From sequence record LC739534.1: 64,000 nt of DNA; one strand, written 5' to 3'. The DNA comes from Escherichia phage phiWec181. Both the position numbers and the translations under genes were made by a program. Below the pieces are notes generated by a model. That model saw nothing but the letters and a program-made list of their open reading frames with translations, was not told where the DNA came from and searched no databases. Numbering within the stretch: the first letter of the stretch is position 1; every line of letters starts with the position of its first letter. This document shows positions 1-64,000 of this stretch, piece by piece.

Positions 1-2
1 CC

Positions 3-194
3 TTAATACACATCACCTACAAACCAGATTTCTGGATCGCCATACTGATCCTTCTCGTAAGATTTGTAGACACTACAGCAATATTTCAAAACACCGTCCA
101 CAAGGATTGTTGATCTTTCTTCTGGAATCTCTGTGATCTCCCCTTTGCGGGTTTCGAAGATGGTATCACCCTTTTCAATTAGTCGGATTTTCAT
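3..194 (-). CDS. hypothetical protein (63+ aa, 3' end beyond window start)
   Basis: ATG at 194 preceded by GAGGGAGG RBS; ORF runs off window edge without stop. Confidence 0.45.
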   Translation of the reverse strand: MKIRLIEKGDTIFETRKGEITEIPEERSTILVDGVLKYCCSVYKSYEKDQYGDPEIWFVGDVY

Positions 195-195
195 A

Positions 196-393
196 TCATA
201 CCTCCCTCAATGCGATTAGTGCGTTCACCAGATTATCAACACCTTGAGCATCCAGGGCAATAACATCAAAGTTAAACCCTGTATCAGTTGGGACTTTACG
301 TGTTATGGTGTAATAATCCTCTGCATGACGTTCAACATATGCGTATGGGTAACTGGTGTTCGGATCATGTTTTACGCGAATAGATGTTTTCAT
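196..393 (-). CDS. hypothetical protein (65 aa)
   Basis: ATG at 393 with AAGAGGAG RBS; tightly packed with neighbours. Confidence 0.5.
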   Translation of the reverse strand: MKTSIRVKHDPNTSYPYAYVERHAEDYYTITRKVPTDTGFNFDVIALDAQGVDNLVNALIALREV

Positions 394-863
394 GTTTTGT
401 TCTCCTCTTTAGTTGCAACACGGAACTTATTAGCTTCTCTCACCTGGAACATGAAGTCTTTCTTCTTCATAATCCCGATGGACATTTCATCCAGTTCTTC
501 TGGATGGATCTGGAGATTACGGCGATCGGACAGGAACCAAGATTTCTCCCACCAGAAGCGTTGATCCTCCTCCTTGTGGTGCTTGTATTCCTCTTTTTCT
601 TTTTCTGTGAGGATCTTGAAGCGATTCTTTCCTTCCCAACGCATTGCTGTGTTAAAAGGAATACCGTTATCCCCATTATACACTGCGGAAGTAGGAAGGC
701 AATAGCCAGTTTCTGCGTCGATCATTTGGTAGTGAAATTCACATTCCAGTTCAACGTACTCTAAATCCCCATAAAAATCACTGATCAAGAAAGCAATGTA
801 AGTTTCACCATGTTCGGGAACAAATTCTTGCTTTGTCAACATCTCCAGTTTCAAACCTGCCAT
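390..863 (-). CDS. hypothetical protein (157 aa)
   Basis: ATG at 863 with AAAGGAGAAAG RBS; stop overlaps next start as ATGA. Confidence 0.6.
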   Translation of the reverse strand: MAGLKLEMLTKQEFVPEHGETYIAFLISDFYGDLEYVELECEFHYQMIDAETGYCLPTSAVYNGDNGIPFNTAMRWEGKNRFKILTEKEKEEYKHHKEEDQRFWWEKSWFLSDRRNLQIHPEELDEMSIGIMKKKDFMFQVREANKFRVATKEENKT

Positions 864-875
864 TGCTTTCTCCTT

Positions 876-1109
876 TTAGTCGAACCAGTTATATTCAGAA
901 GGGTAACGCGCATAGTTTGGCTTATACCCCAGCCTTTTCATCTTAACAGACATACGAGTGAAGCCAAAGGTTTTTTTGCCCTTAGACATAAACTTCTTCC
1001 CACTCTTCATTGGCTTCTTAGGGTCTTTGATCGCCTGGTTTAACGCTCGCGCAAGCCACAAAGTGTATGCGCTCGGTGCTTGGTTAACTTTCATCTTGTT
1101 ACCCTTCAT
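876..1109 (-). CDS. lysine-rich basic small protein (77 aa)
   Basis: ATG at 1109 with AGAGGAG RBS; very K/R-rich translation. Confidence 0.55.
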   Translation of the reverse strand: MKGNKMKVNQAPSAYTLWLARALNQAIKDPKKPMKSGKKFMSKGKKTFGFTRMSVKMKRLGYKPNYARYPSEYNWFD

Positions 1110-1120
1110 ACGATCTCCTC

Positions 1121-1333
1121 TTATAAAATTTCAAGTTCTTCGAGTGTTTCTTTCAGGGAAACTGGCAAATCACACTCCACATCCAGCATCGAAACCAACC
1201 AAGAGGTGGCTTCGGCTAACTTCTGGTAATCATCATACAACACATAACCCCCTTCGTCAACCTCTACGATGCAACGATAAGATGCAAAAGGGTTTTTGCT
1301 CATTTCTTCAATGTCATAACGTTCAACAACCAT
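1121..1333 (-). CDS. hypothetical acidic protein (70 aa)
   Basis: ATG at 1333 with GAGGTGA RBS (ORF-track TTG start at 1351 judged over-extended); start overlaps upstream stop. Confidence 0.5.
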   Translation of the reverse strand: MVVERYDIEEMSKNPFASYRCIVEVDEGGYVLYDDYQKLAEATSWLVSMLDVECDLPVSLKETLEELEIL

Positions 1334-1635
1334 TATTTCACCTCTGACCAATCAACAGTAATACATTGATAAGCTTGATGATTTATGTCCAATTCAATAT
1401 AAACCACAAGCCCACGCTCGCGGAGTGCTGTTACCACCATATACATTAACTCGCGCTGTCTGGCGATCCCATCTTGGGAAAGAGGACGATTACAGAAGCC
1501 AAAATCAGAGGGCGTGAAATCCCGTTGGTAATTTCCCGCCCGTGCTTCTGAAAAACACGTCTCAATAACCTCTTCAATAGGAAAACCGATGGAAGCTTCT
1601 TTGGCAATACTGCGTAACTGTTCGGTCAAATTCAT
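1333..1635 (-). CDS. hypothetical protein (100 aa)
   Basis: ATG at 1635 with GAGAGGAG RBS. Confidence 0.55.
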   Translation of the reverse strand: MNLTEQLRSIAKEASIGFPIEEVIETCFSEARAGNYQRDFTPSDFGFCNRPLSQDGIARQRELMYMVVTALRERGLVVYIELDINHQAYQCITVDWSEVK

Positions 1636-1700
1636 TTCATTTCTCCTCTCGTCTGTGTATGCAAAGATTATCTACCAACGTGATCCTTATGTCAAGCTAT

Positions 1701-2213
1701 TTATTCAAAATAAACTTTAACTTGTGCCGTGCTGTAGCGATTGTAAATCTCGACCACGGCTTTAGCATTATCTTCTTTATAGGATTCTGCCAGATCTTCC
1801 GCATCTCGGATATTTCCGGCAACACCTACGAGAACAAGATCCACCATTACAAGATATTTTTTATCTTCTGGACTCTCTTGAGAAGGCTCTTGCACTGGTT
1901 CTTCCTTTGGTTCTGGTGGCAAACCAACCTCTGCCTCAACATAAGAGTCAAACCAAGTGATATCGTTAAAATGCTTTAACTCGTGTTTGGACAGCAGCAT
2001 ACCACAATCAACGAAAGCACCTGCATCAGCTTCAAAGACATGCCCTTCAAATGTTTGGAACTTAACCACATCCCCTTTTTCTGTTGTCTCCAACACCAGG
2101 AAGTGTTTTGGCCCCAGCAGATCTGAAATCTTTCGGTTCAGATTGACAGCTTCACGGAACGCATTGTACTCTTTTGTATTTTTGAATTTATAAGAATGCC
2201 CTTGAATAAACAT
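1701..2213 (-). CDS. hypothetical protein (170 aa), paralog of 2226-2744
   Basis: Long ORF; shares domain order and C-terminal KxxVEIYxxxSTAxxKV motif with neighbour. Confidence 0.6.
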   Translation of the reverse strand: MFIQGHSYKFKNTKEYNAFREAVNLNRKISDLLGPKHFLVLETTEKGDVVKFQTFEGHVFEADAGAFVDCGMLLSKHELKHFNDITWFDSYVEAEVGLPPEPKEEPVQEPSQESPEDKKYLVMVDLVLVGVAGNIRDAEDLAESYKEDNAKAVVEIYNRYSTAQVKVYFE

Positions 2214-2225
2214 AGTAGTCTCCTC

Positions 2226-2744
2226 TTAGTCAAATATCACATTACTTACGAGTTTCGCTGTGCTACGCAGAGTATAAATCTCCACAAGCTTCCCTGGACT
2301 CTCTTTCTTCGCTTTCGTGGCTCTTTCTTGTGCCTCTGAAAAAGATGATACAGTATGCACTACTACGTAGTCAACAATAACTGCAAACTTTTTAGGCACA
2401 ATATCGGCATCAGGACGATCGTCGTGCGCAGAAACATCCTTACCTGGCTGTGGTGCCAGCGGCGGCAAGCCTGTCATTAACAGTGCACCTCCATCAAAGA
2501 AATATCCGATTTCATCGTGTGCAATAAGGAAGCGATCCATTTGAGCATCACCTACTCCCTGATCCCAGAACACTTTCCTATCTTCTACGAAGATGATAAG
2601 GGACAGGACATTCCCATGAACATCCGTGTTAACTGGTTGGAACCAGTGATCCCCAATCGCTTCAGCCAATTGTTTAGAGATTGATTGAAACAACTCTTGG
2701 TACGTGCCTTGTCTGAAACGATATACATTATTTGTTTTAAACAT
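2226..2744 (-). CDS. hypothetical protein (172 aa), paralog of 1701-2213
   Basis: Long ORF; Pro-rich linker and conserved C-terminal motif shared with neighbour. Confidence 0.6.
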   Translation of the reverse strand: MFKTNNVYRFRQGTYQELFQSISKQLAEAIGDHWFQPVNTDVHGNVLSLIIFVEDRKVFWDQGVGDAQMDRFLIAHDEIGYFFDGGALLMTGLPPLAPQPGKDVSAHDDRPDADIVPKKFAVIVDYVVVHTVSSFSEAQERATKAKKESPGKLVEIYTLRSTAKLVSNVIFD

Positions 2745-2766
2745 TAGTGTCTCCTCTTGTATTAAA

Positions 2767-3225
2767 TTATTGTTCTACTTCACGCAGCCACGCTAAAGCC
2801 TCTTCTGGGGATTTATCGAAGTCGTTGAGCAGTTCCTGCTCCAACTCCTCTTTCATTTCATTCAGCACTTGTAGTTGACGTGCCTTTTTCCACAAGGCTA
2901 CACGATAATCAACACCTTGTGGTGCTTCTTCTGCCACTTTTACATTACCTGTCGGGCAGCGAGGAAGATAGTCTTCAATATCTTCCAAGGCACGGCGATA
3001 ATTGGGGTCCATGTAGTTCACACGAACACGATTACATTCTAACAAAGTGGCACGGAACACTTCATAACGTGTTTCGGATAGAATGTGTTTCACACAGACA
3101 GCACCAGTATCTTCTGAAATTACGCTATACACTTCCAGTAGGCTGGAGTTTCTCTTGACATAATCTGTAACGCATTGCACATATGCTCCCAATATTGTGG
3201 AAGCTCTCGCTGGTTTTTCGCTCAT
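2767..3225 (-). CDS. hypothetical protein (152 aa)
   Basis: ATG at 3225 overlapping upstream stop (ATGA). Confidence 0.6.
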   Translation of the reverse strand: MSEKPARASTILGAYVQCVTDYVKRNSSLLEVYSVISEDTGAVCVKHILSETRYEVFRATLLECNRVRVNYMDPNYRRALEDIEDYLPRCPTGNVKVAEEAPQGVDYRVALWKKARQLQVLNEMKEELEQELLNDFDKSPEEALAWLREVEQ

Positions 3226-3461
3226 TTTCTACCTCCCCATAATGCCACCATTTTATTAAAGATGGAAGCGCGTCGTGCACGAGATGCTAACATACGATTG
3301 GCTTCTTCGTAGCCATAGAACAAACGATCTGTCAATACCAACGCCAGTGTCTTCTCTTGCAGAGACTGGCAATTATGTTCAGGACGACAGTCGTGCCCTG
3401 CATCGAAGTACAGATTGTTCAGATAGTTGTTTGCTCTCTCATTCTGCTTTGCAGTGATCAC
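3222..3461 (-). CDS. hypothetical protein (79 aa)
   Basis: GTG start at 3461 with AAGGAGGG RBS 4 nt upstream. Confidence 0.45.
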   Translation of the reverse strand: MITAKQNERANNYLNNLYFDAGHDCRPEHNCQSLQEKTLALVLTDRLFYGYEEANRMLASRARRASIFNKMVALWGGRK

Positions 3462-3470
3462 GATCCCTCC

Positions 3471-3701
3471 TTAATGAACAATTTCATATTCGTGAGGAAG
3501 GAAAACATAATCTTCCCCTTCACCTGCATCTTCTTCATCCCAGAAGAAACCTGGTATCTCAATCATCTTCGAAAAGCGCACATGCGCCAACCCACTATAC
3601 CCTATCTGTGCATTCAGCACAACGGGTAACTCTGCACCAATCAGACCTACATACCCGCAAGCGGTTTCAATACGAATTTTCATACGTTTTATGTTATGCA
3701 T
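3471..3701 (-). CDS. hypothetical protein (76 aa)
   Basis: ORF with ATG at 3701; weak RBS. Confidence 0.45.
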   Translation of the reverse strand: MHNIKRMKIRIETACGYVGLIGAELPVVLNAQIGYSGLAHVRFSKMIEIPGFFWDEEDAGEGEDYVFLPHEYEIVH

Positions 3702-3903
3702 CTTTCATATTCTCCACGAAGTGACGAGCAACAGGATTCCCGTAGAAATATTCATTGATGAAATCGATCACACAGGTTTCACTGCCTGTCACAACGGACG
3801 GTGCGAAGTTTCGGAACTGCACGAGTACACGACTTGCGTTAGCAAGGGCGTTCACACGATCAGTATTAGCTAAATACAAGGATACAGTTTTCATATTCGA
3901 CAT
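3694..3903 (-). CDS. hypothetical protein (69 aa)
   Basis: ATG at 3903 with GAGGAG RBS. Confidence 0.5.
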   Translation of the reverse strand: MSNMKTVSLYLANTDRVNALANASRVLVQFRNFAPSVVTGSETCVIDFINEYFYGNPVARHFVENMKDA

Positions 3904-3974
3904 TTCAATCTCCTCATTGGCTATCTGTTATGCGCGGTATTGCGCCTCTCATGCAAACAAGTATACAGACATTT

Positions 3975-4343
3975 TTATTCAATGCAAGCATTATTTGCAT
4001 CTTCGATGCGATCTTTCACCCATTGAAGACGTAACGTGTTGGTATGACACGCCAAGTCTATACACTCTGAAAGGTAATCCATGCAATCTGCATTGAACGG
4101 AAGATTGTAGTCCAGTTTTGCACATGTAAATTGTTTCCTCATTTCGTATTTCAAACTATCCAACAAACGATCACGCCATCTTTTATCTTCTTCTCTAATT
4201 ACCTCACCAACAAAATCATCTACATAATCTACCAGACAACCACACAAGCCACTCGTTGTGCGATTCATTGCCGGATGGTTGGCAATCCATGCTTTATAGA
4301 ATCGTATTAATGTTGCACTGCTCAACGGAATGTTACTTTTCAT
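3975..4343 (-). CDS. hypothetical protein (122 aa), member of tandem 3-paralog family
   Basis: ATG at 4343 with AAGGAGG RBS; shares PLSSxxLxxFYxxWxxxxxxxxxxxGLCxCL motif with two neighbours. Confidence 0.6.
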   Translation of the reverse strand: MKSNIPLSSATLIRFYKAWIANHPAMNRTTSGLCGCLVDYVDDFVGEVIREEDKRWRDRLLDSLKYEMRKQFTCAKLDYNLPFNADCMDYLSECIDLACHTNTLRLQWVKDRIEDANNACIE

Positions 4344-4698
4344 TATTGCCTCCTTCACAATCCTGGATACGATCTTCTACCCATTGCACACGCAGTCGGT
4401 TGAGATGACATTTTCTGTTTTCACATTCTTCCTCGTAGTCGAAGAAGTTGGTATTGAAAGGTGTGGTTTTAGACAACCCTGCATACATAAACTGTACCAG
4501 CATTTCATCAGCTAAAGCTTCACGCATCTCCCAAAACTGATCCACATCGGCACCATGTATCGGACACAATACGTCCCATGCAAAATTGCCTAAACATACG
4601 CACAAGCCATTCGCTGTGTTCACCAACTCACTACGGTGAGCCATCCAATTCTTATAGAACATCAGAAGAGTATCACTACTCAAGGGAATATTTTTCAT
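4333..4698 (-). CDS. hypothetical protein (121 aa), member of tandem 3-paralog family
   Basis: ATG at 4698 with AAGGAG RBS; conserved PLSS/GLCVCL motif. Confidence 0.6.
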   Translation of the reverse strand: MKNIPLSSDTLLMFYKNWMAHRSELVNTANGLCVCLGNFAWDVLCPIHGADVDQFWEMREALADEMLVQFMYAGLSKTTPFNTNFFDYEEECENRKCHLNRLRVQWVEDRIQDCEGGNNEK

Positions 4699-4699
4699 A

Positions 4700-5080
4700 T
4701 CAGGCTCCTTTACGATTATGGAAACAATCTTTCACTCGCTCTTGCACCCACTCTACACGAAGCTTGTTTTCATGCGCTCTGTTGTGGTTATGCTCTTGCA
4801 CATAGTCTTCGTAGTTCACATTAAAGGGAACACTGACAGACAATCCTGCACAACGAAATTGTTTCTTCATTTCTTTTAATGTCGCATCACTTAGGGCACA
4901 AAGCTGATTTGCCTGTTCCTCACTGAAGTTACTGTCCCACATCTCATCCCAGATAAAACTATCCAAGCATACACATAACCCATGCCTTGTGCGCTCTTTA
5001 GTATGATGATCAGCAAGCCAACTTTCATAGAAAGCTAACAACACCGGACTACTCAACGGAACATTTTTACTCTCTTGCAT
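4700..5080 (-). CDS. hypothetical protein (126 aa), member of tandem 3-paralog family
   Basis: ATG at 5080 with AGAGGAG RBS (ORF-track start 5167 judged over-extended); conserved motif. Confidence 0.6.
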   Translation of the reverse strand: MQESKNVPLSSPVLLAFYESWLADHHTKERTRHGLCVCLDSFIWDEMWDSNFSEEQANQLCALSDATLKEMKKQFRCAGLSVSVPFNVNYEDYVQEHNHNRAHENKLRVEWVQERVKDCFHNRKGA

Positions 5081-5169
5081 GATAATCTCCTCTCTTGGTT
5101 TCATGACAAACATCCTAATTCTCAACGAGGAACATCTTACGATCAATCCTCGGCAATTACAATTCATTT

Positions 5170-6581
5170 ATCATCGCTTTTCCCTATCAATTATTCTATA
5201 TATACCTGTTATTTTTGACACCCCCTTTGGTCAAATATTAATCGGCAAAATATCTGGGGGTACTCTATAAAATGATGCCCCCTGTTCCTGCAATTTATCG
5301 AGGAGAATATCATTCGACTATCATCGGCAAAGAGACAGAAAAGCCTTTGGTAGCAAGGATTTATGGCGAGTACGTCAGGACTGCTTAACGCGAATTTTTC
5401 GGCCCCTCCACTTCTGCGAGCCGGAATCCTCAAATATCAATGAGAATAATTATCATTATCATTCGTATTCAATAACTTAGGCGATCTTTTCCCCTGCTAT
5501 AAGGTCGGGCCTAACTTAACCATCACTTTTCAAACAATCCTTTATCAATCAACTACTTAACAACCTAAACATATGATTACTACGGTGTAAAGGTGCCGCC
5601 CATAACAGACTACCTATAAAATAGATGAGAATGATTATTATTCAGACAATTCTTACAACAAATCGACCAACAAATCAAGAATTTTCTTATTTTTATTCAC
5701 GTTTAAGAGAACGTGCTCAACATTCCGCTACGCGTAACGGTTCGCCCCCAAAAGATTAGCCTTTGCTTTCCTGTATATTTATACACTATGTGCAAGGTGT
5801 CGCTACACGCTCGCCTTGCCCCGCATAATCCTTCACTGTGCTAATGATTTCATAGTGCAACAATAACACTTATTATTATATTACGCTTAATTATTCTTAC
5901 ATACAATGCTAATAATAAGCCAGCGTAATTAGTGTAAGCGTAATACGCTTGCAATAATTGCAAGCTACATAATCACAAGAAATAACTATCACCGATAGTT
6001 ATGATTGTGGGGGTGTAGTTGGCTTATTATTAGCTCGCTACGTGTCCGGCGTAGCGTGCTAATGATGAGGCTTGGAATGATTCATTTTGCAATTATTACA
6101 GTCTTCACTATTTTGATAATAGTTGTTCTTTTAATGGTTTCATTTGTTATCGTTAGTTAGTTGGTTGTTTTGTAGTGTTATCGTTATCTTGCTTAGTATT
6201 CATCACGGTTTGATTGTTTGTCGTTATCAATCATCTTTCTATTATTCCTTTGATTATGATTAGTTTGCTTATTGTTTTAGGTTGTTGGTTGGTTAGTTGT
6301 TGCGAACTATTATCAACATTATAGTTATGCACTTATATTGCATAGATACGCAAGGGTAGATGATAATGGTTATCATTGCACTGGAAAGGAAGAAAACAGC
6401 CTTTTTCGGTTGTTTGTTGTTGGTTGTTGATCTATTTTAACCGCTCTAAATAGCTCTCTAACAGCCTGTTTACCTGGGGTGTATGGTTATTCGTTTGCTG
6501 GTTGATTAGCTCGATACCGCGATTTATTCAGTTTTGTTCTGTGTCGGTTTTTCATAGGCGGAATCTATCAACATTGTTCGG
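5170..6581. other. 1.4 kb non-coding region rich in palindromes and G/T-skewed short repeats
   Basis: No credible ORF; perfect inverted repeats (ATAACTATCACCGATAGTTAT, TTGCAATAATTGCAA, AGCGTAAT/ATTACGCT) and GTTATCGTTA-type repeats on one strand. Confidence 0.6.
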
Positions 6582-6621
6582 GCAAAAAGAAAGGGCGCTT
6601 GGTGCGCCCCTTGTTTTGTTG
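6582..6621 (-). terminator. intrinsic terminator (GGGCGC-N5-GCGCCC hairpin with U-run)
   Basis: GC hairpin 6593-6609 followed on minus strand by TTTCTTTTT; lies just 3' of gene 6626-7045. Confidence 0.6.
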
Positions 6622-6625
6622 TCGA

Positions 6626-7045
6626 TTATAACGCTTCATAGATTGAGTAGATCCGGTTCGCCAGGTCATTACGAAAGCGGAATTTTTCATCACGTTTAAT
6701 CATCAGATCCTTAAAACCGCATTCTTTCAAGGCTTCATTAACTTTACTGCGGCATACTTTCATATTGTCCTGCGCGTCACCAATAAACTTATTGCTATGA
6801 TGCATTGCTTTGATCTCTTCCTCCAGGACCAGGGCAACTACACGGATCGGATCAAGCTGATACGCGGTAACATCCATGCGGCATTGTAAACGGCTTTTAA
6901 CATCGTTTACCGGATACACTGCAACCTCTTCCCCGTCAACGTTCACGATAACCAGTTTGCCATCAATTTCGAAGCCTTTAGCGGCGCTACCGTGACAAAA
7001 AGCGTTATCGAAGGAGTAAGCCGGATTATTTGATTTAATGTTCAT
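6626..7045 (-). CDS. hypothetical protein (139 aa)
   Basis: ATG at 7045; promoter upstream, terminator downstream. Confidence 0.6.
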   Translation of the reverse strand: MNIKSNNPAYSFDNAFCHGSAAKGFEIDGKLVIVNVDGEEVAVYPVNDVKSRLQCRMDVTAYQLDPIRVVALVLEEEIKAMHHSNKFIGDAQDNMKVCRSKVNEALKECGFKDLMIKRDEKFRFRNDLANRIYSIYEAL

Positions 7046-7087
7046 GTTGTTGTCCTTTGTTTGGTTGCGTTGTTTGCTGCCAGTGAG

Positions 7088-7122
7088 TTAAATATAATAT
7101 AACGCCGATCCCCTGTCAATAG
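7088..7122 (-). promoter_or_regulatory. sigma70-like promoter (TTGACA, ~18 nt spacer, TATATT) inside CCCCTATTGACAGGGG palindrome
   Basis: Hexamers read on minus strand upstream of gene 6626-7045. Confidence 0.45.
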
Positions 7123-7154
7123 GGGATAGCGTATTATTTACATTTCTTTACGTT

Positions 7155-7178
7155 AAAGGGCGCTTAGTGCGCCCTTGT
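7155..7178 (-). terminator. terminator/attenuator-like hairpin (GGGCGC-N5-GCGCCC)
   Basis: Hairpin directly 3' of gene 7185-7553; only a short U tract follows. Confidence 0.35.
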
Positions 7179-7184
7179 ATAATC

Positions 7185-7553
7185 TTACTTTGTGCGGTTG
7201 TGAACGTTATCGCGTTCAACCATCAAGGCAAGGCGGATCAGTTGATCAGTTGTATCGCGTAAGCTGTCAGGCCATGTCTTATAGTTCCAGCTATCCAGGT
7301 TTGATTGTATATAGGTTTCAATCGCTTGATCCATATTATCAAACAAGTTTTCCTCCAAGCTCTCGGCTGTTTCACACTGGAAAGCATCAGCGACACTATT
7401 AATCAATAAGCAAGCCAGTAAATCAGCGTTGCGCCAATTTTTACGGATAGTTTCATCTGTCAGATAACCAACGAGATTAACCTTTGCGCCAGTGGTGGAC
7501 GTTGCGATCACTTCTTGCGCTTTTTCAACTGCTTTAATTGCTGATTTGCTCAT
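7185..7553 (-). CDS. hypothetical protein (122 aa)
   Basis: ATG at 7553 with AAGAGGAAAAG RBS. Confidence 0.6.
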   Translation of the reverse strand: MSKSAIKAVEKAQEVIATSTTGAKVNLVGYLTDETIRKNWRNADLLACLLINSVADAFQCETAESLEENLFDNMDQAIETYIQSNLDSWNYKTWPDSLRDTTDQLIRLALMVERDNVHNRTK

Positions 7554-7631
7554 CTTCTTTTCCTCTTTGTGGGCTTGCTGTATTGCTTGCCCTACGCAAT
7601 AACTATAAGTTAACAGGGTGTATAAAGCAAG

Positions 7632-7865
7632 CTATTTTTTATAAAATTTTTCTGCTGTGATATTCTTCCCTGTAGGCTTAACCGCTTGCAAAATCTTATC
7701 ATGTGCCGAACGTCCAAAGGAATAAGATCCGTAAACGGTAAACCAATAATCGCCATTGGGTTGCACGGTTACGGCGGCGTATGGTGTACCTCTCTCATTA
7801 TCACCGATAAAGTGTGAAACATTGCCGTTAACGTTCGATTTAGTGCTTTTAATTTGTCCGATCAT
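7632..7865 (-). CDS. hypothetical protein (77 aa)
   Basis: ORF with promoter-hairpin cassette upstream. Confidence 0.5.
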   Translation of the reverse strand: MIGQIKSTKSNVNGNVSHFIGDNERGTPYAAVTVQPNGDYWFTVYGSYSFGRSAHDKILQAVKPTGKNITAEKFYKK

Positions 7866-7945
7866 GGTGTTATTCCTATATTAGACGGGAAACATTCCCG
7901 CCCTACGTGATAAATAATAATATAAGCGTGATCCGGTGTCAATAG
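7866..7945 (-). promoter_or_regulatory. promoter + 5'-UTR hairpin cassette (GGGAA-loop-TTCCC variant)
   Basis: -35 TTGACA, -10-like hexamer, GC hairpin, GA-rich RBS, all read on minus strand. Confidence 0.5.
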
Positions 7946-8081
7946 GTAGAATTGTAAAGATTTGATAGTTTGTCTCTTTGTTGTTTTGTTGTTTGATAGA
8001 TGTTAGCTATCAATATATAGCGGGGTCGTCCGGTGATTACCTCCCCCGTTGCCAGTGCCGCCCGTTCAATAAGCATAACAA

Positions 8082-8112
8082 AAAACAGGACAAAAGCAAG
8101 CCCTGTTTTGTA
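8082..8112 (-). terminator. candidate intrinsic terminator
   Basis: ACAGG/CCTGT hairpin followed by TTTTTGTT on minus strand, 3' of gene 8117-8320. Confidence 0.35.
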
Positions 8113-8116
8113 AAGA

Positions 8117-8320
8117 TTAGATGATCTGCATATCCTCCACGATAATTTCTAATTTCCAAACAAGATGATCTAAGCTCCCTGATAAAAATGATTCCGATAC
8201 ATAACCGCCATCGGACACCGTAGCAAGGATCTCGCCATTTGCTTGCTCTTTGATTTGAACATCCAGGCGGTTAGCCTTTGCTTTGTTCAGGACGGCGATC
8301 AGGCGGTTAGCTGTAGTCAT
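8117..8320 (-). CDS. hypothetical protein (67 aa)
   Basis: ORF with cassette upstream. Confidence 0.5.
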   Translation of the reverse strand: MTTANRLIAVLNKAKANRLDVQIKEQANGEILATVSDGGYVSESFLSGSLDHLVWKLEIIVEDMQII

Positions 8321-8404
8321 GGTGTTTTCCTTTCAGTTGTGAGCGGCACCATTGCCGCCCTACGTGATACATCTTACACTATCAGATACATTGTGCAAGC
8401 TATT
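8321..8404 (-). promoter_or_regulatory. promoter + 5'-UTR hairpin cassette (GCGGCA-CCAT-TGCCGC)
   Basis: Minus strand reads TTGCAC, 16 nt, TAAGAT, hairpin, GGAAAACACC, ATG. Confidence 0.55.
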
Positions 8405-8596
8405 TTAGATCTCGTCACCTATATAATCAGATCTGTTCTTCTCTGTCATACGTTTTAATAATTCTTGCATATCGCTTATAGCTTGCAATGTGTCTTCTTC
8501 CAGGCTTGAATCCACATAGTCAGGATCATTCTTTACCTTGCTATGGTTATGATAGCGCAACGCTGCTAATACCTTTCTAACTTGTTCCACGTTCAT
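8405..8596 (-). CDS. hypothetical protein (63 aa)
   Basis: ATG at 8596. Confidence 0.5.
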   Translation of the reverse strand: MNVEQVRKVLAALRYHNHSKVKNDPDYVDSSLEEDTLQAISDMQELLKRMTEKNRSDYIGDEI

Positions 8597-8605
8597 GATG
8601 TACCC

Positions 8606-8740
8606 TTAAAATAGTGTGCCGATGGAAGATAGCAGGTCACTAATAACCAGGACCAGATCTACTATCACATATCTAATCAGGAAGGGGATTAGCGCCAGCG
8701 TCGCTACTATGATCCCCATTGTCATGATTACCTTTCTCAT
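8606..8740 (-). CDS. small hydrophobic peptide (44 aa, predicted membrane)
   Basis: Below ORF-track cutoff; ATG overlaps upstream stop as ATGA; hydrophobic core IIVATLALIPFLI. Confidence 0.4.
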   Translation of the reverse strand: MRKVIMTMGIIVATLALIPFLIRYVIVDLVLVISDLLSSIGTLF

Positions 8741-9027
8741 TGTTGGCGGTTTACATAAGCTTTACCGTTTACGGTCATCGGTATGGCCTCAAGGTCTGGA
8801 TCTTCCTTAAGGTCGCGTGCAAGCTCACCGCACCGGACACCCTCGAATCCGTGGTATTCTGTTTCCCCGTTCTTAAAAGTTTTAGCGGCAAGGCATAGGC
8901 GATAATTAACACCGATCCGGTTTACTGCGTTGATATCGGTTAACGTGATCGATTCCGGCAAATCGTTAGCCATTACAGGCGCGTTAATACCAACAACCAG
9001 GGCAACTACTGCGATCATCTTTTTCAT
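8737..9027 (-). CDS. secreted/periplasmic protein (96 aa, N-terminal signal peptide)
   Basis: N-terminus MKKMIAVVALVVGINAPVMA is a typical Sec signal peptide. Confidence 0.6.
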   Translation of the reverse strand: MKKMIAVVALVVGINAPVMANDLPESITLTDINAVNRIGVNYRLCLAAKTFKNGETEYHGFEGVRCGELARDLKEDPDLEAIPMTVNGKAYVNRQQ

Positions 9028-9062
9028 GTGTCTATCCTCTTCCTATTGCGTTTAATGGGGCG

Positions 9063-9299
9063 TTATTGATTGATGTTATGATGAAAGTTATTTTCTTCAA
9101 CGGCTTTTAAAATAAAGGCTGTTACCGCTTTCGTGTCTACTTGTTCGAACGTATCAGAATAAGCCCAATAATAATCATCCCCTACTTTAGGCGGGTAAAC
9201 CTGGACAAGGAGATCGCCACCTGGTTGATCTATAAGCTCAACATGTAAGCCGGATGATTCAGCGGTTTTAACGGCGTTTAATACTGTTGCAATACTCAT
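9063..9299 (-). CDS. hypothetical protein (78 aa)
   Basis: ATG at 9299 with AAAGGAAAAG RBS. Confidence 0.5.
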   Translation of the reverse strand: MSIATVLNAVKTAESSGLHVELIDQPGGDLLVQVYPPKVGDDYYWAYSDTFEQVDTKAVTAFILKAVEENNFHHNINQ

Positions 9300-9343
9300 A
9301 ATCTTTTCCTTTCTAATGTGGGGCGTTGCCGCCCCTTTGTTGA

Positions 9344-9643
9344 TTAGATCGCTGTTTCCAGTAGTTCGGCTAACGTCTTACCGCCTGATAGTTGGTCTAA
9401 CGTTTGCTCTTCTGACAAGAAATTAGCGGATATTAAACCGACCTGGTTCCCTTTGTGCCAGTTAGCCTGGCGGGTGATTCCATCCTTTAAGGATTTTACC
9501 GCCATTGTGCAACCATCACCAAATGATTCATTTTTATGGTCCATCACTTCATAAGCGCCCAGCTTGCTGCTGTTAGGCACCATTAACGCGAATACATCAC
9601 CAACAACCAGTTTTTCTACGGTAACAATAGCGATAGTTTCCAT
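9344..9643 (-). CDS. hypothetical protein (99 aa)
   Basis: ATG at 9643 with GAGGAAAAC RBS; cassette upstream. Confidence 0.55.
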   Translation of the reverse strand: METIAIVTVEKLVVGDVFALMVPNSSKLGAYEVMDHKNESFGDGCTMAVKSLKDGITRQANWHKGNQVGLISANFLSEEQTLDQLSGGKTLAELLETAI

Positions 9644-9724
9644 TTTGTTTTCCTCATTATCGGCGGCACCATTGCCGCCCTACGTGGTAAATATTATCAC
9701 ACTGGCGATCTGTGTCAATACTTT
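9644..9724 (-). promoter_or_regulatory. promoter + 5'-UTR hairpin cassette (GGCGGCACCATTGCCGCC)
   Basis: TTGACA -35 and hairpin ahead of gene 9344-9643. Confidence 0.55.
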
Positions 9725-10111
9725 TTATTCAATATAAATCAAATTATCTTCACCAATGTAAGCCGACACGTCCGGCATGAATTTAGCGGCATTTGTTAGG
9801 CGGTTGGCTGTGTTAGTAGTGTATATTTCAGGGCGATCCCAAAATCCTACGCCGTGACCGTTACGGGTAAAATGTAAATCATTCCCGATCTGGTTGGCTG
9901 TAGCGCCGTCGCTCATTGCTTCCGCAATAGCGGCAACGTTAGCATTACAAAATGATGTAACATCGTCCGCGATACGGTCCAGGGCTTGAGAAGAAAAATC
10001 ATAATCGTCTAAGTTATCAATAAAATCACCTTCGTGATCCCTGGCTGATTCAGCAAAAATAAAAACGTCTTTATAACCGTTGATGATTTCGTTAATGATT
10101 TCTGTTTTCAT
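9725..10111 (-). CDS. hypothetical acidic protein (128 aa)
   Basis: ATG at 10111 with GA-rich RBS. Confidence 0.55.
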   Translation of the reverse strand: MKTEIINEIINGYKDVFIFAESARDHEGDFIDNLDDYDFSSQALDRIADDVTSFCNANVAAIAEAMSDGATANQIGNDLHFTRNGHGVGFWDRPEIYTTNTANRLTNAAKFMPDVSAYIGEDNLIYIE

Positions 10112-10125
10112 GTTGTGTCTCTCTT

Positions 10126-10230
10126 TTAACCGATACCGTGGGAAGATAGGATCATATTAGCCATAGTTGCAACCACTCCAACCGATAACGCCAGGCCAAC
10201 TACTGCAACCGTGAAAATTTTCTCTAACAT
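10126..10230 (-). CDS. small hydrophobic peptide (34 aa)
   Basis: Below ORF-track cutoff; has its own cassette upstream (10233-10311); hydrophobic translation. Confidence 0.4.
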   Translation of the reverse strand: MLEKIFTVAVVGLALSVGVVATMANMILSSHGIG

Positions 10231-10232
10231 GA

Positions 10233-10311
10233 TGCTACCCTCATTAATGGGCGTTGCCTTATTGCCCCGCCCTACGTAATACAGTTTACCCGATTTATAA
10301 TTGTTGTCAAA
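10233..10311 (-). promoter_or_regulatory. promoter + 5'-UTR hairpin cassette (imperfect GGGCGGGGC variant)
   Basis: TTGACA, 17 nt, AAACTG, then GC hairpin, read on minus strand. Confidence 0.45.
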
Positions 10312-10581
10312 TTATTTTTTCAAGCTTGACCACTCAAAACACGGCGGGATCTCGTTAAAACTTGCACCCTGTAAAGCACATAATTTTTTAGCAATAGCCG
10401 CCGTAACCTGGCGTTGTACGCGCGGATCTGCTACTGATTGGAGAAAGTAGGCGGCTTTATATGTGATCATGCTTTCGCCTGTTTCCTTGTTAACGTGGTG
10501 CACTATTTTAGCCTTATCATCTTTAACCAGGGTGTAACCGGATTCGATGGCCTTGATTGCAACGTCCAATGATATTTTCAT
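10312..10581 (-). CDS. hypothetical protein (89 aa)
   Basis: Second in-frame ATG (10581) has GA-rich leader; ATG at 10593 abuts the hairpin. Confidence 0.5.
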   Translation of the reverse strand: MKISLDVAIKAIESGYTLVKDDKAKIVHHVNKETGESMITYKAAYFLQSVADPRVQRQVTAAIAKKLCALQGASFNEIPPCFEWSSLKK

Positions 10582-10593
10582 GATTTGTCTCAT

Positions 10594-10665
10594 CTGATAA
10601 GCGGGGCGGTTGTCGCCCCTGTAAAATGAATACTACGCGCTTATTTTGCTGTTGTCAACAACGGG
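10594..10665 (-). promoter_or_regulatory. promoter + 5'-UTR hairpin cassette (GGGGCGGTTGTCGCCCC)
   Basis: Cassette; -35 overlaps the 3' end of upstream gene. Confidence 0.5.
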
Positions 10666-10823
10666 CGAAAAAACTTTTTGATCTGGTTTGCTGTTAGGCG
10701 CATATCTGCTTTGAGCGTTGCCAGGCGATAAGCTTTACCCTTGATCAGTTTATGGTGTCCGGTGCCGTTGCCGATGATAACATCGATTTCACACAATACG
10801 CGGGAAGCATCAATCTTTTTCAT
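10641..10823 (-). CDS. hypothetical protein (60 aa)
   Basis: ATG at 10823 with AAAGGTAA RBS. Confidence 0.5.
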   Translation of the reverse strand: MKKIDASRVLCEIDVIIGNGTGHHKLIKGKAYRLATLKADMRLTANQIKKFFRPLLTTAK

Positions 10824-10905
10824 GTTGTTACCTTTCGTGTTATGGGGCGCTTGTCGCCCCCTGTCTGATAAAGATAATCCCTTTCGGGATATCTGTCAAC
10901 TATTT
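10824..10905 (-). promoter_or_regulatory. promoter + 5'-UTR hairpin cassette (GGGGCGCTTGTCGCCCC)
   Basis: TTGACA -35 and hairpin. Confidence 0.5.
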
Positions 10906-11091
10906 TTATTGTACGGTGTGGCGATCGCTGTATTCAGCGTAAAACTCACATCCATCGTCACGGCTATCAAGTTTAACGATGTACCCGCTATTCCAACGTT
11001 CAACTGATACTACCGGATAATACTTCCCGTTAAGGATATTTTTCACCAGGTCGCCTTTTACCAGTTCTTTCGTTTTCTTGTAAGTAGTCAT
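10906..11091 (-). CDS. hypothetical protein (61 aa)
   Basis: ATG at 11091 downstream of cassette (ORF-track start 11172 runs through the promoter). Confidence 0.5.
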   Translation of the reverse strand: MTTYKKTKELVKGDLVKNILNGKYYPVVSVERWNSGYIVKLDSRDDGCEFYAEYSDRHTVQ

Positions 11092-11175
11092 GATGTTTTC
11101 TCTTCTGTTTTGCGGTGGACCGTTCCGCCGCCCTATGTAATAAACTATACGCGCCAACGTTCCAGGCGTCAAGTA
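11092..11175 (-). promoter_or_regulatory. promoter + 5'-UTR hairpin cassette (GGCGGCGGAACGGTCCACCGC)
   Basis: TTGACG, 17 nt, TATAGT, hairpin, GA-rich RBS. Confidence 0.5.
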
Positions 11176-11289
11176 TATTTTTAAAATTATTTTCTACAAC
11201 GTAAAACGCCCCAGCATAAGCCAGGGCGCACTAATTAAATCAGGTAGGGGATTGCATTGCCTTACACCTTTTAGGCTGTTAGCTGGCGA

Positions 11290-11517
11290 TTAGTAGCGTA
11301 GGATGTTTACACGCTCATCCCGCCCCAAGATATCTTCATATCTGTTTCCCCTTCCTTCGTACCAGATGATCACGGTGTCAGGATCAAACGGATTGTTTTC
11401 GATAGCCGTTACCTTACAAAAATCATAAAACGGGAACGGATAAACGCCAACCTGTAAACGCGCCCGATCTCCTGGGCGAATGGTAGCGGCACGATCTGCA
11501 ATGACATTGTTATACAT
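11290..11517 (-). CDS. hypothetical protein (75 aa)
   Basis: ATG at 11517 with AAGGGG RBS. Confidence 0.5.
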   Translation of the reverse strand: MYNNVIADRAATIRPGDRARLQVGVYPFPFYDFCKVTAIENNPFDPDTVIIWYEGRGNRYEDILGRDERVNILRY

Positions 11518-11527
11518 AGTAAGCCCC

Positions 11528-11806
11528 TTAACGATTATAAACATTGTGGATGGCATCGAAAGCAAGCCGACCATAAGCCGCCAAATCGGGATTGATCCAG
11601 GCGTTATCTAACATCGTTTCAAGGACTGTGGAATCATCGTATAAAGCATCATAAAAATCTGCACGGATGATCGTTTCAATATCGTCCGGTGTTAGTTCCC
11701 TGTTAAGGTTGCAAACCGCTAAAACGTCCACCAATAATTTCCAATCTTGCAAATTAGTGGTTAATACTGTTTTCATTTCTTCGGTTGTGAGTTTAACGAT
11801 GGTCAT
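11528..11806 (-). CDS. hypothetical protein (92 aa)
   Basis: ATG at 11806; cassette upstream. Confidence 0.55.
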   Translation of the reverse strand: MTIVKLTTEEMKTVLTTNLQDWKLLVDVLAVCNLNRELTPDDIETIIRADFYDALYDDSTVLETMLDNAWINPDLAAYGRLAFDAIHNVYNR

Positions 11807-11883
11807 GATTTTATCTCTCTGTTAGGCGGGGCGCTTGTCGCCCCTATGTGATACACTTTATCAGATTGGTTGGGCTTGTCAAA
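11807..11883 (-). promoter_or_regulatory. promoter + 5'-UTR hairpin cassette (GGGGCGCTTGTCGCCCC)
   Basis: TTGACA -35 and hairpin. Confidence 0.5.
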
Positions 11884-11994
11884 CTATTTTTTCTTTTTCT
11901 TTGCTTCCAACCGTCTAAGGTTACGGCTTGACTTATTGCGCAAGGCGCTTAGATCGTCGTACCCTTTCCATGCTTGCATATCTTTCGGATTCAT
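11884..11994 (-). CDS. small basic protein (36 aa)
   Basis: ATG at 11994 with AAGGGGG RBS; K/R-rich. Confidence 0.35.
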   Translation of the reverse strand: MNPKDMQAWKGYDDLSALRNKSSRNLRRLEAKKKKK

Positions 11995-12004
11995 GTTAGC
12001 CCCC

Positions 12005-12211
12005 TTAACGCGTTGCGTAAATAATATGACTTGCCGGACTACTGCAAACCAGGTTAAGCGGCTTGCTGTTATATTGCATCTTGTCGGCTTGTTTGCTTGC
12101 TGCGATGATTCCATCTATTACACGTTGCAAACTAACCTTTACCGCCTTTTTTGCCAACCGTTGACGCTTTACCAGTGCCTGGATCTTTTTCTTGTCTGCG
12201 TTGCTTAACAT
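12005..12211 (-). CDS. basic protein (68 aa)
   Basis: ATG at 12211 with AAGGGCG RBS. Confidence 0.5.
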   Translation of the reverse strand: MLSNADKKKIQALVKRQRLAKKAVKVSLQRVIDGIIAASKQADKMQYNSKPLNLVCSSPASHIIYATR

Positions 12212-12220
12212 GGTGCGCCC

Positions 12221-12400
12221 TTACTTGTTAGCCGGATTGTATGCCAGGATCGCGCCGCTTGCTTTCACGCTTTCATCTTCATAGTTGCGCAGATCGTTTT
12301 CTGTAAGATTGAGCGCGATCACTTCCTCGATCTCAATGCCAGTGGCAAGGGCGATCTCTTTAATGATGTTTGATGATCTGATAACGTTTACTGTTTTCAT
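12221..12400 (-). CDS. hypothetical protein (59 aa)
   Basis: ATG at 12400 with AAGGTG RBS. Confidence 0.45.
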   Translation of the reverse strand: MKTVNVIRSSNIIKEIALATGIEIEEVIALNLTENDLRNYEDESVKASGAILAYNPANK

Positions 12401-12410
12401 GGTGTGCACC

Positions 12411-12530
12411 TTATAAGATGATTGATAAGATAGTGATAACGAAAGCGATAACACCAACGGCGATCGTAGTCTTACGCCCTTCGGATACTGCCGGATTCTC
12501 TACCGTGTATTCTACTGTGTATTTGTTCAT
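12411..12530 (-). CDS. small peptide with C-terminal transmembrane segment (39 aa)
   Basis: Below ORF-track cutoff; cassette upstream; hydrophobic C-terminus. Confidence 0.4.
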   Translation of the reverse strand: MNKYTVEYTVENPAVSEGRKTTIAVGVIAFVITILSIIL

Positions 12531-12629
12531 TGTGTTATCCTCTCGCTTGCTTTGAGAACTATTCCCGCCGCCCTATGAATTAAATATACACTATCCCAAA
12601 ATGATTGCAAGCCTTTTTCTAAATTATTT
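12531..12629 (-). promoter_or_regulatory. promoter + 5'-UTR hairpin cassette (GC hairpin variant)
   Basis: Hairpin and promoter hexamers between genes. Confidence 0.45.
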
Positions 12630-12914
12630 TTATGCAGTAAACAGACCATCATTTACAACGGCGGCGATGATCTCCCGTGCCATTGATTCAGGGAACGGGG
12701 CGCTATAGTCCTGGCTTGTCTCGTCGCTGTCTGTTACCCAATGATAAGCCAACGAGTAAAAGCCTTTACTCCCTGTTTTCAGTGAAACGATGATCACTCG
12801 GTTAAGTCCATCGGTAAACGTTGCCGTTAATGTGTTATCATCTTGCGTCATGTTGGACAAGTAAGCGGCATCATTAACCAGGGAAAACAGTAGCACCGTG
12901 TTAGCTTTAACCAT
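12630..12914 (-). CDS. hypothetical protein (94 aa)
   Basis: ATG at 12914 with GAGGATC RBS; ORF-track start at 12944 is an ATG inside the cassette hairpin. Confidence 0.5.
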   Translation of the reverse strand: MVKANTVLLFSLVNDAAYLSNMTQDDNTLTATFTDGLNRVIIVSLKTGSKGFYSLAYHWVTDSDETSQDYSAPFPESMAREIIAAVVNDGLFTA

Positions 12915-12944
12915 GATTTGATCCTCAAACGGGCGCGGCACCAT

Positions 12945-13015
12945 TGCCGCCCTACGTAATACACTTTACCTTATTTCTTCCAAAAAGCAAGTTTATTTGC
13001 AATTGGTGACAAATA
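12945..13015 (-). promoter_or_regulatory. promoter + 5'-UTR hairpin cassette (GCGGCACCATTGCCGC)
   Basis: -35 TTGCTT lies inside the last codons of upstream gene. Confidence 0.5.
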
Positions 13016-13171
13016 ACGTTTACCCGCGTAAAACAGTACAGCGACACTAACCACGGCGGCGATCTCATGCATAGCCGACGGGAAACGAGTATCATAATAA
13101 GATCCAATAATAGCAATAGCGGCAACGGCTGCAACGTCGATAATGATTTTTTCTTGTTTTGCGGTGATCAT
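12971..13171 (-). CDS. small membrane protein (66 aa)
   Basis: Two hydrophobic segments; ATG at 13171. Confidence 0.55.
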   Translation of the reverse strand: MITAKQEKIIIDVAAVAAIAIIGSYYDTRFPSAMHEIAAVVSVAVLFYAGKRYLSPIANKLAFWKK

Positions 13172-13259
13172 AATATTTACCTTTTTGTATGGTGGGGGGA
13201 ACTATTCCCCGCCCTGATGTAATACAGTTTAACAGATCCGGTTATAGTGTCAACCACTT
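13172..13259 (-). promoter_or_regulatory. promoter + 5'-UTR hairpin cassette (GGGGGGAACTATTCCCCGCC)
   Basis: TTGACA -35 and hairpin. Confidence 0.5.
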
Positions 13260-13445
13260 TTAAAGATATTTTATACTGATAACATTTTCCGGTTTAACCT
13301 GGTTGTGATAAGCATCAATGTAAATCAAACCATCGTTAGAAACGCCCAGGATCACGCCTTGCGCAATAAAACCGTATCGGTCGCGGTAACGTGCCGCCAC
13401 TTTGTTCGCTGCGTTGTAGGCTGTTTTAATCTCGTTTAAGGTCAT
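13260..13445 (-). CDS. hypothetical protein (61 aa)
   Basis: ATG at 13445 with GAGAGG RBS. Confidence 0.5.
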   Translation of the reverse strand: MTLNEIKTAYNAANKVAARYRDRYGFIAQGVILGVSNDGLIYIDAYHNQVKPENVISIKYL

Positions 13446-13469
13446 GTGCTGTTATCCTCTCGTTAGATA

Positions 13470-13500
13470 TAAGAAAGGGCGCTATTTGCGCCCTTGATTT
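13470..13500 (-). terminator. candidate intrinsic terminator (GGGCGC-N5-GCGCCC)
   Basis: Hairpin 13476-13494 followed on minus strand by TTTCTT. Confidence 0.45.
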
Positions 13501-13503
13501 GTT

Positions 13504-13650
13504 TTAGTCTTCCAGGTCCATCCATGCACGTTTCTCGGTGCGGTCGCGCTTAGTTTTGTTGCGCTTGTCGCCCTTGCGGATCACTTCTTCATTCCACGCT
13601 GCGCGTGTTTTAGAAGATTGGATTTTTTCGGCGCGATTAGATGTATTCAT
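13504..13650 (-). CDS. small basic protein (48 aa)
   Basis: Below ORF-track cutoff; ATG at 13650 with cassette upstream; K/R-rich. Confidence 0.4.
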   Translation of the reverse strand: MNTSNRAEKIQSSKTRAAWNEEVIRKGDKRNKTKRDRTEKRAWMDLED

Positions 13651-13748
13651 GATGTTTCCTCTTTTTAGTTGTGAGCGGCACCATTGCCGCCCTACGTGTT
13701 TTAATTTACTTTATTGTTTGATGCCTGTCAACTACTTTTAAAAACTTT
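13651..13748 (-). promoter_or_regulatory. promoter + 5'-UTR hairpin cassette (GCGGCACCATTGCCGC)
   Basis: TTGACA -35 and hairpin. Confidence 0.5.
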
Positions 13749-14102
13749 TTATTCGTGGGAAAGTGTAAGGATCACACCTGCAATATATAACCAATAGTTT
13801 TCCCTTTCTTTCTGGATCTTGTTTTCGCTACTACGCTCGTTAATGTACCCCCAGGATGTTAACAACCGATCTACTTCCCAATACTCGAAAGCTATATTAA
13901 TATTTGACGGTAAACCTTGTAACCATGATGCTATTGCTCTGATAATGTTATGATCGTAACGTTTTTGATTATCGGTGTACCAATATTCAGATTTAAAACA
14001 GCGCATCAATTCCGCGATCTTCTCTTTCTCTTCTGTGATGCCATACTCGCTATAATCAATTGAGGCCAGAATATAAAGTTTAATTGCATTTTGTGCTTTC
14101 AT
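13749..14102 (-). CDS. hypothetical protein (117 aa)
   Basis: ATG at 14102; cassette upstream. Confidence 0.6.
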   Translation of the reverse strand: MKAQNAIKLYILASIDYSEYGITEEKEKIAELMRCFKSEYWYTDNQKRYDHNIIRAIASWLQGLPSNINIAFEYWEVDRLLTSWGYINERSSENKIQKERENYWLYIAGVILTLSHE

Positions 14103-14179
14103 GGTGTCTCTCTTCTGTTGTGAGCGGCACCATTGCCGCCCTATGTGTTACATCTTACCGGATTTTTAAAACTTGTCAA
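14103..14179 (-). promoter_or_regulatory. promoter + 5'-UTR hairpin cassette (GCGGCA-CCAT-TGCCGC)
   Basis: -35 TTGACA (+ strand tgtcaa 14174-14179), 16 nt, -10 TAAGAT (14152-14157), hairpin 14124-14139. Confidence 0.6.
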
Positions 14180-14402
14180 TCATTTTTCTACTATCATTTG
14201 ATAACCTGTTTCAAGGTTAGTAAACACCGTGATCCCGTCCTGGCGTTCACTCATAAGCAAGCAAGGCGCTAACATCCTTCCTACTTCCTTGCACTCGTTA
14301 TAAGCGGCGGTAATGTCTCCCGCTGCTTTGTCTTCTGTGGTGAATGTATCGTTTACGTAAACTTTACCAGCGACAACGGCGACAATAGCAAAAGTGATCA
14401 TG
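14180..14402 (-). CDS. hypothetical protein (74 aa)
   Basis: ATG at 14402 with AAGAGGAAAAC RBS (ORF-track start 14473 judged over-extended). Confidence 0.5.
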
Positions 14403-14479
14403 ATGTTTTCCTCTTTGTGTTTTTCGTTTTGATTAGTTGATAATACAGCAATTCGCAGATTAGTCTTTAGCAATTCATG

Positions 14480-14698
14480 CTATTTACTCACAACAGTATC
14501 GAAAACAAATTTTTCTTTGTTGTCGAAGCTAACATATCCGATTCGACCACGCAAGCCGCCAGTAGTGCCGTATTCGTAACCATCAAGGCCTTTAACCTTC
14601 CAATCCGTACCCATTAAAACCGCATTATATTTCTGACCAACTACAAACGCGCCACCAGTTGATTCAATGCAAACAACTTTAATTTTACGGATTGCCAT
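14480..14698 (-). CDS. hypothetical protein (72 aa)
   Basis: ATG at 14698; promoter TTGACT-TATAAT with hairpin upstream. Confidence 0.5.
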   Translation of the reverse strand: MAIRKIKVVCIESTGGAFVVGQKYNAVLMGTDWKVKGLDGYEYGTTGGLRGRIGYVSFDNKEKFVFDTVVSK

Positions 14699-14776
14699 TT
14701 TCTTTCTCTCTTTGTGGTGATTGGTTTCTCTTCTCTATAGCGCCCATTATAAGGCGCTATAACGAAAAGTCAACGA

Positions 14777-14944
14777 TTATTTTTTACGGCTTAAGGTGCC
14801 CAAGTTATCAGCGTGACGCAGACCAGGGAAGATCCAAGCGCCGGATTCATCTTTTACAGGTGCCTTAACACTTGCGCCCAGGTTGGCGGCGTTAACTTTA
14901 CGTGCTACGTTGCGAGCGGCTTCACGGGTAGTAAAAGTAATCAT
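14777..14944 (-). CDS. small basic protein (55 aa)
   Basis: Below ORF-track cutoff; ATG at 14944 with GAGAAGAGGAAAAC leader; cassette upstream. Confidence 0.45.
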   Translation of the reverse strand: MITFTTREAARNVARKVNAANLGASVKAPVKDESGAWIFPGLRHADNLGTLSRKK

Positions 14945-15016
14945 GATGTTTTCCTCTTCTCTTTGTTAGGCGGTGGACCATTCCGCCGCCTTGATGTAAT
15001 ACAGTTTACTCTATTT
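14945..15016 (-). promoter_or_regulatory. promoter + 5'-UTR hairpin cassette (GGCGGCGGAATGGTCCACCGCC)
   Basis: TTGCAA, 16 nt, TAAACT, hairpin. Confidence 0.5.
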
Positions 15017-15175
15017 TTATTTCTTTGCAACTACTTTTATATTTTCTTTCTTTGCCTCTTCCACCTGGTCCGCCCACTGCTTACCCCACGTTTGAGCGTT
15101 ATAGTGATATTGACAAAGAGCAACACCACGTTTTAAACCAGCGATAGACTTTTTACCACATTGACAAGTTTTCAT
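15017..15175 (-). CDS. small Cys-containing protein (52 aa, possible zinc-binding)
   Basis: Below ORF-track cutoff; translation MKTCQCGKK...LCQYHY has spaced Cys/His. Confidence 0.4.
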   Translation of the reverse strand: MKTCQCGKKSIAGLKRGVALCQYHYNAQTWGKQWADQVEEAKKENIKVVAKK

Positions 15176-15186
15176 TTTGTGATCCC

Positions 15187-15399
15187 TTAGTTGATGATAG
15201 TCAGTGTAAAATTATAATCACCATTCTTATATAACACCATATTACCGAAGGTGCCGACTCGACGCATATCCATACGGATACCTATAACATCTTTAACGTC
15301 TTTAATGTTTTTAACGCCCGTGATATCTTTATTAAAATATTCCTCGTCTGAAAATAAAACTTGACTTGCATTTTTTAACAGTGTGCGGATATTAGCCAT
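15187..15399 (-). CDS. hypothetical protein (70 aa)
   Basis: ATG at 15399; cassette upstream. Confidence 0.5.
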   Translation of the reverse strand: MANIRTLLKNASQVLFSDEEYFNKDITGVKNIKDVKDVIGIRMDMRRVGTFGNMVLYKNGDYNFTLTIIN

Positions 15400-15488
15400 C
15401 GTGATAATCTCTCTTCTGTTGTGAGCGGCACCATTGCCGCCCTACGTAATACAGTTTACTCTTTTTCTTTCCGGTGTCAACAATCTTT
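15400..15488 (-). promoter_or_regulatory. promoter + 5'-UTR hairpin cassette (GCGGCACCATTGCCGC)
   Basis: TTGACA -35 and hairpin. Confidence 0.5.
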
Positions 15489-15716
15489 TTAGATTAATTC
15501 GTCCAGGCATAACAGGCGATCAACGTTGAGATCGGTCAGGCTGATGGTTGGCACCTGATAAGATTCGATGTACTCGACGCTTGCATATTCCCCAAAGTTA
15601 GCAATAGCCCACTTATTCAAGATCTCACATACATCATTAATCTTTTTGTTTGTTACAACTGCAATAACCTGGGAAGTGCCAACGGTGCCGGATACGCGAA
15701 CAATATTGATAGCCAT
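15489..15716 (-). CDS. hypothetical protein (75 aa)
   Basis: ATG at 15716; cassette upstream. Confidence 0.5.
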   Translation of the reverse strand: MAINIVRVSGTVGTSQVIAVVTNKKINDVCEILNKWAIANFGEYASVEYIESYQVPTISLTDLNVDRLLCLDELI

Positions 15717-15795
15717 GATTTTTCTCTCTTCTGTTAGGCGGGGCGCTTGTCGCCCCTATGTGATACATCTTACACTAATTTAAAACTTTGTCAAA
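15717..15795 (-). promoter_or_regulatory. promoter + 5'-UTR hairpin cassette (GGGGCGCTTGTCGCCCC)
   Basis: TTGACA, 16 nt, TAAGAT, hairpin, AGAAGAGAG RBS. Confidence 0.55.
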
Positions 15796-15889
15796 TTATT
15801 TTCTATTTCTTCCGTAATAGCCCAATTTATGATCTAAGCTAAAACGTTTTGTGAGATAGGTCGAACGATGTTTCATTTTTATGTCTCCT

Positions 15890-16129
15890 TTACATTCCAA
15901 CCATAGCGGCGCGGATCGCGGTAGTGCTATACTTGAAACCGTCTGGAGTTTTATCTTGTCCAGTCTGTTCCAGAAAGAGCATCATATCACGCGCCGCATC
16001 GTTACGGTTAGAATTATAACTAATAAATTCTTTCGCGGTGCGGTATAATGATTCATCGTTATTAATCCAAAGGCTTACATTCCAATGAGTTTTGTTTTTG
16101 TGACCTAAGAACATTTTTGATTTAGCCAT
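15890..16129 (-). CDS. hypothetical protein (79 aa)
   Basis: ATG at 16129; cassette upstream. Confidence 0.5.
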   Translation of the reverse strand: MAKSKMFLGHKNKTHWNVSLWINNDESLYRTAKEFISYNSNRNDAARDMMLFLEQTGQDKTPDGFKYSTTAIRAAMVGM

Positions 16130-16218
16130 GATGTTAATCTCTTTTTCAGTGAGGCGGGAACTATTCCCGCGCCCTATGTAATACAGTTTACTCTTTTTAT
16201 TCGTGCTGTCAATGCTTT
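16130..16218 (-). promoter_or_regulatory. promoter + 5'-UTR hairpin cassette (GCGGGAACTATTCCCGC)
   Basis: TTGACA -35 and hairpin. Confidence 0.5.
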
Positions 16219-16572
16219 TTATAAATCTTTTTTACGTTTTACATCGCTTGCATGACTGTATACAGCGATCCCATTATCACGACAAAAACGGGTAAGGTAT
16301 GATCCGCGTGAAAACTCTTTCCCTTCCAGGTCAACAACCTTGCTAAATTCTTCCAGGGCAACGGTATCAAAATGATCACCATAACCATATTGAAACGGCA
16401 CGTTAACAACTTCAATCAATTTACCGCCGATCTCAACGTCCACGCTTAAAGAAAAATATGTGTTACCGTAGGACTGTTGAAACCAGCGACGGGCGCTAAT
16501 GTGAACGGCTTCAATCTCACCAATTTTAAATTGAGTGTTACCCAGGATCGCAACGTTGATATTTTTAGCCAT
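16219..16572 (-). CDS. hypothetical protein (117 aa)
   Basis: ATG at 16572; cassette upstream. Confidence 0.55.
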   Translation of the reverse strand: MAKNINVAILGNTQFKIGEIEAVHISARRWFQQSYGNTYFSLSVDVEIGGKLIEVVNVPFQYGYGDHFDTVALEEFSKVVDLEGKEFSRGSYLTRFCRDNGIAVYSHASDVKRKKDL

Positions 16573-16668
16573 GATTTTTTCTCTCTTTTTGGTTAGTGGG
16601 AAGTGTTCCCGATAAAAGTTATTATGCTTATACTATCGTTTTTTGTCAATAGTATAAGACTAAAACTT
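16573..16668 (-). promoter_or_regulatory. promoter + 5'-UTR hairpin cassette (GGGAACACTTCCC variant)
   Basis: TTGACA -35 and divergent hairpin sequence. Confidence 0.45.
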
Positions 16669-16848
16669 TTAACGATAATCATCGTAGGCTTTATTAACCT
16701 GGCGAATATAACATTCGAAAGCGAGATCAATAGAATCATATTCCCGCACATAATCCCCGTAAGAAACTACATACACACCTTTTTGATCCTCAAACGTCAT
16801 GATGATAGAATCCAGGCCGATGATTTCAGTTTTAGCGATGATAGTCAT
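16669..16848 (-). CDS. hypothetical protein (59 aa)
   Basis: Below ORF-track cutoff; ATG at 16848; cassette upstream. Confidence 0.45.
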   Translation of the reverse strand: MTIIAKTEIIGLDSIIMTFEDQKGVYVVSYGDYVREYDSIDLAFECYIRQVNKAYDDYR

Positions 16849-16936
16849 AATAATAACCTTTTTATTGTTGGCGGCACCATTGCCGCCCTACGTGATAAAC
16901 TATACCAGAATTTTAAACAGTGTCAAACGTTTTTTC
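16849..16936 (-). promoter_or_regulatory. promoter + 5'-UTR hairpin cassette (GGCGGCACCATTGCCGCC)
   Basis: TTGACA -35 and hairpin. Confidence 0.5.
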
Positions 16937-17182
16937 TTAGTTTGCGAAATATGGCGCGGCGGCTGATGCCGTTAATCTCCAAGTGATTTGGCTATCGATC
17001 AAGTATTCTTCATTCTTGATCCGCACGGTATCAATCGAGAAGTTACTGAAAGGCTTGCTCTTGATTTTACGAACAACCGTTACACGACGGTTATTTTTCA
17101 TCTCTTTTAACTGAATCCAGGCGTAACCTTTTTCATTGACAAATATTTCATTGTGATTGGTGATAGATGATAAGTGTTTCAT
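16937..17182 (-). CDS. hypothetical protein (81 aa)
   Basis: ATG at 17182; cassette upstream. Confidence 0.5.
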   Translation of the reverse strand: MKHLSSITNHNEIFVNEKGYAWIQLKEMKNNRRVTVVRKIKSKPFSNFSIDTVRIKNEEYLIDSQITWRLTASAAAPYFAN

Positions 17183-17273
17183 GATTTTTCTCTCTTCTGT
17201 TTTGAGCGGTGGACCATTCCGCCGCCCTATGTGTTACATCTTACTACTTTTTTAAACATTGTCAAGGATATTT
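17183..17273 (-). promoter_or_regulatory. promoter + 5'-UTR hairpin cassette (GGCGGCGGAATGGTCCACCGC)
   Basis: TTGACA -35 and hairpin. Confidence 0.5.
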
Positions 17274-17555
17274 TTAACTATATGATCCACATCGTTCGCA
17301 GTAGTGATCATCGTCGTCATCTGCTACCTGGCTGATAAAATGATCTACCTTTGCTTTCAAATTATTATAATTGCTTTCTACTTCCTGTAGTCGTCGTTGG
17401 TAGTATTCCAGGGCTTGCACATAGGCCATTTGTTCGGTTTTAGCTTGCATAGCTAAATTCATGCCACGCGTTTCATCGTATAACCAATAACCATCATTAC
17501 ATTCACTAATAGATAGTGTAGGGCTTAGTTTTTCGTGACGGATAACCTTGCTCAT
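17274..17555 (-). CDS. hypothetical protein (93 aa) with C-terminal CxxC
   Basis: ATG at 17555 with AAGGGGCAC RBS. Confidence 0.5.
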   Translation of the reverse strand: MSKVIRHEKLSPTLSISECNDGYWLYDETRGMNLAMQAKTEQMAYVQALEYYQRRLQEVESNYNNLKAKVDHFISQVADDDDDHYCERCGSYS

Positions 17556-17565
17556 AGTGTGCCCC

Positions 17566-17676
17566 TTACTTCAAAATGATTGTTGTGATAACTGCTACGG
17601 TGATCCAGAATGGAACAACTAAGATAATAGCGTTAATCGTTCCAACTGTCAAACTATTTTCTTTCTTGATCATCAT
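17566..17676 (-). CDS. small hydrophobic peptide (36 aa)
   Basis: ATG at 17676 with AAGGAAAAC RBS; hydrophobic translation; the 77-aa ORF-track call starts inside the cassette hairpin. Confidence 0.4.
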   Translation of the reverse strand: MMIKKENSLTVGTINAIILVVPFWITVAVITTIILK

Positions 17677-17683
17677 GTTTTCC

Positions 17684-17767
17684 TTACAGTGTCCAAAGAA
17701 TGATTTCAAGTGCAGCACGGAAACCAGGAATAAAATTGATTGCAAAAAACAGGGAAGTAGTAAACAT
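17684..17767 (-). CDS. small hydrophobic peptide (27 aa)
   Basis: ATG at 17767 directly downstream of cassette; hydrophobic. Confidence 0.3.
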   Translation of the reverse strand: MFTTSLFFAINFIPGFRAALEIILWTL

Positions 17768-17772
17768 TTTTC

Positions 17773-17841
17773 TATCCTTTCAGTTGTGAGCGGCACCATT
17801 GCCGCCTGATGAGTTAACTATAAGGGATCACGTTTTACCTG
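17773..17841 (-). promoter_or_regulatory. promoter + 5'-UTR hairpin cassette (GCGGCACCATTGCCGC)
   Basis: TTGACA -35 and hairpin. Confidence 0.5.
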
Positions 17842-18399
17842 TCAACCTAAATCATCAAAATAAAGATAATTTTTTTCGGCTTCTTTCTTCTCTTCCTGTG
17901 ATGCCTCAAAGACTGGGAGAAAGTGATCAAAGGCGACGCACTCAACCGCTTGATCGTCTTCCTCTTCCTGGTCTTCCTCCTGGGCTATGGCTGCAATTTT
18001 GGCTAATTTCCTTTCAGCCTGGATCAGCTTACCATCTAAAACGCTTTTAGCGGTGCTGTACGCCGTCCAAGTGATGCGCTTACTTTCCAGCGCGGCATCA
18101 AGCGCCGCTATCTTGCTGGGGTATTCATCCAGGACACGAAAAGCCGGATCTACCTTGTACAGCGGATTATCTTTCGCGCCGTCGCTATCATCTGCGGCGC
18201 TTGCAATGTCAGCGTTACCATTCGCCAGCCAACCAGGGCGATCGCTGCGTGTTTTGGTATTCCCATGACTACGCGCCGATCTGTTGCCTACTTGCTCGCC
18301 ACTATAGCCAGGAGCATGATCGATCATGTCGTCCGGTATAATGCGCGGATCATTAACGTCATGTTTTACCCAGGACTGGATCACATATTCGCGCCCCAT
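17842..18399 (-). CDS. hypothetical protein (185 aa) with acidic C-terminus
   Basis: ATG at 18399 with AAAGGGGTG RBS; no cassette of its own, so likely in operon with two genes upstream. Confidence 0.6.
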   Translation of the reverse strand: MGREYVIQSWVKHDVNDPRIIPDDMIDHAPGYSGEQVGNRSARSHGNTKTRSDRPGWLANGNADIASAADDSDGAKDNPLYKVDPAFRVLDEYPSKIAALDAALESKRITWTAYSTAKSVLDGKLIQAERKLAKIAAIAQEEDQEEEDDQAVECVAFDHFLPVFEASQEEKKEAEKNYLYFDDLG

Positions 18400-18659
18400 T
18401 ATACACCCCTTTTAACAATCATTTCACACACAAGAAATAAGCTGGCGGAATCACGGCAAGGATAGAAAGATGTACGATAATCTCTCACCCCTGCTTTTAT
18501 GATCTCCGTGGTTTTACCTGATAGCACATTGTAAATAGTGTAACTTGTCGGACTGTTTTTATATACCTTGCCAGGGTAGATCATAACATAACGAGCAAGG
18601 TTATAAAATTCCTCGTTACGAAAGGCTATGATCTTCCCGCATACCTTAAGAAAGTGCAC
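18399..18659 (-). CDS. hypothetical protein (86 aa)
   Basis: GTG start at 18659 with AAGGGGG RBS. Confidence 0.45.
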   Translation of the reverse strand: MHFLKVCGKIIAFRNEEFYNLARYVMIYPGKVYKNSPTSYTIYNVLSGKTTEIIKAGVRDYRTSFYPCRDSASLFLVCEMIVKRGV

Positions 18660-18669
18660 GTTAGCCCCC

Positions 18670-18942
18670 TTACAGCAAAAAGTTTACTTGTCTTGCTGTT
18701 AATGTAGTATCAACCATTTTCGGGCTTTTATAATTGACAAAACGCGCGGTTTTTTCAATAGCGAAGCCGAGATAATCTTGTTTGTTGAAATTACATTCTT
18801 TCTTAAATGTTTCCCGTGCAATGGCGATCGCTGCGTCCAGGGATAAACGCCCGTCAATATTGATATTTGCGAAAGATCCGCCACCGCTCATAGGTTTACC
18901 AGTGGTGCCCGTTACGATCATTGTTGCGCTATATGATGCCAT
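18670..18942 (-). CDS. hypothetical protein (90 aa)
   Basis: ATG at 18942 directly downstream of cassette. Confidence 0.5.
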   Translation of the reverse strand: MASYSATMIVTGTTGKPMSGGGSFANINIDGRLSLDAAIAIARETFKKECNFNKQDYLGFAIEKTARFVNYKSPKMVDTTLTARQVNFLL

Positions 18943-19032
18943 GATGATAATCTCTCTTAGTTGTGAGCGGTGGACCATTCCGCCGCTCTACGTGATACAT
19001 CTTATCAGGTTGTTGCCTGTTGTCAATACTTT
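18943..19032 (-). promoter_or_regulatory. promoter + 5'-UTR hairpin cassette (GCGGTGGACCATTCCGCCGC)
   Basis: TTGACA -35 and hairpin. Confidence 0.5.
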
Positions 19033-19230
19033 TTATTCAAGCCCTACGATATGTAAGACACGGCGATTAGCAATAGCGTGCTGGTCTTCTGTTATAACGC
19101 CCATTTCTACCAGTGAATCAAGAAAGGAAAGCACCGTGATATATTCGTCATCGGGTACACTCATTTCATTAGTACCGTTTACCACTACGTTGATTTGTCC
19201 TGCTTTCGCTACAATGTGCAATGTTGCCAT
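19033..19230 (-). CDS. hypothetical protein (65 aa)
   Basis: ATG at 19230 with GGAG RBS. Confidence 0.5.
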   Translation of the reverse strand: MATLHIVAKAGQINVVVNGTNEMSVPDDEYITVLSFLDSLVEMGVITEDQHAIANRRVLHIVGLE

Positions 19231-19504
19231 GATCTTAACTCCAGGTGATGAATGATGTTTTTTGTTGGTTGACGGTGGATTATGGAGATCCTCACCTTTG
19301 CCCGTCCTGCATTGCGCCCTCCTGTTGTTTATTGTCGTTGTGCCTCGCCCCCCTCGACAAGATTAATACTACGCTACCAGGTGCGGAACGTCAACGACTT
19401 TTTCAATCTTTTTTATTTTCTTTTTGCTTGCTATATATAAAGGAAAGGGCTATCATCTTTCTACCGCGCCAACCAGGGCGCACAACAGAAGAAAGGGCGA
19501 CACC

Positions 19505-19771
19505 ATGACAACTACTACATTACACCTTATGCACTCGTTAGGCTGGCAAGGCGGCACGGTCCACCAGGTAGCAAGCGCAACGGGCTTAAAGGTTGAAACA
19601 GTTCTCAACCTGGGCGATCATAAAGTGGAAGAGATAGACCATTTTGATCCGTTCGCTGATGGTTATCTCTGGGCTTGCAGTGGCGGCGGGGAAAGCAAGA
19701 TACCGCCAGCCGCGCGGGGCGATATGCATTTTTGGTTAGGTGTTCTCTCCTGGCAAGAAAACAAAAAATAA
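19505..19771 (+). CDS. hypothetical protein (88 aa) in GC-rich island
   Basis: Only plus-strand ORF here with ATG start; weak RBS. Confidence 0.35.
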   Translation: MTTTTLHLMHSLGWQGGTVHQVASATGLKVETVLNLGDHKVEEIDHFDPFADGYLWACSGGGESKIPPAARGDMHFWLGVLSWQENKK

Positions 19772-19774
19772 TCT

Positions 19775-19802
19775 TGACAAGCCCAGGGATCGGGCTTATA
19801 CT
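19775..19802 (+). promoter_or_regulatory. near-consensus sigma70 promoter (TTGACA, 16 nt, TATACT) with no downstream ORF
   Basis: Hexamers read directly; no plus-strand ORF over 30 aa for the next 6 kb. Confidence 0.55.
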
Positions 19803-20029
19803 GTTTTACATACAGAAGAGGAAGCGCCACCCCACGGCGTAAAGGCGGGGCTAACATACCAGGGGCACTGGTTGGAAGGTCGATCGCCGGGAGGCTGGGC
19901 GCTATATATTTGTAAAGAAATGTAAAGATAAAATAATCGCTTGCTTTCCTGGCTGGATCTGTTATTCTTATTACATGGCGAGGGGACACGGGAGCGCGAG
20001 ACAATCACCGGACCTGCCCGTCATTCTGC

Positions 20030-20150
20030 AAATGAGAAAAATTCTCATTTGCAAATAAGACTCATTCGCATTTAATAATTGAATGAGAATCATTCTCATT
20101 CTCATTCGTATTTCGATTTTAAGTGAGAATAATTCTCATTTCGGTAATTT
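20030..20150. repeat. three palindromic TGAGAAT-N-ATTCTCA sites (operator-like)
   Basis: TGAGAAAAATTCTCA, ATGAGAATCATTCTCAT, GTGAGAATAATTCTCAT read directly. Confidence 0.6.
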
Positions 20151-20151
20151 T

Positions 20152-20354
20152 CACGTAAACTTTAGAATTTGCTTTTCAACTTTCACTTTTGTAAAAGCAA
20201 AAAAACTTTAAATACCTGGTGCGCGCGACTTTTTAAAAAATTTTTCTCGGTTTTTTGCTTTGAAATCTGGCCCACCAATTTGAGATAGTGTACGTAAACT
20301 TTAGAATTTGGTTTTGGATTCTCACTTTTGTAAACTCGTAAAAAGTTTAAATAA
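20152..20354. repeat. two ~60 bp direct repeats (ACGTAAACTTTAGAATTTG...TTTGTAAA...TTTAAATA), iteron-like
   Basis: Copies at ~20152-20214 and ~20291-20354, ~85% identical, AT-rich; TTGAGATA repeated three times nearby. Confidence 0.6.
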
Positions 20355-20481
20355 TTGTAGGGATTTTGAGATAGTTTGCTTGTAAGGTTTGAGATAATCC
20401 TTCCCGAAGATGTTACGCAGCCTACAGCCTACCTGAATGCTCGTCTAACGAGATTAACTCTAAAAGATGAGTGTTGGTGTA

Positions 20482-20522
20482 GCTAAAGAGAAAAGGCTCT
20501 CTACGGTGTTGTAGGAGCCTTA
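20482..20522 (-). terminator. intrinsic terminator of minus-strand operon
   Basis: Hairpin AAGGCTC...GAGCCTT followed on minus strand by TTCTCTTT, 3' of gene 20592-21119. Confidence 0.5.
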
Positions 20523-20591
20523 TTTCTGTGGCACAAAGTTGACGTATTCTTTTTAAAAACGAATTTTTTCAAAATATCACGAATATCGCCT

Positions 20592-21119
20592 TTATGGTAT
20601 TTTGGCTGGGAACAGGATTTTAATCAGATTGTTGTGGTATTGTCCTAAAAGATTCTGCCCTTTCCAGTTGGCAGGATTAAGCACCCCTGGTTCGTACATA
20701 CCCATTCCAATTCCGTAAACCTTATCATAAGGACTCGCCTCAACGAACGTTTTGAATTGGTACAGTCGCAAGTCAGAATAAAGATCAGGGTTCTGTGTAT
20801 ACTTCAAGCATAAGCCTCGCATTACGATACGCTCTCGGTACTCTTCCCACATGTCATTATTAAAACCAGACACCGCTCGACCCATGCGCTTGTAGTATGC
20901 CTGTCCCTTCTCGTCGTCACGCTTCATTGAGTGATCAAGGATAGCTGCTGCGATTACCTGATCCTTGAACAGCAAAGCCTTACGCCACATCATGTATTGC
21001 TCTACACAACAGAAAGTTTCATTGTACCCTGGTTCCGTCTCTGTGAATGGTGCAATGTACCAATTGCTAAACACATCTTTATGTGAAAAGAAGAATACAT
21101 ATTCATTAGTTATTCGCAT
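20592..21119 (-). CDS. NADAR/YbiA-like domain protein (175 aa)
   Basis: Translation shows FFxxxxxFSNW, CxEQxMMxxKA and VEASPxDxVYGIG with NLLG, matching the YbiA/NADAR pattern as I recall it. Confidence 0.6.
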   Translation of the reverse strand: MRITNEYVFFFSHKDVFSNWYIAPFTETEPGYNETFCCVEQYMMWRKALLFKDQVIAAAILDHSMKRDDEKGQAYYKRMGRAVSGFNNDMWEEYRERIVMRGLCLKYTQNPDLYSDLRLYQFKTFVEASPYDKVYGIGMGMYEPGVLNPANWKGQNLLGQYHNNLIKILFPAKIP

Positions 21120-21330
21120 TTTTCATGCCTCTTAAGACTTCAGCTTGCCCGTCTTGAAAAGCTTTCATCAGAACTATCTTAAGATTGACTTCCAAGCGTT
21201 CTTCATCCTCTTTATAACAATCCAACACTGCCTTAAGTTCATCATAGTGGTTCAGAATAGGTTTAAAGATTTCATGATCTGCTAAACGTGCCATAGTTTC
21301 TCCTTTGTTAGTCCATCCACCAGTAGCCAT
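21106..21330 (-). CDS. hypothetical protein (74 aa)
   Basis: ORF overlapping neighbours, operon context. Confidence 0.5.
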   Translation of the reverse strand: MATGGWTNKGETMARLADHEIFKPILNHYDELKAVLDCYKEDEERLEVNLKIVLMKAFQDGQAEVLRGMKNANN

Positions 21331-21673
21331 AAACTGCGTCTGCGTCGATGAGTTTGTGTTTGTTGTTCCGCATGTAGTCTAAGATAAGTAGACGTTTATT
21401 GTATCTGGAGAGATTATGACCCTCTTTTCCGCCATAGTCAAAATATTTTGCAAGACTTTTACACTCAAACAAAATCAGTTCGGGAGTTTCTTCACATTGG
21501 TCTGTCTGGTACACTTGACGGATGATCATGTATACGTCATCGTCTTCCGCTAAGTGCTCTACTGGTCCACACCCAGCAGGAATAAATTCATAGTCCCATC
21601 GAATCAGATGTTTCTCTACTGCTTCAAAGAAATCCATTTTTTCGCTACGCATGATCTGAACATCAATTAACAT
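21308..21673 (-). CDS. hypothetical protein (121 aa)
   Basis: ORF, operon context. Confidence 0.55.
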   Translation of the reverse strand: MLIDVQIMRSEKMDFFEAVEKHLIRWDYEFIPAGCGPVEHLAEDDDVYMIIRQVYQTDQCEETPELILFECKSLAKYFDYGGKEGHNLSRYNKRLLILDYMRNNKHKLIDADAVYGYWWMD

Positions 21674-22679
21674 AATTTTCCTCCTGTCTCATTATTCCAC
21701 CTGCTTGGTTGATAGCACTTAAGACAACAGCCAAATCCTCACGCAGGAAGGTTTCACTATGACCGTCTTTCATGTGCAACGCTTCCACACAGCCGATAGA
21801 CGGTAGGATCTGATCAGTCTTAGATTTTAGCTTACTCTCTAACGCCCTGCAAGCCTGGTAGGACGGCAGATCAAACAATGCTACACGTTGCATAAAGTAG
21901 TTATTATTTGCATTCTGAATCTTCAAACGTATATCACTATCCTTTGCAATCCCCAGCTTGAAAGCTCCCGTATCTTCTCCATACTCATCAAGGATAACGT
22001 TGATGTAAAATTCTTGCTGTGATCTGCCTTTACATTCAGAACAACCATTCCCACTTAGATACTTATTAGGTGTTATCGTTTGTTCTCCGTGCTCACTACA
22101 TAAATATTTAAACTTAGACATGGTTCCCACCTTACCAACGAACCCTATAAACTGGTCCCCTCGTTCCTGGCAAGCTTCAGTCATACGGAAAATCCATTGC
22201 GCAGGAGTGTAACGATGGTTTTTAGAACAACGGCAAGCAAGCAGCCCATCTCTAAGACTGCTCCTCGTTACTTCAAACCTACCGTTACACACGCCAGCCT
22301 TTACATATTCGTCATGAGAACATACGGAACACTTAACTATCCAATAAGCCGCCCATCCTTTACTATCTAATCTATCACTACGATAATACTCACGCGGAAC
22401 GTTATCAGGACACGCTTTGTTAAAGGTTGTGATATGGATTGAATCATCAATTAAACATGTTTGCCTTATTGCTTCCACCCTACAACCTTTACAACCACTT
22501 CCTATTTTAGCATTATCTATAGAAGTTGTTCTCCATTCCCCATGTATAGAACATTCACAGGTTAGTTTAGTGCGTGCCCCCTTCCATTCACCATGCCACC
22601 CCGTAATGGTCCACGGTTTATCCTGGTAAGCTTGTTCTATTTCTTCCTGATATTCCTCCCAACTTTTAGCCCTCATCAT
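21663..22679 (-). CDS. zinc-ribbon repeat protein with C-terminal T5orf172/GIY-YIG-like domain (338 aa)
   Basis: Multiple CxxC/CxC pairs; C-terminal FKLGIAKDSDIRLKIQ...KDGHSETF shared with paralog 26247-27200. Confidence 0.55.
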   Translation of the reverse strand: MMRAKSWEEYQEEIEQAYQDKPWTITGWHGEWKGARTKLTCECSIHGEWRTTSIDNAKIGSGCKGCRVEAIRQTCLIDDSIHITTFNKACPDNVPREYYRSDRLDSKGWAAYWIVKCSVCSHDEYVKAGVCNGRFEVTRSSLRDGLLACRCSKNHRYTPAQWIFRMTEACQERGDQFIGFVGKVGTMSKFKYLCSEHGEQTITPNKYLSGNGCSECKGRSQQEFYINVILDEYGEDTGAFKLGIAKDSDIRLKIQNANNNYFMQRVALFDLPSYQACRALESKLKSKTDQILPSIGCVEALHMKDGHSETFLREDLAVVLSAINQAGGIMRQEENYVN

Positions 22680-22689
22680 CCCCCCTACA

Positions 22690-22716
22690 ACAAATGCCCC
22701 TTGCGGGGCATCTTTA
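22690..22716 (-). terminator. intergenic hairpin (attenuator/terminator-like)
   Basis: ATGCCCC-TTGC-GGGGCAT stem-loop between genes; modest U tract. Confidence 0.35.
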
Positions 22717-23856
22717 TTAGAACACGCTACTTAAGGTTGCAGATCGTGTAGTGGTTGGTTCCAGAACCACACGGAACGTATCCCCAGGTTTATCGCTCAC
22801 TACTACAATCTTACCACCTTCGATCAGGTCACACTTCAAACCTTCGGCAGTAGCTTTCAGGTCGATGCGTGGATCGCCATCATCATCCAGGATAACGTAG
22901 CTGCTATCTTCGAGAGGCTCCAGTTCTTCGTCTTTCACGGCTTCCAGGTAGATGTTCAGTTCACATGCACCAGACAAGAACTTGGTAGGAGTGAACTCAT
23001 GCCAGTTGTTGACCCAGTTAGGCTTGATAGCTTTACCGTTGACAACAATAGAGCTAATCGTCCAGCGTGCATCGTTACCCAGAGAGATACCCATCATCTC
23101 CAGACAGGTCTTGAACGTCATTTTCGGATAGAAGTTTAACTCTTCTACGATCCCTTGAATAACATCGAAAGACAGTTCAGTGCTAACATCCCACAAACGT
23201 TGGAAGCTTTCAACATGTTTGCGATTCTTCAGATTCTTGTCCAGGTAGTCCAGCATAGTTTCAATAGACAGTTTGTCGTAGTTGAAGCTATAGAAGATAC
23301 GGCTCGGACGGTTGACGAAGTATTCCGAGATGTATCCGCTGTTCTTTGTCAGCATGAACAGTTTGTTACCGCTACCTGTGCCATCCAGCAGAGTCAGCAG
23401 TGCTTCCTGATCTTCCTTCTTGGAATACACTTTGTCGAACTCATCGAACAGTACTACTGCGCGTTCAGAGATCTTACTCATGAACTCCAGGAAATTGGCA
23501 TCAGAATATGGCTGCGTTACCAGAATAGTTGGGATTCCCAGGTCTTCCGCTTCCAACAGAGTGTTACTGATCAGTTTTGCCAGCATTGTCTTGCCACTGC
23601 CTTTTGTACCCGACAACAGGACACCTGTGTTCTTACCTTCTTTACTACGACGAGCGAAGGTACGGATAACGTGGGCTGCACGTTCTTTGGTTTCCCCGTA
23701 CAGGCGATCAGGAATCGTGAACTTATCAGCGCGACTAAGAGAATAGTTACCATGTGGATCACAATTGACAGTCCAAACGCCAGCGGGGAGTTTATCAACC
23801 TCTACACCAAAATCTTTATTAACAATTGCAACATCCCCATAAACTGTGTATTTCAT
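22717..23856 (-). CDS. AAA+ family ATPase (379 aa)
   Basis: Walker A GTKGSGKT and Walker B VVLFDEFD in translation; RBS AGAAGAGGAGAAAG. Confidence 0.7.
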   Translation of the reverse strand: MKYTVYGDVAIVNKDFGVEVDKLPAGVWTVNCDPHGNYSLSRADKFTIPDRLYGETKERAAHVIRTFARRSKEGKNTGVLLSGTKGSGKTMLAKLISNTLLEAEDLGIPTILVTQPYSDANFLEFMSKISERAVVLFDEFDKVYSKKEDQEALLTLLDGTGSGNKLFMLTKNSGYISEYFVNRPSRIFYSFNYDKLSIETMLDYLDKNLKNRKHVESFQRLWDVSTELSFDVIQGIVEELNFYPKMTFKTCLEMMGISLGNDARWTISSIVVNGKAIKPNWVNNWHEFTPTKFLSGACELNIYLEAVKDEELEPLEDSSYVILDDDGDPRIDLKATAEGLKCDLIEGGKIVVVSDKPGDTFRVVLEPTTTRSATLSSVF

Positions 23857-23881
23857 TTACTTTCTCCTCTTCTGTTGGAAT

Positions 23882-23916
23882 AGACGTATTATCTCTTGTC
23901 TAATACGTCTTGTCAA
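23882..23916 (-). promoter_or_regulatory. promoter (TTGACA, 17 nt, GATAAT) overlapped by perfect 10 bp inverted repeat AGACGTATTA/TAATACGTCT
   Basis: Read directly; the IR spans the spacer and -10. Confidence 0.55.
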
Positions 23917-23924
23917 TACTTGTT

Positions 23925-24284
23925 TTAGATCCCTTCGCCTTTAGTGATGATAGCTTCCATCACCACAGCTTTCTTCTTACGTTGAACATCTTGACGGATC
24001 AGGAGGCTACCACCTTGATCATCCTTATACTGCTTCATGATGATGAAGTTGTTGCCACACACAGCGCCGATAGCCACGTATGGGCGATTAGAATTATCCA
24101 CATCCGCAGATGGGGTTACATCCGTGCAAGTAAAGAACTTGCCATCAGGATCAGTATAAGCAAAGTGGCCTTTAGCAGTTACTGCAACTTCTCCGGTGCT
24201 TGTGGACTGTGCAGCCACAAACGGTGCAGCAGATGCTACGAAACTTGCAGACAGCAGGGCTACAGCTAAAATAATCTTTTTCAT
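23925..24284 (-). CDS. secreted protein (119 aa, signal peptide)
   Basis: N-terminus MKKIILAVALLSASFVASA. Confidence 0.6.
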   Translation of the reverse strand: MKKIILAVALLSASFVASAAPFVAAQSTSTGEVAVTAKGHFAYTDPDGKFFTCTDVTPSADVDNSNRPYVAIGAVCGNNFIIMKQYKDDQGGSLLIRQDVQRKKKAVVMEAIITKGEGI

Positions 24285-24296
24285 GGTGATCTCCTC

Positions 24297-24458
24297 TTAT
24301 TCCAACAACATACACAATGCAGCTACAACCAAGAACAGAGTAGCCACGCTTAAAGCGATAAACATTCCTAATTGAGAATGAAATTCGCCTATGATAGGTG
24401 CAGACAACGCACTTAGCAAACAACCTGTCAAACTTGCTTTGATAATAAGATCTAACAT
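24297..24458 (-). CDS. small membrane protein (53 aa)
   Basis: Below ORF-track cutoff; GGAGGTAAT RBS then ATG; two hydrophobic segments. Confidence 0.45.
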   Translation of the reverse strand: MLDLIIKASLTGCLLSALSAPIIGEFHSQLGMFIALSVATLFLVVAALCMLLE

Positions 24459-24466
24459 ATTACCTC

Positions 24467-24718
24467 CTACAATTCCACAATAGTTTTATCTAAGTGGTGT
24501 GCCTCAACTTGAGATAAGGTTAGCACTTCAACCAAACCTCTGTCAATACCTAATTTGATCACTTGCAAATAATCACCGAAAAGATCAGAGATTTCAATCT
24601 GGTGTTCAGTAACCACCACGACCTCGTTACCCTTGGTATACTCTCTCCAGATTCGTCCACACTTATAAATGAAATCTTTCTGGTCTTCACTGATCATCTT
24701 AGGCTTAACGCTTAACAT
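24467..24718 (-). CDS. hypothetical protein (83 aa)
   Basis: ORF, operon context. Confidence 0.5.
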   Translation of the reverse strand: MLSVKPKMISEDQKDFIYKCGRIWREYTKGNEVVVVTEHQIEISDLFGDYLQVIKLGIDRGLVEVLTLSQVEAHHLDKTIVEL

Positions 24719-25086
24719 TACATACTCCCGTAGTCTGGTTCAATATGGTGTTTACGACAAATAGCATCCCAACGTTCACTACCGAAACCCCGTCCGTGTA
24801 GTGCATCGTATGCGAAATGTTCTGCCAACCACAATACTACACCATCTGGTTCAGTGTCAAGCGGAATTCGAAATTCTCGATCATAACGCATACGGAGAAC
24901 AAACTCATTACCGTCTTCCAGGAGATGCATGTGACTTTTCGCTCGTGATGCCAAGTCAAAGAAAGGTGCCTCGTCTTTCCAAACCTGGCGCTCAACCTCA
25001 ATACCGTGATCAACTACCAGGGTAGCAATCACATCTTTCATTTCTTTACTAAACATATTCCCTCCTAATAATGTTTTAAAGTCCAC
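24718..25086 (-). CDS. hypothetical protein (122 aa)
   Basis: ORF, operon context. Confidence 0.55.
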   Translation of the reverse strand: MDFKTLLGGNMFSKEMKDVIATLVVDHGIEVERQVWKDEAPFFDLASRAKSHMHLLEDGNEFVLRMRYDREFRIPLDTEPDGVVLWLAEHFAYDALHGRGFGSERWDAICRKHHIEPDYGSM

Positions 25087-25310
25087 TCAATACCTGACGG
25101 GTAACTGCCTCGACAAATCTTACCATCGGAATGCCAGTTAATGCTATCAGGGAAAGTATGATTTAGTGTTTTTTCATGAGGAAGCCATTCTGTAGGCTTC
25201 TCTCCACCATTGATCCATACAAAACCTTCGTCTTCCAGTAAACCTAAAGCAAACTCCATCTCTTCTGCATCGTGAACCGTTACTTTCTGACCTTTCTGTA
25301 ATTTAATCAT
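25065..25310 (-). CDS. hypothetical protein (81 aa)
   Basis: ORF, operon context. Confidence 0.5.
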   Translation of the reverse strand: MIKLQKGQKVTVHDAEEMEFALGLLEDEGFVWINGGEKPTEWLPHEKTLNHTFPDSINWHSDGKICRGSYPSGIEWTLKHY

Positions 25311-25319
25311 ATTACCCCC

Positions 25320-25505
25320 TTAACCAATTAGTTGGACTGCCTTGCAGATGTAAATCCAAACAGGACTAAGCATAAGTGCTACAATACTGGGGTAAATCCC
25401 TTTTGGCTCTATCTCAATTATTGATAAGATTAAGGTGACAGCACTGATAAACATATAAGCTCCCAAGAAAGCCAGCGTCAAGAATTCAGACATAATTAGC
25501 TCCAC
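25320..25505 (-). CDS. small membrane protein (61 aa)
   Basis: Two hydrophobic helices in translation. Confidence 0.5.
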   Translation of the reverse strand: MELIMSEFLTLAFLGAYMFISAVTLILSIIEIEPKGIYPSIVALMLSPVWIYICKAVQLIG

Positions 25506-25828
25506 AAGTTATGAAAATATTCAGCAAACAGGCAACGACCTTCGATTTTATCCGTTTTGGTCATAACGGATTCAGGTTTAAAACCTTCAATCATTTGATC
25601 AATAATGGATAACCACTCCACTGTAGCTTCCCGCTCCTGCTCTTCTGTTAGTTTACGGTAATCTGACACATATTTAGCCCAAATCTTAGATGGGATAAGG
25701 ATATCCCCTCGTTCCACAATACGTGCCTTGAACGCGTACAGTCCAGCACAGATAATCGCGGAGAACGTATCATCCAGGTCTTGCAGATCTTCTACGCCAA
25801 ATTGTAATTCATCATGGATAATTTTCAT
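25496..25828 (-). CDS. hypothetical protein (110 aa)
   Basis: ORF, operon context. Confidence 0.55.
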   Translation of the reverse strand: MKIIHDELQFGVEDLQDLDDTFSAIICAGLYAFKARIVERGDILIPSKIWAKYVSDYRKLTEEQEREATVEWLSIIDQMIEGFKPESVMTKTDKIEGRCLFAEYFHNLWS

Positions 25829-26112
25829 TTTGTTTCTCCCCGCTCTGCGTCTAATTTCAATAAGAAGGCTGCATACTCTTCCGAACCTTTGTGTAAGAAC
25901 ATACGATAAGAACTCACCAGTTTCTTCGTTGTTGTATAACGCTCCATTCCGCCGACAACCCCTGTACCGAGAGTGTAGAGAACAACACCTTCAACCCCAA
26001 CATGGGTTACGACTTCAACCATGTCCGTGTTATCCCAGTGATATTTAGGGGATACAATAAGATCGCCAACTGCTAATTTGATGTTTGCCGCTTCGTCTTG
26101 TGAATAGTACAT
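25825..26112 (-). CDS. hypothetical protein (95 aa), first gene of minus operon
   Basis: ATG at 26112 with GAGAGGAGAAC RBS; promoter upstream. Confidence 0.55.
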   Translation of the reverse strand: MYYSQDEAANIKLAVGDLIVSPKYHWDNTDMVEVVTHVGVEGVVLYTLGTGVVGGMERYTTTKKLVSSYRMFLHKGSEEYAAFLLKLDAERGETK

Positions 26113-26152
26113 TTTGTTCTCCTCTCACATTAGGACACGTTTTGTGTCGATG

Positions 26153-26187
26153 GGTGTAGATTACGTGAGCACAAAGGGGTTGTCAAC
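26153..26187 (-). promoter_or_regulatory. sigma70-like promoter (TTGACA, 17 nt, TAATCT) for minus operon
   Basis: Read on minus strand; -35 is one arm of TTGTCAA-N7-TTGACAA inverted repeat. Confidence 0.5.
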
Positions 26188-26193
26188 TACTTA

Positions 26194-26222
26194 TTGACAA
26201 AAATTTCTAAACGTTGTAAATT
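26194..26222 (+). promoter_or_regulatory. sigma70-like promoter (TTGACA, 17 nt, TAAATT) for plus block
   Basis: Read directly; back-to-back with the minus promoter. Confidence 0.55.
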
Positions 26223-26246
26223 AAAAACATCTACAAAGGAGGAAAC

Positions 26247-27200
26247 ATGAAATACGAAGATTTTAAACAAATAGTTAAAGACGATGTGGTATTTGAGAAC
26301 TTACAGGAAGGTTGTGAAGTCTTAGGTTGGACAGAAAGAGATAGAAACTTTGCAAAAATATACGTAATACGTTGTAGTGTTTGTGCCAAAGACCCCGAAA
26401 TGTATGGAGATGGTCTTTTTACAGCTACAAAAGGGCGTTTAGTGAAAGGTCAGAAATGTTGCGCGTGCGCTGTATCCTTTAAATACAGTCAAAACCAACA
26501 CCTAATTCTGCTAAACAGGCATTTAAGTGTCGCAGGGTACAGCATAGTTTCTATTGGTGCTTGGGAGTGTTCTAAGACGAGAATAGAGTTTAGTTGTGAG
26601 AATGGACACACGAAGAACAGAACCCTGGCTCAAGCAAAGGTAGTAGAACCTTGTAAACAGTGTCTTGAAGAAGGCTGTACAAAACACAAACAAGATGAGG
26701 CAGAGGCAAAAATTATGAAGATAATAGAAGATAAATGTTTACCTTATGTATTTGTAGGGTGGGATACTTCTTACAAGAATGTAACTTCAAAATTCAACCT
26801 CATCTGTTCGGATCACGGTTTAAAAACAATAAGATACGCTTGTTTCCTAAATGGTCATTTTTGTAACGAGTGTTCTGGTAGAAATTGCCTAAGTCTTTAT
26901 TTATTAGGAGTTTATGATAGAGACTTGTTGGTAGGTTTAAAATTTGGCATCTCTCAGAGTCCAGTAAGAAGGGTTCAACAGTTAAATAAAAGGAACTTAT
27001 TTAAATGTAAAATACTACAGATTTGGACTTTTACATCACATGATCAAGCTGTACGGATGGAAACATTATTAAAGAACACATTGCGAACTGGAATATTTAC
27101 TAAAAGAGAGATGAAAGATGGTCATACAGAAACCACAGAAGTTACTAATTTAGAAACCATAATGGACCTTATGACCTCATCTCATGGATTGGTTAGTTAA
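26247..27200 (+). CDS. zinc-ribbon repeat protein with C-terminal T5orf172/GIY-YIG-like domain (317 aa)
   Basis: RBS AAGGAGGAAAC; Cys pairs; LKFGISQSPVRRVQQL...KDGHTETT, paralog of 21663-22679. Confidence 0.6.
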   Translation: MKYEDFKQIVKDDVVFENLQEGCEVLGWTERDRNFAKIYVIRCSVCAKDPEMYGDGLFTATKGRLVKGQKCCACAVSFKYSQNQHLILLNRHLSVAGYSIVSIGAWECSKTRIEFSCENGHTKNRTLAQAKVVEPCKQCLEEGCTKHKQDEAEAKIMKIIEDKCLPYVFVGWDTSYKNVTSKFNLICSDHGLKTIRYACFLNGHFCNECSGRNCLSLYLLGVYDRDLLVGLKFGISQSPVRRVQQLNKRNLFKCKILQIWTFTSHDQAVRMETLLKNTLRTGIFTKREMKDGHTETTEVTNLETIMDLMTSSHGLVS

Positions 27201-27495
27201 CAAAAACCTTAACATTTCCGATGTTCTTGCTGACTTCTTGTGAGAACATTGAAAGTACCTTGTCAAGCAGTTTTACTAATTCATTTGTAATTTGTTCCTC
27301 TGAACGAGAAGAAGTAAGTACCTTACTCTCACCAACGATGTGCATCACCTTGATAGGAGCATTCAGGATAACATTGTGCTTTTCATCTTCTTCGAAAGAT
27401 GCTAACCACTTCTCATTATTCCCGTGCAAAGCCACGATAACACCAAAACCGTTAATAGTTTGTGAAATGTTCTTAGTTGCTAATGTAATGTTCAT
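27193..27495 (-). CDS. hypothetical protein (100 aa), convergent
   Basis: ATG at 27495 with AGAGAGGTG RBS. Confidence 0.5.
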   Translation of the reverse strand: MNITLATKNISQTINGFGVIVALHGNNEKWLASFEEDEKHNVILNAPIKVMHIVGESKVLTSSRSEEQITNELVKLLDKVLSMFSQEVSKNIGNVKVFVN

Positions 27496-27554
27496 TGTTC
27501 ACCTCTCTTAATAATGTAGGGCTATTGTACACTAAAAATATTTCAGGTCAAGTG

Positions 27555-27582
27555 TTGACAAGCTTTTTGGTTCTGTTATGAT
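27555..27582 (+). promoter_or_regulatory. sigma70-like promoter (TTGACA, 16 nt, TATGAT)
   Basis: Read directly upstream of 27613. Confidence 0.55.
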
Positions 27583-27612
27583 TAGCTCATACTAAATGAG
27601 AGGAGAAAACAA

Positions 27613-28050
27613 ATGCAAAACATCAAACTGACTTGGACCGAAGCTAAAGAAGCAATGAAGGAAGGTAGACGTGTTAAACACGAGTATTTCTGTGGTGGGG
27701 AATGGTTTGAGATGCAATATGGTGTTATTCTGGACGAACATGGTTATAATATGACTGATTGGTATCGTGACGAAGCTTGGCAGGATGATGGTTGGTCTGT
27801 GGTTGAGAAAGAAGGTAATGAGGAAGAAGGACTGTTGTCTAATGTAGAGCGCGAAATGCGGGAAACAAAGGTGCCCGAACTGGACTACCATCACCTGGAA
27901 CTTCTTGTGGCAGCATCTTTCGCTACTGGAGATACAATGTGGCAAACTCCGGTGTCCCGTGTCGATAACCAAAATAAACCGTCTGCCCGTAATCACAAGC
28001 TTTACAAAGGTAAAGGTCATAACAAACTGAAGAAAGGAAAGAAGAAATGA
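27613..28050 (+). CDS. DUF2829-like protein (145 aa)
   Basis: RBS GAGAGGAG; N-terminus TWTEAKEAMKEGRRVKHEY...GEW resembles DUF2829 as I recall it; Lys-rich tail. Confidence 0.5.
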   Translation: MQNIKLTWTEAKEAMKEGRRVKHEYFCGGEWFEMQYGVILDEHGYNMTDWYRDEAWQDDGWSVVEKEGNEEEGLLSNVEREMRETKVPELDYHHLELLVAASFATGDTMWQTPVSRVDNQNKPSARNHKLYKGKGHNKLKKGKKK

Positions 28051-28193
28051 TCTACAAAAACAAGTTCACTGGTTGTCTACGTAAGTTTGTCGATAAAAAA
28101 GGTTATGTTTCGCTTGACAACGGGACTACATGGGTGCAGAATGGGACTTCAGAACAATTGATCAAGGCTCTGCCTTACTACGAGGAGGTTTAA

Positions 28194-28517
28194 ATGTCCA
28201 ACAATCTGTTTAGCGTGTCAATCGCACCGCGTGTTAATATTCGCTGTCAGTTTGTTACCTTGCCAGGCGTGACACACATTACTTTAGAGTATGATCCTCG
28301 TTCACGAGAGAACCCAATTACAGGCAAGATTGATTCAGCCTACGGCGACTTCCTAATGGATCACCAAGCGATCTTATGTTGTGTGCAACGCTTACAGGCA
28401 GGGTCTTTATACATCTTTAAGAAGTCTGTGTTCCAAGAGATTGCTCAAGCAGTTGAAAGCGGTATGGAGACTCTTAACGCTATGATTGAAGCAGCCAACA
28501 AGAAGGAGGTTTTATGA
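28194..28517 (+). CDS. hypothetical protein (107 aa)
   Basis: RBS GGAGG; overlapping stop/start with next genes. Confidence 0.55.
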   Translation: MSNNLFSVSIAPRVNIRCQFVTLPGVTHITLEYDPRSRENPITGKIDSAYGDFLMDHQAILCCVQRLQAGSLYIFKKSVFQEIAQAVESGMETLNAMIEAANKKEVL

Positions 28518-28771
28518 CACTCTATCACGTAACCACTGAAGGCGATACCGAAGGTCGTACTACAAAAGACTTAGGGTATGTTGAAGCAGATTCGCCTGAA
28601 CATGCAATCAAGTATCTGCACTCTATAGGGAAGTATGCAGGGTATAAATATGACATTCAAGAAGTTGAAGTCAACCCTGTACAAGTGGCAACACCTATGG
28701 TAGAGTTGCAGTATCTTAAAGCCAAGGTTACACCTGGGCCTTTGGGCGGTTATAAGGGAGAGGTAAAATGA
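28514..28771 (+). CDS. hypothetical protein (85 aa)
   Basis: ATGA overlap with previous stop. Confidence 0.55.
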   Translation: MTLYHVTTEGDTEGRTTKDLGYVEADSPEHAIKYLHSIGKYAGYKYDIQEVEVNPVQVATPMVELQYLKAKVTPGPLGGYKGEVK

Positions 28772-28977
28772 GCGGTTGGATTAAGGTATCTGGCACCGAA
28801 GATGTTCCTGTAGGAGAGTGGCTTGTCATCATGGCAGACGGCAAGAAGGGCTTCTGTGAGGTGCACAAAGCCGCAAAAGGGACAATAGCAGTCATTAACC
28901 GTTTATTTTACTTTGACTGTGAACCTGTAATAGCGTATCATGCATTACCAACTTATGAAGAGGAGACTAACAAATGA
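28768..28977 (+). CDS. hypothetical protein (69 aa)
   Basis: ATGA overlap. Confidence 0.5.
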   Translation: MSGWIKVSGTEDVPVGEWLVIMADGKKGFCEVHKAAKGTIAVINRLFYFDCEPVIAYHALPTYEEETNK

Positions 28978-29270
28978 GCCTTACCACTATGCACAAAACA
29001 CTGCTCAAACTATTTAACAATCAACGTAATCTTTTGATCGAAGATTTCCGTAGCTTTAAACGTAACAAGGTCAATCGTGCCTACATGCCTCATTCAGCCT
29101 TTGATGCCACGTTAAAAGAGTTTCGTAACCGTATCTCTGAAATGGATGCTTACATCCGTGGCACAAAGCTTGCACGCACAGTAACTATCCAAACAGGATT
29201 GTTGCACTTTTATGATGGAACTACCGGATCGATCTACAATCCAGACAGCATAGAGAATTATTTAAAATAG
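28974..29270 (+). CDS. hypothetical protein (98 aa)
   Basis: ATGA overlap. Confidence 0.55.
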   Translation: MSLTTMHKTLLKLFNNQRNLLIEDFRSFKRNKVNRAYMPHSAFDATLKEFRNRISEMDAYIRGTKLARTVTIQTGLLHFYDGTTGSIYNPDSIENYLK

Positions 29271-29472
29271 TTGTTGACTTTGATATACGAAGTATGCTAC
29301 CCTACCCACGAAGTGCCGAGCGGGAGCGAGGTATAAGTGTTACCCTCCCGTTAGGGTAGAGGGTAGTAATTATAGTTTCTATCGTTAGATTGTTCGAAGA
29401 ACAGAAACTTAGATCTTGTTCTTATCGTTAGATGATCGTAAGATCAAGAACATAATATAGAGGAGATAAAGA
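29271..29472 (+). promoter_or_regulatory. 200 bp structured leader with nested inverted repeats
   Basis: CTACCCTACC...GGTAGAGGGTAG and GAACAGAAACTTAGATCTTGTTC repeats, then AGAGGAG RBS. Confidence 0.4.
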
Positions 29473-30009
29473 ATGAAATTGTTAGACTATGCGATGGTTA
29501 TGGATCTTAGTGTGCTTCGTGACGATGCTCAATACATGACACAGAACCAGGATGGCACCTTAAACCTGTATTCTGCCTATCCACGTAATCATGGTCCAGT
29601 TACAACTTACGGTTGGGGTGATAGCAACTTCCTGGATTACTACCCAGCACCACGTAGCCTGGAAACTGCTGAAGATTGGTTCCACTCTATTATCAACTTG
29701 CAAGCAATCCGTGACTACCAAGAGAGTGGGTCAGATAGCAACCTGGCAAATACATTGGGAACGTTGAATACCATCTCTTACAAAGAGAAGCCGCCTAAGC
29801 TTTACTTCCTGCGGGATATTCCAGAAGGCACTTTCTTTGTCTATGGCGGTGCTGACGCTTCTGGTGAGCCTCCTATCTGGCAGAAAGTAGATGGCGGTTT
29901 AGCAGTTATGTTTGATACAGGGATCACTTCTCCGCAAGATACTTTCTCTCAAGATCGTGTGTGGAAAATCTTGAAAGCGCATCTGACTGTTAGCCCAATC
30001 CGAGAATAA
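29473..30009 (+). CDS. hypothetical protein (178 aa)
   Basis: Strong RBS; long ORF. Confidence 0.65.
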   Translation: MKLLDYAMVMDLSVLRDDAQYMTQNQDGTLNLYSAYPRNHGPVTTYGWGDSNFLDYYPAPRSLETAEDWFHSIINLQAIRDYQESGSDSNLANTLGTLNTISYKEKPPKLYFLRDIPEGTFFVYGGADASGEPPIWQKVDGGLAVMFDTGITSPQDTFSQDRVWKILKAHLTVSPIRE

Positions 30010-30087
30010 TCTTAATCTGCAAATAAGTCTTGATCACAAGGTTGTATTCTGATAGAATGCAATCTCACTAAACAAAAGGAGATTTAA

Positions 30088-30285
30088 ATGGCTACGAAGA
30101 AACAAAAAATGAAATGTCTGTCACTAACTCAACTGGGACACAGTGCAGGTTGTGTGACGATCGGTAAAACCTACTCCACCACTTTGAATAAAGAGAACAA
30201 CAGCTTTACATTCAAAGATGACAATGGTAACATGCAGGTGGGGATTTACCCTGAGTGTGCATTCGGTACTTGGGAAAAAGTTTAA
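30088..30285 (+). CDS. hypothetical protein (65 aa)
   Basis: RBS AAAGGAG. Confidence 0.5.
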   Translation: MATKKQKMKCLSLTQLGHSAGCVTIGKTYSTTLNKENNSFTFKDDNGNMQVGIYPECAFGTWEKV

Positions 30286-30304
30286 TTAACTGATCGGAGG
30301 GAGT

Positions 30305-30478
30305 ATGCAAGACAAGAAAAACAATGTTCGTTATGCTTTGTACGGACGTATGGGCGTAGACTGCGAATGGAGACTTCTGTTACAGCGTATTCCCTCTTAT
30401 CAAGAAGCTATGACGAAGCGAGAACATTATAAGAAGACGTGGAGACACGTTGTTTGCAAACATTACGAGGAGGCATAA
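30305..30478 (+). CDS. hypothetical protein (57 aa)
   Basis: Below ORF-track cutoff; RBS GGAGGGAG; stop overlaps next ATG. Confidence 0.45.
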   Translation: MQDKKNNVRYALYGRMGVDCEWRLLLQRIPSYQEAMTKREHYKKTWRHVVCKHYEEA

Positions 30479-30786
30479 TGAGCACATTATCAACAGCAGT
30501 CAAGTTCCACCAGGATTATGAAGAAGCTGTCAAAGATGCTGACAATCCTTCCTCGTTAGTGTTTGAGGATCGTACAGGTTTGAAGTGGGTTAAATCTTTC
30601 GATGAGATCTATTTCTGGTATCCGCAGGGAGCCACAAGCAATAGTTCTCTGTATAGCTACGAACTGGAATACCGTGGCCCTGTAGATGAAGATGAAAACT
30701 TTATCATGTATTTCGTAAATAATGGTTGCGGTGAAACGTTTAATGTTGTATTCTCTAAAGCAGATGAGTCTGACGAGGAGGTGTAA
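30478..30786 (+). CDS. hypothetical protein (102 aa), paralog of next gene
   Basis: RBS GAGGAGG; shares YELEYRGP..FIMYFV..G.GE..V.F with neighbour. Confidence 0.6.
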   Translation: MSTLSTAVKFHQDYEEAVKDADNPSSLVFEDRTGLKWVKSFDEIYFWYPQGATSNSSLYSYELEYRGPVDEDENFIMYFVNNGCGETFNVVFSKADESDEEV

Positions 30787-31091
30787 TGCAGTACAATACG
30801 ACTTTAAGTTTGGCAGTTGCAGCCCACATGCTGTACAATGATTCTGTGAAGGATGAGTTGTCGCCTGTGAGTTTAGCTTTCTATCTGATAGAAAGGGATT
30901 GGATGTTCTCTGGTGAGGACGAAATCTACTACGTAAATTCGCGCGGTTTTATTGAAAGTTTTGAACTTGAACATCGCGCACCAACAGCAGAAGATGATCG
31001 TTTTATTATGTTCTGTGTAAGTGATGGTTACGGAGAGGTATATGATGTAGTATTCTTCAAAAACCGACAGAAGATTGAAGAGGAATTCTAA
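30786..31091 (+). CDS. hypothetical protein (101 aa), paralog of previous gene
   Basis: ATG overlapping previous stop; conserved motif. Confidence 0.6.
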   Translation: MQYNTTLSLAVAAHMLYNDSVKDELSPVSLAFYLIERDWMFSGEDEIYYVNSRGFIESFELEHRAPTAEDDRFIMFCVSDGYGEVYDVVFFKNRQKIEEEF

Positions 31092-31454
31092 ATGAAAAAG
31101 CTACTTTGTGTCCTGATGTTGATGATTGCCACCAATGCTACAGCCGCCCGTGACGGTTTCAAGATTGGGGTGGAAGGTAGCCAATTCTTCACTTGGTACG
31201 GTGGTGAAGCTGTCTACCAGGTGGATGATAAAAAGTATAACTGTAAGTTTGATCGTATAGATCGTGGAGTAGATAATTGGGGCGACGCTTATAAAGCAAC
31301 AGGTTTTTATTGCACCAAAGAAATCTACATTACGGTCAAAGAACCACAAGACAACAGAAAGGTGTTGTTTATTGTGATAAACCCTGCTAAATTTGAAGAA
31401 CGTAAAGCTTACTATGCAGATATGTTCATTGAATACAAAAAGGAGGAAAAATGA
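31092..31454 (+). CDS. secreted protein (120 aa, signal peptide)
   Basis: N-terminus MKKLLCVLMLMIATNATAA. Confidence 0.6.
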   Translation: MKKLLCVLMLMIATNATAARDGFKIGVEGSQFFTWYGGEAVYQVDDKKYNCKFDRIDRGVDNWGDAYKATGFYCTKEIYITVKEPQDNRKVLFIVINPAKFEERKAYYADMFIEYKKEEK

Positions 31455-31813
31455 GAGAAACAATCGTAGATGTTGTTATTAATGGACAACGTTATGTACC
31501 TGTTATAGAGAAAGCTGAACCAGACGCTTTAGATGTTGTCTTTGAAGATGATGATCTTGGCACTGTTACTGTACGTGAATATTTCAGACGACTACTCTCT
31601 ACACTTTGGGAAGAAGAAGACAGTTTTAGTGGAAAACGACCTTTTGGTAACTCTTGCTGGCAGTTCGATTTGATTATCGGTTTGATCGATGCTGGCTACC
31701 TGGAGGGTAAAGTTTATCGTGACGAAGATGGAGGTATAGAAGATACCGACTATGATCGTGAAGAAGCAGATAAACTCATTCAAGGTCTAATTTCACGTAT
31801 GTGTTTGGGGTAA
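31451..31813 (+). CDS. hypothetical acidic protein (120 aa)
   Basis: ATGA overlap; RBS AAGGAGGAAAA. Confidence 0.55.
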   Translation: MRETIVDVVINGQRYVPVIEKAEPDALDVVFEDDDLGTVTVREYFRRLLSTLWEEEDSFSGKRPFGNSCWQFDLIIGLIDAGYLEGKVYRDEDGGIEDTDYDREEADKLIQGLISRMCLG

Positions 31814-31814
31814 T

Positions 31815-32183
31815 ATGAAAGTCTTGAACTTCTACCATTTAGGTAAAGTTGTTCCCGACACTGCAATATACATTGGACGCGCGATGCCCCACTTCGGGTT
31901 GAAAGCGTCAAAGTTTGCCAACCCGTTCAAACTGAAAGAGGATGAACCAAGAGGTGCTACCATTCAAAGATACAAAGAGTGGTTGTGGGATCAGATCCGT
32001 TCTGGTAAGATAACTCTTGAAGATTTGTTGGAGTTGGAAGGTAAAGATGTAGTCTGCTTTTGCTCGCCCCAGAAATGTCATGGAGATGTGCTCGTTGCAG
32101 CCGTGGCATGGGCGCGAAGGGAATACGATAGACGTAATCCACCGTTTACGGATGGGTATTGGAACTGGGAGGAAAATCTATGA
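31815..32183 (+). CDS. DUF4326-like small protein (122 aa)
   Basis: Motifs YIGR, FANPF, CFCSPQKCHGD resemble DUF4326 as I recall it. Confidence 0.5.
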   Translation: MKVLNFYHLGKVVPDTAIYIGRAMPHFGLKASKFANPFKLKEDEPRGATIQRYKEWLWDQIRSGKITLEDLLELEGKDVVCFCSPQKCHGDVLVAAVAWARREYDRRNPPFTDGYWNWEENL

Positions 32184-32533
32184 AGAATATTATTGCGGTG
32201 GATGTATTTGGTGCAAGCGTCTTGCAAGACAAGCAAGCTATGCTGTACCACTATGAAGAAGATAAGCTTACGTACATTTATGTCGGGTCAGAAAAGTATC
32301 GTATCTTTGATTTGGCTTTGTTGAAAGAGGGTGATCTCCCTTTAACAGAGAAGCTATATGGCTTCAAATTCAGACGAGATGTAAAGCTTGATGGGAAGAT
32401 TGCAGTGATTCAAGTTGACGCGTATTATATCATTACCTTTGTCACCCCTGTGTTCAGCGATCTGAACGGAGAAGGTGCTATTAATGATGTGATCGTCCTG
32501 AAAGTAGGTAATGCATTGCACGATGTGAAATAA
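32180..32533 (+). CDS. hypothetical protein (~117 aa)
   Basis: ATG 32180 with GGGAGG RBS (ORF-track start 32159). Confidence 0.5.
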   Translation: MKNIIAVDVFGASVLQDKQAMLYHYEEDKLTYIYVGSEKYRIFDLALLKEGDLPLTEKLYGFKFRRDVKLDGKIAVIQVDAYYIITFVTPVFSDLNGEGAINDVIVLKVGNALHDVK

Positions 32534-32544
32534 CAGGAGGTAGT

Positions 32545-33054
32545 ATGTTCTTTGACGTAGATTCCTTATTCGTTGCCACTGCTGGACAATCTGCGGTTAA
32601 CGCAGAGTTTGAAGAAAGGGAGGCGTGGATTGATGCTCATAACTATGATCCTACAAACCTAAACTGGTGCTGTATGGATATCAAAGGTATGAGCAGGGAT
32701 AGTGCGTTTAGGGCATACTACGCTGTATATACTCTTGACAATCTTTATCAGTATTTTGTATTCCGTAATATGATTGTCAACCTTAATCTTGCTGGGAGAC
32801 TAAAGAACAAAAAAGAGTTTACTTTAGGGCACTACATACCGTTCAAAAAAGGTGGTGAACATTTTCCTTCCAACTGGACAGTGCAAATAAGAGTTGAAAA
32901 TAACAACGCAGGTGATACAATACCAAAAGTCAAAACAAAATGGTCATGGGAGAAACAGGAACGTTATATACGTTCCCATCTCCCACCAAACCTGAGAGAG
33001 CCGTATGCGAGTCGGGCCTTTCATTTAATGAATATTGTCAAGAGTTTTTACTAA
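32545..33054 (+). CDS. HNH endonuclease-like protein (169 aa)
   Basis: C-terminal H-x5-GGEH-x4-N...N pattern typical of HNH nucleases. Confidence 0.5.
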   Translation: MFFDVDSLFVATAGQSAVNAEFEEREAWIDAHNYDPTNLNWCCMDIKGMSRDSAFRAYYAVYTLDNLYQYFVFRNMIVNLNLAGRLKNKKEFTLGHYIPFKKGGEHFPSNWTVQIRVENNNAGDTIPKVKTKWSWEKQERYIRSHLPPNLREPYASRAFHLMNIVKSFY

Positions 33055-33064
33055 GGAGGATTTA

Positions 33065-34666
33065 GTGTCTAATACTTTGAGTTTCACTCCAACCGAAGAG
33101 CAATTTGCTATTGAGCGTGCTTTCGGGGAAAACCGTTTTGTAACTATTCAAGCAAAATCTGGTTCGGGGAAAACATCTACTCTATACATGTTGGCAAATG
33201 GCACAGACAAGAGCATCCTGTACCTGGCATTCAATAAGAGCATGGCGGAAGAGGCGCGTCGCAAGATGCCGCACAATGTAGAGTGTCGAACTCTGCACTC
33301 AATCTGCTATCAGAAGCTTCCACAAAACTTACGTCACAAACTCTCGCGTCCTGAAGGGAAGTATGTGAATGTGGCGGGAACAGGTAGCGAAATTGCCAAG
33401 AAGTTTAAGATCCAAAACCTTATTGATAAAAACGGAAAGACTTTGGTCACTCGTGCTATGATCGGTTTAATGGTTAAACAAACTTTGGCTAAATATGAGT
33501 TTTCAGATGATGAGCATATCTCTTTGAAACACTTCCCTAAAATGCACATCTCTGATCTGAAACGTAAGAATGTGAATGAGAATAAGCTGATCGCAGAAGT
33601 CGTTAAATATGCAAAACAATTGTGGCGTGAGCGTATTGATCCTAACTCGGAAACGATCATGACTCATGACACCTATGTGAAACTGTTCGAACTATCGGGC
33701 GAAGATTTAGGGTATGATATCATCTTTGGTGATGAGTTCCAGGATGTTAACCCTGCATTCCTGTCTATCCTACGTAACGCAGAAAAGGCCAGTCGTATTG
33801 TGGTTGTAGGCGATGAGTTCCAGAGTATTTATCAGTTCCGAGGTAGTCAGAACATGATGAAAGAGACGGCTCAATATGGTGTAGAATTACCATTGACAGC
33901 ATGTTTCCGTTTTGGTCCTAAAGTGGCAGACATTGCTAATGCGATCCTTAGCGATAAAACTCCACTGGCCCATCCACTGGTAGGGAAAGGGTATAACACG
34001 GTGACAGGTAGCTTCCACTCGGATATAGTGGACTTCTCCAAACCGTACACAATCATCTTCCGTAAAAACCTGACGTTGCTTATGGATGCAATGGATCGTA
34101 TTGCGAACGGAGAAGATATCAATATTAACGTTGACACCAAAGATTTTATTGCTATGGTGGACAGTGTGAATGCGTTGCGTCGAGGAGATATTGACAAAGT
34201 GAAGCATGAAACCGTTCTACCGTATGCAGACTGGCAGGAGTTTGTGGATTGTGCGGAATCAGATCCAGACGCTAAACGTCTACTGAATATTGTTGTTTCA
34301 GGTAAGGCTAACAACATTGCGTACACACTCCGTATGCACCGTAACTCACCTACAGCAAAGGTGACACTGACCACAGCACACAAATCGAAAGGTTTGGAAT
34401 GGGACCAAGTTATTGTTGCAAATGACTTCCCTTCGAACTATGATAAGAAGACACGCGAGTGGGTAGGGCTGGAAGAATCTGAACGTAACCTTCTATATGT
34501 TGCTCACACACGTTGTATTAAATGTTTGCAGTGGAATGAGACAGTGCATGAGATCTTAACCATGCAGCAATTAGGAGGAGACACATCTCCTAAAATGACG
34601 GAAGAAGATGAGATGGTTGCAGCATTGGCTCGTAAGATCAAGCAGATTCGATGCGAGGAGTATTAA
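33065..34666 (+). CDS. SF1 (UvrD/Rep/PcrA-like) DNA helicase
   Basis: GTG start with AAGGAGGA RBS; motifs AKSGSGKT, GDEFQD, VVGDEFQSIYQFRG, TAHKSKGLEWD. Confidence 0.8.
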   Translation: MSNTLSFTPTEEQFAIERAFGENRFVTIQAKSGSGKTSTLYMLANGTDKSILYLAFNKSMAEEARRKMPHNVECRTLHSICYQKLPQNLRHKLSRPEGKYVNVAGTGSEIAKKFKIQNLIDKNGKTLVTRAMIGLMVKQTLAKYEFSDDEHISLKHFPKMHISDLKRKNVNENKLIAEVVKYAKQLWRERIDPNSETIMTHDTYVKLFELSGEDLGYDIIFGDEFQDVNPAFLSILRNAEKASRIVVVGDEFQSIYQFRGSQNMMKETAQYGVELPLTACFRFGPKVADIANAILSDKTPLAHPLVGKGYNTVTGSFHSDIVDFSKPYTIIFRKNLTLLMDAMDRIANGEDININVDTKDFIAMVDSVNALRRGDIDKVKHETVLPYADWQEFVDCAESDPDAKRLLNIVVSGKANNIAYTLRMHRNSPTAKVTLTTAHKSKGLEWDQVIVANDFPSNYDKKTREWVGLEESERNLLYVAHTRCIKCLQWNETVHEILTMQQLGGDTSPKMTEEDEMVAALARKIKQIRCEEY

Positions 34667-34667
34667 T

Positions 34668-34919
34668 ATGGCGGGTTATCATTTAATAGATATTGAGAAA
34701 CAACCTTACGGCAGTATTGAAAAGATTCAGGAAGAAGTTTATGAACTTTTTGATGCTGTCGAACAGGATTGCAAAGTTATGCAATTGGTTGAATTGTCTG
34801 ATATTGTGGGTGCTGTTGAAGGTGTGCTGGAGACACAGTTTCCTGGGATGACGTTGCAAGATTTGATCACCATGTCAGACATTACCAAACGTGCTTTCCG
34901 CACAGGAGGAAGATCATGA
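34668..34919 (+). CDS. small acidic protein (83 aa), possibly MazG-like pyrophosphohydrolase
   Basis: ATG right after helicase stop; EExYELxDAVEQ helix pattern only. Confidence 0.3.
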   Translation: MAGYHLIDIEKQPYGSIEKIQEEVYELFDAVEQDCKVMQLVELSDIVGAVEGVLETQFPGMTLQDLITMSDITKRAFRTGGRS

Positions 34920-35479
34920 ATGGGGAAGTCATTGCCAATGCGATCCACTATTACGGACGCTATGCACAAATGATTCAAGTACCTTACCTGGTAGATGCAG
35001 ATATTCTTGCATACACACTACCAGAAGGTAAAGAGGATCGCCCTTTGGGGCATCCTAATGGGAGATTCTATGTTGCCAGCGCAGAACAATCCTTCCTCCA
35101 GATGGAGAAAGATGGTTTTGAGTTTGTAGCAGAGCATCCTTATATGGCATTGACACCATGTTACCGCACAGAAGATGTTCTTGATGAAAGTCATTTTAAC
35201 ATCTTTCTGAAACTGGAACTAATTGAGTTTTATCCGAAACATGGGCCTATAGCATATGCAAAGGATATGTGTAATTTTCTTTGGACCTATTATAGTCTGG
35301 AAACACGTATAGTAAAAACTGAAATAGGGTTTGACGTGGAAGACAAATATGGGTTAGAATTAGGATCATTCGGGATGAAGAATTCTCCGAAAGGTCATCC
35401 GTACATGTATGCCACAGGCATAGCAGAACCACGAGCATCTATTGCTCTTAACCACAGAGAGGGGTTTATTTATGAATAA
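34916..35479 (+). CDS. hypothetical protein (187 aa)
   Basis: ATGA overlap; YRTED and GIAEPR motifs; fold assignment uncertain. Confidence 0.55.
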   Translation: MNGEVIANAIHYYGRYAQMIQVPYLVDADILAYTLPEGKEDRPLGHPNGRFYVASAEQSFLQMEKDGFEFVAEHPYMALTPCYRTEDVLDESHFNIFLKLELIEFYPKHGPIAYAKDMCNFLWTYYSLETRIVKTEIGFDVEDKYGLELGSFGMKNSPKGHPYMYATGIAEPRASIALNHREGFIYE

Positions 35480-36971
35480 GTCGATGGAAGAATTAGTTAA
35501 ATATTATGTCCACACAGAAGACCTGACAGACGCAGAGTTTACCAAGATTTATGATCTGTGCGAACAGCTTCAACCTGGCCCGTGGAACAGTGAAGAAGAC
35601 TTCCGTGCCGATGTTAATCAAGATACAGGGTTTTTGTTCTTCGATCCTGCTAATGGCATTGATGCCGTACACAACGAAGATTATATCCCAGCAGGTCTTT
35701 CTGTTACCACTACAGAGCATTTCGTTGATCTGCTTTTGGAGACAGCTTGGTGTGATTCCAAACCAATCTACTACTGCATGAAGGATACGCTACGTATGGC
35801 AGCAAGTCGCCTGTATGACGGGAACTCTCGCTTATATACGGCTGTAGCCGAGCTTTATGGTAATGGTTGGACTGCCGATCAACTCCAAAAAGCTTGGGAA
35901 GAAGGGCGTGGTGGGCGTGACGTTGTTATTTTCTCTGAAGTTTTAGGGGTGGATTCTATCGCTTATGAAAATATTCCACGCTTAGGGACAAAACCAGAAA
36001 TCATTGATGGAGAAGAAATGTTAGATCTTATTTTAGCTAAAGTGGCAGGGCGATCTATTCACGAAGTGTGCGTATCTACCAGAAAGATCTCCACAAGTCA
36101 AATGGAATCTCTTTTAAAGATTTTCACCCTGGTGACTGGTGAAGGGTATTGGAAAGATGCTGAACATTTTCTGATGTATAGTCGTGGTCTGTCTGAACAC
36201 TACTCTTTCTATAGTTCTAAGTCGGGGATTGATGGTCACAACAGTCCACAAGGATTAGAAATAGGTGTTGACGAATTTATCAAACTGTTTTTGAAGCATT
36301 TAGGTATTGACAATACCGAGAAATCATTGGAAGATATCCTTGCTGACTTAACAAAAGAAGGAGAAGAAGTGGAAGAGAATACTTTTGAAGTTGAAGAATA
36401 TGTGGAAGAATACCTTCCGAACCCTGGGTTCCCTCCAGAGGGTAATCCTTATGTGAAGATCGTCTGCCGTAACGGGCAAACTTTCACAGGTCCAGCCGAC
36501 GATATGGGTTGGAGGGTCGATGAGAACCATCCCCATGATCTGGATATGGTGAAATATATGATTGTTCCGCGTGTAGCCAAAGTGGAGGCTGCTCCAGATG
36601 AGGTAGTTGCTCCGGTATATGCACCGAAGCCACGTTATCGTAAGACGCGCCAAAAGCCTCCTGTAGGTAAGAAGCCAGTTGTGCGTATTCTCTACACTAC
36701 ACAACAAACGTACATGTTTAAGAATGTGGACAGTGTGCAGGTTACAGGTGAGAAAGTGTATATCCAGTATGCTCGTAATATTGCAGAAGGTATTGTTGAG
36801 TCTGTTGTTTCCGAGATCGACAGCAATCTGCTTCTCGCAGTGGTGATTGAAGAGAATGGACACCGTGATAATTTCTTAGCTAACATCGACGGTTCTTGGG
36901 ATTACCAAGGGCATGATGGTACTGCCGTTAAAGGTGGTAAGCTGATGGGACGACAGTTCCTTTCTAAATAA
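35472..36971 (+). CDS. hypothetical protein (499 aa)
   Basis: Long ORF with RBS GAGGGG; terminator follows. Confidence 0.7.
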   Translation: MNKSMEELVKYYVHTEDLTDAEFTKIYDLCEQLQPGPWNSEEDFRADVNQDTGFLFFDPANGIDAVHNEDYIPAGLSVTTTEHFVDLLLETAWCDSKPIYYCMKDTLRMAASRLYDGNSRLYTAVAELYGNGWTADQLQKAWEEGRGGRDVVIFSEVLGVDSIAYENIPRLGTKPEIIDGEEMLDLILAKVAGRSIHEVCVSTRKISTSQMESLLKIFTLVTGEGYWKDAEHFLMYSRGLSEHYSFYSSKSGIDGHNSPQGLEIGVDEFIKLFLKHLGIDNTEKSLEDILADLTKEGEEVEENTFEVEEYVEEYLPNPGFPPEGNPYVKIVCRNGQTFTGPADDMGWRVDENHPHDLDMVKYMIVPRVAKVEAAPDEVVAPVYAPKPRYRKTRQKPPVGKKPVVRILYTTQQTYMFKNVDSVQVTGEKVYIQYARNIAEGIVESVVSEIDSNLLLAVVIEENGHRDNFLANIDGSWDYQGHDGTAVKGGKLMGRQFLSK

Positions 36972-36977
36972 TAAATA

Positions 36978-37004
36978 AGAAGGCGCTAAGTGCGCCTTTT
37001 TTGA
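36978..37004 (+). terminator. intrinsic terminator
   Basis: AAGGCGC-TAAGT-GCGCCTT hairpin followed by TTTTTT. Confidence 0.7.
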
Positions 37005-37072
37005 TCCTGAACAAAGTCTTTCGATGGATAAATGGTAAAATAGAATCTCAATCTATTAAATAAGGAACCCAC

Positions 37073-38887
37073 ATGCATAATTTATATCAGGACGTATTTT
37101 CTTTTTTGGATAAAACTTGTGACACATATACACGAGAGAACGCAAACAAACCCTCTCACCTCGTTAACACACATAGGGACTTACTGGCGGGGATTTTAAG
37201 TAAGCACATGGCAATGACTCAGATATTACCAAAGAACCTCGCAGAATGGCATACAGAAGGTTTTGGACATATCCATGATCTTGATTATCTGTTGTCTCCT
37301 CTTACGAATTGTTGTCTGGTAAACTACCAAGATATGCTGGAGAATGGCTTTAAAATCGGTGCTGCATATATTGAGAAACCTAAGTCCATTGGTGTAGCCA
37401 CCACAGTGTTGACGCAAATCATCCAGGCTGTTGCTTCAAGCCAGTATGGGGGACAAACTTGTGCTCATATTGATCAGGGGTTAAGTCAGTATGTTGAAGC
37501 TACCTACCTTAAGAATTTGAGAGAAACAGAACTACGTTACGGATACCCAGCCTGTAACGAAGCTTTAGCAGCAACAGATAAGGCTGTATATGATGCTATG
37601 CAGACATTGCTGTACCAGGTGAATACACTGATGAGCGTCAATGGACAATCTCCTTTCATCACTATCAGTATGGGATTAGATACAACAGTTTTTGGGAGAA
37701 TGATCACTAAGAACTATCTTAAGGTACACAGTGAAGGGTTAGGGAAAGATCATGTCACACCTGTGTTCCCTAAAGTTGTGTTCTTCCTGGAGGAAGGTGT
37801 TAACATGGCAACTGAAGATCCTAATTACGATCTGAAAAAACAAGCTTTAGAGTGTTGTGCAGATCGAATCTATCCTGACTTCATTTCTGTGCCTCTTAAC
37901 AAGGAAGTGACAGGCTCTACGAAAGGAAATGTTACCAGTATGGGGTGCCGTTCGTTCCTGTCTTACTACACTACAGAACAGGGAGAGAAGTATGATGGAC
38001 GTTTTAATTTAGGAGTTGTGTCAATAAACTTACCATTAATTGCAGCTAAAGCAAAAACAGAAGGATATTGTTTCTCTGACCTACTTGATGAACATATGCG
38101 TCTGGCTTACGATGCTCATATGCTTCGGGTGGAACGCCTACGTCATACACGCGCATCAGAGAACCCTATCCTGTTTATGGAAGGGGCTTTAGCACGTCTC
38201 AATGCTGACGATGAGATTGGAGTTTTGTTTGAGGGTGGGTATGCTTCAATCAGTATTGGGTATGTAGGATTGTCCGAAGCTTTGGAGATCTTATACTCTG
38301 AAGAAGCGGATAAGAAAGAGATGGGCAAAGCTATTCTGCAATACATGAAAGACACTTGTGCAGAGTTTAAAGAGTTGTCTAATCTGCCTTTCAGTTTGTA
38401 TGGCACTCCTGCGGAATCCTTGTGCTACAAGTTTGCCACAGCTTTAAATAAAAATTATCCTAATCTGCATGTACGGGATTACCTGACCAACTCGTTCCAT
38501 CAACCTGTTTGGGAGGTTACAAATCCTTTTGAGAAGTGGGACTACGAAACAGGTTTTGCTCAAATCAGTAATGGCGGGAATATTAGTTATGTAGAAACTC
38601 CCAACCTGAAGAACAACTTGGAAGCTTTAGAAGCTTTGGTCGATTATGCTTATGAGCGCATCCATTACTTTGGCATCAATCAACCAGTGGATCAATGTTT
38701 CAAATGCAACTTTCATGGGGAGTTTAAAGCTACAGCAAAAGGTTTTGAATGCCCTTCGTGCGGGAATAATGAAGAAGAAACTATCTCCGTTATTCGTCGT
38801 GTTTCCGGTTATCTGTCTGCCCCTAACTCGCGCCCTTACAACAAAGGGAAAATGCAGGAAGTGTTACAAAGGGAGAAACATCTTTGA
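37073..38887 (+). CDS. nrdD: anaerobic ribonucleoside-triphosphate reductase, class III (NrdD)
   Basis: 604 aa; C-terminal zinc ribbon CFKC...CPSCGN and glycyl-radical motif RRVSGYL. Confidence 0.9.
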   Translation: MHNLYQDVFSFLDKTCDTYTRENANKPSHLVNTHRDLLAGILSKHMAMTQILPKNLAEWHTEGFGHIHDLDYLLSPLTNCCLVNYQDMLENGFKIGAAYIEKPKSIGVATTVLTQIIQAVASSQYGGQTCAHIDQGLSQYVEATYLKNLRETELRYGYPACNEALAATDKAVYDAMQTLLYQVNTLMSVNGQSPFITISMGLDTTVFGRMITKNYLKVHSEGLGKDHVTPVFPKVVFFLEEGVNMATEDPNYDLKKQALECCADRIYPDFISVPLNKEVTGSTKGNVTSMGCRSFLSYYTTEQGEKYDGRFNLGVVSINLPLIAAKAKTEGYCFSDLLDEHMRLAYDAHMLRVERLRHTRASENPILFMEGALARLNADDEIGVLFEGGYASISIGYVGLSEALEILYSEEADKKEMGKAILQYMKDTCAEFKELSNLPFSLYGTPAESLCYKFATALNKNYPNLHVRDYLTNSFHQPVWEVTNPFEKWDYETGFAQISNGGNISYVETPNLKNNLEALEALVDYAYERIHYFGINQPVDQCFKCNFHGEFKATAKGFECPSCGNNEEETISVIRRVSGYLSAPNSRPYNKGKMQEVLQREKHL

Positions 38888-39354
38888 ATTGTTCAGGCTA
38901 TGAAGCAACAGACATGCTTAACGGAGAAGGGGTGAGATGCTCTCTATGGGTCAGTGGATGTAGCCACGGATGCAGAGGATGTTTCAATCAGAAAGCCTGG
39001 TCATACTCTTACGGCGCAGCTTTCACAGAAGCAGATGTAGAACGTGTGTTAGCAGATTTGGCACGACCTTTCATTAAAGGTGTAACAATCTTAGGGGGAG
39101 AACCTTTAGACCCACAGAATATTGATGAAGTTTATAAGTTGATACTCCGAATCAAGGAAGTGTACGGGGAAGATAAGGATGTGATGGTGTATACAGGATA
39201 TTTGTTTGAAGACATTCCTTCCCACATCAAGAATGTTGTGGATACAATCATGGATGGTAAATATGATTTAAATCAACCAACAGCAAAGCCATTCAGAGGT
39301 TCTGATAATCAGAGATTATGGAACAAGAAGAATGGTATTTGGCAAGCAGATTAA
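38884..39354 (+). CDS. nrdG: anaerobic RNR activating enzyme, radical SAM (NrdG)
   Basis: CSHGCRGC = CxxxCxxC near N-terminus; directly follows nrdD; start may be TTG 38884 or ATG 38914. Confidence 0.85.
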   Translation: MNCSGYEATDMLNGEGVRCSLWVSGCSHGCRGCFNQKAWSYSYGAAFTEADVERVLADLARPFIKGVTILGGEPLDPQNIDEVYKLILRIKEVYGEDKDVMVYTGYLFEDIPSHIKNVVDTIMDGKYDLNQPTAKPFRGSDNQRLWNKKNGIWQAD

Positions 39355-39367
39355 TACAGGAGATAAT

Positions 39368-39559
39368 ATGGTTACGTATTTTGCAGTTAAAAACGAAGTA
39401 GGGACGGCTGGGAAGCTGATTCTGGACAGCGATCGAGATACCCGTGAGGTTATTTGTACCCTGATTGATATTTTACAAAGAAAAGAGTTGCTTTCTGATC
39501 GGGACATTGCTAATCTATTGGATATCGGCGGTGACGAACTCGAACGACTGCCATTCTAA
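39368..39559 (+). CDS. hypothetical acidic protein (63 aa)
   Basis: ATG 39368 with AGGAGA RBS. Confidence 0.45.
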   Translation: MVTYFAVKNEVGTAGKLILDSDRDTREVICTLIDILQRKELLSDRDIANLLDIGGDELERLPF

Positions 39560-39571
39560 AGGAGACTAACA

Positions 39572-40174
39572 ATGCAACAACTGATCGTTAATATGCCTCG
39601 CACTGGTAATGAAGTTTTTGGCTCACCAGTAGACAAAGTTTGGAAAGCACACTTTCATCTGACCTTAGCCGAGGTAAGTAGTAAAGAGCTTATGCGAGCA
39701 GCAAAGATTATCGGTGCAAAATGCACAACTATCGATCTACATCGGGACACGCAATCACAGCGCGATCGTATGTTAACTAAGTATCAGGGTGGCATTGACA
39801 CAGGCTTAATGTTGGAATGTGTGGCAAAGTTAAAAGCGGCTGGCTTCAAAGTGTTACGCTATAAACTGGAACAAATGTTCAAGGACGTAGAACACGTAAT
39901 GCAGATGAACCTAAGCAAAGAACATTACGGAGAAGTACACATCAAGACTCCTGCCTCTATGCCGGAGATTGATACTGGCTTCTTCCGTATCTCTTCTAAT
40001 GCCGAAGAGGTGGATTATCGTTTCTATAATGCCCGTCTGTATACCGAAGAAGATAAGTTGCAGTTCAAGAAAGCTTATGATATGCTTCTGGCAAATGATG
40101 TTGAAATAAAGGGCTACCATGTAGAACAAGTGGTAGTAGACAGTAATCTTAACTTAGACGCATGGTGGGCTTAA
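39572..40174 (+). CDS. hypothetical protein (200 aa)
   Basis: RBS AAAGGAG. Confidence 0.65.
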   Translation: MQQLIVNMPRTGNEVFGSPVDKVWKAHFHLTLAEVSSKELMRAAKIIGAKCTTIDLHRDTQSQRDRMLTKYQGGIDTGLMLECVAKLKAAGFKVLRYKLEQMFKDVEHVMQMNLSKEHYGEVHIKTPASMPEIDTGFFRISSNAEEVDYRFYNARLYTEEDKLQFKKAYDMLLANDVEIKGYHVEQVVVDSNLNLDAWWA

Positions 40175-40175
40175 T

Positions 40176-40832
40176 ATGACTATTAAACATATCTCTTTTG
40201 ATGTATGGAACACACTGATCACAGCAAACCCCAATTACGCAGATATGCGAGCGTGGACTATCGCAAAATACGGGGATATTACGGAAGTAGAAGCAAGAGC
40301 AGCTTACAAGAAGATCAAAAAGGAACTGGACAATGCCGCACTTCAGGGAACAGCCGAGTGTGCAGCATATGCCTGGGAAAGACTTGGTTACGAACTTGGG
40401 ATAACACCTTTGAAGTCTGCAAAGCTTCGTTTCGAGTGTGAACAGTGGTTCCTTAAGTTTCCACCGCATGTGGCTGTGGATTTACCGATGCACTTGCTGT
40501 ATCTTTCGGGGCGTTATGATTTGAGCATCAAGAGTAATACCAACTTCATATCAGGAGATATCTTGCGACGTGCCTGTAAGTTTGAAGGTTGGAATTGTTT
40601 TGAGTTCACACATTTCTCGGATGAAGCTTTACTTTGTAAACCAGATCCGCGATTCTTTGCTCGCACGATCACTTATTCTCCAATCCCTCTGGTAGGGCAG
40701 GAAGTGTTGCACGTAGGTGATAGTGAAGAATATGATGGAAAATGTGTTGACGTAGGATTTAACTTCTGTCATATTAAGAACCCTAACGACTTGTTAGATA
40801 AACTTGCTAAAGGAGAACTTGTTAATGCGTAA
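40176..40832 (+). CDS. HAD-superfamily hydrolase-like protein (218 aa)
   Basis: N-terminal FDVWNTL resembles HAD motif I; C-terminal HVGDSEEYD resembles motif IV. Confidence 0.55.
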   Translation: MTIKHISFDVWNTLITANPNYADMRAWTIAKYGDITEVEARAAYKKIKKELDNAALQGTAECAAYAWERLGYELGITPLKSAKLRFECEQWFLKFPPHVAVDLPMHLLYLSGRYDLSIKSNTNFISGDILRRACKFEGWNCFEFTHFSDEALLCKPDPRFFARTITYSPIPLVGQEVLHVGDSEEYDGKCVDVGFNFCHIKNPNDLLDKLAKGELVNA

Positions 40833-41652
40833 TCAAACTCAAATCTTTGCTCACAAATTCGATAGTCTGGAAACTGCTCGCTTTGATATTCGTGACTATT
40901 CCAAACTGAAGTTTGGCAGCAACCAGGCGGCTCGCCGTATGGGGCGAACGCTGGCAGTCTCTTTCTATGACTTGGTAGTCAAGAATATGCCGGAAGAAGA
41001 ATTTGTGGTGATTCCTTCACCTTACAACCATGTGCATAACGCAGCAACCATGATGACCAATCAGTTCATCAACTTCCTGAACCTGTTGCTGTTGAATCAC
41101 AAGGGTAGCCGTGCAGTAGAATTGGATACGATCCACCGCAAGGTGAGTTACATTAACGATTATGGTTTCCTGGACAAAGCGAGCCGTAAGAAACTGATTG
41201 ATGGTGACACCTTCTATTGCAACAAAGATTTTTGGGGCAACAAGAAGCTGATCTTCATTGATGATGTGAACATCACGGGAACTCATGAAGACAAACTGAT
41301 TGAGATCCTGGATGAAAATAAAGTTACGAATGATGTTTACTTCCTGTATTTTGCGAAGTATACTGGTAATCAAGCAGACACAGAGGCTAAACTGAACTTC
41401 AACCATATTAACACGACAGATGCTTTTGTTAAGATGATCAATGAAGAATGTGATGCGCAGTGTCTTGTTCGTCCTATCAAGTATTTGATGGGACAAACAC
41501 CGGAAGAGTTTAAAATCATTCTTTCCCGTTTGCCGCACCAATACGTAGAAGCACTGTTCTTTGGGTGTCTTGGGGAAGGTTATGATAAGATCGAGAAGTA
41601 TTCTGAAAACTTCGTCTTCCTGAACCGTTACTTTAACCAGCATATCCTGTAA
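40825..41652 (+). CDS. phosphoribosyltransferase (PRTase)-fold protein (275 aa)
   Basis: ATG 40825 with AAGGAGAAC RBS; KKLIFIDDVNITGTHED matches PRPP-binding loop. Confidence 0.6.
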   Translation: MRNQTQIFAHKFDSLETARFDIRDYSKLKFGSNQAARRMGRTLAVSFYDLVVKNMPEEEFVVIPSPYNHVHNAATMMTNQFINFLNLLLLNHKGSRAVELDTIHRKVSYINDYGFLDKASRKKLIDGDTFYCNKDFWGNKKLIFIDDVNITGTHEDKLIEILDENKVTNDVYFLYFAKYTGNQADTEAKLNFNHINTTDAFVKMINEECDAQCLVRPIKYLMGQTPEEFKIILSRLPHQYVEALFFGCLGEGYDKIEKYSENFVFLNRYFNQHIL

Positions 41653-41661
41653 GGAGGGAAA

Positions 41662-42144
41662 ATGTTGAAGGTTGTTACTGGGAATCTGATCGATGCCGCC
41701 AAGAATGGGAAAGTGAACGTTATAGCCCACTGTTGTAACTGTATGTGTAATATGGGTGCAGGGATTGCTCCGCAAATTAAACGAGCATTTCCTTATGCAT
41801 ATGCAGCCGACTTGGATACAGCGGCAGGTGATCAAAGCAAACTGGGTTCTTTTAGTTTAGGGGTGCCGGAGGAAGTGTCTGACCCACTGGTTTATAACCT
41901 GTACGGACAGTACCGTTACGGGTATAACGGTAAAGGTCGTCAGTTGGACTATGATGCCCTGTACGATGCTCTTGAGGCTATGGCAAAGGATCTCCACAAA
42001 TGGGTGAACACATCTGCCAAACATAAGATTGGTCTACCTATGATCGGAGCAGGGTTGGCAGGAGGTAATTGGGCTATCATTGAAGTGATGATTGAAGAAA
42101 CTTTAGTAAAAACAGGTCACGATGTGACTATTTATAAACTTTAA
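41662..42144 (+). CDS. macrodomain protein (160 aa)
   Basis: N-terminus VVTGNLIDAAKNGKVNVIAHCCNCMCNMGAGIA matches macrodomain GDI...AIVNAAN...GGGV pattern. Confidence 0.7.
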   Translation: MLKVVTGNLIDAAKNGKVNVIAHCCNCMCNMGAGIAPQIKRAFPYAYAADLDTAAGDQSKLGSFSLGVPEEVSDPLVYNLYGQYRYGYNGKGRQLDYDALYDALEAMAKDLHKWVNTSAKHKIGLPMIGAGLAGGNWAIIEVMIEETLVKTGHDVTIYKL

Positions 42145-42157
42145 GAGGAGAAATAAT

Positions 42158-42379
42158 ATGGGTGTTGTTGCAGGTGTTCTGGCAGTAGTTATCGTGTTTG
42201 TTCTGGCTTTCCTGATTAGTATGATTCCAGCATGGCTTCTGCTGCTGGCTTATAACTACGTTGTTGAAATGATGGGTCACACAGATATCACTGTTCCTAT
42301 CACCTTCTGGACTGTGGTGTGTGTGGCATTTATCATGGCTGTACTACGTGGGATCTTTTCCTCAAGTTCTTCAAAATAA
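42158..42379 (+). CDS. small membrane protein (73 aa)
   Basis: Two hydrophobic helices; RBS AAGAGGAG. Confidence 0.6.
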   Translation: MGVVAGVLAVVIVFVLAFLISMIPAWLLLLAYNYVVEMMGHTDITVPITFWTVVCVAFIMAVLRGIFSSSSSK

Positions 42380-42460
42380 GTGTTGACAAGGTTTTAGAAT
42401 AGAGTAAGATGTATCACATGAGGCGGGGAGTGGTTCCCCGCAAAGAGAAAGGAGAAAATA

Positions 42461-43435
42461 ATGCAACTTGGTTTTCCAATCATTGATGTAGTGGTGTTGG
42501 TAGGTATTCTTGTTCTGTCGATCTGTGTTGACTTTTTTGGTCATCGTGAAAACAAGGAGATCTCTTTCAAATCCGCTGTGGCTTGGTCAGTATTCTGGAT
42601 TGGTGTGTCTTTAGCCTACTACGGTTTTGTATACTTCCAGCACGGCGCAGCTTTTGCAAACTTATTCTTGAGTGGATATGTGTTAGAGAAGTCGCTCTCG
42701 GTAGATAACTTGGTAGTGTTTGTAGCAGTGTTCTCCAGTTTCGGGATTAAGAGCACACACTTACAACACAAAATTCTACTCTGGGGTATTGCAGGTGCGA
42801 TTGTCTTCCGAGGTGTGTTTGTAGCAGCAGGGACTTATCTGCTAAGTTTGGGTTGGTTTGTTAATATCATCTTCGGTGCTGTTATCCTGTTCTGTGCTTT
42901 TAAAATGGTAATGGCTGGCGGTGATGATGAAGAAGTGGATTACTCTAAACATTGGGCGACACGCTTTGTACGTAAACTATTCCCAGTATCGGATCAGATG
43001 GATGGCGAGAAGTTCTTCACAATTAAGAATGGTGTTCGTGTAGCAACTCCGGCTCTGGTTTGTGTGTTCGTGATGGAAATGGTGGATGTGATCTTTGCAG
43101 TAGACTCGGTTCCGGCTGTAATTGCAGTGACACAAGAACCACTGCTTGTATTCTCTTCGATGCTCTGTGCAATCTTAGGCTTACGTGCTCTGTTCTTTGT
43201 TCTTAGTGTGGCCCTGAAGTATCTGGTTCACCTGGAAAAAGCAGTTATCGCAGTCCTGGTGTTTGTTGGTGTGAAACTGATGTATCACCCGTTTGCAGAA
43301 ACGCTGCACGCAAAAGTGAGCTTCCTGCCAGCGCATATTGACCCGACGATCAGCATGTATATCGTGCTTGGTACTCTGACCCTGGGCGTGATTGCAAGTT
43401 TCATCTTCCCTGAAAAAGAAGAAGCTACCGCTTAA
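42461..43435 (+). CDS. TerC-family integral membrane protein (324 aa)
   Basis: Multi-pass hydrophobic translation with YVLEKSLSVDNLVVF, which I recognise as the TerC signature. Confidence 0.7.
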   Translation: MQLGFPIIDVVVLVGILVLSICVDFFGHRENKEISFKSAVAWSVFWIGVSLAYYGFVYFQHGAAFANLFLSGYVLEKSLSVDNLVVFVAVFSSFGIKSTHLQHKILLWGIAGAIVFRGVFVAAGTYLLSLGWFVNIIFGAVILFCAFKMVMAGGDDEEVDYSKHWATRFVRKLFPVSDQMDGEKFFTIKNGVRVATPALVCVFVMEMVDVIFAVDSVPAVIAVTQEPLLVFSSMLCAILGLRALFFVLSVALKYLVHLEKAVIAVLVFVGVKLMYHPFAETLHAKVSFLPAHIDPTISMYIVLGTLTLGVIASFIFPEKEEATA

Positions 43436-43443
43436 TACCAATG

Positions 43444-43468
43444 AACCTCCTTCGGGAGGTTTCTTACT
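43444..43468 (+). terminator. candidate intrinsic terminator
   Basis: AACCTCC-TTCG-GGAGGTT hairpin followed by TCTT. Confidence 0.5.
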
Positions 43469-43483
43469 AACATAGGAGGAATT

Positions 43484-43834
43484 ATGTCTGTATATTTTGA
43501 CGATGTTCAGGAATATGTTTGGTGTCTTTCTGGCACAATCTCGGAAGTAGAAGCTGCGATTCAAGAGGTTTTTCCTTACGCTTATGTAGAAGTTAAACAG
43601 GCACCTCCTATGGATCTTCCCCCTAATGTGGAAGCTTGTTGTGGTTCCGGCGAGGGTACAGTCATCCCAGTTCTGCGTTACGAACTACAAGCAGCAAGTG
43701 CAAATGTCGATGATATTATTACAGAAATTAAGGCGTATGGTTTCTGGACCTCTCCTTACGCTAAATGGGATAACTCTGACACTTGGGATTTATTCTTCTG
43801 GGATAATGAGACAGATGACGAGGTATTTCTGTAA
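43484..43834 (+). CDS. hypothetical acidic protein (116 aa)
   Basis: RBS AGGAGG. Confidence 0.6.
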   Translation: MSVYFDDVQEYVWCLSGTISEVEAAIQEVFPYAYVEVKQAPPMDLPPNVEACCGSGEGTVIPVLRYELQAASANVDDIITEIKAYGFWTSPYAKWDNSDTWDLFFWDNETDDEVFL

Positions 43835-44076
43835 TGAAAGTTGTTTGGGTTGTGTTTGAAAATATTTGTTTTGCAATAGGTTTGTTCGTCATACTTTTTG
43901 TGTTGACAAACGTGATCAATGGTAGTAAAGTATCCCTATACAAAGACGGGGAGCAGATTTACTGCTTCTCTGGAGATTTCAAACACACCTGTGTTAATAT
44001 GCAGAAAGAAGAAACTCCACACCAGAAGTCAAGAGAAGATTTTGATTGGTGGTCACTACTTAATAACTTAAGATGA
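43834..44076 (+). CDS. membrane-anchored small protein (80 aa)
   Basis: N-terminal hydrophobic helix. Confidence 0.5.
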   Translation: MKVVWVVFENICFAIGLFVILFVLTNVINGSKVSLYKDGEQIYCFSGDFKHTCVNMQKEETPHQKSREDFDWWSLLNNLR

Positions 44077-44085
44077 GGAGAAAAT

Positions 44086-44955
44086 ATGAAAAATATTCAG
44101 CCATTACCTGTAGTTGGGGATTTGTATTTCTTATCTGGTACGGGTTATTCCCCAGAAGCATTAGAAGTTAACAAGAACGTCTTCCGAGTGAAAGAAATAA
44201 GAGAAGAATGTAATGAAATTGTTTTCGAAGGTATTACTAATGGAGTTCTTCAGTATGCAGAGATGCGTAGCTGCTTCCAGCAACCTTTCCGCCCGTTGGC
44301 AGACGAGTATAAGATTGCGGTAAATATTGATGATCTTAAAAAAGAACCAGGGTTCGAAGCGTTCTCTACTTTTATGGAAGATACGTATGTGGATGTAAAG
44401 AGATCTAACCTTTTCGCGGGGGATAATTTCCCTCACTTTGTGTCAGAGAAAAGTGATGGTTTTTCCGACTACGTGGATGCTGTAAACTATGATGTTTCTG
44501 AATTGACAGGAGAGCAGGATTATCTTCTGCTGTCTCCTAAAGATTTCATGCGCGTAATGTATGCCGTAGCCGAACAGAAAAAGAAGAAAGAAAAGCTTGT
44601 AGCCAAAAAAGTTAAAAAGGTTAAAGGTAAACGTGCCAAAGGTGTTCCAGAACGTAAGCGCACCGTAAATAAGGCGACAGTCTTCTTTACCAGCGGTGAG
44701 CAATATACGATCAAAGGTTTTAAAGAAGTGGGTTACACTGCTGGCGGAAACCTTCTGTTCTTCACAGTTGCAGAAGAAGGAGAAACTTTTATCCGTTTTT
44801 CCAATATGTGGGAAATGTCTGTAGAAGATATTAAAAGTGTTGTTGTTTTAGGTGTACATAAGAGTTTCATTATTAATCAAATCTCTGATTTCAGTGCACA
44901 CTTGACAGCACCAGATTTCGAAACTACCACAACAAGCTTTAACTTCAAGGTGTAA
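44086..44955 (+). CDS. hypothetical protein (289 aa) with Lys-rich segment
   Basis: RBS GAGGAG; internal KKKKEKLVAKKVKKVKGKRAK. Confidence 0.65.
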   Translation: MKNIQPLPVVGDLYFLSGTGYSPEALEVNKNVFRVKEIREECNEIVFEGITNGVLQYAEMRSCFQQPFRPLADEYKIAVNIDDLKKEPGFEAFSTFMEDTYVDVKRSNLFAGDNFPHFVSEKSDGFSDYVDAVNYDVSELTGEQDYLLLSPKDFMRVMYAVAEQKKKKEKLVAKKVKKVKGKRAKGVPERKRTVNKATVFFTSGEQYTIKGFKEVGYTAGGNLLFFTVAEEGETFIRFSNMWEMSVEDIKSVVVLGVHKSFIINQISDFSAHLTAPDFETTTTSFNFKV

Positions 44956-44958
44956 TGC

Positions 44959-45549
44959 ATGAATACCGAGAGAGATTTAAAACTCTTGTGGTGGGAAGTG
45001 ATGCAGGAGATCAAGGAGGATTTCCCTGTTTACTACAACATGCTACGTGAAGCTGGATATACGGCTTGCGTTAGGAACAAAGTGAATAACTCTTTCGGTT
45101 GGTGCAACTACCGAGAAAAGATTGTTGTTGTGAATTGGCACTTGCATAAAAACTCCACAAGGGATATGATAGTGGACACAATGAAGCATGAGATTGCTCA
45201 TGCGATCGACGGTTGTATGGGTAAGTTCAGTCGTCATGGACCACACTGGCAAAAGCTGGCAGCAGAGTTGGGAGCCAATCCTAAAGCTACTTCCAAAGAA
45301 CCGTTAAACCATGAGTACAAATATGTTCTTGTTTTGGTGGACAGATTTGCCACAAGATGTGTTAGAGGGTATAATCGTAAACCTAACCGTATGACTCCAG
45401 GGAAACAACCACATATTTGGTTGAAGAGTGATAAAGAGGGGACAGAAGGAAAAATATGGTTGTATAAATGGGAAGATTGGGTTAAAGTAGCTAAAGAATA
45501 TGGTGTTTCACCTTACACAAGAGAAATAGAAGAGGAGAATGAAGAATGA
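44959..45549 (+). CDS. SprT-like zinc metalloprotease-motif protein (196 aa)
   Basis: HEIAHAI (HExxH) preceded by conserved Cys/Trp region. Confidence 0.5.
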   Translation: MNTERDLKLLWWEVMQEIKEDFPVYYNMLREAGYTACVRNKVNNSFGWCNYREKIVVVNWHLHKNSTRDMIVDTMKHEIAHAIDGCMGKFSRHGPHWQKLAAELGANPKATSKEPLNHEYKYVLVLVDRFATRCVRGYNRKPNRMTPGKQPHIWLKSDKEGTEGKIWLYKWEDWVKVAKEYGVSPYTREIEEENEE

Positions 45550-46658
45550 CAAGTCCATTTTTGAAAGCGGCAACTGGTGGTCAAAAGAAATCTGAAACGA
45601 GTGTACTGACTGCTACTACAGATGCAAGCAAGTCCGTGTTCGCTCCGAGTGTCCTGGATGCAAGTCCAGTGTATGCTCCAGCAGCGCCAAAAGCTGTGCC
45701 TACCTTGCCAACAATGTCTCGTAAAGAGATTGAAGAAGTGGGTGCAGAAGCAGGTTTAACTCTCCGCACGCTGAATGCCGAAGTGTTAAAGCACCAACGT
45801 AGCAATCAAGGCGATGAAATGAGCCAACGCCTTACCGCGCTGATTAAACAAGCCAAACAGCTTGATCCTGCTTCTATCAAGCAGAGCAAAGGTGTAGGCA
45901 AACTTATCAAGAAACTGATGGGTATGAAGGAAGATCTGTTCGGGGAATTCGATAATGTGAACAACCGTATCGAAGAACTCGTTAAGAATCTTCAGATGGA
46001 TATTCGTAAAGAAGAAGATTCTCTGGTGTACCTGGAGAAGCTGCACCAGGCGATCGGACAGTACGCCGCAAGCCTGAATCGTGATATGGAATTACTCACA
46101 GCAGCTTATGAGCAAGAACTGGCTAACTTTGAAGCTACGCCAGAAGATGACGTAGAAGCCCGTCAACGCGTCCGTGACACGCTTGATCTTCTGGAGATAC
46201 GTATTGCTGACTTGAAGGCATTACGCTTGCTGTGCGTGCAAATGGGGCCGCGTGTATTGGGTATGCAGAAAGTATCTGCCAGCCTCATGCGTTCTGCTCG
46301 TAATATTGTGAACAATGTGATTCCTGCTTACTCGGCAAACTTCTCGATGTATATTGAAAGTCTGCGCCAGAAGAAAGCAGCAGAAACACAGAACAACGTT
46401 CTGGACGAGTTCAACCTGGCAATCAAACTGGGTAGCGATCTTGCCACACAGAACCAGATCGAAGCAGCAGCACTGGCTAACCGCCAAGTGTTGGATATCG
46501 AAACTCTGCGTCACGATCAGGAGAACTTGGTTAAGATGTTGGAAGAAACTAACCGCATCAATACGGAAGCCCGTGCTGCCCGTGTTGATTACATCAATGA
46601 AGTTCAATCTCTCGAAGATGGGATGGTTGACGCTGTTAAGAAGGGGTTGGGTAAATGA
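45546..46658 (+). CDS. coiled-coil protein (370 aa), possibly TelA-like
   Basis: Long helical, heptad-rich translation; TelA guess rests on size and Ter neighbourhood only. Confidence 0.6.
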   Translation: MTSPFLKAATGGQKKSETSVLTATTDASKSVFAPSVLDASPVYAPAAPKAVPTLPTMSRKEIEEVGAEAGLTLRTLNAEVLKHQRSNQGDEMSQRLTALIKQAKQLDPASIKQSKGVGKLIKKLMGMKEDLFGEFDNVNNRIEELVKNLQMDIRKEEDSLVYLEKLHQAIGQYAASLNRDMELLTAAYEQELANFEATPEDDVEARQRVRDTLDLLEIRIADLKALRLLCVQMGPRVLGMQKVSASLMRSARNIVNNVIPAYSANFSMYIESLRQKKAAETQNNVLDEFNLAIKLGSDLATQNQIEAAALANRQVLDIETLRHDQENLVKMLEETNRINTEARAARVDYINEVQSLEDGMVDAVKKGLGK

Positions 46659-46861
46659 GAATCCGTGTATACATGCTTGACGAACAAGCTGGAGAAATAG
46701 GTGTTCGTTATGATGAAGAGAAACGCTTTGCCCCAATGACCCAGCTACAAACTCCAGATATTTTTGCAGCTTGTCGTGACGGATATATCTATGAAGGTTG
46801 TCGCAACTTTGGCAGATTTAAAGTTATTTCTGATGTGGAATTTAACGAGGAGGAAGAATGA
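46655..46861 (+). CDS. hypothetical protein (68 aa)
   Basis: ATGA overlap. Confidence 0.5.
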   Translation: MRIRVYMLDEQAGEIGVRYDEEKRFAPMTQLQTPDIFAACRDGYIYEGCRNFGRFKVISDVEFNEEEE

Positions 46862-47028
46862 AAACATTGCGTGTGAACATCGAAACTACCTGGCGAGATT
46901 TCGAGGTTGTTGATATTGAGATTGAAGACGATATGTCTCAAGAAGATATCGAAGATCTTGCAAAAGAAACATTTCAGGACTATTGTAATTACGGGTTCCA
47001 TATTTTAGGGGAGGAAGAAGATGTTTAA
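46858..47028 (+). CDS. hypothetical acidic protein (56 aa)
   Basis: Below ORF-track cutoff; ATG overlaps previous stop; RBS GAGGAGG. Confidence 0.4.
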   Translation: MKTLRVNIETTWRDFEVVDIEIEDDMSQEDIEDLAKETFQDYCNYGFHILGEEEDV

Positions 47029-47419
47029 ACACACAAACGTAAACTTGAAATTAACAGTAACAGATCCGACTCTTTTCATCAATCTTACAAGCGGGGAAGT
47101 TTATGAAGTTATCACAGACGAGGATGGTTCTTGCTTCCTTAAAGGTTATTATCTCTGTGAATCTGATGAGTTGGTATCTATTATCACCTTGGGAGAATAC
47201 GAAGAACCAGGCTTCCGTGTGGAGGTTGTTAAGAATCCCGATATTATCCAGTTGACTCGCCAAGAACTGATCACAATCATGGAAGACGCTTTTATTGATG
47301 GATGGAAGACTCAAAACTATGATTGGAGTGGCCCAGAAGACTTCCTGCGTCTTCATAAAGAGTATGACGATTCCAGCGAAACTACTATTGCCATTGATAG
47401 TATTAAGGCTGGTGTGTAA
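47021..47419 (+). CDS. hypothetical protein (132 aa)
   Basis: RBS GGAGGAAGAAG. Confidence 0.6.
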   Translation: MFKHTNVNLKLTVTDPTLFINLTSGEVYEVITDEDGSCFLKGYYLCESDELVSIITLGEYEEPGFRVEVVKNPDIIQLTRQELITIMEDAFIDGWKTQNYDWSGPEDFLRLHKEYDDSSETTIAIDSIKAGV

Positions 47420-47488
47420 TGAAAAGTGTTGACAACAATCTCCATAAGATGGATAATACCTCCATCGAAAAAACGGGAGGAGATAAGA

Positions 47489-47761
47489 ATGTTTGATTTT
47501 AAAATAAAGGATTCAAAACCCCAAGATGTAGCAGTTCGTTTCGAAGAGTTGGGGATTGGTGAAACTTTCATGTATTATTCAGCATATGAAGAAAATGGTT
47601 TGGATACATTTGCAAACTTAGTATTCCTTAAAAGCGGCGGCGCGACTGCTGTTTGTTTGAATAGTTCATCAAGAGGGAGTGTCCATACCGTATCCCCAGA
47701 TGTGCCGATGGTTGCAGTTCGTTTAGTAGTTACTGATATTACACTTACAGAGGAGAAATAA
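47489..47761 (+). CDS. hypothetical protein (90 aa), paralog of 48783-49064
   Basis: ATG 47489 with GGGAGGAG RBS; both paralogs sit immediately upstream of a TerD-type gene. Confidence 0.55.
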   Translation: MFDFKIKDSKPQDVAVRFEELGIGETFMYYSAYEENGLDTFANLVFLKSGGATAVCLNSSSRGSVHTVSPDVPMVAVRLVVTDITLTEEK

Positions 47762-47762
47762 T

Positions 47763-48563
47763 ATGTCCAATAAAATTAGCCTGAAGAAACGCCAAGACAC
47801 CCTGACCATTTCACTGAAGAAAAAGAAAATTGTCAACGAAGATCAAAAGATCGTTCTGCGTGTTGCAAGCGCACTGGATATCTCCGGCAGCATGTCCAGC
47901 CTGTATCGTAACGGTACTGTAAGTGAGTTTGTTGGTAAGCTGCTTCCGTTTGGTATGCTGTTCGATGATAACGCGCAGATCGATATGTGGGCTTTCAACA
48001 ATAGCTCTCGTGAAATCACTCCAGCAACTGCTGATGTGTATGATGATTACGTTGGTAAATGCATTAATGGTCGTGTAACAGTCCAGGGTGGCACAAGCTA
48101 TGCACCTGTTATGCAGGATATTTACGATTCCTACTTCGGTAGCACCACTAAATATGAAACTGTAGAAACCCCTGTAACCAAAGAAGTTCCTAAGAAAGGT
48201 TTCTTCAACCGTTTACTGGGTAAAACCGAAACTGTAGAAGCTATTGTAGAAAAAACTGTAGCCGTTGCTGTGCCTGGTGTAGACGTTACTCCGGCAGTTG
48301 TGTTCTTCCAGACAGATGGAGAGAACGATGATCCGAGCCGTGTACTCTCCGTACTGGAAAAGAACAAGGGTAAACCTATTTACTGGTTCATGGTGGGTGT
48401 TGGTAGTGCTCGTTTCTCTTTCCTGAAAGATTTGGCTGAAGCTTACGACAACGTAGCATTCATTGGTCTGAACGATCTTTCCTTGACAGACGAGCAGCTT
48501 TACGATAAACTCTTGTCTGAAGAGTTCGGTGAGTGGGTTGAAAAGGTTGGTGCTAAGAAATGA
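47763..48563 (+). CDS. vWA-domain protein with TerD-like N-terminal leader (266 aa)
   Basis: MIDAS-like DISGSM; GGTSYAPV; VVFFQTDGEND; N-terminus KISLKK...ISLKKK like the TerD gene. Confidence 0.65.
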   Translation: MSNKISLKKRQDTLTISLKKKKIVNEDQKIVLRVASALDISGSMSSLYRNGTVSEFVGKLLPFGMLFDDNAQIDMWAFNNSSREITPATADVYDDYVGKCINGRVTVQGGTSYAPVMQDIYDSYFGSTTKYETVETPVTKEVPKKGFFNRLLGKTETVEAIVEKTVAVAVPGVDVTPAVVFFQTDGENDDPSRVLSVLEKNKGKPIYWFMVGVGSARFSFLKDLAEAYDNVAFIGLNDLSLTDEQLYDKLLSEEFGEWVEKVGAKK

Positions 48564-48802
48564 TCGACACGCTGATCTCTCAAACGGTGTTGCAAGTGAT
48601 GCGTGAGAGAGAAGCTTTCATCATGAAGGGTCTTAAAGATTATTTTGGGACTCTTTCTTTGGAAGAACTCAAACTACGCGTTGAGATCCATGCGTATCCT
48701 TCTTATGAAGAATGGATTGACAAAGCAAATAAAGCTGTTATAATGCGTATCAACAAACCAGAAATCACGACAGGAGGACAAGATGTTAAATTTCGCCATT
48801 AA
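48560..48802 (+). CDS. hypothetical protein (80 aa)
   Basis: ATGA overlap. Confidence 0.5.
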   Translation: MIDTLISQTVLQVMREREAFIMKGLKDYFGTLSLEELKLRVEIHAYPSYEEWIDKANKAVIMRINKPEITTGGQDVKFRH

Positions 48803-49064
48803 GAAAGATAGCAAACCAAAGATTCAGACTTGTCGCATTGCAAATCTTACACATGGTGATTTGTTTGTTCTGAAAAGTGCCTACGACGAAGACGGTCTTG
48901 ATCCAGAAGCAGTCGTCGTTTATATGGTGTTGCGGCGAGATGAAGACACCAAGCACCCATACAATGCGGTAGAGATGAATTACAATGCAATGTTGTGCTC
49001 AATACACTATACGGCAGAGTTGGTGCAGGTAGAGTTAACAGTTAACGAAATTAAACTTAAATAA
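48783..49064 (+). CDS. hypothetical protein (93 aa), paralog of 47489-47761
   Basis: RBS CAGGAGGA. Confidence 0.55.
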   Translation: MLNFAIKKDSKPKIQTCRIANLTHGDLFVLKSAYDEDGLDPEAVVVYMVLRRDEDTKHPYNAVEMNYNAMLCSIHYTAELVQVELTVNEIKLK

Positions 49065-49079
49065 TAGAGGAGACACATA

Positions 49080-49682
49080 ATGAGCGATAAAATTTCCCTG
49101 AAAAAAGGTTCCACCGAGAAGATTTCCCTGAAGAAAGTTGCTCCGGCACTGAAAGAACTGCGTCTGGAGTTCTCCTGGAAATCAAACTCTAAACTGGATC
49201 TGGATGTAAGCGCACTTGTATGCCGACACAACGCCTCTGGCAACCCTGAAATGCTGTCTGCACGTCATCTGGTTTGTTATGCTAACAAGTTTGATCCAGA
49301 ACGTTCTGTATTCGCAGGTGATGATGTTCGTGACGGTACTGGTCAAATGGAACAAATCGATGTAACCTTGGCTAAGATCTCCGATAAAGCCGAAGAGATT
49401 GCTTTTGTCCTAACTATTGATGATGAAACGGGTCAGAAACGTCTGGGTCACGCTACTGAAGGTATGCTGAAGATCTTTGATGCCGAGCGTAACGTTGAGA
49501 TCCTGGACTTCGACTTCTTGGCTCCTGAAGTGGCTGGTAATACCATCTGCCACGTAGCTTCCCTGGTTCGTGAAGACGGTGAATGGAAACTGAAAGCTTA
49601 CGGTGTTGGTAAAGCAGGTATGGATATCTGTGATGTGGTTATGGCCTTCGGTGGTCAGAAAGAATGGTACGATTGCCCGTAA
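49080..49682 (+). CDS. TerD-domain protein (200 aa)
   Basis: Translation aligns by eye to E. coli TerD: ISLKKG, DLDVSAL, GDDVRDGTG, IAFVLTIDD, REDGEWKLKAYGVG. Confidence 0.8.
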   Translation: MSDKISLKKGSTEKISLKKVAPALKELRLEFSWKSNSKLDLDVSALVCRHNASGNPEMLSARHLVCYANKFDPERSVFAGDDVRDGTGQMEQIDVTLAKISDKAEEIAFVLTIDDETGQKRLGHATEGMLKIFDAERNVEILDFDFLAPEVAGNTICHVASLVREDGEWKLKAYGVGKAGMDICDVVMAFGGQKEWYDCP

Positions 49683-49779
49683 GATTTAACTGAAATGTTG
49701 TTGGGGGAGAAATCCCCCATTGCAAAAACGCCTCTCATGTGTTATACTGGTAGTTCATTCACCCAAAAGGAGGCAAAAT

Positions 49780-50301
49780 TTGCTGATAAAAAACTTTGTA
49801 ACAGTTGCGTTACTATCCTTAACTGCTTTTACATTTACACCTGTCACGGCAACCGCCGAAGCTGCAAACGTAAAGACTGCTAAAGTAGTTCACAAATGTG
49901 CAAAGCAAGATACTAAAGAAAATCTCTTGGCTTGTGCAATTTACGCTGAAAGTCGTAATCAGGGTAAACGTGGGATGTATGCTGTAGGTAATGTAGTATT
50001 GAACAGGAAAGGTGATGATTACTTCCCTGATAATATTAAAGATATTCTCTTCCAACGAGGACAATTCTCTTACAGGAAGAAGTTTAACGTTACCGAAGCA
50101 GAGCGATGGAAAGAAGCTAAAGCTATCGCAAAACGACTTATATACCTGGATACACACTTCCCTACACTTAGAGAAGCCCAGGACATGACAAAAGGTGCGA
50201 CATTTTTTAAGAAAGTAAAAACCCGTGCACACTGGACAAAAGATATGGTCTTAGTGTATCGTTATAAAGAACATCAGTTCTACCTACCGACAAGGAGCTA
50301 A
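49780..50301 (+). CDS. SleB/CwlJ-like cell-wall hydrolase with signal peptide (~173 aa)
   Basis: LLACAIYAESRNQG...AVGNVVLNR motif; TTG start 49780 after AAAGGAGG gives a signal peptide, whereas ATG 49720 has no RBS. Confidence 0.65.
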   Translation: MLIKNFVTVALLSLTAFTFTPVTATAEAANVKTAKVVHKCAKQDTKENLLACAIYAESRNQGKRGMYAVGNVVLNRKGDDYFPDNIKDILFQRGQFSYRKKFNVTEAERWKEAKAIAKRLIYLDTHFPTLREAQDMTKGATFFKKVKTRAHWTKDMVLVYRYKEHQFYLPTRS

Positions 50302-50302
50302 T

Positions 50303-50587
50303 ATGCGAGAAGATAATACTGTTGTTGTTGCGAGCTATCTCGTTATCGGTTTAACCGAAGAAGATGTGTACTACATTCGTAAAGGTTTGGAAGCTTACGC
50401 TACCCTCTTCATGGAAGACGAAAGCGATGTTGATAAATATTCCGTGGAGTTGATCAACGACAGTATTTATCCTTGCATAGCTCTTAAAGTAGATGCTGTT
50501 CTGTGGGAGCGTTTTGCAAGAAGTCACGATGCTATTGAATCTTCAATGGTTATGACACAAAACAACATTTTGGGGGTGATTCACTAA
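50303..50587 (+). CDS. hypothetical acidic protein (94 aa)
   Basis: RBS AAGGAG. Confidence 0.55.
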   Translation: MREDNTVVVASYLVIGLTEEDVYYIRKGLEAYATLFMEDESDVDKYSVELINDSIYPCIALKVDAVLWERFARSHDAIESSMVMTQNNILGVIH

Positions 50588-50817
50588 TGGCAGATATCAT
50601 TGAGGTAAACTTCCGTACTCGGAAGAAAGTAGAGAAATATACAATATTGAAAAGTGTTTGCGTTGTTTGTTTCAATAGTGTAATCTACGATTCAAGAAAG
50701 GGCGAAGACGGTAATGAGCCGTATATCGAACTGTCAAAGGGCAACGGTAGTTGCATTTGTAAAGCTTGTGCTGTTCAGATTAAGGGGGTTGTTGATGAAA
50801 ACGAATGGGATAAATAA
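50587..50817 (+). CDS. small zinc-ribbon protein (76 aa)
   Basis: CVVC...CICKAC Cys pairs. Confidence 0.5.
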   Translation: MADIIEVNFRTRKKVEKYTILKSVCVVCFNSVIYDSRKGEDGNEPYIELSKGNGSCICKACAVQIKGVVDENEWDK

Positions 50818-50989
50818 TACAGGGGAACTTTCTCTTGAGAACGTAACAAACGACAAACTGATTAAAATGCGAGATGTAGCTTTGGATCATCTCCAAGACT
50901 CCTTCAAGGAATATATGGAAGCACGGGATCGTGTGCTTGAGATTCGTCAAGCAATGGTTAAACGCGGAATGGTGGTGGATTCTAAATAA
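50795..50989 (+). CDS. hypothetical protein (64 aa)
   Basis: ATG 50795 with AAGGGGG RBS (ORF-track 50714 start judged over-extended). Confidence 0.4.
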   Translation: MKTNGINNTGELSLENVTNDKLIKMRDVALDHLQDSFKEYMEARDRVLEIRQAMVKRGMVVDSK

Positions 50990-50998
50990 GGGGTCAGT

Positions 50999-51562
50999 AT
51001 GATTTATTATATTACCCCCTATCTAAGTGGAGATATCGGCAAAGCAATTAACGATGCTATTGCCGTTCTTCACGAAGATAGTTGGGTCTGTTTACGTGAT
51101 ATCGATACCATGTTCTTACTGCCAGACCAACCTTCTATGTTGGAAGATTTGGTAGCAACCAATCCACCGTTTGATGTGATCGGTGCGTCTTGTAATCGTT
51201 TAGGTAGTGGTTATCAACTTCTCGGTGGAAAGATTGATGATGATCCTAACATTCTGAACCATATTTCTCATGCCAAAGTTGCTCGTGATTACTATGGTGA
51301 TGAAATTGAAGAAGTCCCACAAGGCACTCCCTTAGCAGGTTTCTTTCTATTGTTCAGGAAATCATTATGGAAGGAGATCCCTTTTGAAGAACGTACCATC
51401 CAGTTCGATATAATCTTCTCAAACACTTTACATGAACGAGGAAAAAGGTTAGGATTGATGCGTGGGATGTATCTCTTCCATATTTACCGTTTAGGTCAAA
51501 AAGATCCTCAACGGGCAATATCACACCTTATGCATTGTCATGATCACCGGAAAACTATTTAG
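50999..51562 (+). CDS. glycosyltransferase-like protein (187 aa)
   Basis: DxD-like CLRDIDTMF; tandem with three other glycosyltransferases. Confidence 0.45.
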   Translation: MIYYITPYLSGDIGKAINDAIAVLHEDSWVCLRDIDTMFLLPDQPSMLEDLVATNPPFDVIGASCNRLGSGYQLLGGKIDDDPNILNHISHAKVARDYYGDEIEEVPQGTPLAGFFLLFRKSLWKEIPFEERTIQFDIIFSNTLHERGKRLGLMRGMYLFHIYRLGQKDPQRAISHLMHCHDHRKTI

Positions 51563-51570
51563 GGGGAAAG

Positions 51571-52254
51571 ATGGAAAATATTAAAATTGGGGTTGGCGTT
51601 ATCACTGTAGGTGTTCGTCCACTTAAAGATTACATGGTTGCACCTGGTGTAGACTTCAAAGTGTTTCACGATCCCGATCGTAAAGGTGTAGCTTATGCTC
51701 GCAACCAATTAATGAAACAGTTCTACGATGAAGGTTTTGACTACTGGTTCATTTTTGACGATGATTGCTATCCGGTTAAACGTGGCTGGGAAGAATACTT
51801 CGTTAACCAGGCTGTCGAGAATGGTTGGGACTTCTTCGGTATGCCAGAATACTTCAAAGATACTGTGATAGGTTGTTCTGGAGAAGTAGTCTTCTGGGAA
51901 TTGGCTATGTGTCAGTTTGCAATGTATTCTCGTGCAACTGTTGAGACGATGGGTTATTTCCGTCCTTATACACACGGATATGGTTTCGAAGATGCAGAAT
52001 GGACTAATCGTCTGAAAGCTTCAGGTTTGAATAAAGGACTCCAGGGCGTACCTTGTCCGATGCGCATTATGGCGTACATTCACCCCGACGATGTTTTCGG
52101 TGATAACCCTTTACCTTTTGCTAATCTGACAAAAGAAGAGAAAGAATCAGCAATCGGGATCAATTGGGAAGAATACAAACTGTCTTTGGAGGATATTAAT
52201 AATGGCAAAACACACATCTCTTTTGAAGAGGCTGAAGGATATGGCGTTAAATAA
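51571..52254 (+). CDS. GT-A (family 2-like) glycosyltransferase (227 aa)
   Basis: FIFDDDCYP DxD motif. Confidence 0.55.
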   Translation: MENIKIGVGVITVGVRPLKDYMVAPGVDFKVFHDPDRKGVAYARNQLMKQFYDEGFDYWFIFDDDCYPVKRGWEEYFVNQAVENGWDFFGMPEYFKDTVIGCSGEVVFWELAMCQFAMYSRATVETMGYFRPYTHGYGFEDAEWTNRLKASGLNKGLQGVPCPMRIMAYIHPDDVFGDNPLPFANLTKEEKESAIGINWEEYKLSLEDINNGKTHISFEEAEGYGVK

Positions 52255-53188
52255 GAAACCAACCCTACTGTGTGACAACAAATTCAACAGTGGTTGTGAT
52301 TACCATCGCATTGTCATGCCATTTTCTAACACAGAGATCAAGCCACGTACTGATGTACTGGTCTTTAACCGCATCTTCTCGAAGGGTGCTGATGAAGTAG
52401 CCAAACTTAAGCGCCAAGGTGTTAAGATTGTTGTAGATTTGGATGATTTCTATCAATTGAATCCAGAACACTACCTGGCGCATCTGTACGCGCCAAACAC
52501 CCGCACAATCGTGGAAATGGTTAAAATAGCAGATATTGTCATTGTCACAACCGAATACCTGGCGTACAAAGTTCGTCACTTAAACTCTAACGTTGTTGTG
52601 ATCCGAAATGCTCTACCGTTTGATGATGGTCAATTCACTCTCTCGAATGATCGTACTTCGGGTACGCCTATCATTTGGGCTGGAGGTGCGAGTCATGAAC
52701 CGGATTTACGTTTGCTTTCAAACACTTTTGATGATAGTTTATTGTCTATCGCAGGGTATGAAGCGAGCAGCACAGTGACAGGGCAAGAGTGGGTTAAGAT
52801 CCGCCGTAGTTTGCCTAATGCGCAGTATAAACCTGCTGTAGATTCTTTGAATCATTATATGTCTGCATACGATGGTCATGCTATGGCTGTAGCTCCGTTA
52901 GTAGATAACGACTTCAACCATTGCAAGAGCAACCTGAAAGTATTAGAAGCTGGTGCTAAAGGCATTCCAATCGTTTGTTCTAAGGTATTACCTTACTACA
53001 ACCCGATCGATGCCCGTGCAGTAACCTTCGCAGATAGCAAAGCAGAGTGGCACTATGAAGTTGTAAAACTACTTCGTAATCCAAACTACCGCGAAGATCG
53101 TGGACTGTTCTTGGCTGAACATGTTCGTACTCACTACAACTTGAAGGATGCAAACGAATTGCGTCGTCAAGTGATCGAAAGTCTGTAG
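52241..53188 (+). CDS. GT-B glycosyltransferase (315 aa), paralog of next gene
   Basis: C-terminal KSNLKVLEAGAKGIPIVCS resembles GT1/GT4 nucleotide-sugar-binding motif; shared CDYHR N-terminus. Confidence 0.6.
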   Translation: MALNKKPTLLCDNKFNSGCDYHRIVMPFSNTEIKPRTDVLVFNRIFSKGADEVAKLKRQGVKIVVDLDDFYQLNPEHYLAHLYAPNTRTIVEMVKIADIVIVTTEYLAYKVRHLNSNVVVIRNALPFDDGQFTLSNDRTSGTPIIWAGGASHEPDLRLLSNTFDDSLLSIAGYEASSTVTGQEWVKIRRSLPNAQYKPAVDSLNHYMSAYDGHAMAVAPLVDNDFNHCKSNLKVLEAGAKGIPIVCSKVLPYYNPIDARAVTFADSKAEWHYEVVKLLRNPNYREDRGLFLAEHVRTHYNLKDANELRRQVIESL

Positions 53189-53194
53189 GTGTTT

Positions 53195-54139
53195 ATGGGA
53201 CAAATTATTCTTGACAATCGTGGTGGAAAAGAATATAGTGTCTGTGATTATCACCGAGTAATGCTGCCTTACACAAGGCAGTTCTCGGCCCAACCGTCAC
53301 AGAACGTATATGTCTTTAACGGTGTCCCTACGAAAGGGAAACAAGGCTTCATAGCCCTTAAGAGCATGGGCTTTAAGATGGTAATGGATTTGGATGACTC
53401 TTTAAACATTCCCCAAGGCCATATGCTGGAAGACATTTTTGATGCAGGTATTCGAGAAGACTTGCAATGGTTCCTCGAACGCAGTGATCTTGTAACGACA
53501 ACAACCCCTGCTCTCCAGGTGGAATTGTCCCAGTACAATCCTAACGTGCATATTATCCCAAATGGTTTACCGTTTGACGAGGATCAGTTTACGTTAACTC
53601 GTGATCGCTACTCCAAGTCCCCTGTAGTTTGGGCTGGAAGTGAAACACACAAGCAAGACCTGGCTCTACTACCGAACTTCGGGAGTGACTTAACGATTTG
53701 CGGATTCCGCAGAGATAGTGAAGTGTTAAGTAGTCAGCAATGGACCGATATACGTGAAAAGGTGGCTCCAAGCTGCAAATATGAGGCTGTTAGACCATAT
53801 GAGAGCTATATGGAATCTTACGACGGTCATCAGATAATGCTTGCACCTCTAACAGATAACATGTTTAATAACGCTAAGAGTAACCTGAAGATTCTGGAAG
53901 CAGGTGCCAAGGGTTTACCTTTAGTGTGTTCTCCCCGTGAAAACTACTTCACCGAAGAGTTTAAAGATTTGTTGTTCTTTGCAGAAACAAAAAGCGAGTG
54001 GGAAGATATTGTTAATTACCTGATCCAGTGTCCTGATGTGGGTATTGAAAAGGGATTAGCTTTAGCTAAGTATGTTCGTAAGCATTACCATATTGATGTG
54101 CTGAATGAACGCCGTAGATTATTATTTGAGGAGTTATAA
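53195..54139 (+). CDS. GT-B glycosyltransferase (314 aa), paralog of previous gene
   Basis: KSNLKILEAGAKGLPLVCS; CDYHRVMLPY. Confidence 0.6.
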   Translation: MGQIILDNRGGKEYSVCDYHRVMLPYTRQFSAQPSQNVYVFNGVPTKGKQGFIALKSMGFKMVMDLDDSLNIPQGHMLEDIFDAGIREDLQWFLERSDLVTTTTPALQVELSQYNPNVHIIPNGLPFDEDQFTLTRDRYSKSPVVWAGSETHKQDLALLPNFGSDLTICGFRRDSEVLSSQQWTDIREKVAPSCKYEAVRPYESYMESYDGHQIMLAPLTDNMFNNAKSNLKILEAGAKGLPLVCSPRENYFTEEFKDLLFFAETKSEWEDIVNYLIQCPDVGIEKGLALAKYVRKHYHIDVLNERRRLLFEEL

Positions 54140-54417
54140 TGCTGAATACTTTTGATTTTGAATACACTACGAAAAGTGGTTTTAATGTTGTGGTGGAGGT
54201 TGACTATTACTACGAAGAGCCTGATCCACACTCACGGGAAAGTGATTGGGATTACCACGGCGGGTTACTGATCGACGGTATCCGTTTCTATGCGGGTCTG
54301 GAACAGATTAATGCGGAAGACATTAACGTCACCGTAACAGAAATCGCATACCAATTCAAAAAACATATGGAGGCATTAGAAGCCGAGTACATGATGGAAA
54401 CTAACGAATCATTTTAA
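54139..54417 (+). CDS. hypothetical acidic protein (92 aa)
   Basis: ATG overlapping previous stop. Confidence 0.5.
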   Translation: MLNTFDFEYTTKSGFNVVVEVDYYYEEPDPHSRESDWDYHGGLLIDGIRFYAGLEQINAEDINVTVTEIAYQFKKHMEALEAEYMMETNESF

Positions 54418-54426
54418 CAGGAGAGG

Positions 54427-55071
54427 ATGACCATGAGGTTAGTACAAGGTTGGGGGATTAATGATATAGGTAGTATCCCTAAAACAGGTTTTATCCGAGT
54501 AGCTTACAGGTGTTGGTCAAGAGTTTTAGAAAGATCTCACAGTAAAGCTTGGAAGAATAAGTATCCTACATACAAGGATGTAACATGTTGCGAAGACTGG
54601 AAATATTTTTCAGTATTCATGGACTGGATGGAGACACAACCTTGGGAAGGAAACGATTTGGATAAGGATTTGTTAGGAGATGGTAGCTTATACTCCCCTC
54701 AAACTTGTGTTTTTATACCTCCTGAAATAAATAAAGCTTTAGCTGCAAATAAAAAACAAGGAGAATTCTTATCTGGAGTCTGGTTTCAAACAAAGTCTAA
54801 AACTATGGTTAATAGTTTAAAACGTCCTTGGGCTGTTAAAGCCCATAGACAGGGTAGTAAAAAACCTGTATATTTAGGAAACTATTATTCAGAACAAGAA
54901 GCCCATAATGTGTGGTTGACTACACGCGCAGAGGATATGTTATGGTGGTGCGACCAATGGGAAAACAACGAGAAGTATAATAAATCTTGGAAACCTGTGT
55001 TTAAAGAAGCTTTTAATAAGAAAGCTGAAGCTTATAGAGGGAGGATAAAAAATGTCATACATTGTCACTAA
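54427..55071 (+). CDS. HNH/AP2-type homing endonuclease-like protein (214 aa)
   Basis: W..RC...Y..V..CEDWKxFSxFxxW...YSPxTC then AP2-like Y.SEQEAH..W; paralog of 59542-60138. Confidence 0.6.
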   Translation: MTMRLVQGWGINDIGSIPKTGFIRVAYRCWSRVLERSHSKAWKNKYPTYKDVTCCEDWKYFSVFMDWMETQPWEGNDLDKDLLGDGSLYSPQTCVFIPPEINKALAANKKQGEFLSGVWFQTKSKTMVNSLKRPWAVKAHRQGSKKPVYLGNYYSEQEAHNVWLTTRAEDMLWWCDQWENNEKYNKSWKPVFKEAFNKKAEAYRGRIKNVIHCH

Positions 55072-56833
55072 GTATGGTTTTGATGTAGATTTAAGCAAAG
55101 AGGGGCACACAGGGTGTCCCCGTTGTATGAAGAACGGAAAAGATAGATCGAAGAATAACTTGATGTGTTATGGGTTGGATTCTAACGATGAGCATAAAGG
55201 AGCAAAATGCTTCGCGTGTGAGTACACAATCCCCAGCGTTGAATGGTTACGAGAGAATGGTGAAGTTTTAGAAGAAGAGGAGGATATTGTGGGTTCGGAA
55301 TTTAATAAAGAGATTCATCGTAAGATTGTAGAAGAAACAGGCACTAACCCACGAGGCTACCGTGGGATCAAGGAAGAATATTCTAAATTCTACGGTGTAC
55401 GTTACCAGTACAAACAAGAAGAATCTGGTGTTGTTGTGGAACATACTTTGTATCCAACAACTATCGGTAAAGAACTGGTAGGTTTTAAGCGTCGTATCCA
55501 CCCTAAAGACTTCTCCAAGCCCATTGGTCAAGTAGGTAAAGATGTAGATTTGTTTGGACAAGTTCGTTTCCTTGAGCGTTCCCACACCGTAATCATTACT
55601 GGTGGTGAACATGATGCCTTGGCAGCATATCAAATGTTGGCAGAAGGTCTTGACAGGAAATATGAATTACCAGCAGTAGTTAGTGGCACAACTGGTGAAA
55701 CCAGTATGTACAAACAGGTACAGGCACAGTACCCTTTCTTTGAGAAGTTCAAGAAGATCATCGTCTGCATGGATAATGATAAGGCAGGTAAAGAAGCTTT
55801 TGAGAACATTGTGAAGGTGTTGCCTCGTAATAAAGTTTACCTGATGAAGATGGAACTGAAAGATGCTAATGAATACCTGGTGCAAGATAAAGCAAAAGAT
55901 TTTGTGAAAGCTTATTGGGGTGCAAAACTTTATACCCCAGCGGGTGTTTATGCTTCGAACGAACTTTATGAAGCTGCAATGGACTGTCTGGATGCACAAG
56001 TGATCACCCTCCCTCCGTTCATGCGTACTGCTGCGAACATGTTGGGTGGTGGTCTGGTAGAAGAAGAGATCACAGTTATTCTGGCTAAAACGAGTATCGG
56101 TAAGACGTTGATGGTCAATGAGATCACCAAACACATTATCGTGGCTCATCCAGAACATGTGCTGGGTATTCTGTCTCTGGAGGCAACGTATAAGAAATAC
56201 TCCCGTAACCTTCTTTCTTCGTTCCTGCATATTCCTTTGCATCGTAAGACTAAGGAAGAAAAGGCTGCGATCCTGGAAGAGAACAAGGAAGCTATCAATA
56301 ACTTCTACGTTCGTGAAGATGGTTCTCCTCGCTTCTTTGTTTGTGATGATCGTGGTGCAGACATTGATTCAATCAAGGAGAAAGTGCTGGAGATGATCAT
56401 CTACTTCGGCATTACCATCCTGGTAATTGACCCATACTCGGATCTGTTGTCGGGGATGAGTGTTCAGGAACAAGAAGAGTTGGCAACGTGGTTGAAGCGC
56501 ATCATGAAAGAATACGGCATCACGATCATTGTAATCTCGCACGTTAAGAAAGCTGCCAACAATGGTAACGAACACTTAACAGAAGATGATGCAATGGGTA
56601 GTAGCTTCTTGGCTAAAGGCGCAGGTATTACACTGGCACTGGAACGAGATAAGGCTAACGATGACCCCGTACTTAGAAACACAACTTTTTGTTATATTCT
56701 CAAAAACCGAGAGTTTTCAGAAACTGGTCCGGCTGGGGAGTTTTATTACGATATTAAAACTGCCACGCTACACGACAAAGCACAGTATTTTGCTAACCCT
56801 GATAATGCAGGTGGTGCAGAAGGCGCGTATTGA
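55052..56833 (+). CDS. DNA primase/helicase (593 aa)
   Basis: N-terminal zinc ribbon CPRC...CFAC; TOPRIM (GGEHD, DNDKAG); DnaB-like Walker A AKTSIGKT and Walker B LVIDPYSD. Confidence 0.85.
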   Translation: MSYIVTKYGFDVDLSKEGHTGCPRCMKNGKDRSKNNLMCYGLDSNDEHKGAKCFACEYTIPSVEWLRENGEVLEEEEDIVGSEFNKEIHRKIVEETGTNPRGYRGIKEEYSKFYGVRYQYKQEESGVVVEHTLYPTTIGKELVGFKRRIHPKDFSKPIGQVGKDVDLFGQVRFLERSHTVIITGGEHDALAAYQMLAEGLDRKYELPAVVSGTTGETSMYKQVQAQYPFFEKFKKIIVCMDNDKAGKEAFENIVKVLPRNKVYLMKMELKDANEYLVQDKAKDFVKAYWGAKLYTPAGVYASNELYEAAMDCLDAQVITLPPFMRTAANMLGGGLVEEEITVILAKTSIGKTLMVNEITKHIIVAHPEHVLGILSLEATYKKYSRNLLSSFLHIPLHRKTKEEKAAILEENKEAINNFYVREDGSPRFFVCDDRGADIDSIKEKVLEMIIYFGITILVIDPYSDLLSGMSVQEQEELATWLKRIMKEYGITIIVISHVKKAANNGNEHLTEDDAMGSSFLAKGAGITLALERDKANDDPVLRNTTFCYILKNREFSETGPAGEFYYDIKTATLHDKAQYFANPDNAGGAEGAY

Positions 56834-56838
56834 TTCAG

Positions 56839-56866
56839 AAGGGGCGCAAGCCCCTCTTGACTTTTG
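56839..56866 (+). terminator. candidate terminator/processing hairpin
   Basis: AGGGGC-GCAA-GCCCCT hairpin followed by CTTGACTTTTGATTG. Confidence 0.45.
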
Positions 56867-56916
56867 ATTGAGGAATGTGATACCCTTCAGGTTGAGTTAC
56901 ATAATATGGAGGACTA

Positions 56917-59514
56917 ATGAGTAAGTTTACATGGGATATTGAAGCAACCGCATTACTGAACAATGACACAATTGATTACCTGGCAAGCCCTTATCGATTG
57001 AAAGACACTTTTGGTATGCATTGTATTTGTCTGGAAAACCACGAAACAGGAGAGATCATTGCTTTTCACGATGGTCCTAAGTACATTTTCGATGGTCGTC
57101 CTTATGAAGAGTCTGACGGTAAGTACACTTATGTACTGAAGGAGTATGTGGCACAAGAATACACACACTTTCCTCTGTCAGATTTTCCAGATTTTGTCAA
57201 CCATACAGGCAAGTTCGCAGATAAGCCTGAATACCTCGTAGAAATGGCTGTAGCCCACAACGGCATCAACTATGACCACTTGGCAGTTAAGCTTTACTAC
57301 GGGCTGAATTACAGCGTTAAATACAATACTTGGGGTGATTCGAAAGTTAAGATTATTGATACCCTGATCCTTAGTAAAGTATTGAACCCTGATCGCAAGG
57401 TTGATGGTAAACCTGGGCACAACTTGAATGCTCTTTCTAAAAAAGCTGGCGGTGATGTTAAGATTGATTTCCGTAAAGAGCTTCCAGAAGGAGAACGATT
57501 CAAGACTTTCGCAGCAGATATGTTGTACTACTGTATCTACGACAACAAGGCAACTACAGCAGTATATTATTACCTCATGGAAGAATGGGGCGATTATAAG
57601 AAGTGGCAAGAGCCGTTCGACTTGGAGCAACGTATTGCGGATATCATCACCCGTCAAGAACACCGTGGCTTTAAGTTCAACATGCAACAAGCTGAACAGA
57701 ACCTGGAATTCTTGGACAAAGAAATGGAACGTCTACGTTTGTTGGTAGAGCCTATTCTTCCACCTAAGCCAGCGACTAAAGGTTATCTGAAAGATTTTAT
57801 TCCGCCGAAACTTCAAATCAAGAAGAACGGTGAGCCAACAAACCATATCATCAGGTTTGCGGAGAAACATGGCGGTAGCCTTGAAGAACGTGAAGGTGAT
57901 TGGTGGCTGCTTGTTTTAGATAAAGAGTTTAAGTTACCGATCTCAAGTGAAGAACCTATTTGTGAACCTACCATTCCGTCTACGCTGAATGATACGACAC
58001 ACATTAAAAACTGGCTTGTAGGTTTAGGTTGGGTTCCGTCTGAATATAAAGACAAGGATTTGACGCTTAAATCTGGTTCGAAGATCAAGAAAGATCCTGA
58101 CGACTTAGAGAAAGGTATTCTGTCTTATGTCAAACAGACCTTGGAAAGCAATTTCTGTAATGACCGTTGCGAACACTTACAAGCCGATGCTGAAACACTG
58201 GAGCTTAGAATCCGTGAACGTCTGGCTAAAGGGAAAGGTCGTGGTCTTAAAGTGCTGACCAACCCATGCTTCACGAAGGGGCAGGAGAAAGAGATTTGTC
58301 CTAATCTTGAAGCACTGGGCGAGAAGTTCCCGTATGCCACACAGATTGTGCAGTACCTGACGTACAAACATCGTCGAAACTCTATTTTGGGCGGTGGTGC
58401 AGATTGGGAAGACGATGAGGAAGATCAAGAATACGACAAAGGTTTCTTGGCAGCAGTTCGTGCCGATGGTCGTATAGCGACTCCAGCGGCTACATGTGAC
58501 GCTGCAACATCTCGTATGAAGCATCGCTCTGTTGCTAACGTTCCTCGCGTTACATCGTTGTTTGGGTACGAAATGCGTAACTTGTTTGGGGTAGAAACAC
58601 CGCGTTACTTCCAGATCGGTTATGACTTTGACTCCTTGGAAGCAAAGATTGAGTCGCATTATTGTTGGCGCTACGAACCGGAGCCTCATGAATACTGTAA
58701 CGCTCTCTTGTTGGAGAAGCCTAACGATGTTCATACCATGATGGCAAGACGTATCACAGAAACTATTGGACGTAAGTTTGAACGTAGTCCAGCTAAATCT
58801 GTTAAATACGGGATTACATATGGAGCACAGGCAGACAAAGTTGCTAAGACAATTGGTAGTGATAAGTACACAGGACAACTGGTATTTGATGCGTTCTGGG
58901 AAGCAGCTTTCCCGTTAGCACAACTGAAAGAGAAGTTGAATGCTTTCTGGGTTAACACTGGCAAGCAGTATGTTCTCGGTATTGATGGACGTAAAGTTCC
59001 AACACGATCTGCACATGCAATCTTAAACTCCTTGTTCCAAAGTGGCGGGGTTATCTGTGCCAAGCGTGCAATGGTAATCTATGACGATATGATTGAAGAG
59101 GAAGGTTTAGCTGTTGACTTCTTCGTAGATGACTGGAAGAATAAAGAGTTCGTTCAGCAAATGATTGCTTACCACGATGAAGCGCAGCTTGAAGTATCTC
59201 GTAACTTGGTGGAATTTAAATGGTTCTCCAAAGAGTCTTTAGGTTGGGTTAAAGTGGATGACGAGAAAGAGCAGAAGAAAATAGATGCGGAATGTCTTGC
59301 AAAAGCTAATGAATGGAAGCATAATAAAGAGAAAGAGACAGGGCAGATTTGGGCTAACGTTCACGAATCACCTAAAGGTGGTTGGTTTACCGCTTATAGT
59401 CGTGCCGGAGAACTTGCTTCTCTTGCTGTTATCAAAGCTGGGGAATATTACAAACTAAACGTTCAGCTTACCGCTGGATACGATGTTGGTAGTTCCTGGG
59501 CCAGTTGTCATTGA
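56917..59514 (+). CDS. family A DNA polymerase with 3'-5' exonuclease domain (865 aa)
   Basis: Exo motifs DIEATAL, NGINYDH, YYCIYD; polymerase motif A GYDFDSLE, motif B KSVKYGITYG, motif C YHDE. Confidence 0.9.
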   Translation: MSKFTWDIEATALLNNDTIDYLASPYRLKDTFGMHCICLENHETGEIIAFHDGPKYIFDGRPYEESDGKYTYVLKEYVAQEYTHFPLSDFPDFVNHTGKFADKPEYLVEMAVAHNGINYDHLAVKLYYGLNYSVKYNTWGDSKVKIIDTLILSKVLNPDRKVDGKPGHNLNALSKKAGGDVKIDFRKELPEGERFKTFAADMLYYCIYDNKATTAVYYYLMEEWGDYKKWQEPFDLEQRIADIITRQEHRGFKFNMQQAEQNLEFLDKEMERLRLLVEPILPPKPATKGYLKDFIPPKLQIKKNGEPTNHIIRFAEKHGGSLEEREGDWWLLVLDKEFKLPISSEEPICEPTIPSTLNDTTHIKNWLVGLGWVPSEYKDKDLTLKSGSKIKKDPDDLEKGILSYVKQTLESNFCNDRCEHLQADAETLELRIRERLAKGKGRGLKVLTNPCFTKGQEKEICPNLEALGEKFPYATQIVQYLTYKHRRNSILGGGADWEDDEEDQEYDKGFLAAVRADGRIATPAATCDAATSRMKHRSVANVPRVTSLFGYEMRNLFGVETPRYFQIGYDFDSLEAKIESHYCWRYEPEPHEYCNALLLEKPNDVHTMMARRITETIGRKFERSPAKSVKYGITYGAQADKVAKTIGSDKYTGQLVFDAFWEAAFPLAQLKEKLNAFWVNTGKQYVLGIDGRKVPTRSAHAILNSLFQSGGVICAKRAMVIYDDMIEEEGLAVDFFVDDWKNKEFVQQMIAYHDEAQLEVSRNLVEFKWFSKESLGWVKVDDEKEQKKIDAECLAKANEWKHNKEKETGQIWANVHESPKGGWFTAYSRAGELASLAVIKAGEYYKLNVQLTAGYDVGSSWASCH

Positions 59515-59541
59515 CATTTACTTGATTTTAAAGGAGTTTTT

Positions 59542-60138
59542 ATGCTTACTGTATATGGTGAAGGTATTAATGATCTGGAGGGTGAGAGCACTCTACCTGG
59601 TAGTAAGAAACTGACTCCTCATTATATGAAATGGATGGCTATGTTGGGGAGGTGTTACTCCCCTTGCCAACAAGAACGTGATCCTTGTTATCATGGGGTG
59701 CTGGTCTGTGAAGAATGGAAGCTGTTTTCCAACTTCTATGCTTGGTTAAAAACTTGGGAAGAGTGGGAGAAATTAGAATTAGACAAGGATATTATTGGAG
59801 GGGGAGTTTACTCCCCTAACACCTGCCTTTTAGTAACAGGAGATCTTAACAAGTTCTTAGCTTATAGAGTGAGTAAAAGATCTCATGGAACTATGGTAGG
59901 TTTACATTACGAAAAAGATCGTAAGAAGTATAAAGCCAATATTAAAACAGGCTCACGCATGGTAACACTTGGACGTTTTGATACTGAACTTGAGGCGCAT
60001 CTTTGTTGGTTGAAAGCTAAAGCAGAACAACTTACAAAGTTTTTTGAAACAGAAGACAAAAGAGTTGTTCCACATCTTAAAGCATTGTATAATGATATGC
60101 TTGAACATATTGAACAACGTAAGGAGTGGACACGATAG
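59542..60138 (+). CDS. HNH/AP2-type homing endonuclease-like protein (198 aa)
   Basis: Paralog of 54427-55071; AP2-like GRFDTELEAHLCW. Confidence 0.6.
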   Translation: MLTVYGEGINDLEGESTLPGSKKLTPHYMKWMAMLGRCYSPCQQERDPCYHGVLVCEEWKLFSNFYAWLKTWEEWEKLELDKDIIGGGVYSPNTCLLVTGDLNKFLAYRVSKRSHGTMVGLHYEKDRKKYKANIKTGSRMVTLGRFDTELEAHLCWLKAKAEQLTKFFETEDKRVVPHLKALYNDMLEHIEQRKEWTR

Positions 60139-60341
60139 GAGGGTATATGCGTTACGATTTAGATTACTTTGGTATGCCTTACCTACCCGATGAGTTCGCA
60201 GATGAGGCGGAAGATCGTGAGTGGGATGATGGGGATATCCGTTGTTGGTCTTGTGGTAAAGACATGTCTTACGAACAACACATGCACAACGATGGCTTCT
60301 GTCCGCACTGTCAGAATGAAATAGATTTAGAGGAGGACTAA
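60126..60341 (+). CDS. small zinc-ribbon protein (71 aa)
   Basis: CWSCGK...CPHCQNE. Confidence 0.5.
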   Translation: MDTIGGYMRYDLDYFGMPYLPDEFADEAEDREWDDGDIRCWSCGKDMSYEQHMHNDGFCPHCQNEIDLEED

Positions 60342-60343
60342 TA

Positions 60344-60511
60344 ATGACTTCCGGTATTATGATCTGTTATAAGATCGTTCGTATTGTTGGGGATGAAGTT
60401 ACTACTCGCCACTTTATGATTGAAAATCATGCTGATGAGGTGTATAATGATTGGCTGGAACAAGGCGGATACGACTTCGTATCTAAAGAAACTTTCCACT
60501 TAGAAGTATAA
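60344..60511 (+). CDS. hypothetical protein (55 aa)
   Basis: Below ORF-track cutoff; RBS GAGGAGGA. Confidence 0.4.
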   Translation: MTSGIMICYKIVRIVGDEVTTRHFMIENHADEVYNDWLEQGGYDFVSKETFHLEV

Positions 60512-60520
60512 GGAGAAGAA

Positions 60521-60739
60521 ATGCGTAAATTAGTGAGTTTTAATGTTTCAATTCTGATTGATGAACAAAATGAAGATGTTATTAAAGGTCTTGCAAATAA
60601 GATTGAAGGTGGAATGACGGAAGCAGAAGTATGGGAAGAATGTGCTCGACTTTATGAAGCAGGTGTTCTTGAAGTCTTGGAAGATGAGATTAATATGGAT
60701 GATGTTGTTAAAGTAACTGTGGAGCGTATCAATGACTAA
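60521..60739 (+). CDS. hypothetical acidic protein (72 aa)
   Basis: RBS AAGGAGAAG. Confidence 0.5.
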   Translation: MRKLVSFNVSILIDEQNEDVIKGLANKIEGGMTEAEVWEECARLYEAGVLEVLEDEINMDDVVKVTVERIND

Positions 60740-61337
60740 ATCAAGCCAGATTACCCTTGCCCGTGAGATCCTTACTGTTCTTAAGATTGCTGATCCTCGT
60801 TCAATCCTGGCAGGTGGCGCGGTCCGTGATTGGTACATGCTGGACATTGCAGGGCGAGATCTGGACTTCTATACATCATTCCAGCCACACCGAAACATAG
60901 ATCAGGTGATTACGTTTATCAAAGAGAATCTTAAAGGCACCAATGTAACCGTGTTAGGTCAGGAGGAAATGGGTGACAACTATGAGTCTATGATCGGACT
61001 GAAACATGTGTTTGAGTTTATCCGTGATGATCAGGTTTGCAATCTCATGATCATGGAACCATGCTACATGAGCAACATCCTGAAAAACTTTGATCTTTCT
61101 GTTTGCAAAGCTTCGTTTGATGGTGTAGAATATTACTTCGATCCTGACTTCCTGGTAACAGATGCAACAAATATTTGCTTCGTGCATAAGGATGTTAAAG
61201 TGGATGCGAAACACGTCCGTAAGATCGCGGATCGCTTCCCGCACATGCGTTTTGTACGTGACTTGGATGTGCAGCGTCGCACGCAAGATAAGGCTCTACC
61301 AAAGTTCGAAGATACTGATGAAGATATTCCTTGGTAA
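60732..61337 (+). CDS. Pol-beta-type nucleotidyltransferase, CCA-adding-enzyme head-like (201 aa)
   Basis: ILAGGAVRDWYMLDIAGRDLDF matches GGxVRD...DxD signature. Confidence 0.55.
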   Translation: MTKSSQITLAREILTVLKIADPRSILAGGAVRDWYMLDIAGRDLDFYTSFQPHRNIDQVITFIKENLKGTNVTVLGQEEMGDNYESMIGLKHVFEFIRDDQVCNLMIMEPCYMSNILKNFDLSVCKASFDGVEYYFDPDFLVTDATNICFVHKDVKVDAKHVRKIADRFPHMRFVRDLDVQRRTQDKALPKFEDTDEDIPW

Positions 61338-61381
61338 TAAAGCTTGACTTTCACTAATCTTTTATGATAGGATGACAATCA

Positions 61382-61777
61382 ATGACTGAACGTTCAAAAG
61401 TAAGTGTTGAAACTGAATACAGCGAATACCTGAACAGTTTGATACTTGTTGAAAAAGATGTAATAGGTCTGGATAACTCGTTCTTCTTTCAAATCCTGAT
61501 AGGTAAGGGTGGACACCGAAAGTTATTCTCTCGCGTGGAAGACTCTGACCTATCCGAAACTGAAATAACGGTTAAAGAACTTATTAGCCTACAGGATAAC
61601 ATCCGAAAAGTTATTGACACAGCCGGGAACGCTGTTACAATAAAACTCGACATGCATTCTGTGCAATTTGTTCATTTTCCGAATGGAGAAATTGGAGTTG
61701 GAATAGGTAAAGGTAAGTACCTTTTAGAAAAAGAAAACGCAGAGCTTCTTCGTGAGTTCTGTGCAAAAACAATGTGA
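61382..61777 (+). CDS. hypothetical protein (131 aa)
   Basis: ORF. Confidence 0.55.
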   Translation: MTERSKVSVETEYSEYLNSLILVEKDVIGLDNSFFFQILIGKGGHRKLFSRVEDSDLSETEITVKELISLQDNIRKVIDTAGNAVTIKLDMHSVQFVHFPNGEIGVGIGKGKYLLEKENAELLREFCAKTM

Positions 61778-61794
61778 ATATAGAGGAGATAATA

Positions 61795-62703
61795 ATGTCC
61801 GTAATTAATACTGAAACTGATCGTAAAGGCAAAACTGTAACTTATGCAACTGGTGTTGTAGACTACGTTAAACTGGATAAATTCGCAGAGCCTAAAACCT
61901 TCCAATGGGATGGTAAGTCGATTGTTTCTACTCACCGTGCTTCACTCGTTCTGAAAGAAAAGGGTGCCAAGCAGGATGCAAAAGGGACGTGGATTAGCCT
62001 GGGTGATATTGAACTGAAAGAAGGTTACGAAAATCTTCAGGTTAAAGATGGTGATACTTGGATCACTATCGAAAAAGGTGTTGAAGTTAGTATTGATATC
62101 GACAAAGTTGATACCAAAGGCGACAAAACTTACTACAATACCAAGAAATCTCGTATCACTGTTCTTTCTACTGAAGGTGTTCAGAAGAAAGAAAATAAAT
62201 CTGGTGGGACTGGCGTTTCAGGTAATACTGGAAACAAACAATCCTTCAAAAAACGTGATACCGTAGGTCTTGAGACTGGTCATGCAGTTAACGGAGCTTT
62301 GGAACTGATTCGTAATGGTGTGAAAGGTGAAGCGTTTGATATTGCAGGTGTGGTTCAGTCTGCTACTGTGACTCTGAAAGCTGAAGTGGCTAAAGAGCGT
62401 GGCGTAGATATCAGTGATTATGATCTGGGGGCTTCTGTTGGTCACGCTGTTCTGAATGCCTGTAAAGATCATTCCGGTAAGACTGTTTCGGTAGAAGATT
62501 TGATTGAAACTGCTCGTGAAGTTCTGGCACTTTCTGACAAGGTAGCTAATGCCATTCGTGGCGCAGCAGAACAACCTAAGAAAGAAGAAGCCAAGAAAGA
62601 GCCTAAGAAGGAAGAACCGAAGCAGGAGCCTAAACAAGAACCTGCTCCTCAACAAAATCCAGAAGAACCTCCAATGGACTTCGATGATGATATTCCATTC
62701 TGA
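61795..62703 (+). CDS. ssb: single-stranded DNA-binding protein (302 aa)
   Basis: ATG 61795 with AGAGGAG RBS; Lys/Glu/Pro-rich linker and acidic tail ending DFDDDIPF. Confidence 0.75.
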   Translation: MSVINTETDRKGKTVTYATGVVDYVKLDKFAEPKTFQWDGKSIVSTHRASLVLKEKGAKQDAKGTWISLGDIELKEGYENLQVKDGDTWITIEKGVEVSIDIDKVDTKGDKTYYNTKKSRITVLSTEGVQKKENKSGGTGVSGNTGNKQSFKKRDTVGLETGHAVNGALELIRNGVKGEAFDIAGVVQSATVTLKAEVAKERGVDISDYDLGASVGHAVLNACKDHSGKTVSVEDLIETAREVLALSDKVANAIRGAAEQPKKEEAKKEPKKEEPKQEPKQEPAPQQNPEEPPMDFDDDIPF

Positions 62704-62730
62704 TCTTATTGATTTATAAAGAGTTTTTAT

Positions 62731-62766
62731 AAAAGAAAAGGGAACCTTTGCGGGTTCCCTTTTTTA
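62731..62766. terminator. bidirectional intrinsic terminator
   Basis: A-run, GGGAACC-TTTGC-GGGTTCCC hairpin, T-run, between convergent genes. Confidence 0.8.
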
Positions 62767-64000
62767 TTAGTCGTAATATTTCAAACCTGTAATAAACTTC
62801 GATCCCCAATCCGCACTTGCGGCGGTGAACGTCAACATCCAAGTTGTAGCTGTACCAGTGAAGACCTCTCGTTGCACAGTACCATCAGTGTGGTAAATGT
62901 CCACGCCAGTATGTCCATTCTTAGGAATAGTGAAGGTAACAGCACTGGTAGTGTCTCGTGCATAAGAACAAACAAATGGTGTCCCCGCCCAGACTGGATT
63001 TGTCAAATCACCCATCTCAAGTTGTGGAACCCAAGCAATAAGACCTGCCGTACCATCTCCTGCGAAAGTGTCTGATCCACTTGCATTCAAAGCTATAATC
63101 TCATAGGTTATAGATGCTTGTTTGGCAACTGTCACTTTGTGTAGAATTACACGATACCAACCATTCCCCATATCGATTATGTTTGCATCTGCACCTGTAA
63201 ATGTTCCAGCTACAAGATCATAAGTCCCTTCGTTAATCTCATCTCCTGAAGTCAATTTGAGTTTCACTTTAGTGATCCCGTCTGGCTTCAAGAATACGGA
63301 TGCCGCCCAGTGCTTACCTGCTGTAATATCAGAAGCTGTATTCACTGCTGATAAAATATGTTGTCCTGAAGTTGTAGAAGGTGTTAACTTGTAAGTGTTA
63401 GCCGTAGTTCCAATCGGAGAGTTGATTGTTGATGCTGTGACTGTCAAGTTCGTCTTCAACCACGGGGAAGCTGTTGTCAAGTTATTGTTGATAAAGATAT
63501 GTGTACGGTTGGCTGCTACAACACGTCTACCTTGTGGAGTTGTACCAACATATTCTAAAGGTGCTACGGGAGCAGAACTCTCTGTAGGTACAAGGATATC
63601 TCCAGAAGTCCTGGCATAACGGTTACTCCTGTTGACCTTTACATCCACCGGAATAGTTTCTTGCGTCAAATCATAGTCCATCACAATCACCACAGCATTC
63701 ACTGCGAGATAAGAACTATCTTCGGCAGTTACCACGCCTTGATAAGTTGCTCTACAACCAATACGACAATCTCCATCAGTAACCGCTGTAATAACGCCTG
63801 TAACGGGGTCAACTGTTGCTACTGTAGGGTCGTTAGAGAAATACTCAACAACCATACCAGGGAGGTTTTCTGCCCCTGCTGGGGTTATTTCTGCCACCAA
63901 TGTTTGCGTTGTCCCTTCATCCATAGCTGAAAGACTTGGAGTATACACTTCCAACGTTGAAGCATAACCTCCAGAGCTATCTGATAAAGTTGTTCCTGCT
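62767..64000 (-). CDS. tail fibre-like structural protein with Ig-like (Big_2-type) domain; 5' end beyond window
   Basis: Open frame continues to window edge; Thr/Ser/Gly-rich beta-type sequence; TVDPVTGVITAVTDGD. Confidence 0.6.
   Translation of the reverse strand, partial: AGTTLSDSSGGYASTLEVYTPSLSAMDEGTTQTLVAEITPAGAENLPGMVVEYFSNDPTVATVDPVTGVITAVTDGDCRIGCRATYQGVVTAEDSSYLAVNAVVIVMDYDLTQETIPVDVKVNRSNRYARTSGDILVPTESSAPVAPLEYVGTTPQGRRVVAANRTHIFINNNLTTASPWLKTNLTVTASTINSPIGTTANTYKLTPSTTSGQHILSAVNTASDITAGKHWAASVFLKPDGITKVKLKLTSGDEINEGTYDLVAGTFTGADANIIDMGNGWYRVILHKVTVAKQASITYEIIALNASGSDTFAGDGTAGLIAWVPQLEMGDLTNPVWAGTPFVCSYARDTTSAVTFTIPKNGHTGVDIYHTDGTVQREVFTGTATTWMLTFTAASADWGSKFITGLKYYD

Follow-up and report, generated by a model that had tools for sequence, protein, structure and literature searches.

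Four tandem glycosyltransferase genes of Escherichia phage phiWec179 as a possible glycan-assembly cassette for virion proteins

Four tandem glycosyltransferase genes occupy part of the 64,000-nucleotide stretch of Escherichia phage phiWec181 analysed here (LC739534.1; hereafter the window), which matches phiWec179 (Phapecoctavirus; genome of 154,443 bp) at 100% identity. The genes are conserved and already known as glycosyltransferases, a label that RefSeq gives to all four phAPEC8 orthologs (gp071-074). We tentatively suggest that they could form a phage glycan-assembly cassette that decorates virion proteins, which would resemble the capsid glycosylation of mycobacteriophages and chloroviruses; we regard this reading as possible rather than probable. 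Sugar-coated DNA is disfavoured by the evidence, and the acceptor of the cassette would not be bulk genomic DNA. An earlier note, made from the window only, had favoured a modified DNA base as the target; its interpretation is partly supported, in that its gene assignments were confirmed and its target found no support.

The four open reading frames fill positions 50,999-54,139 exactly, tightly packed on the same strand (Table 1), and all show strong purifying selection (dN/dS ≤ 0.1, with dS saturated). Their location between Ter genes and replication genes was as described earlier, but not the immediate adjacency, since the endolysin gene and three small ORFs separate TerD from GT-A1, and a conserved 92-aa ORF and an inserted 214-aa ORF separate GT-B2 from the primase-helicase. 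The 92-aa ORF had no match in Pfam and is kept at the equivalent position in phAPEC8 (gp075), PsgM04F, EmilieFrey and a MAG contig (L018). Upstream of the cluster, the Ter-associated module is complete (HAD, PRTase_3, Macro, TerC, TelA, vWA-TerF and TerD). The block that holds the cassette, with TerD, endolysin, primase-helicase and DNA polymerase, looks early or middle, and the head genes lie elsewhere.

Table 1. Features of the cassette and its surroundings (positions in the window).
Feature	Position	Strand	Description
TerD	49080-49682		
Endolysin	49720-50301		
GT-A1	50999-51562	+	187 aa; putative small GT-A/GT2-like glycosyltransferase; D34-x-D36
GT-A2	51571-52254	+	227 aa; predicted GT-A fold; DDD (DxD) and YGFED motifs
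GT-B1	52202-53188	+	GT4-like GT-B; 328 aa from 52202 or 315 aa from ATG 52241
GT-B2	53189-54139	+	GT4-like GT-B; probable start ATG 53195, 314 aa
92-aa ORF	54139-54417	+	Conserved; start overlaps the GT-B2 stop codon; cassette membership uncertain
Primase-helicase	55052-56833		
DNA polymerase	56917-59514		

All four products match PHROG glycosyltransferase families, and the proposed division into two GT-A-type and two paralogous GT-B enzymes was confirmed, with GT-A1 as a putative GT-A. GT-A1 (phrog_14179 'glycosyltransferase', E 1e-102) had no match in Pfam, NCBIfam or PDB sequences, and its GT2-like character is weakly suggested by the weak GT2-subfamily matches of some homologs. Its D34-x-D36 motif is nearly invariant among homologs, its ATG is preceded by the ribosome-binding site AAGGGG, and its dN/dS is 0.10 versus phAPEC8. 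GT-A2 (phrog_2456, E 6e-74; dN/dS 0.06-0.10) gave only sub-threshold Pfam matches, to GT2, TAGT and Glyco_transf_7C; in its DxD motif (D63-D64-D65) the last two residues are invariant and D63 nearly so, and E140/D141 are also invariant. The AlphaFold model of GT-A2 (pLDDT 87.4) predicts a generic GT-A fold, with Foldseek matches to STIV A197, chondroitin synthase, RmlT, TarP and PBCV-1 A64R.

GT-B1 and GT-B2 both belong to phrog_7162 (E 4e-138 and 4e-135, respectively) and are paralogs as judged from their alignment (41% identity, E 4e-76). In Pfam, GT-B2 is the only one of the four proteins above the gathering cut-off (Glyco_trans_1_2, 26.7 versus 25 bits), while GT-B1 stays under it (20.8 bits). 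Both candidate starts of GT-B1 have a ribosome-binding site; for GT-B2, the choice of start follows the sequence itself and the way relatives are annotated. GT-B1 outscores GT-B2 against prophage and metagenome homologs, keeps 16 of 16 invariant family residues and is the paralog nearer the widespread phage family. The number of copies per genome is two in Stephanstirmvirinae and one in distant Klebsiella phages, and GT-B2 (dN/dS 0.04) is a lineage-specific duplicate.

Structure prediction, which had been proposed as a check for the GT-B pair, was run on GT-B2 (pLDDT 95.7), and the model has a GT-B fold nearest to GT4 enzymes, with MshA, GlgM, PglA, BshA and GtfC as best PDB matches in Foldseek (E about 1e-9, TM 0.55-0.65). 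The best structural matches, which also include PimB' and the serine-rich-repeat protein glycosyltransferases GtfC/Gtf3, are bacterial retaining GT-B enzymes of family GT4; at the sequence level the GT-B profile has a weak match to MshA (E 0.005), and the conserved C-terminal motif K-S-N-L-K-x-L-E-A-G-A aligns with the GT4 nucleotide-sugar site. Nevertheless, identity to these enzymes is only 11-15%, GT-B2 is shorter (about 315 aa), and the GT-B family has distinctive N-terminal CxYHR and DLDD motifs and is restricted to phages and prophages. The N-terminal, acceptor domain is strongly conserved (H22, R23, D67, D69, D70, H78 and N125) across phages with unrelated capsid and portal families, a pattern that would be easier to reconcile with a universal acceptor than with a protein specific to one lineage.

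The GT-B family is phage-specific and widespread: IMG/VR holds at least 552 relatives of GT-B and 350 of GT-A2, and 21 of 21 examined loci from bacterial genome assemblies were prophage or phage-like. Hosts include Pseudomonas, Burkholderia, Chitinophaga, Acetivibrio and Streptomyces, whose envelopes are unrelated. GT-A2 is the usual partner, together with other GT2 or PLOD-type transferases, hexapeptide acetyltransferases and methyltransferases; among neighbours in 36 lineages, the commonest families were additional glycan enzymes, namely Glycos_transf_2 (eight), Hexapep (three) and GT_PLOD (two), followed by head and packaging proteins. The GT-B gene often sits beside terminase, portal or capsid genes, and in independent lineages the packaging/head module holds or adjoins the cassette. 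Examples are the orders terminase, GT-B GT-A2, portal (L009); tail fibre, GT-B, terminase, portal (L011 and L014); Big_2 protein, GT-A2 GT-B, terS, terL, portal, capsid (L020); GT-B, acetyltransferase, GT-A2-like, terS, terL (L028); terL, portal, GT-B, GT-A1, GT-A2, PLOD-type glycosyltransferase, methyltransferase (L049); GT-A2 GT-B, portal and, further on, capsid (L105); and NDP-sugar epimerase, methyltransferase, GT-B, terL, portal in Streptomyces phage KimJongPhill. Two contigs of small phages, L049 and L051, also have GT-A1 next to GT-B. In temperate relatives, the module lies in the late/structural operon and not in a lysogenic-conversion position. A terminase-adjacent position is, however, also a generic site of cargo insertion and a home of DNA-modifying genes, and one GT-B neighbour is a Mom-family gene.

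According to the reading that we prefer, the two soluble GT4-like GT-B paralogs and the two small GT-A enzymes would work in the host cytoplasm during infection, each moving a sugar from a nucleotide-sugar donor, and would jointly build a short oligosaccharide, presumably acting in sequence over up to four transfer steps or sites. The most likely acceptor would be at least one phage structural protein (capsid, tail or fibre), yielding glycosylated virions, and at least part of the donor supply may be dTDP-L-rhamnose made by the phage RmlB/A/C/D enzymes. phiWec179 indeed contains the complete RmlABCD pathway about 80 kb from the cluster, and each protein exceeds its NCBIfam equivalog cut-off (RmlB 428.8 versus 365.1 bits, RmlA 465.7 versus 360.7, RmlC 246.1 versus 155.8, and RmlD 244 versus 224.1). 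The earlier note missed this pathway because the rml genes are outside the window. rmlC and the GT-B gene co-occur in Phapecoctavirus, Justusliebigvirus and Klebsiella phages 05F01 and phi1_175008, while other groups, Vequintavirus among them, essentially lack both. The phage's own rhamnose pathway thus probably feeds the four glycosyltransferases; in other lineages, however, the module had no rml gene within 10 kb, and rhamnose is therefore not a family-wide donor.

Precedents for virion glycosylation come from mycobacteriophages. As summarised in PMC11600133 and PMC11256854, which cite Freeman et al. 2023, Corndog gp35-38 are an O-methyltransferase and three glycosyltransferases located between portal and capsid, and Che8 also has glycosyltransferases; the account in PMC11600133 has the Corndog enzymes modify capsid and tail-tube proteins. 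Like these, the phiWec179 genes are tandem phage glycosyltransferase genes lacking membrane parts. Relatives of the GT-B family occupy the same place between portal and capsid, with additional glycosyltransferases and a methyltransferase, and the order in L049 matches that of Corndog gp34-41 (portal, O-methyltransferase, three glycosyltransferases, capsid); homologs of the gp35 methyltransferase lie near a GT-B gene in four loci. Besides the conserved acceptor domain, the other meanings of a terminase-adjacent position and the lack of nearby rml genes in other lineages, two observations count against virion proteins as acceptor: no homology was detectable between the four enzymes and the experimentally validated Corndog gp36-38, and the phiWec179 cassette is in a replication-side block and not with the head genes. 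In addition, phiWec179 is a myovirus with a Gram-negative host. A second parallel is chlorovirus PBCV-1 A064R, a viral GT-A enzyme whose cytoplasmic product is a methylated capsid glycan containing rhamnose; Speciale et al. (2019) reportedly assigned to it capsid-glycan rhamnosyltransferase domains and a methyltransferase domain. Its domain 1 (2p72) ranks 29th among the fold matches of GT-A2, a weak match (E 1e-3, TM about 0.36), and it differs in using UDP-L-rhamnose instead of dTDP-L-rhamnose and in belonging to a eukaryotic virus.

It strikes us as very unlikely that the enzymes put rhamnose or other sugars on phage DNA for nuclease evasion, either on a hydroxylated pyrimidine or, sparsely or site-specifically and by unknown chemistry, on a canonical base. 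This proposal, on which Olsen et al. 2020 also speculated, draws on the nearby primase-helicase and DNA polymerase genes and on the GT-B acceptor domain, whose conservation among phages with many different hosts would be in keeping with a universal acceptor, for instance DNA. The DNA glucosyltransferases of T-even phages (T4 alpha-GT, GT72; T4 beta-GT, GT63; T6-type second glucosyltransferase, TAGT, PF20691) are also phage-encoded, soluble GT-B and GT-A enzymes that act in series near replication genes; some DNA-glycosylating phages likewise carry NDP-sugar genes. GT-A2 weakly resembles TAGT, a TET-associated DNA glycosyltransferase family (18.5 bits versus a 27.5-bit cut-off, confined to the DxD region), and phrog_842 'beta-glucosyl-HMC-alpha-glucosyltransferase' (E 3e-7, residues 18-80 only). 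However, the four enzymes are not homologous in sequence to T4 alpha-GT or beta-GT, neither of which is among the 50 best structural matches. The window has no hydroxymethylase, as stated earlier, and the suggested search of the whole 154,443-bp phiWec179 genome retrieved no homolog of T4 gp42 (ThyA-family hydroxymethylase), no ThyA-family hydroxylase, and no homolog of either T4 glucosyltransferase or of gp56 dCTPase; its sole thymidylate-synthase-like gene encodes a divergent ThyX, while all glycosylated pyrimidines described so far derive from hmC, hmU or 5hoC via ThyA homologs (PMC13326640). phiWec179 also encodes several DNA methyltransferases, as do phages with canonical bases. EmilieFrey/Bas61, a Justusliebigvirus relative in the BASEL collection, has a syntenic four-gene cluster and rml genes, and Justusliebigvirus relatives are reported to be exceptionally susceptible to restriction-modification 'despite a putative dTDP glycosylation machinery' (PMC8594841); Druantia III and ARMADA II, thought by the authors to recognise unmodified DNA, also act on relatives with the cluster. 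Further, lambdoid prophages and small phages carry the GT-B/GT-A2 core in surroundings free of base-modifying genes (in the lambdoid prophages, no methyltransferase, TET or ThyA gene), a ThyA-like gene accompanies the module in just 1 of 143 loci, and the partner acetyl- and methyltransferases and multiple GT2 genes typify protein or polysaccharide glycans.

A soluble acceptor seems quite unlikely, be it a nucleoside-like metabolite predicted for the Ter-associated PRTase/HAD/Macro module or a conserved host protein or signalling molecule, modified for takeover or anti-defence. The cluster does follow a complete Ter-associated module, the order Ter, glycosyltransferases, replication persists in L044, a distant relative of 153 kb with a GT-B of only 39% identity, small molecules serve as acceptors for several of the GT4 neighbours (MshA, BshA and a tetrahydrobiopterin glycosyltransferase), and the conserved acceptor domain would suit a universal small acceptor. 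Yet the metabolite alternative, raised in the earlier note, is weakened because the module is widely found separate from Ter genes: dozens of lineages have no Ter, TelA or PRTase gene within 10 kb, and Ter genes accompany it solely in large myovirus relatives. Moreover, takeover or anti-defence genes are seldom placed in the late operon of temperate phages, and we know of no precedent for such an acceptor.

Finally, the enzymes might remodel glycoconjugates of the host envelope by capping or changing, on the cytoplasmic side and perhaps with rhamnose, the lipid-linked intermediates of ECA, LPS core or O-antigen; Rml would divert dTDP-4-keto-6-deoxyglucose from ECA, and the phage would destroy its own receptor, blocking superinfection and the binding of progeny to debris. 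dTDP-sugar metabolism intersects ECA synthesis, ECA and LPS core are apparently receptors of Vequintavirinae and relatives, the GT-B genes have been annotated elsewhere as 'putative disaccharide synthase' or 'RfaG', and many of the GT4 and GT2 structural neighbours have lipid-linked molecules or wall polymers as their acceptors (PglA, PimA/B, TarP and RmlT). We nonetheless consider it unlikely, given the unrelated envelopes of the family's hosts, the late-operon position in temperate relatives, and the lack of a flippase or initiating transferase; the BASEL expansion authors also regard complete surface-glycan modification in lytic infection as futile. Host-surface conversion of the classical Gtr type, another alternative listed earlier, does not fit because none of the four proteins, all soluble, has a membrane segment. 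The serotype-converting and wall-modifying prophage enzymes GtrABC and TarP, and Listeria RmlT, a wall teichoic acid L-rhamnosyltransferase, are likewise phage-borne or rhamnose-using GT-A enzymes, but phiWec179 is strictly lytic and its cassette, free of membrane components, is outside any lysogenic-conversion locus. Both TarP and RmlT, the latter in complex with TDP-rhamnose, are among the fold matches of GT-A2, and RmlT has the top TMq (0.52) among the 50 matches listed.

The region 50999-54139 is filled by four ORFs on the same strand, separated by at most 8 nt or overlapping, and all of them fall into PHROG glycosyltransferase families, which confirms the four tandem glycosyltransferase genes described in an earlier note (GT-A1, GT-A2, GT-B1 and GT-B2; see table). 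RefSeq already lists their orthologs in phage phAPEC8, gp071-074, as glycosyltransferases. This 3,141-bp region is 100% identical in phiWec186 and in phiWec179 (LC739533.1; Stephanstirmvirinae, genus Phapecoctavirus), where the window corresponds to record positions of about 74326-138325; it is 93-94% identical in phiWec188, phiWec190 and 'Pseudomonas phage' PsgM04F, and about 75% identical in phAPEC8 and some 50 further Phapecoctavirus genomes. Comparison of the genes among phiWec179, phAPEC8 and EmilieFrey (Bas61) showed saturated synonymous sites and dN values of 0.13-0.30, with dN/dS of 0.1 or less wherever dS could be estimated, ruling out that they are decaying or non-functional.

Positions of genes and sites (window coordinates unless another sequence is named)
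Feature	Position	Length	Assignment or context
GT-A1	50999-51562	187 aa	phrog_14179 'glycosyltransferase', E 1e-102
GT-A2	51571-52254	227 aa	phrog_2456
GT-B1	52202 or 52241 to 53188		phrog_7162
GT-B2	53189, more likely 53195, to 54139		phrog_7162
Complete Ter-associated module	40176-49682		upstream of GT cluster
HAD hydrolase	40176-40832		Ter module
PRTase_3 (ComF-like)	40804-41652		Ter module
Macro domain	41662-42144		Ter module
TerC	42461-43435		Ter module
SprT-like	44959-45549		Ter module
TelA	45546-46658		Ter module
vWA-TerF	47763-48563		Ter module
TerD	49080-49682		Ter module
Sigma-70 consensus	48717-48744		upstream of TerD/endolysin/GT block
Inserted ORF	54427-55071	214 aa	between GT-B2 and primase-helicase
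Paralogous ORF	59542-60138	198 aa
NrdD and NrdG	37073-39354	604 aa (NrdD)	anaerobic ribonucleotide reductase and activase
ThyX-type gene	L006:11820-12809 (record 36145-37134)		phiWec179, outside window
rmlB-rmlA-rmlC-rmlD	record 42284-45559 (L006:17959-21234)		phiWec179, outside window
Fused PLOD-type GT-A and Methyltransf_24	L098:4295-5596	about 433 aa	one ORF
Big_2 (Ig-like) protein	L020:8645-9271	208 aa	Pseudomonas sp. App30 prophage

Structure prediction for GT-B2 supported the proposed GT-B paralog pair. The AlphaFold model of GT-B2 (pLDDT 95.7, pTM 0.93) has two Rossmann-like domains with a cleft between them, that is, a GT-B fold, which GT-B1 would share because the two proteins are 41% identical. 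With Foldseek, this model retrieved 218 PDB matches at E≤0.001, headed by GT4 enzymes; the best were MshA, GlgM, PglA, BshA, GtfC/Gtf3, TreT and PimB', with E values of about 1e-9, TM scores of 0.55-0.65 and 11-15% identity to the best GT4 structures. All 16 residues that are invariant in an alignment of 61 family members are kept in both paralogs, including K230-S-N-L-K234, E237 and A238; these residues represent the C-terminal nucleotide-sugar motif with the catalytic-site Glu, and the aligned region matches MshA, TreT and PglA. The Pfam family Glyco_trans_1_2 (cut-off 25 bits) is matched above threshold by GT-B2 (26.7 bits) and below it by GT-B1 (20.8 bits).

The claim of two GT-A-like genes with DxD motifs held for GT-A2, whose model (pLDDT 87.4) has a generic GT-A fold with a single Rossmann-like domain, resembling STIV A197, chondroitin synthases, B4GALNT1, Listeria RmlT, TarP and PBCV-1 A64R in the PDB (E 1e-5 to 1e-3). 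Its DxD motif is D63-D64-D65, with D64 and D65 invariant and D63 nearly so in the family alignment, where E140-D141 are also invariant, and its Pfam matches, all below threshold, are GT2, TAGT and Glyco_transf_7C. GT-A1, in turn, is a putative GT-A glycosyltransferase, an assignment weakly suggested by the PHROG label and by the weak GT2-subfamily matches of a few homologs; D34-x-D36 is nearly invariant in its family. GT-A1 itself matched nothing in Pfam, NCBIfam or the PDB, and hhalign saw no relationship between its family and the GT-A2 profile (probability 0.2%). NCBIfam has no family for any of the four proteins, PDB sequence searches with them gave nothing meaningful, and PDB profile searches with the glycosyltransferase families reached MshA alone, and weakly. 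A nominally significant PDB match of GT-B1 to an AI-designed TIM barrel was discarded as a low-complexity/repeat artefact.

The cluster had been described as wedged between Ter-like genes and the replication core, and this order is correct: a complete Ter-associated module lies upstream, and primase-helicase and DNA polymerase A lie downstream. The adjacency is not strict, with an endolysin gene and small ORFs intervening upstream, and a 92-aa ORF and the inserted 214-aa ORF separating GT-B2 from primase-helicase. The module, here in a lytic phage, is present in Stephanstirmvirinae and apparently absent from Vequintavirus. A perfect sigma-70 consensus (TTGACA, a 16-nt spacer with TG, TATAAT) precedes the TerD/endolysin/GT block, in a promoter/terminator scan that was at chance level overall (25 promoter-like sites against 26.9 expected).

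From this location, glycosylation of a modified DNA base had been put forward as the leading idea, and the complete phiWec179 genome (154,443 bp, assembled from four pieces) speaks against it. With T4 gp42 (ThyA-family dCMP hydroxymethylase), alpha-gt, beta-gt and gp56 (dCTPase) as queries, phmmer retrieved no match up to E 10, and the tblastn matches were noise with E values above 1.7, although a very divergent homolog could escape such single-sequence searches. No homolog of gp42 or gp56 was thus found in the whole genome, and alpha-gt and beta-gt gave nothing better than E 2. The hydroxymethylase that might have lain beyond the window did not appear either: the sole thymidylate-synthase-like gene encodes a divergent ThyX (35.8 bits on Pfam Thy1; 28.7 bits on NCBIfam thyX, whose cut-off is 87.9 bits) with some 150 additional C-terminal residues, a type of gene labelled 'thymidylate synthase' in relatives. 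Most hypermodified viral pyrimidines arise when a group is transferred to a hydroxyl that is already in place, typically that of hmC or hmU, and the newly described 5hoC is likewise made by a ThyA homolog (Lee et al. 2026, PMC13326640). The annotations of PsgM04F and phAPEC8, the precomputed Pfam lists and the neighbour families shown contained neither a TET/JBP dioxygenase nor a 5mC methyltransferase.

The enzymes themselves gave few hints towards DNA. Neither T4 alpha-GT nor beta-GT is among the 50 best structural matches of GT-B2, and GT-A2 matched only generic viral GT2/GT25-like proteins in BFVD (Foldseek), with no named DNA glycosyltransferase among them. The only sequence hints concern GT-A2, namely TAGT (PF20691; 18.5 bits, under the 27.5-bit gathering threshold; residues 36-73 only) and phrog_842 (residues 18-80), both limited to the generic DxD region. 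The isoelectric point does not discriminate as a proxy for DNA binding, because T4 alpha-GT is itself acidic.

Relatives bearing the same cluster were described as exceptionally sensitive to restriction-modification (RM) (Maffei et al., PMC8594841). One of them, the BASEL phage EmilieFrey (Justusliebigvirus), shares all four genes and their order, at 73% protein identity, and also has rmlC. Druantia III and ARMADA II also act against Bas61 and Bas62, and the authors of that work believe that these systems recognise unmodified DNA (PMC13463889). According to the literature, Phapecoctavirus and Justusliebigvirus have restriction-sensitive DNA despite their dTDP-rhamnose pathway and glycosyltransferases; we found no published nucleoside analysis of cluster-bearing phages. 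Given the lack of known partners, the sensitivity to RM, Druantia III and ARMADA II, and hints confined to the DxD region, bulk DNA glycosylation is very unlikely, and DNA glycosylation of any kind, which would mostly have to be sparse, appears decidedly improbable.

A possible sugar supply is encoded elsewhere in phiWec179, in a complete rmlB-rmlA-rmlC-rmlD operon that adjoins nrdAB and a thioredoxin-like gene, approximately 80 kb from the GT cluster. All four products exceed their NCBIfam equivalog cut-offs (score/cut-off, in bits: RmlB 428.8/365.1, RmlA 465.7/360.65, RmlC 246.1/155.75, RmlD 244/224.05). The dTDP-rhamnose pathway of phapecoctaviruses and phi92-like phages was already noted by Olsen et al. 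(2020; PMC7552041), who speculated that it serves the glycosylation of hydroxymethylated nucleotides. By tblastn, the GT-B gene, rmlC and TerD were found in 144, 169 and 145 records, respectively, and the phage groups coincide for all three (Phapecoctavirus, Justusliebigvirus and a small number of Klebsiella phages); the identity distributions leave no room for these genes in the many Vequintavirus genomes. This co-occurrence is real, though phylogenetically non-independent. Linkage of rml genes to the module in other phages was not borne out, as no locus has an RmlA, RmlC or RmlD homolog within 10 kb; a single RmlB-like dehydratase lies near the module in one locus (L132).

Relatives of the cassette genes are widespread among phages. 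In the protein database the GT-B family makes up 101 clusters, almost none of which carries a name, and its confirmed relatives in IMG/VR number at least 552; those of GT-A2 number 350. The GT-B family also occurs in 21 loci of bacterial genome assemblies, and the two examined in detail are prophages: a lambdoid one in Pseudomonas (Rha/ANT, NinB, NinG, then Big_2, GT-A2, GT-B, metallopeptidase, terS, terL, portal, MuF, scaffold, capsid) and another in Chitinophaga (primase, GT-B, HTH, hexapeptide acetyltransferase, GT-A2-like, terS, terL). We compiled 143 loci of at least 9 kb each, representing 36 lineages at 50% anchor identity. GT-B stands alone in 63 of them, with GT-A2 in 47, with GT-A1 in three, and with both in 16, and 12 loci contain GT-A2 alone. 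The immediate neighbour of GT-B is usually GT-A2, and only Stephanstirmvirinae have a second GT-B copy. This census and the adjacency of GT-A2 indicate that GT-B is the hub, and that GT-A2 and GT-A1 are optional partners.

Several independent lineages have the module at or within the packaging/head block, as in loci L009 (terminase, GT-B, GT-A2, portal), L011 and L014 (tail fibre, GT-B, terminase, portal), the L012 group (GT-B, two small ORFs, terminase), L049 (terL, portal, GT-B, GT-A1, GT-A2, PLOD-type GT, Methyltransf_24) and L105 (GT-A2, GT-B, portal ... capsid), and in Streptomyces phage KimJongPhill (NDP-sugar epimerase, methyltransferase, GT-B, terL, portal). The cassette is embedded among head genes in L049, L009, L105, L020 and KimJongPhill, whereas in phiWec179 it adjoins replication genes instead; replication or recombination genes are also its neighbours in other large myoviruses (L008, L044) and in L013 and L057, and a lysozyme gene in L047 and L053. 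One Pfam scan covered, for all 36 lineages together, the 142 closest neighbours with a length of 110 aa or more; the commonest families were Glycos_transf_2 (8), Hexapep acyltransferases (3), Metallophos (3) and GT_PLOD (2), followed by head and packaging proteins (terminase, three portal families, capsid, head completion, connector, S49 protease) and then by single DNA-related genes, one of the Mom family included. In at least 13 loci, local searches found a hexapeptide acetyltransferase close to the module; a pair of PLOD-GT and methyltransferase recurs in four to five, methyltransferases like Corndog gp35 in four, and a ThyA-like gene in one. The L049 Methyltransf_24 protein weakly matches rhamnosyl O-methyltransferase/CmcI. 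Hhalign comparison of 12 recurrent neighbour clusters (c1, c2, c9, c19, c20 and others) with glycosyltransferase profiles revealed no hidden glycosyltransferase partners.

This partner set is the signature of a decorated oligosaccharide on a protein or glycoconjugate, and not of the known DNA sugar modifications. The additional GT2 enzymes, acetyl- and methyltransferases and NDP-sugar enzymes around the module favour a glycan-assembly cassette, and the gene order that L049 shares with mycobacteriophage Corndog (portal, O-methyltransferase, three glycosyltransferases, capsid) favours virion proteins as its target. The passages on Corndog in PMC11600133 (after Freeman et al. 2023) and PMC11256854 report that its enzymes modify capsid and tail-tube proteins. 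The likeness is one of analogy and not of membership: the four proteins lack homology to Corndog gp35-38, with no phmmer matches and hhalign probabilities of 5% or less against gp36-38. We thus tentatively favour, by analogy and with somewhat less than even confidence, that the four genes may form a glycan-assembly cassette by which the phage glycosylates its virion proteins, and for which phage-made dTDP-L-rhamnose would be at least part of the sugar supply in phiWec179. Three points weigh against this reading: the cassette is on the replication side in phiWec179; strong conservation of the GT-B acceptor domain extends over phages whose capsids are unrelated, a pattern that would fit a universal acceptor; and the spot beside the terminase gene is a generic cargo site.

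Remodelling of the host envelope would fit the GT4 and GT2 structural neighbours acting on lipid-linked acceptors, as well as the ECA/LPS receptors of phages in this group. However, the cassette has no membrane components, temperate relatives keep the module in a late operon, and the hosts of the family have unrelated envelopes, so we consider it unlikely. The cassette does not match Gtr-type serotype conversion, which has a membrane GtrA flippase, a GtrB bactoprenol glycosyltransferase and a polytopic GtrC, since the maxima of the four glycosyltransferases in a 19-residue Kyte-Doolittle window (0.64-1.42) indicate no transmembrane segment in any of them. A soluble acceptor, such as a predicted metabolite of the Ter module or a host protein, would agree with the conserved synteny of Ter and GT genes in large myoviruses, but Ter genes occur near the module only in large-myovirus relatives and the module is widespread without them, making this quite unlikely.

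The conserved acceptor domain across phages of unrelated hosts would also be explained if the phage-specific GT-B family glycosylated phage DNA directly, in a sparse or site-specific way and without a hydroxymethyl- or hydroxy-pyrimidine precursor, as would the location of the genes beside those for terminase or replication, and the weak resemblance of GT-A2 to TAGT. Such a modification would be too thin to stop classical restriction enzymes, and could help against other defences or label the DNA for packaging; we regard it as a long shot.

The genes, their annotation as glycosyltransferases and the rhamnose pathway are already in databases or papers, and the literature nowhere assigns a function to the cassette. 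New here are the whole-genome exclusion of known DNA-glycosylation partners and the placement of the GT-B gene in a large, phage-specific, uncharacterised family with modular glycan-decorating partners, often inside head modules. Phapecoctavirus and Justusliebigvirus are common, broad-host-range coliphages, repeatedly isolated for therapy and biocontrol. If the cassette glycosylates virion proteins, no earlier system of this kind would be known from phages of Gram-negative bacteria, and at its core would be a GT-B family that is uncharacterised and occurs in hundreds of viral contigs. Mycobacteriophage virion glycans alter antibody recognition, and virion glycosylation would thus bear on phage pharmacology here as well. 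Even if the function proves ordinary, glycosyltransferases beside replication genes should not be taken for a sign of DNA hypermodification unless a base-hydroxylating partner is present.

In L098, a PLOD-type GT-A domain and Methyltransf_24, which also recur as a pair beside the GT-B family in L032, L049 and L063, are fused in one ORF, reminiscent of the multidomain capsid-glycan enzyme of chloroviruses. In L020, a Big_2 protein is encoded directly upstream of GT-A2/GT-B and the terminase genes; that it might be a virion-surface protein and a candidate acceptor is pure speculation.

Within the window, the 214-aa ORF, which has no Pfam match, and the 198-aa ORF are paralogs (33% identity, E 3e-28) that flank primase-helicase and DNA polymerase; neither stretch occurs in PsgM04F or phAPEC8, and both ORFs look like mobile insertions of the homing-endonuclease kind. 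The PsgM04F gene neighbouring NrdD/NrdG is labelled 'ribonucleotide reductase' or 'DNA helicase', an annotation that looks loose. Some host labels are doubtful too: 'Pseudomonas phage PsgM04F' (OR584014.1) is 94-98% identical to the coliphage of the window, and 'Campylobacter phage A150/C3' (MG065639.1/MG065656.1) and 'Acinetobacter phage ABPW7' (OP562383.1) are also Stephanstirmvirinae.

Follow-up and report, generated by a model that had tools for sequence, protein, structure and literature searches.

Two paralogous IPA-HNH genes beside the primase-helicase and DNA polymerase genes of Escherichia phage phiWec181: mobile insertions and probable free-standing homing endonucleases

The replication module of Escherichia phage phiWec181 raises the question of whether two small open reading frames, one directly preceding the primase-helicase gene and the other directly following the DNA polymerase gene, represent homing endonuclease genes (HEGs) of the free-standing type that pass between related phages. 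Such genes shape phage mosaicism and can be weapons between co-infecting phages. We addressed this question in a stretch of 64,000 nucleotides of the genome (sequence record LC739534.1; hereafter the window), which is 100% identical to phages phiWec179 and phiWec186, and we consider that both genes (HEG-A and HEG-B) are probably free-standing HEGs of the IPA-HNH family, in which a His-less beta-beta-alpha-metal nuclease domain would be combined with an AP2 domain.

Two paralogous genes in the replication module

The two genes and their neighbours are arranged as follows:

54427..55071, + strand: HEG-A, probable free-standing homing endonuclease gene of the IPA-HNH family (open reading frame; phrog_953, E 1.2e-51; paralogue of HEG-B)
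55052..56833, + strand: primase-helicase gene (T7 gp4-like), presumed target of HEG-A (Pfam Toprim_2 4e-10 and DnaB_C 3e-15; phrog_239 5e-162)
56917..59514, + strand: family A DNA polymerase gene (polA), intein-less allele (Pfam DNA_pol_A, phrog_17)
59542..60138, + strand: HEG-B gene, 198 aa (phrog_953, E 1.3e-69)

The two open reading frames, which a preliminary description of this DNA had put forward as paralogues, are both present on the + strand and share 33% identity over 175 aa (BLASTP, E 3e-28), so that their paralogy is well beyond chance; a search of the window with the family profile recovered these two copies only. Their placement is also as previously described: the last 20 nt of HEG-A overlap the 5' end of the primase-helicase gene, and 27 nt separate the polA stop codon from the start of HEG-B, whose own stop codon (TAG) merges into the Shine-Dalgarno (SD) sequence of the following gene (start corrected from GTG 60126 to ATG 60147). 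HEG-A (GC content 36.6% vs 42% for the window) encodes 214 aa if read from ATG 54427 and 212 aa if read from ATG 54433, the second ATG being most likely the true start, as favoured by the SD spacing, by the point at which the alignment with HEG-B starts and by the length of the database protein P0188 (212 aa, 99% identical to HEG-A). The replication module can be regarded as a hot spot, since relatives carry in their version of it a T5orf172 HEG and a polA intein, the empty site of which is found in the window at 58662/58663 (relative to EF1-1 and PD06). Around both genes no introns or non-coding RNAs were found (a single sub-threshold tmRNA match was taken as chance), and a scan for promoters and terminators showed no enrichment.

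A third gene had been pointed out as HNH-like and as preceding a helicase gene:

32545..33054, + strand: conserved core gene with an HNH-like product, orthologous to phi92 gp200 (phrog_3500, unknown function)

Its HNH-like character and its position stand: the product carries the invariant motif G95-H96...P99-F100...G103-G104.H106-F107-P108.N110-W111..Q114....N119 and is matched by Pfam HNH_5 with an E of 0.25 only, phi92 gp200 is annotated as ‘HNH endonuclease-like fold’, and the gene abuts a UvrD-like helicase gene (33035-34666), the same neighbourhood being found in phi92, where gp200 is located two genes upstream of the UvrD-like counterpart. A role as a mobile HEG is ruled out, since it is a single-copy core gene (423 phage records from Stephanstirmvirinae, Ounavirinae and others, each with exactly one copy) and its identity follows taxonomy (declining from 100% to 74%, 47% and 36%).

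Domain architecture and family membership

Both products consist of an N-terminal nuclease-like domain followed by an AP2-type domain:

54427..54756, + strand: HEG-A, N-terminal nuclease-like domain (D79-K80-D81 at 54661-54669, Y89-S90-P91 at 54691-54699, N102 at 54730-54732)
54769..54942, + strand: HEG-A, AP2-like DNA-binding domain (limits approximate; alignable to the AP2 region in HEG-B and the family)
59542..59871, + strand: HEG-B, N-terminal nuclease-like domain, aa 1-110 (D81-K82-D83 at 59782-59790, Y90-S91-P92 at 59809-59817, N103 at 59848-59850)
59890..60036, + strand: HEG-B, AP2 DNA-binding domain, aa ~117-165 (three strands and a helix)

The Cys/Trp-rich nature of the N-terminal region, as first described, is borne out by the invariant W31, W59, W68 and C95, and the AP2-like motif at the C-terminus by a PDB profile search (full-length family profile vs the AP2 domains of WRI1, E 9.9e-6, with AP2 the sole kind of match) and by Pfam AP2 matches in 10 of 35 family members (best 2.2e-7); whole-chain fold searches recovered the AP2 domain alone. 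In the predicted structure of HEG-B (confident models) the N-terminal domain displays a putative beta-beta-alpha element (aa 79-81, 96-98 and 100-110), and the closest solved fold to the predicted models of this domain is PacI, a His-less enzyme. The position of the canonical HNH base (D-H motif, end of strand 1) is occupied by an invariant Lys in 170/170 family sequences, and the catalytic His is absent. Although these 170 sequences are otherwise only ~40% identical, D81, K82, D83, Y90 and N103 (HEG-B numbering) are 100% invariant among them, and the spacing between D81 and N103 (22 residues) equals that between N87, which directly precedes the catalytic His, and the metal-binding Asn in the HNH_3 domain of ICP1 gp80; from their position, D81 and N103 may be metal-site residues.

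The label ‘HNH’, as used in the preliminary description, is only loosely right (i.e. it applies to a divergent type, IPA-HNH): none of 35 family members (HEG-A, HEG-B and 33 homologues) matched an HNH model of Pfam or NCBIfam (Pfam searched to E<=1), and Pfam HNH_3 (PF13392) failed to match HEG-A or HEG-B even at E<=1. Because these scans returned no nuclease family, the PHROG label ‘HNH endonuclease’ does not count as independent evidence. Against PDB profiles the N-terminal domain gave chance matches alone (deoxycytidine kinase and ferritin, E>0.05), and against ICP1 gp80 (HNH_3) and gp28 (HNH) its profile reached an hhalign probability of 0.3% (a weak test with single-sequence templates). 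A profile search with this domain returned 3579 proteins, and among the matches listed all had the same architecture, with no bridge to canonical HNH families.

Judged from their sequences, HEG-A and HEG-B belong to the already described IPA-HNH family of Barth, Dunham and Seed (2023), whose founding HEGs are ICP1 gp59, gp115-116 and gp209, and whose genes adjoin DNA polymerase genes in 29% of cases (PMC10448857). The comparison with the founding members was carried out with one of them, gp59: HEG-B matched it with an E of 8e-21 and an N-domain identity of 40% (BLASTP), and the family profile aligned with it across both domains (hhalign, probability 99.9, E 3e-32, 182 columns), gp59 being likewise without a Pfam match and located directly 3' of the gene for the DNA polymerase of ICP1. 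A tblastn search of 50,697 phage records found 1135 copies of the family in 700 of them, often several per genome, and the Barbaviruses and Flaumdraviruses, which are enriched for it, appear among the matches; at 50% identity the family comprises 8301 clusters, in which HEG-A represents an orphan lineage (nearest non-self relative 43% identity). A search of the literature found no cleavage activity or homing-cross data for any IPA-HNH member.

The absence of the canonical catalytic His, together with the lack of any nuclease model matched by sequence, would suit a different reading, in which HEG-A and HEG-B are sequence-specific DNA-binding regulators (AP2 joined to a catalytically dead HNH-like domain) that repress the neighbouring replication genes, or else competitor or host genes, comparably to the CapR+AP2 CasPR anti-CRISPR repressors or to SMAD MH1, a His-Me finger whose catalysis has been lost. 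AP2 domains are indeed used by transcription factors and by phage CasPR repressors (bioRxiv 10.64898/2026.02.23.707548), SMAD MH1 and other His-less His-Me fingers of its kind bind DNA but are inactive (PMC5714182), and HEG-A is translationally coupled to the primase-helicase gene, because it has taken over the SD of that gene and overlaps its start codon. We nevertheless regard such a regulatory function as unlikely. The Asp/Lys/Asp, Tyr and Asn constellation, located at the positions of a putative beta-beta-alpha-metal site and invariant in all 170 sequences, points to catalysis, and the absence of His does not preclude activity at such a site, as exemplified by PacI, which has no catalytic His, employs a Tyr in an omega loop, binds its metal via one Asp and one Asn, and is the only precedent for an active His-less member within the superfamily of His-Me fingers (PMC5714182, PMC4081073). 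PADLOC, moreover, returned one weak match and no credible defence family. Regulation would also leave unexplained the patchy presence of the genes among ~95% identical genomes, the sharp recoded tract beside HEG-A and the conservation of the cassettes, which far exceeds that of their flanks (see below).

Junctions and mobility among relatives

Junction alignments with relatives delimit the following segments:

54429..55051, + strand: HEG-A insertion, DNA without counterpart in relatives lacking the gene (alignments vs phiWec190 and PsgM04F)
55052..55171, + strand: recoded (co-converted) tract, primase-helicase codons 1-40 (120 nt; start of the primase zinc-finger region with its CPRC pair)
59515..60138, + strand: HEG-B cassette (the gene preceded by a 27-nt leader that has its own SD, AAAGGAG)

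Comparative genomics, proposed earlier as a check, revealed a clear presence/absence polymorphism: phiWec188, phiWec190 and PsgM04F are ~95% identical to the window and lack both genes, with precise intergenic junctions, so that the primase-helicase and polA genes are flanked by two intergenic insertions, i.e. free-standing genes near essential ones. Instead of being universally present at the same positions, HEG-A is carried by two of the 50,697 phage records only (phiWec179 and phiWec186) and HEG-B has orthologues in only ~38 related phage records; the distribution within Stephanstirmvirinae is patchy, and mosaic boundaries coincide with the HEG genes. HEG-A and HEG-B are recent mobile insertions, for which the evidence is strong and the example clean but ordinary. 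The low GC content, the abundance of family copies and the hot-spot character of the module likewise speak for mobility. Polymorphism and mosaic boundaries support the original proposal that genes of the free-standing homing endonuclease type, whose products would act as nucleases, have settled beside essential genes.

The HEG-A insertion sits between the old SD of the primase-helicase gene (CAGGAGAGGAT), which now serves HEG-A, and a new one (GAGGGAGGATAAAAAATG), which comes from the insert and serves the primase-helicase gene. The tract that follows differs from PsgM04F by 36 mismatches in 120 nt, succeeded by none in 515 nt (Fisher p 9e-22), and within codons 1-50 the codons changed relative to phiWec190 comprise 19 synonymous and 8 non-synonymous ones. 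In HEG-less phages that are ~22% diverged overall this tract differs at only 9/130 positions, and it is 100% identical in all four of the other HEG-A-bearing contigs; for its donor, the best match among the 50,697 phage records reached 77.5% (surrounding 161-nt stretch). An exact-sequence look-up of HEG-A, with either start codon, gave no match, and its further genomic contexts were reached via the 99% identical variant P0188. On the basis of the tract, the target site of HEG-A in HEG-less alleles is predicted to fall in the 5'-terminal ~120 nt of the primase-helicase gene.

The case for mobility is weaker for HEG-B than for HEG-A. The HEG-B cassette has the same boundaries in Phapecoctavirus and Justusliebigvirus genomes, its orthologues occupying the same site in the two genera, and its flanks show no clear recoded or strong co-conversion tract, which would fit an old insertion that was later lost in some lineages; part of the distribution of HEG-B orthologues could stem from vertical descent with repeated loss. 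Extended to both genes, this would make them decayed or domesticated former HEGs that are inherited vertically, repeatedly lost and no longer mobile, with the HEG-less relatives representing deletions, a scenario that we judge to be very unlikely. The sites in these relatives are intact and carry no deletion scar, the place of HEG-B being taken by a short spacer that bears an intact GC-rich terminator hairpin (GGGGCTTCGGCCCC plus a T run) and that of HEG-A by an undisturbed SD-start arrangement. Furthermore, HEG-B clearly exceeds the adjacent, essential polA in similarity between genera (nucleotide identity to the Justusliebigvirus copies 83-91% vs ~73%), four metagenomic contigs carry the HEG-A cassette at 99.4-100% identity although their adjacent 1-kb flank is 91% identical (i.e. 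9% diverged), and both open reading frames are intact, with every invariant residue kept.

Hardly credible is the view that HEG-A and HEG-B are ordinary accessory ‘moron’ genes, acquired by illegitimate recombination, with coincidental similarity and placement and no self-encoded nuclease role: phage genomes do contain many small intergenic accessory genes and no divergence flanks HEG-A at its left junction, but the two belong to a very large family whose copies cluster beside genes for DNA polymerase, ribonucleotide reductase and terminase (PMC10448857), the same post-polymerase position recurs in the unrelated vibriophage ICP1, the fold is nuclease-like with invariant putative catalytic residues, and a one-sided recoded tract lies in an essential gene.

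Proposed mechanism and known systems

If HEG-A and HEG-B act as homing endonucleases, we would expect that, during co-infection with a HEG-less relative, the AP2 domain and the C-terminal helices bind a site that is part of the neighbouring essential gene or lies next to it (in the case of HEG-A among the initial ~120 nt of the primase-helicase gene, in that of HEG-B at the 3' end of polA or in the GC-rich terminator hairpin whose place the cassette has taken), and that the N-terminal domain cuts or nicks the bound DNA. Recombinational repair from the HEG-bearing genome would then copy the cassette and adjacent donor sequence into the recipient, and the carrier genome would be protected by the recoding (HEG-A) or the deletion (HEG-B) of its own site. 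In the active site, one metal ion may be held by D81 and N103 (HEG-B numbering), and the His general base may be replaced by the invariant K82 and/or the invariant Tyr90 of the omega loop, as in PacI; we advance this assignment, with Tyr90 (and/or Lys82) serving as general base or nucleophile, tentatively and with some doubt.

A PacI-like His-less site, if confirmed, would amount to a new catalytic class of homing endonucleases in a very large phage family, which at 50% identity comprises more than 8,000 clusters and is missed by both Pfam and NCBIfam, and the 5' end of the primase-helicase gene, in its 120-nt recoded and its non-recoded form, would provide a substrate pair for biochemistry. 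In other respects, the locus is what one would expect in the genome of a large lytic phage. It also constitutes a natural experiment, as near-isogenic phages with and without each gene (phiWec179/186 vs phiWec188/190) are available in culture collections; since such phages exist and the HEG-A target has been narrowed to 120 nt, a cleavage assay and a homing cross are directly designable, and the structural link to PacI suggests candidate residues for mutation.

With regard to known systems, the T4-type free-standing HEGs (SegG, MobE) are likewise intergenic, free-standing and located beside essential genes, and SegG is a case in which flanking markers are co-converted from a cleavage site some distance off the insertion point (cited in PMC10448857). 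They differ from HEG-A and HEG-B in their nuclease domains (GIY-YIG or canonical HNH) and in their DNA-binding modules. PacI (PDB 3m7k/3ldy; group 20 of the His-Me fingers) cuts 8-bp sites as a homodimer, is without an AP2 domain and has two Cys4 zinc sites per subunit that the N-terminal domain of HEG-A and HEG-B lacks; the two show no detectable sequence similarity, and their likeness is at the level of the fold, as seen in predicted models.

The canonical HNH-AP2 homing endonucleases (reportedly those of Magnani et al. 2004; His-Me finger group 2, I-HmuI, Pfam HNH_3) share the order of an N-terminal domain of beta-beta-alpha-metal type (predicted in HEG-A and HEG-B) followed by AP2, but have D-H-x-D where HEG-A and HEG-B have D-K-D, with Lys replacing the general-base His. 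Asp74 and Asn96 of I-HmuI are spaced exactly as D81 and N103, and I-HmuI has NUMOD4-type strands, whereas the scaffold before the finger is helical and Trp-rich in HEG-A and HEG-B. ICP1 gp59 shares with the two genes the divergent HNH-like N-terminal domain missed by Pfam HNH_3, the C-terminal AP2 domain and the LDKD...Y.P..C...N motif of the family, and its placement directly after the DNA polymerase gene is that of HEG-B. It differs in length (272 aa, with an N-terminal extension of ~60 aa, vs ~200 aa and no extension in HEG-A and HEG-B) and in host lineage, ICP1 being a vibriophage unrelated to the Stephanstirmvirinae coliphage studied here; IPA-HNH genes and HEG-A/HEG-B are alike free-standing, situated beside replisome genes and found at the boundaries of genetic exchange.

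Gene order and close relatives

The two genes of interest (HEG-A and HEG-B, HEG denoting a homing endonuclease gene) had been described preliminarily as paralogs placed immediately before the primase-helicase and immediately after the polymerase; ORF coordinates and domain matches agree with this placement, and the two products share 33% identity over 175 aa (E 3e-28), as paralogs would.

Gene order around HEG-A and HEG-B
Directly 5' of HEG-A: 92-aa gene, first in the order
54427-55071 (+): HEG-A
55052-56833: primase-helicase (Toprim_2 and DnaB_C, phrog_239)
56917-59514: family-A DNA polymerase (polA)
59542-60138 (+): HEG-B, followed by small genes

Both genes have a lower GC content (HEG-A 36.6%, HEG-B 39.0%) than the window (42%), and a family profile search of the window recovered no third copy. 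The 7.5-kb region around them is 100% identical in phiWec179 and phiWec186, and ~95% identical in phiWec188 and phiWec190 (Stephanstirmvirinae, Phapecoctavirus); over the HEG-A/HEG-B region, "Pseudomonas" phage PsgM04F (OR584014.1) shows about 95-96% identity to phiWec179/190. As PsgM04F was deposited as a Pseudomonas coronafaciens phage, yet is here ~96% identical to these E. coli phages, the assigned host may be worth rechecking.

Insertion of the two genes and the recoded tract

Downstream of the 92-aa gene, phiWec190 and PsgM04F have CAGGAGAGGAT-TGTG..., which comprises the Shine-Dalgarno sequence (SD) of the primase-helicase and its GTG start codon. Junction alignments against both place a 623-nt insert after ...GAGAGGAT in the window, where the old SD now serves HEG-A, and the HEG-A 3' end, which overlaps the primase-helicase start, supplies a new one (GAGGGAGGATAAAAAATG). 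The anticipated presence/absence polymorphism is thus real for HEG-A, the gene being missing from these two ~95%-identical phages. Within the primase-helicase gene, the window differs from PsgM04F at 36 positions in nt 1-120 and at none in the 515 nt that follow (Fisher p 9e-22); relative to phiWec190, the changed codons among codons 1-50 comprise 19 synonymous and 8 non-synonymous ones. The recoded segment, which codes for the beginning of the primase zinc-finger region (CPRC pair), is unusually conserved among HEG-less phages (just 9 differences over 130 nt, at ~22% overall divergence), whereas the window differs from them at 32-36 positions, and no sequenced phage matches the recoded stretch above 77.5%. 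Furthermore, a HEG-A of 99% identity occupies the corresponding insertion site in four metagenomic contigs (insert 99.4% and recoded tract 100% identical to the window, adjacent 1-kb left flank just 91%). As judged from sequence, this pattern is the one expected of a homing cassette moved into different backbones, which would bring along a cleavage-resistant form of its own target; the pattern places the likely target of HEG-A within the first 120 nt of the primase-helicase gene in its HEG-less form. Towards the 3' end of the primase-helicase gene lies another mosaic boundary: a ~120-nt patch (56612-56731) in which the window diverges from phiWec190 as well as from PsgM04F, with up to 14 mismatches per 60 nt, is followed by ~390 nt identical to phiWec190.

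HEG-B is polymorphic as well: relatives without it have, after the polA stop, a terminator hairpin that is GC-rich (GGGGCTTCGGCCCC and a T run) and then the SD of a 64-aa gene, while in the window the hairpin has given way to a 27-nt leader that provides an SD of its own and to the HEG-B ORF, whose TAG stop runs into the SD of the next gene. As the insertion removed this terminator, a single transcript may now span polA, HEG-B and the genes downstream. Identical cassette boundaries, with a different downstream gene, occur in Phapecoctavirus EF1-1 and in Justusliebigvirus PD06, alia and the metagenomic L007, and an orthologue (at least 64% identity) is found in ~38 phage records. The nucleotide identity of HEG-B to the Justusliebigvirus copies (83-91%), set against that of polA (59-85% per 150-nt window, ~73% on average), points to an exchange after the backbones had diverged. 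The case for HEG-B is somewhat weaker than that for HEG-A, since the flank comparison revealed no clear recoded tract. Ancient gain with repeated loss would fit some of the HEG-B data, but neither the intact empty sites of HEG-less relatives nor the elevated cross-genus identity nor the HEG-A cassette data agree with it. For the ORF listed downstream of HEG-B from GTG 60126 (60126-60341, 71 aa, zinc-ribbon-like CxxC...CxxC), the start is almost certainly ATG 60147 (64 aa), the one found in relatives.

The replisome module and the third gene

The replisome module is a hot spot for mobile elements. PsgM04F carries, between primase-helicase and polA (L001:4215-5108 in its record), a different HEG, which encodes a T5orf172 endonuclease with a DUF723/CapR-like zinc finger; its site corresponds to the window gap 56834-56916, around which divergence between the two phages is raised (from about 56612 to 56941). 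The polA of EF1-1 and PD06 contains a 245-aa in-frame insertion that Pfam left undetected and that bears the hallmarks of an intein (first residue Cys, an end in ...ITITGN then Cys, and a LAGLIDADG-like LEGFLIADG motif), whereas the window has the intein-less allele (ESHY/CWRY).

Intein-like insert of polA and its empty site
L003:6364-7098 (approximate): insert; matching ~735 nt of L005, about 4390-5120
58662/58663: empty site in the window, codon 582/583

The HEG-A-bearing metagenomic contig L012 (Logan DRR827095_221), collinear with the window up to 58811, has a polA gene (6485 onward) with a product of 1189 aa (865 aa in the window), which suggests a further insertion, perhaps another intein, downstream of 58811. 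Searches for introns, ncRNAs and defence families around HEG-A/HEG-B gave no signal.

A third HNH-like gene (32545-33054) had been proposed to precede the helicase. It does abut a UvrD-like helicase gene, and the invariant GH..PF..GG.HFP.NW..Q....N pattern of its product is typical for HNH fingers (Pfam match at E 0.25 at best, undetected by NCBIfam, phrog_3500 of listed unknown function); the phi92 orthologue, gp200, is annotated "HNH endonuclease-like fold" and lies two genes upstream of the helicase gene. As each of 423 phage records holds exactly one copy, whose identity declines with taxonomic distance, it is a conserved core gene (common to Stephanstirmvirinae, Felixounavirus and Erwinia phages) rather than a sporadic HEG. 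Its protein is 100% identical in PsgM04F.

Family membership and putative active site

The IPA-HNH class of HEGs was defined by Barth, Dunham and Seed (2023) from vibriophage ICP1 gp59, gp115-116 and gp209; its N-domain escapes Pfam HNH_3 and is recognised as HNH by HHsearch, AP2 forms the C-terminus, Barbaviruses and Flaumdraviruses are enriched in such genes, and a DNA polymerase gene adjoins them in 29% of cases (PMC10448857). HEG-A and HEG-B are new members of this class. HEG-B matches gp59 by BLASTP (E 8e-21) and, across both domains, by hhalign (probability 99.9), and the ICP1 gene order (primase/helicase, DNA polymerase, gp59) puts gp59 directly after the polymerase, where HEG-B lies in the window. 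The family occupies 1135 places in 700 phage records by tblastn (115 Rheinheimera (Barba-type) phages and KIL-type Pseudomonas phages included) and forms 8301 clusters at 50% identity in an exhaustive search; a literature search yielded no account of cleavage by any member of the class. Taken together, the insertion, mosaic and family evidence supports free-standing homing endonuclease genes beside essential replisome genes.

The AlphaFold2 model of HEG-B (35-sequence alignment) is confident (pLDDT 92), and in it the C-terminal half adopts an AP2 fold (three strands, one helix); the family profile matched WRI1 AP2 domains (E 9.9e-6) and Pfam AP2 was matched by 10 of the 35 homologues, which upholds the AP2-like motif of the preliminary description. 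Its Cys/Trp-rich N-terminal region is equally evident, W31, W59, W68 and C95 being invariant (as are R37, Y50, F65, D81, K82, D83, Y90 and N103; HEG-B numbering) in all 170 family sequences, which are otherwise ~40% identical. The nuclease-like character of this region stands in part: its ~110 residues were left unmatched by Pfam and NCBIfam models in all 35 family members and by PDB entries at sequence level, and hhalign revealed no sequence-level relationship to the canonical HNH_3 and HNH proteins of ICP1, but the modelled layout is that of a beta-beta-alpha-metal finger. In the model, D81-K82-D83 ends a strand, Y90-S91-P92 lies in the next loop, and a second strand (96-98) precedes a helix bearing N103, with K82 in the usual position of the catalytic His. 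As this His is missing, it is conceivable that both proteins are non-catalytic DNA-binding regulators (compare the CapR+AP2 CasPR repressors and SMAD MH1), but such a role leaves the mobility signatures and the invariant Asp/Lys/Asp-Tyr-Asn constellation unexplained.

The homing endonuclease reading comes with a candidate HEG-A target of sharply defined extent, with near-isogenic phages that have or lack the HEGs and are available for crosses, and with a structural pointer to a predicted PacI-like, His-less chemistry. PacI, the one well-studied HNH-superfamily enzyme without a catalytic His, uses an omega-loop Tyr and binds metal through one Asp and one Asn (PMC5714182, PMC4081073); the parallel with the invariant Y90, D81 and N103 of HEG-B, equated by position only, is an attractive one.
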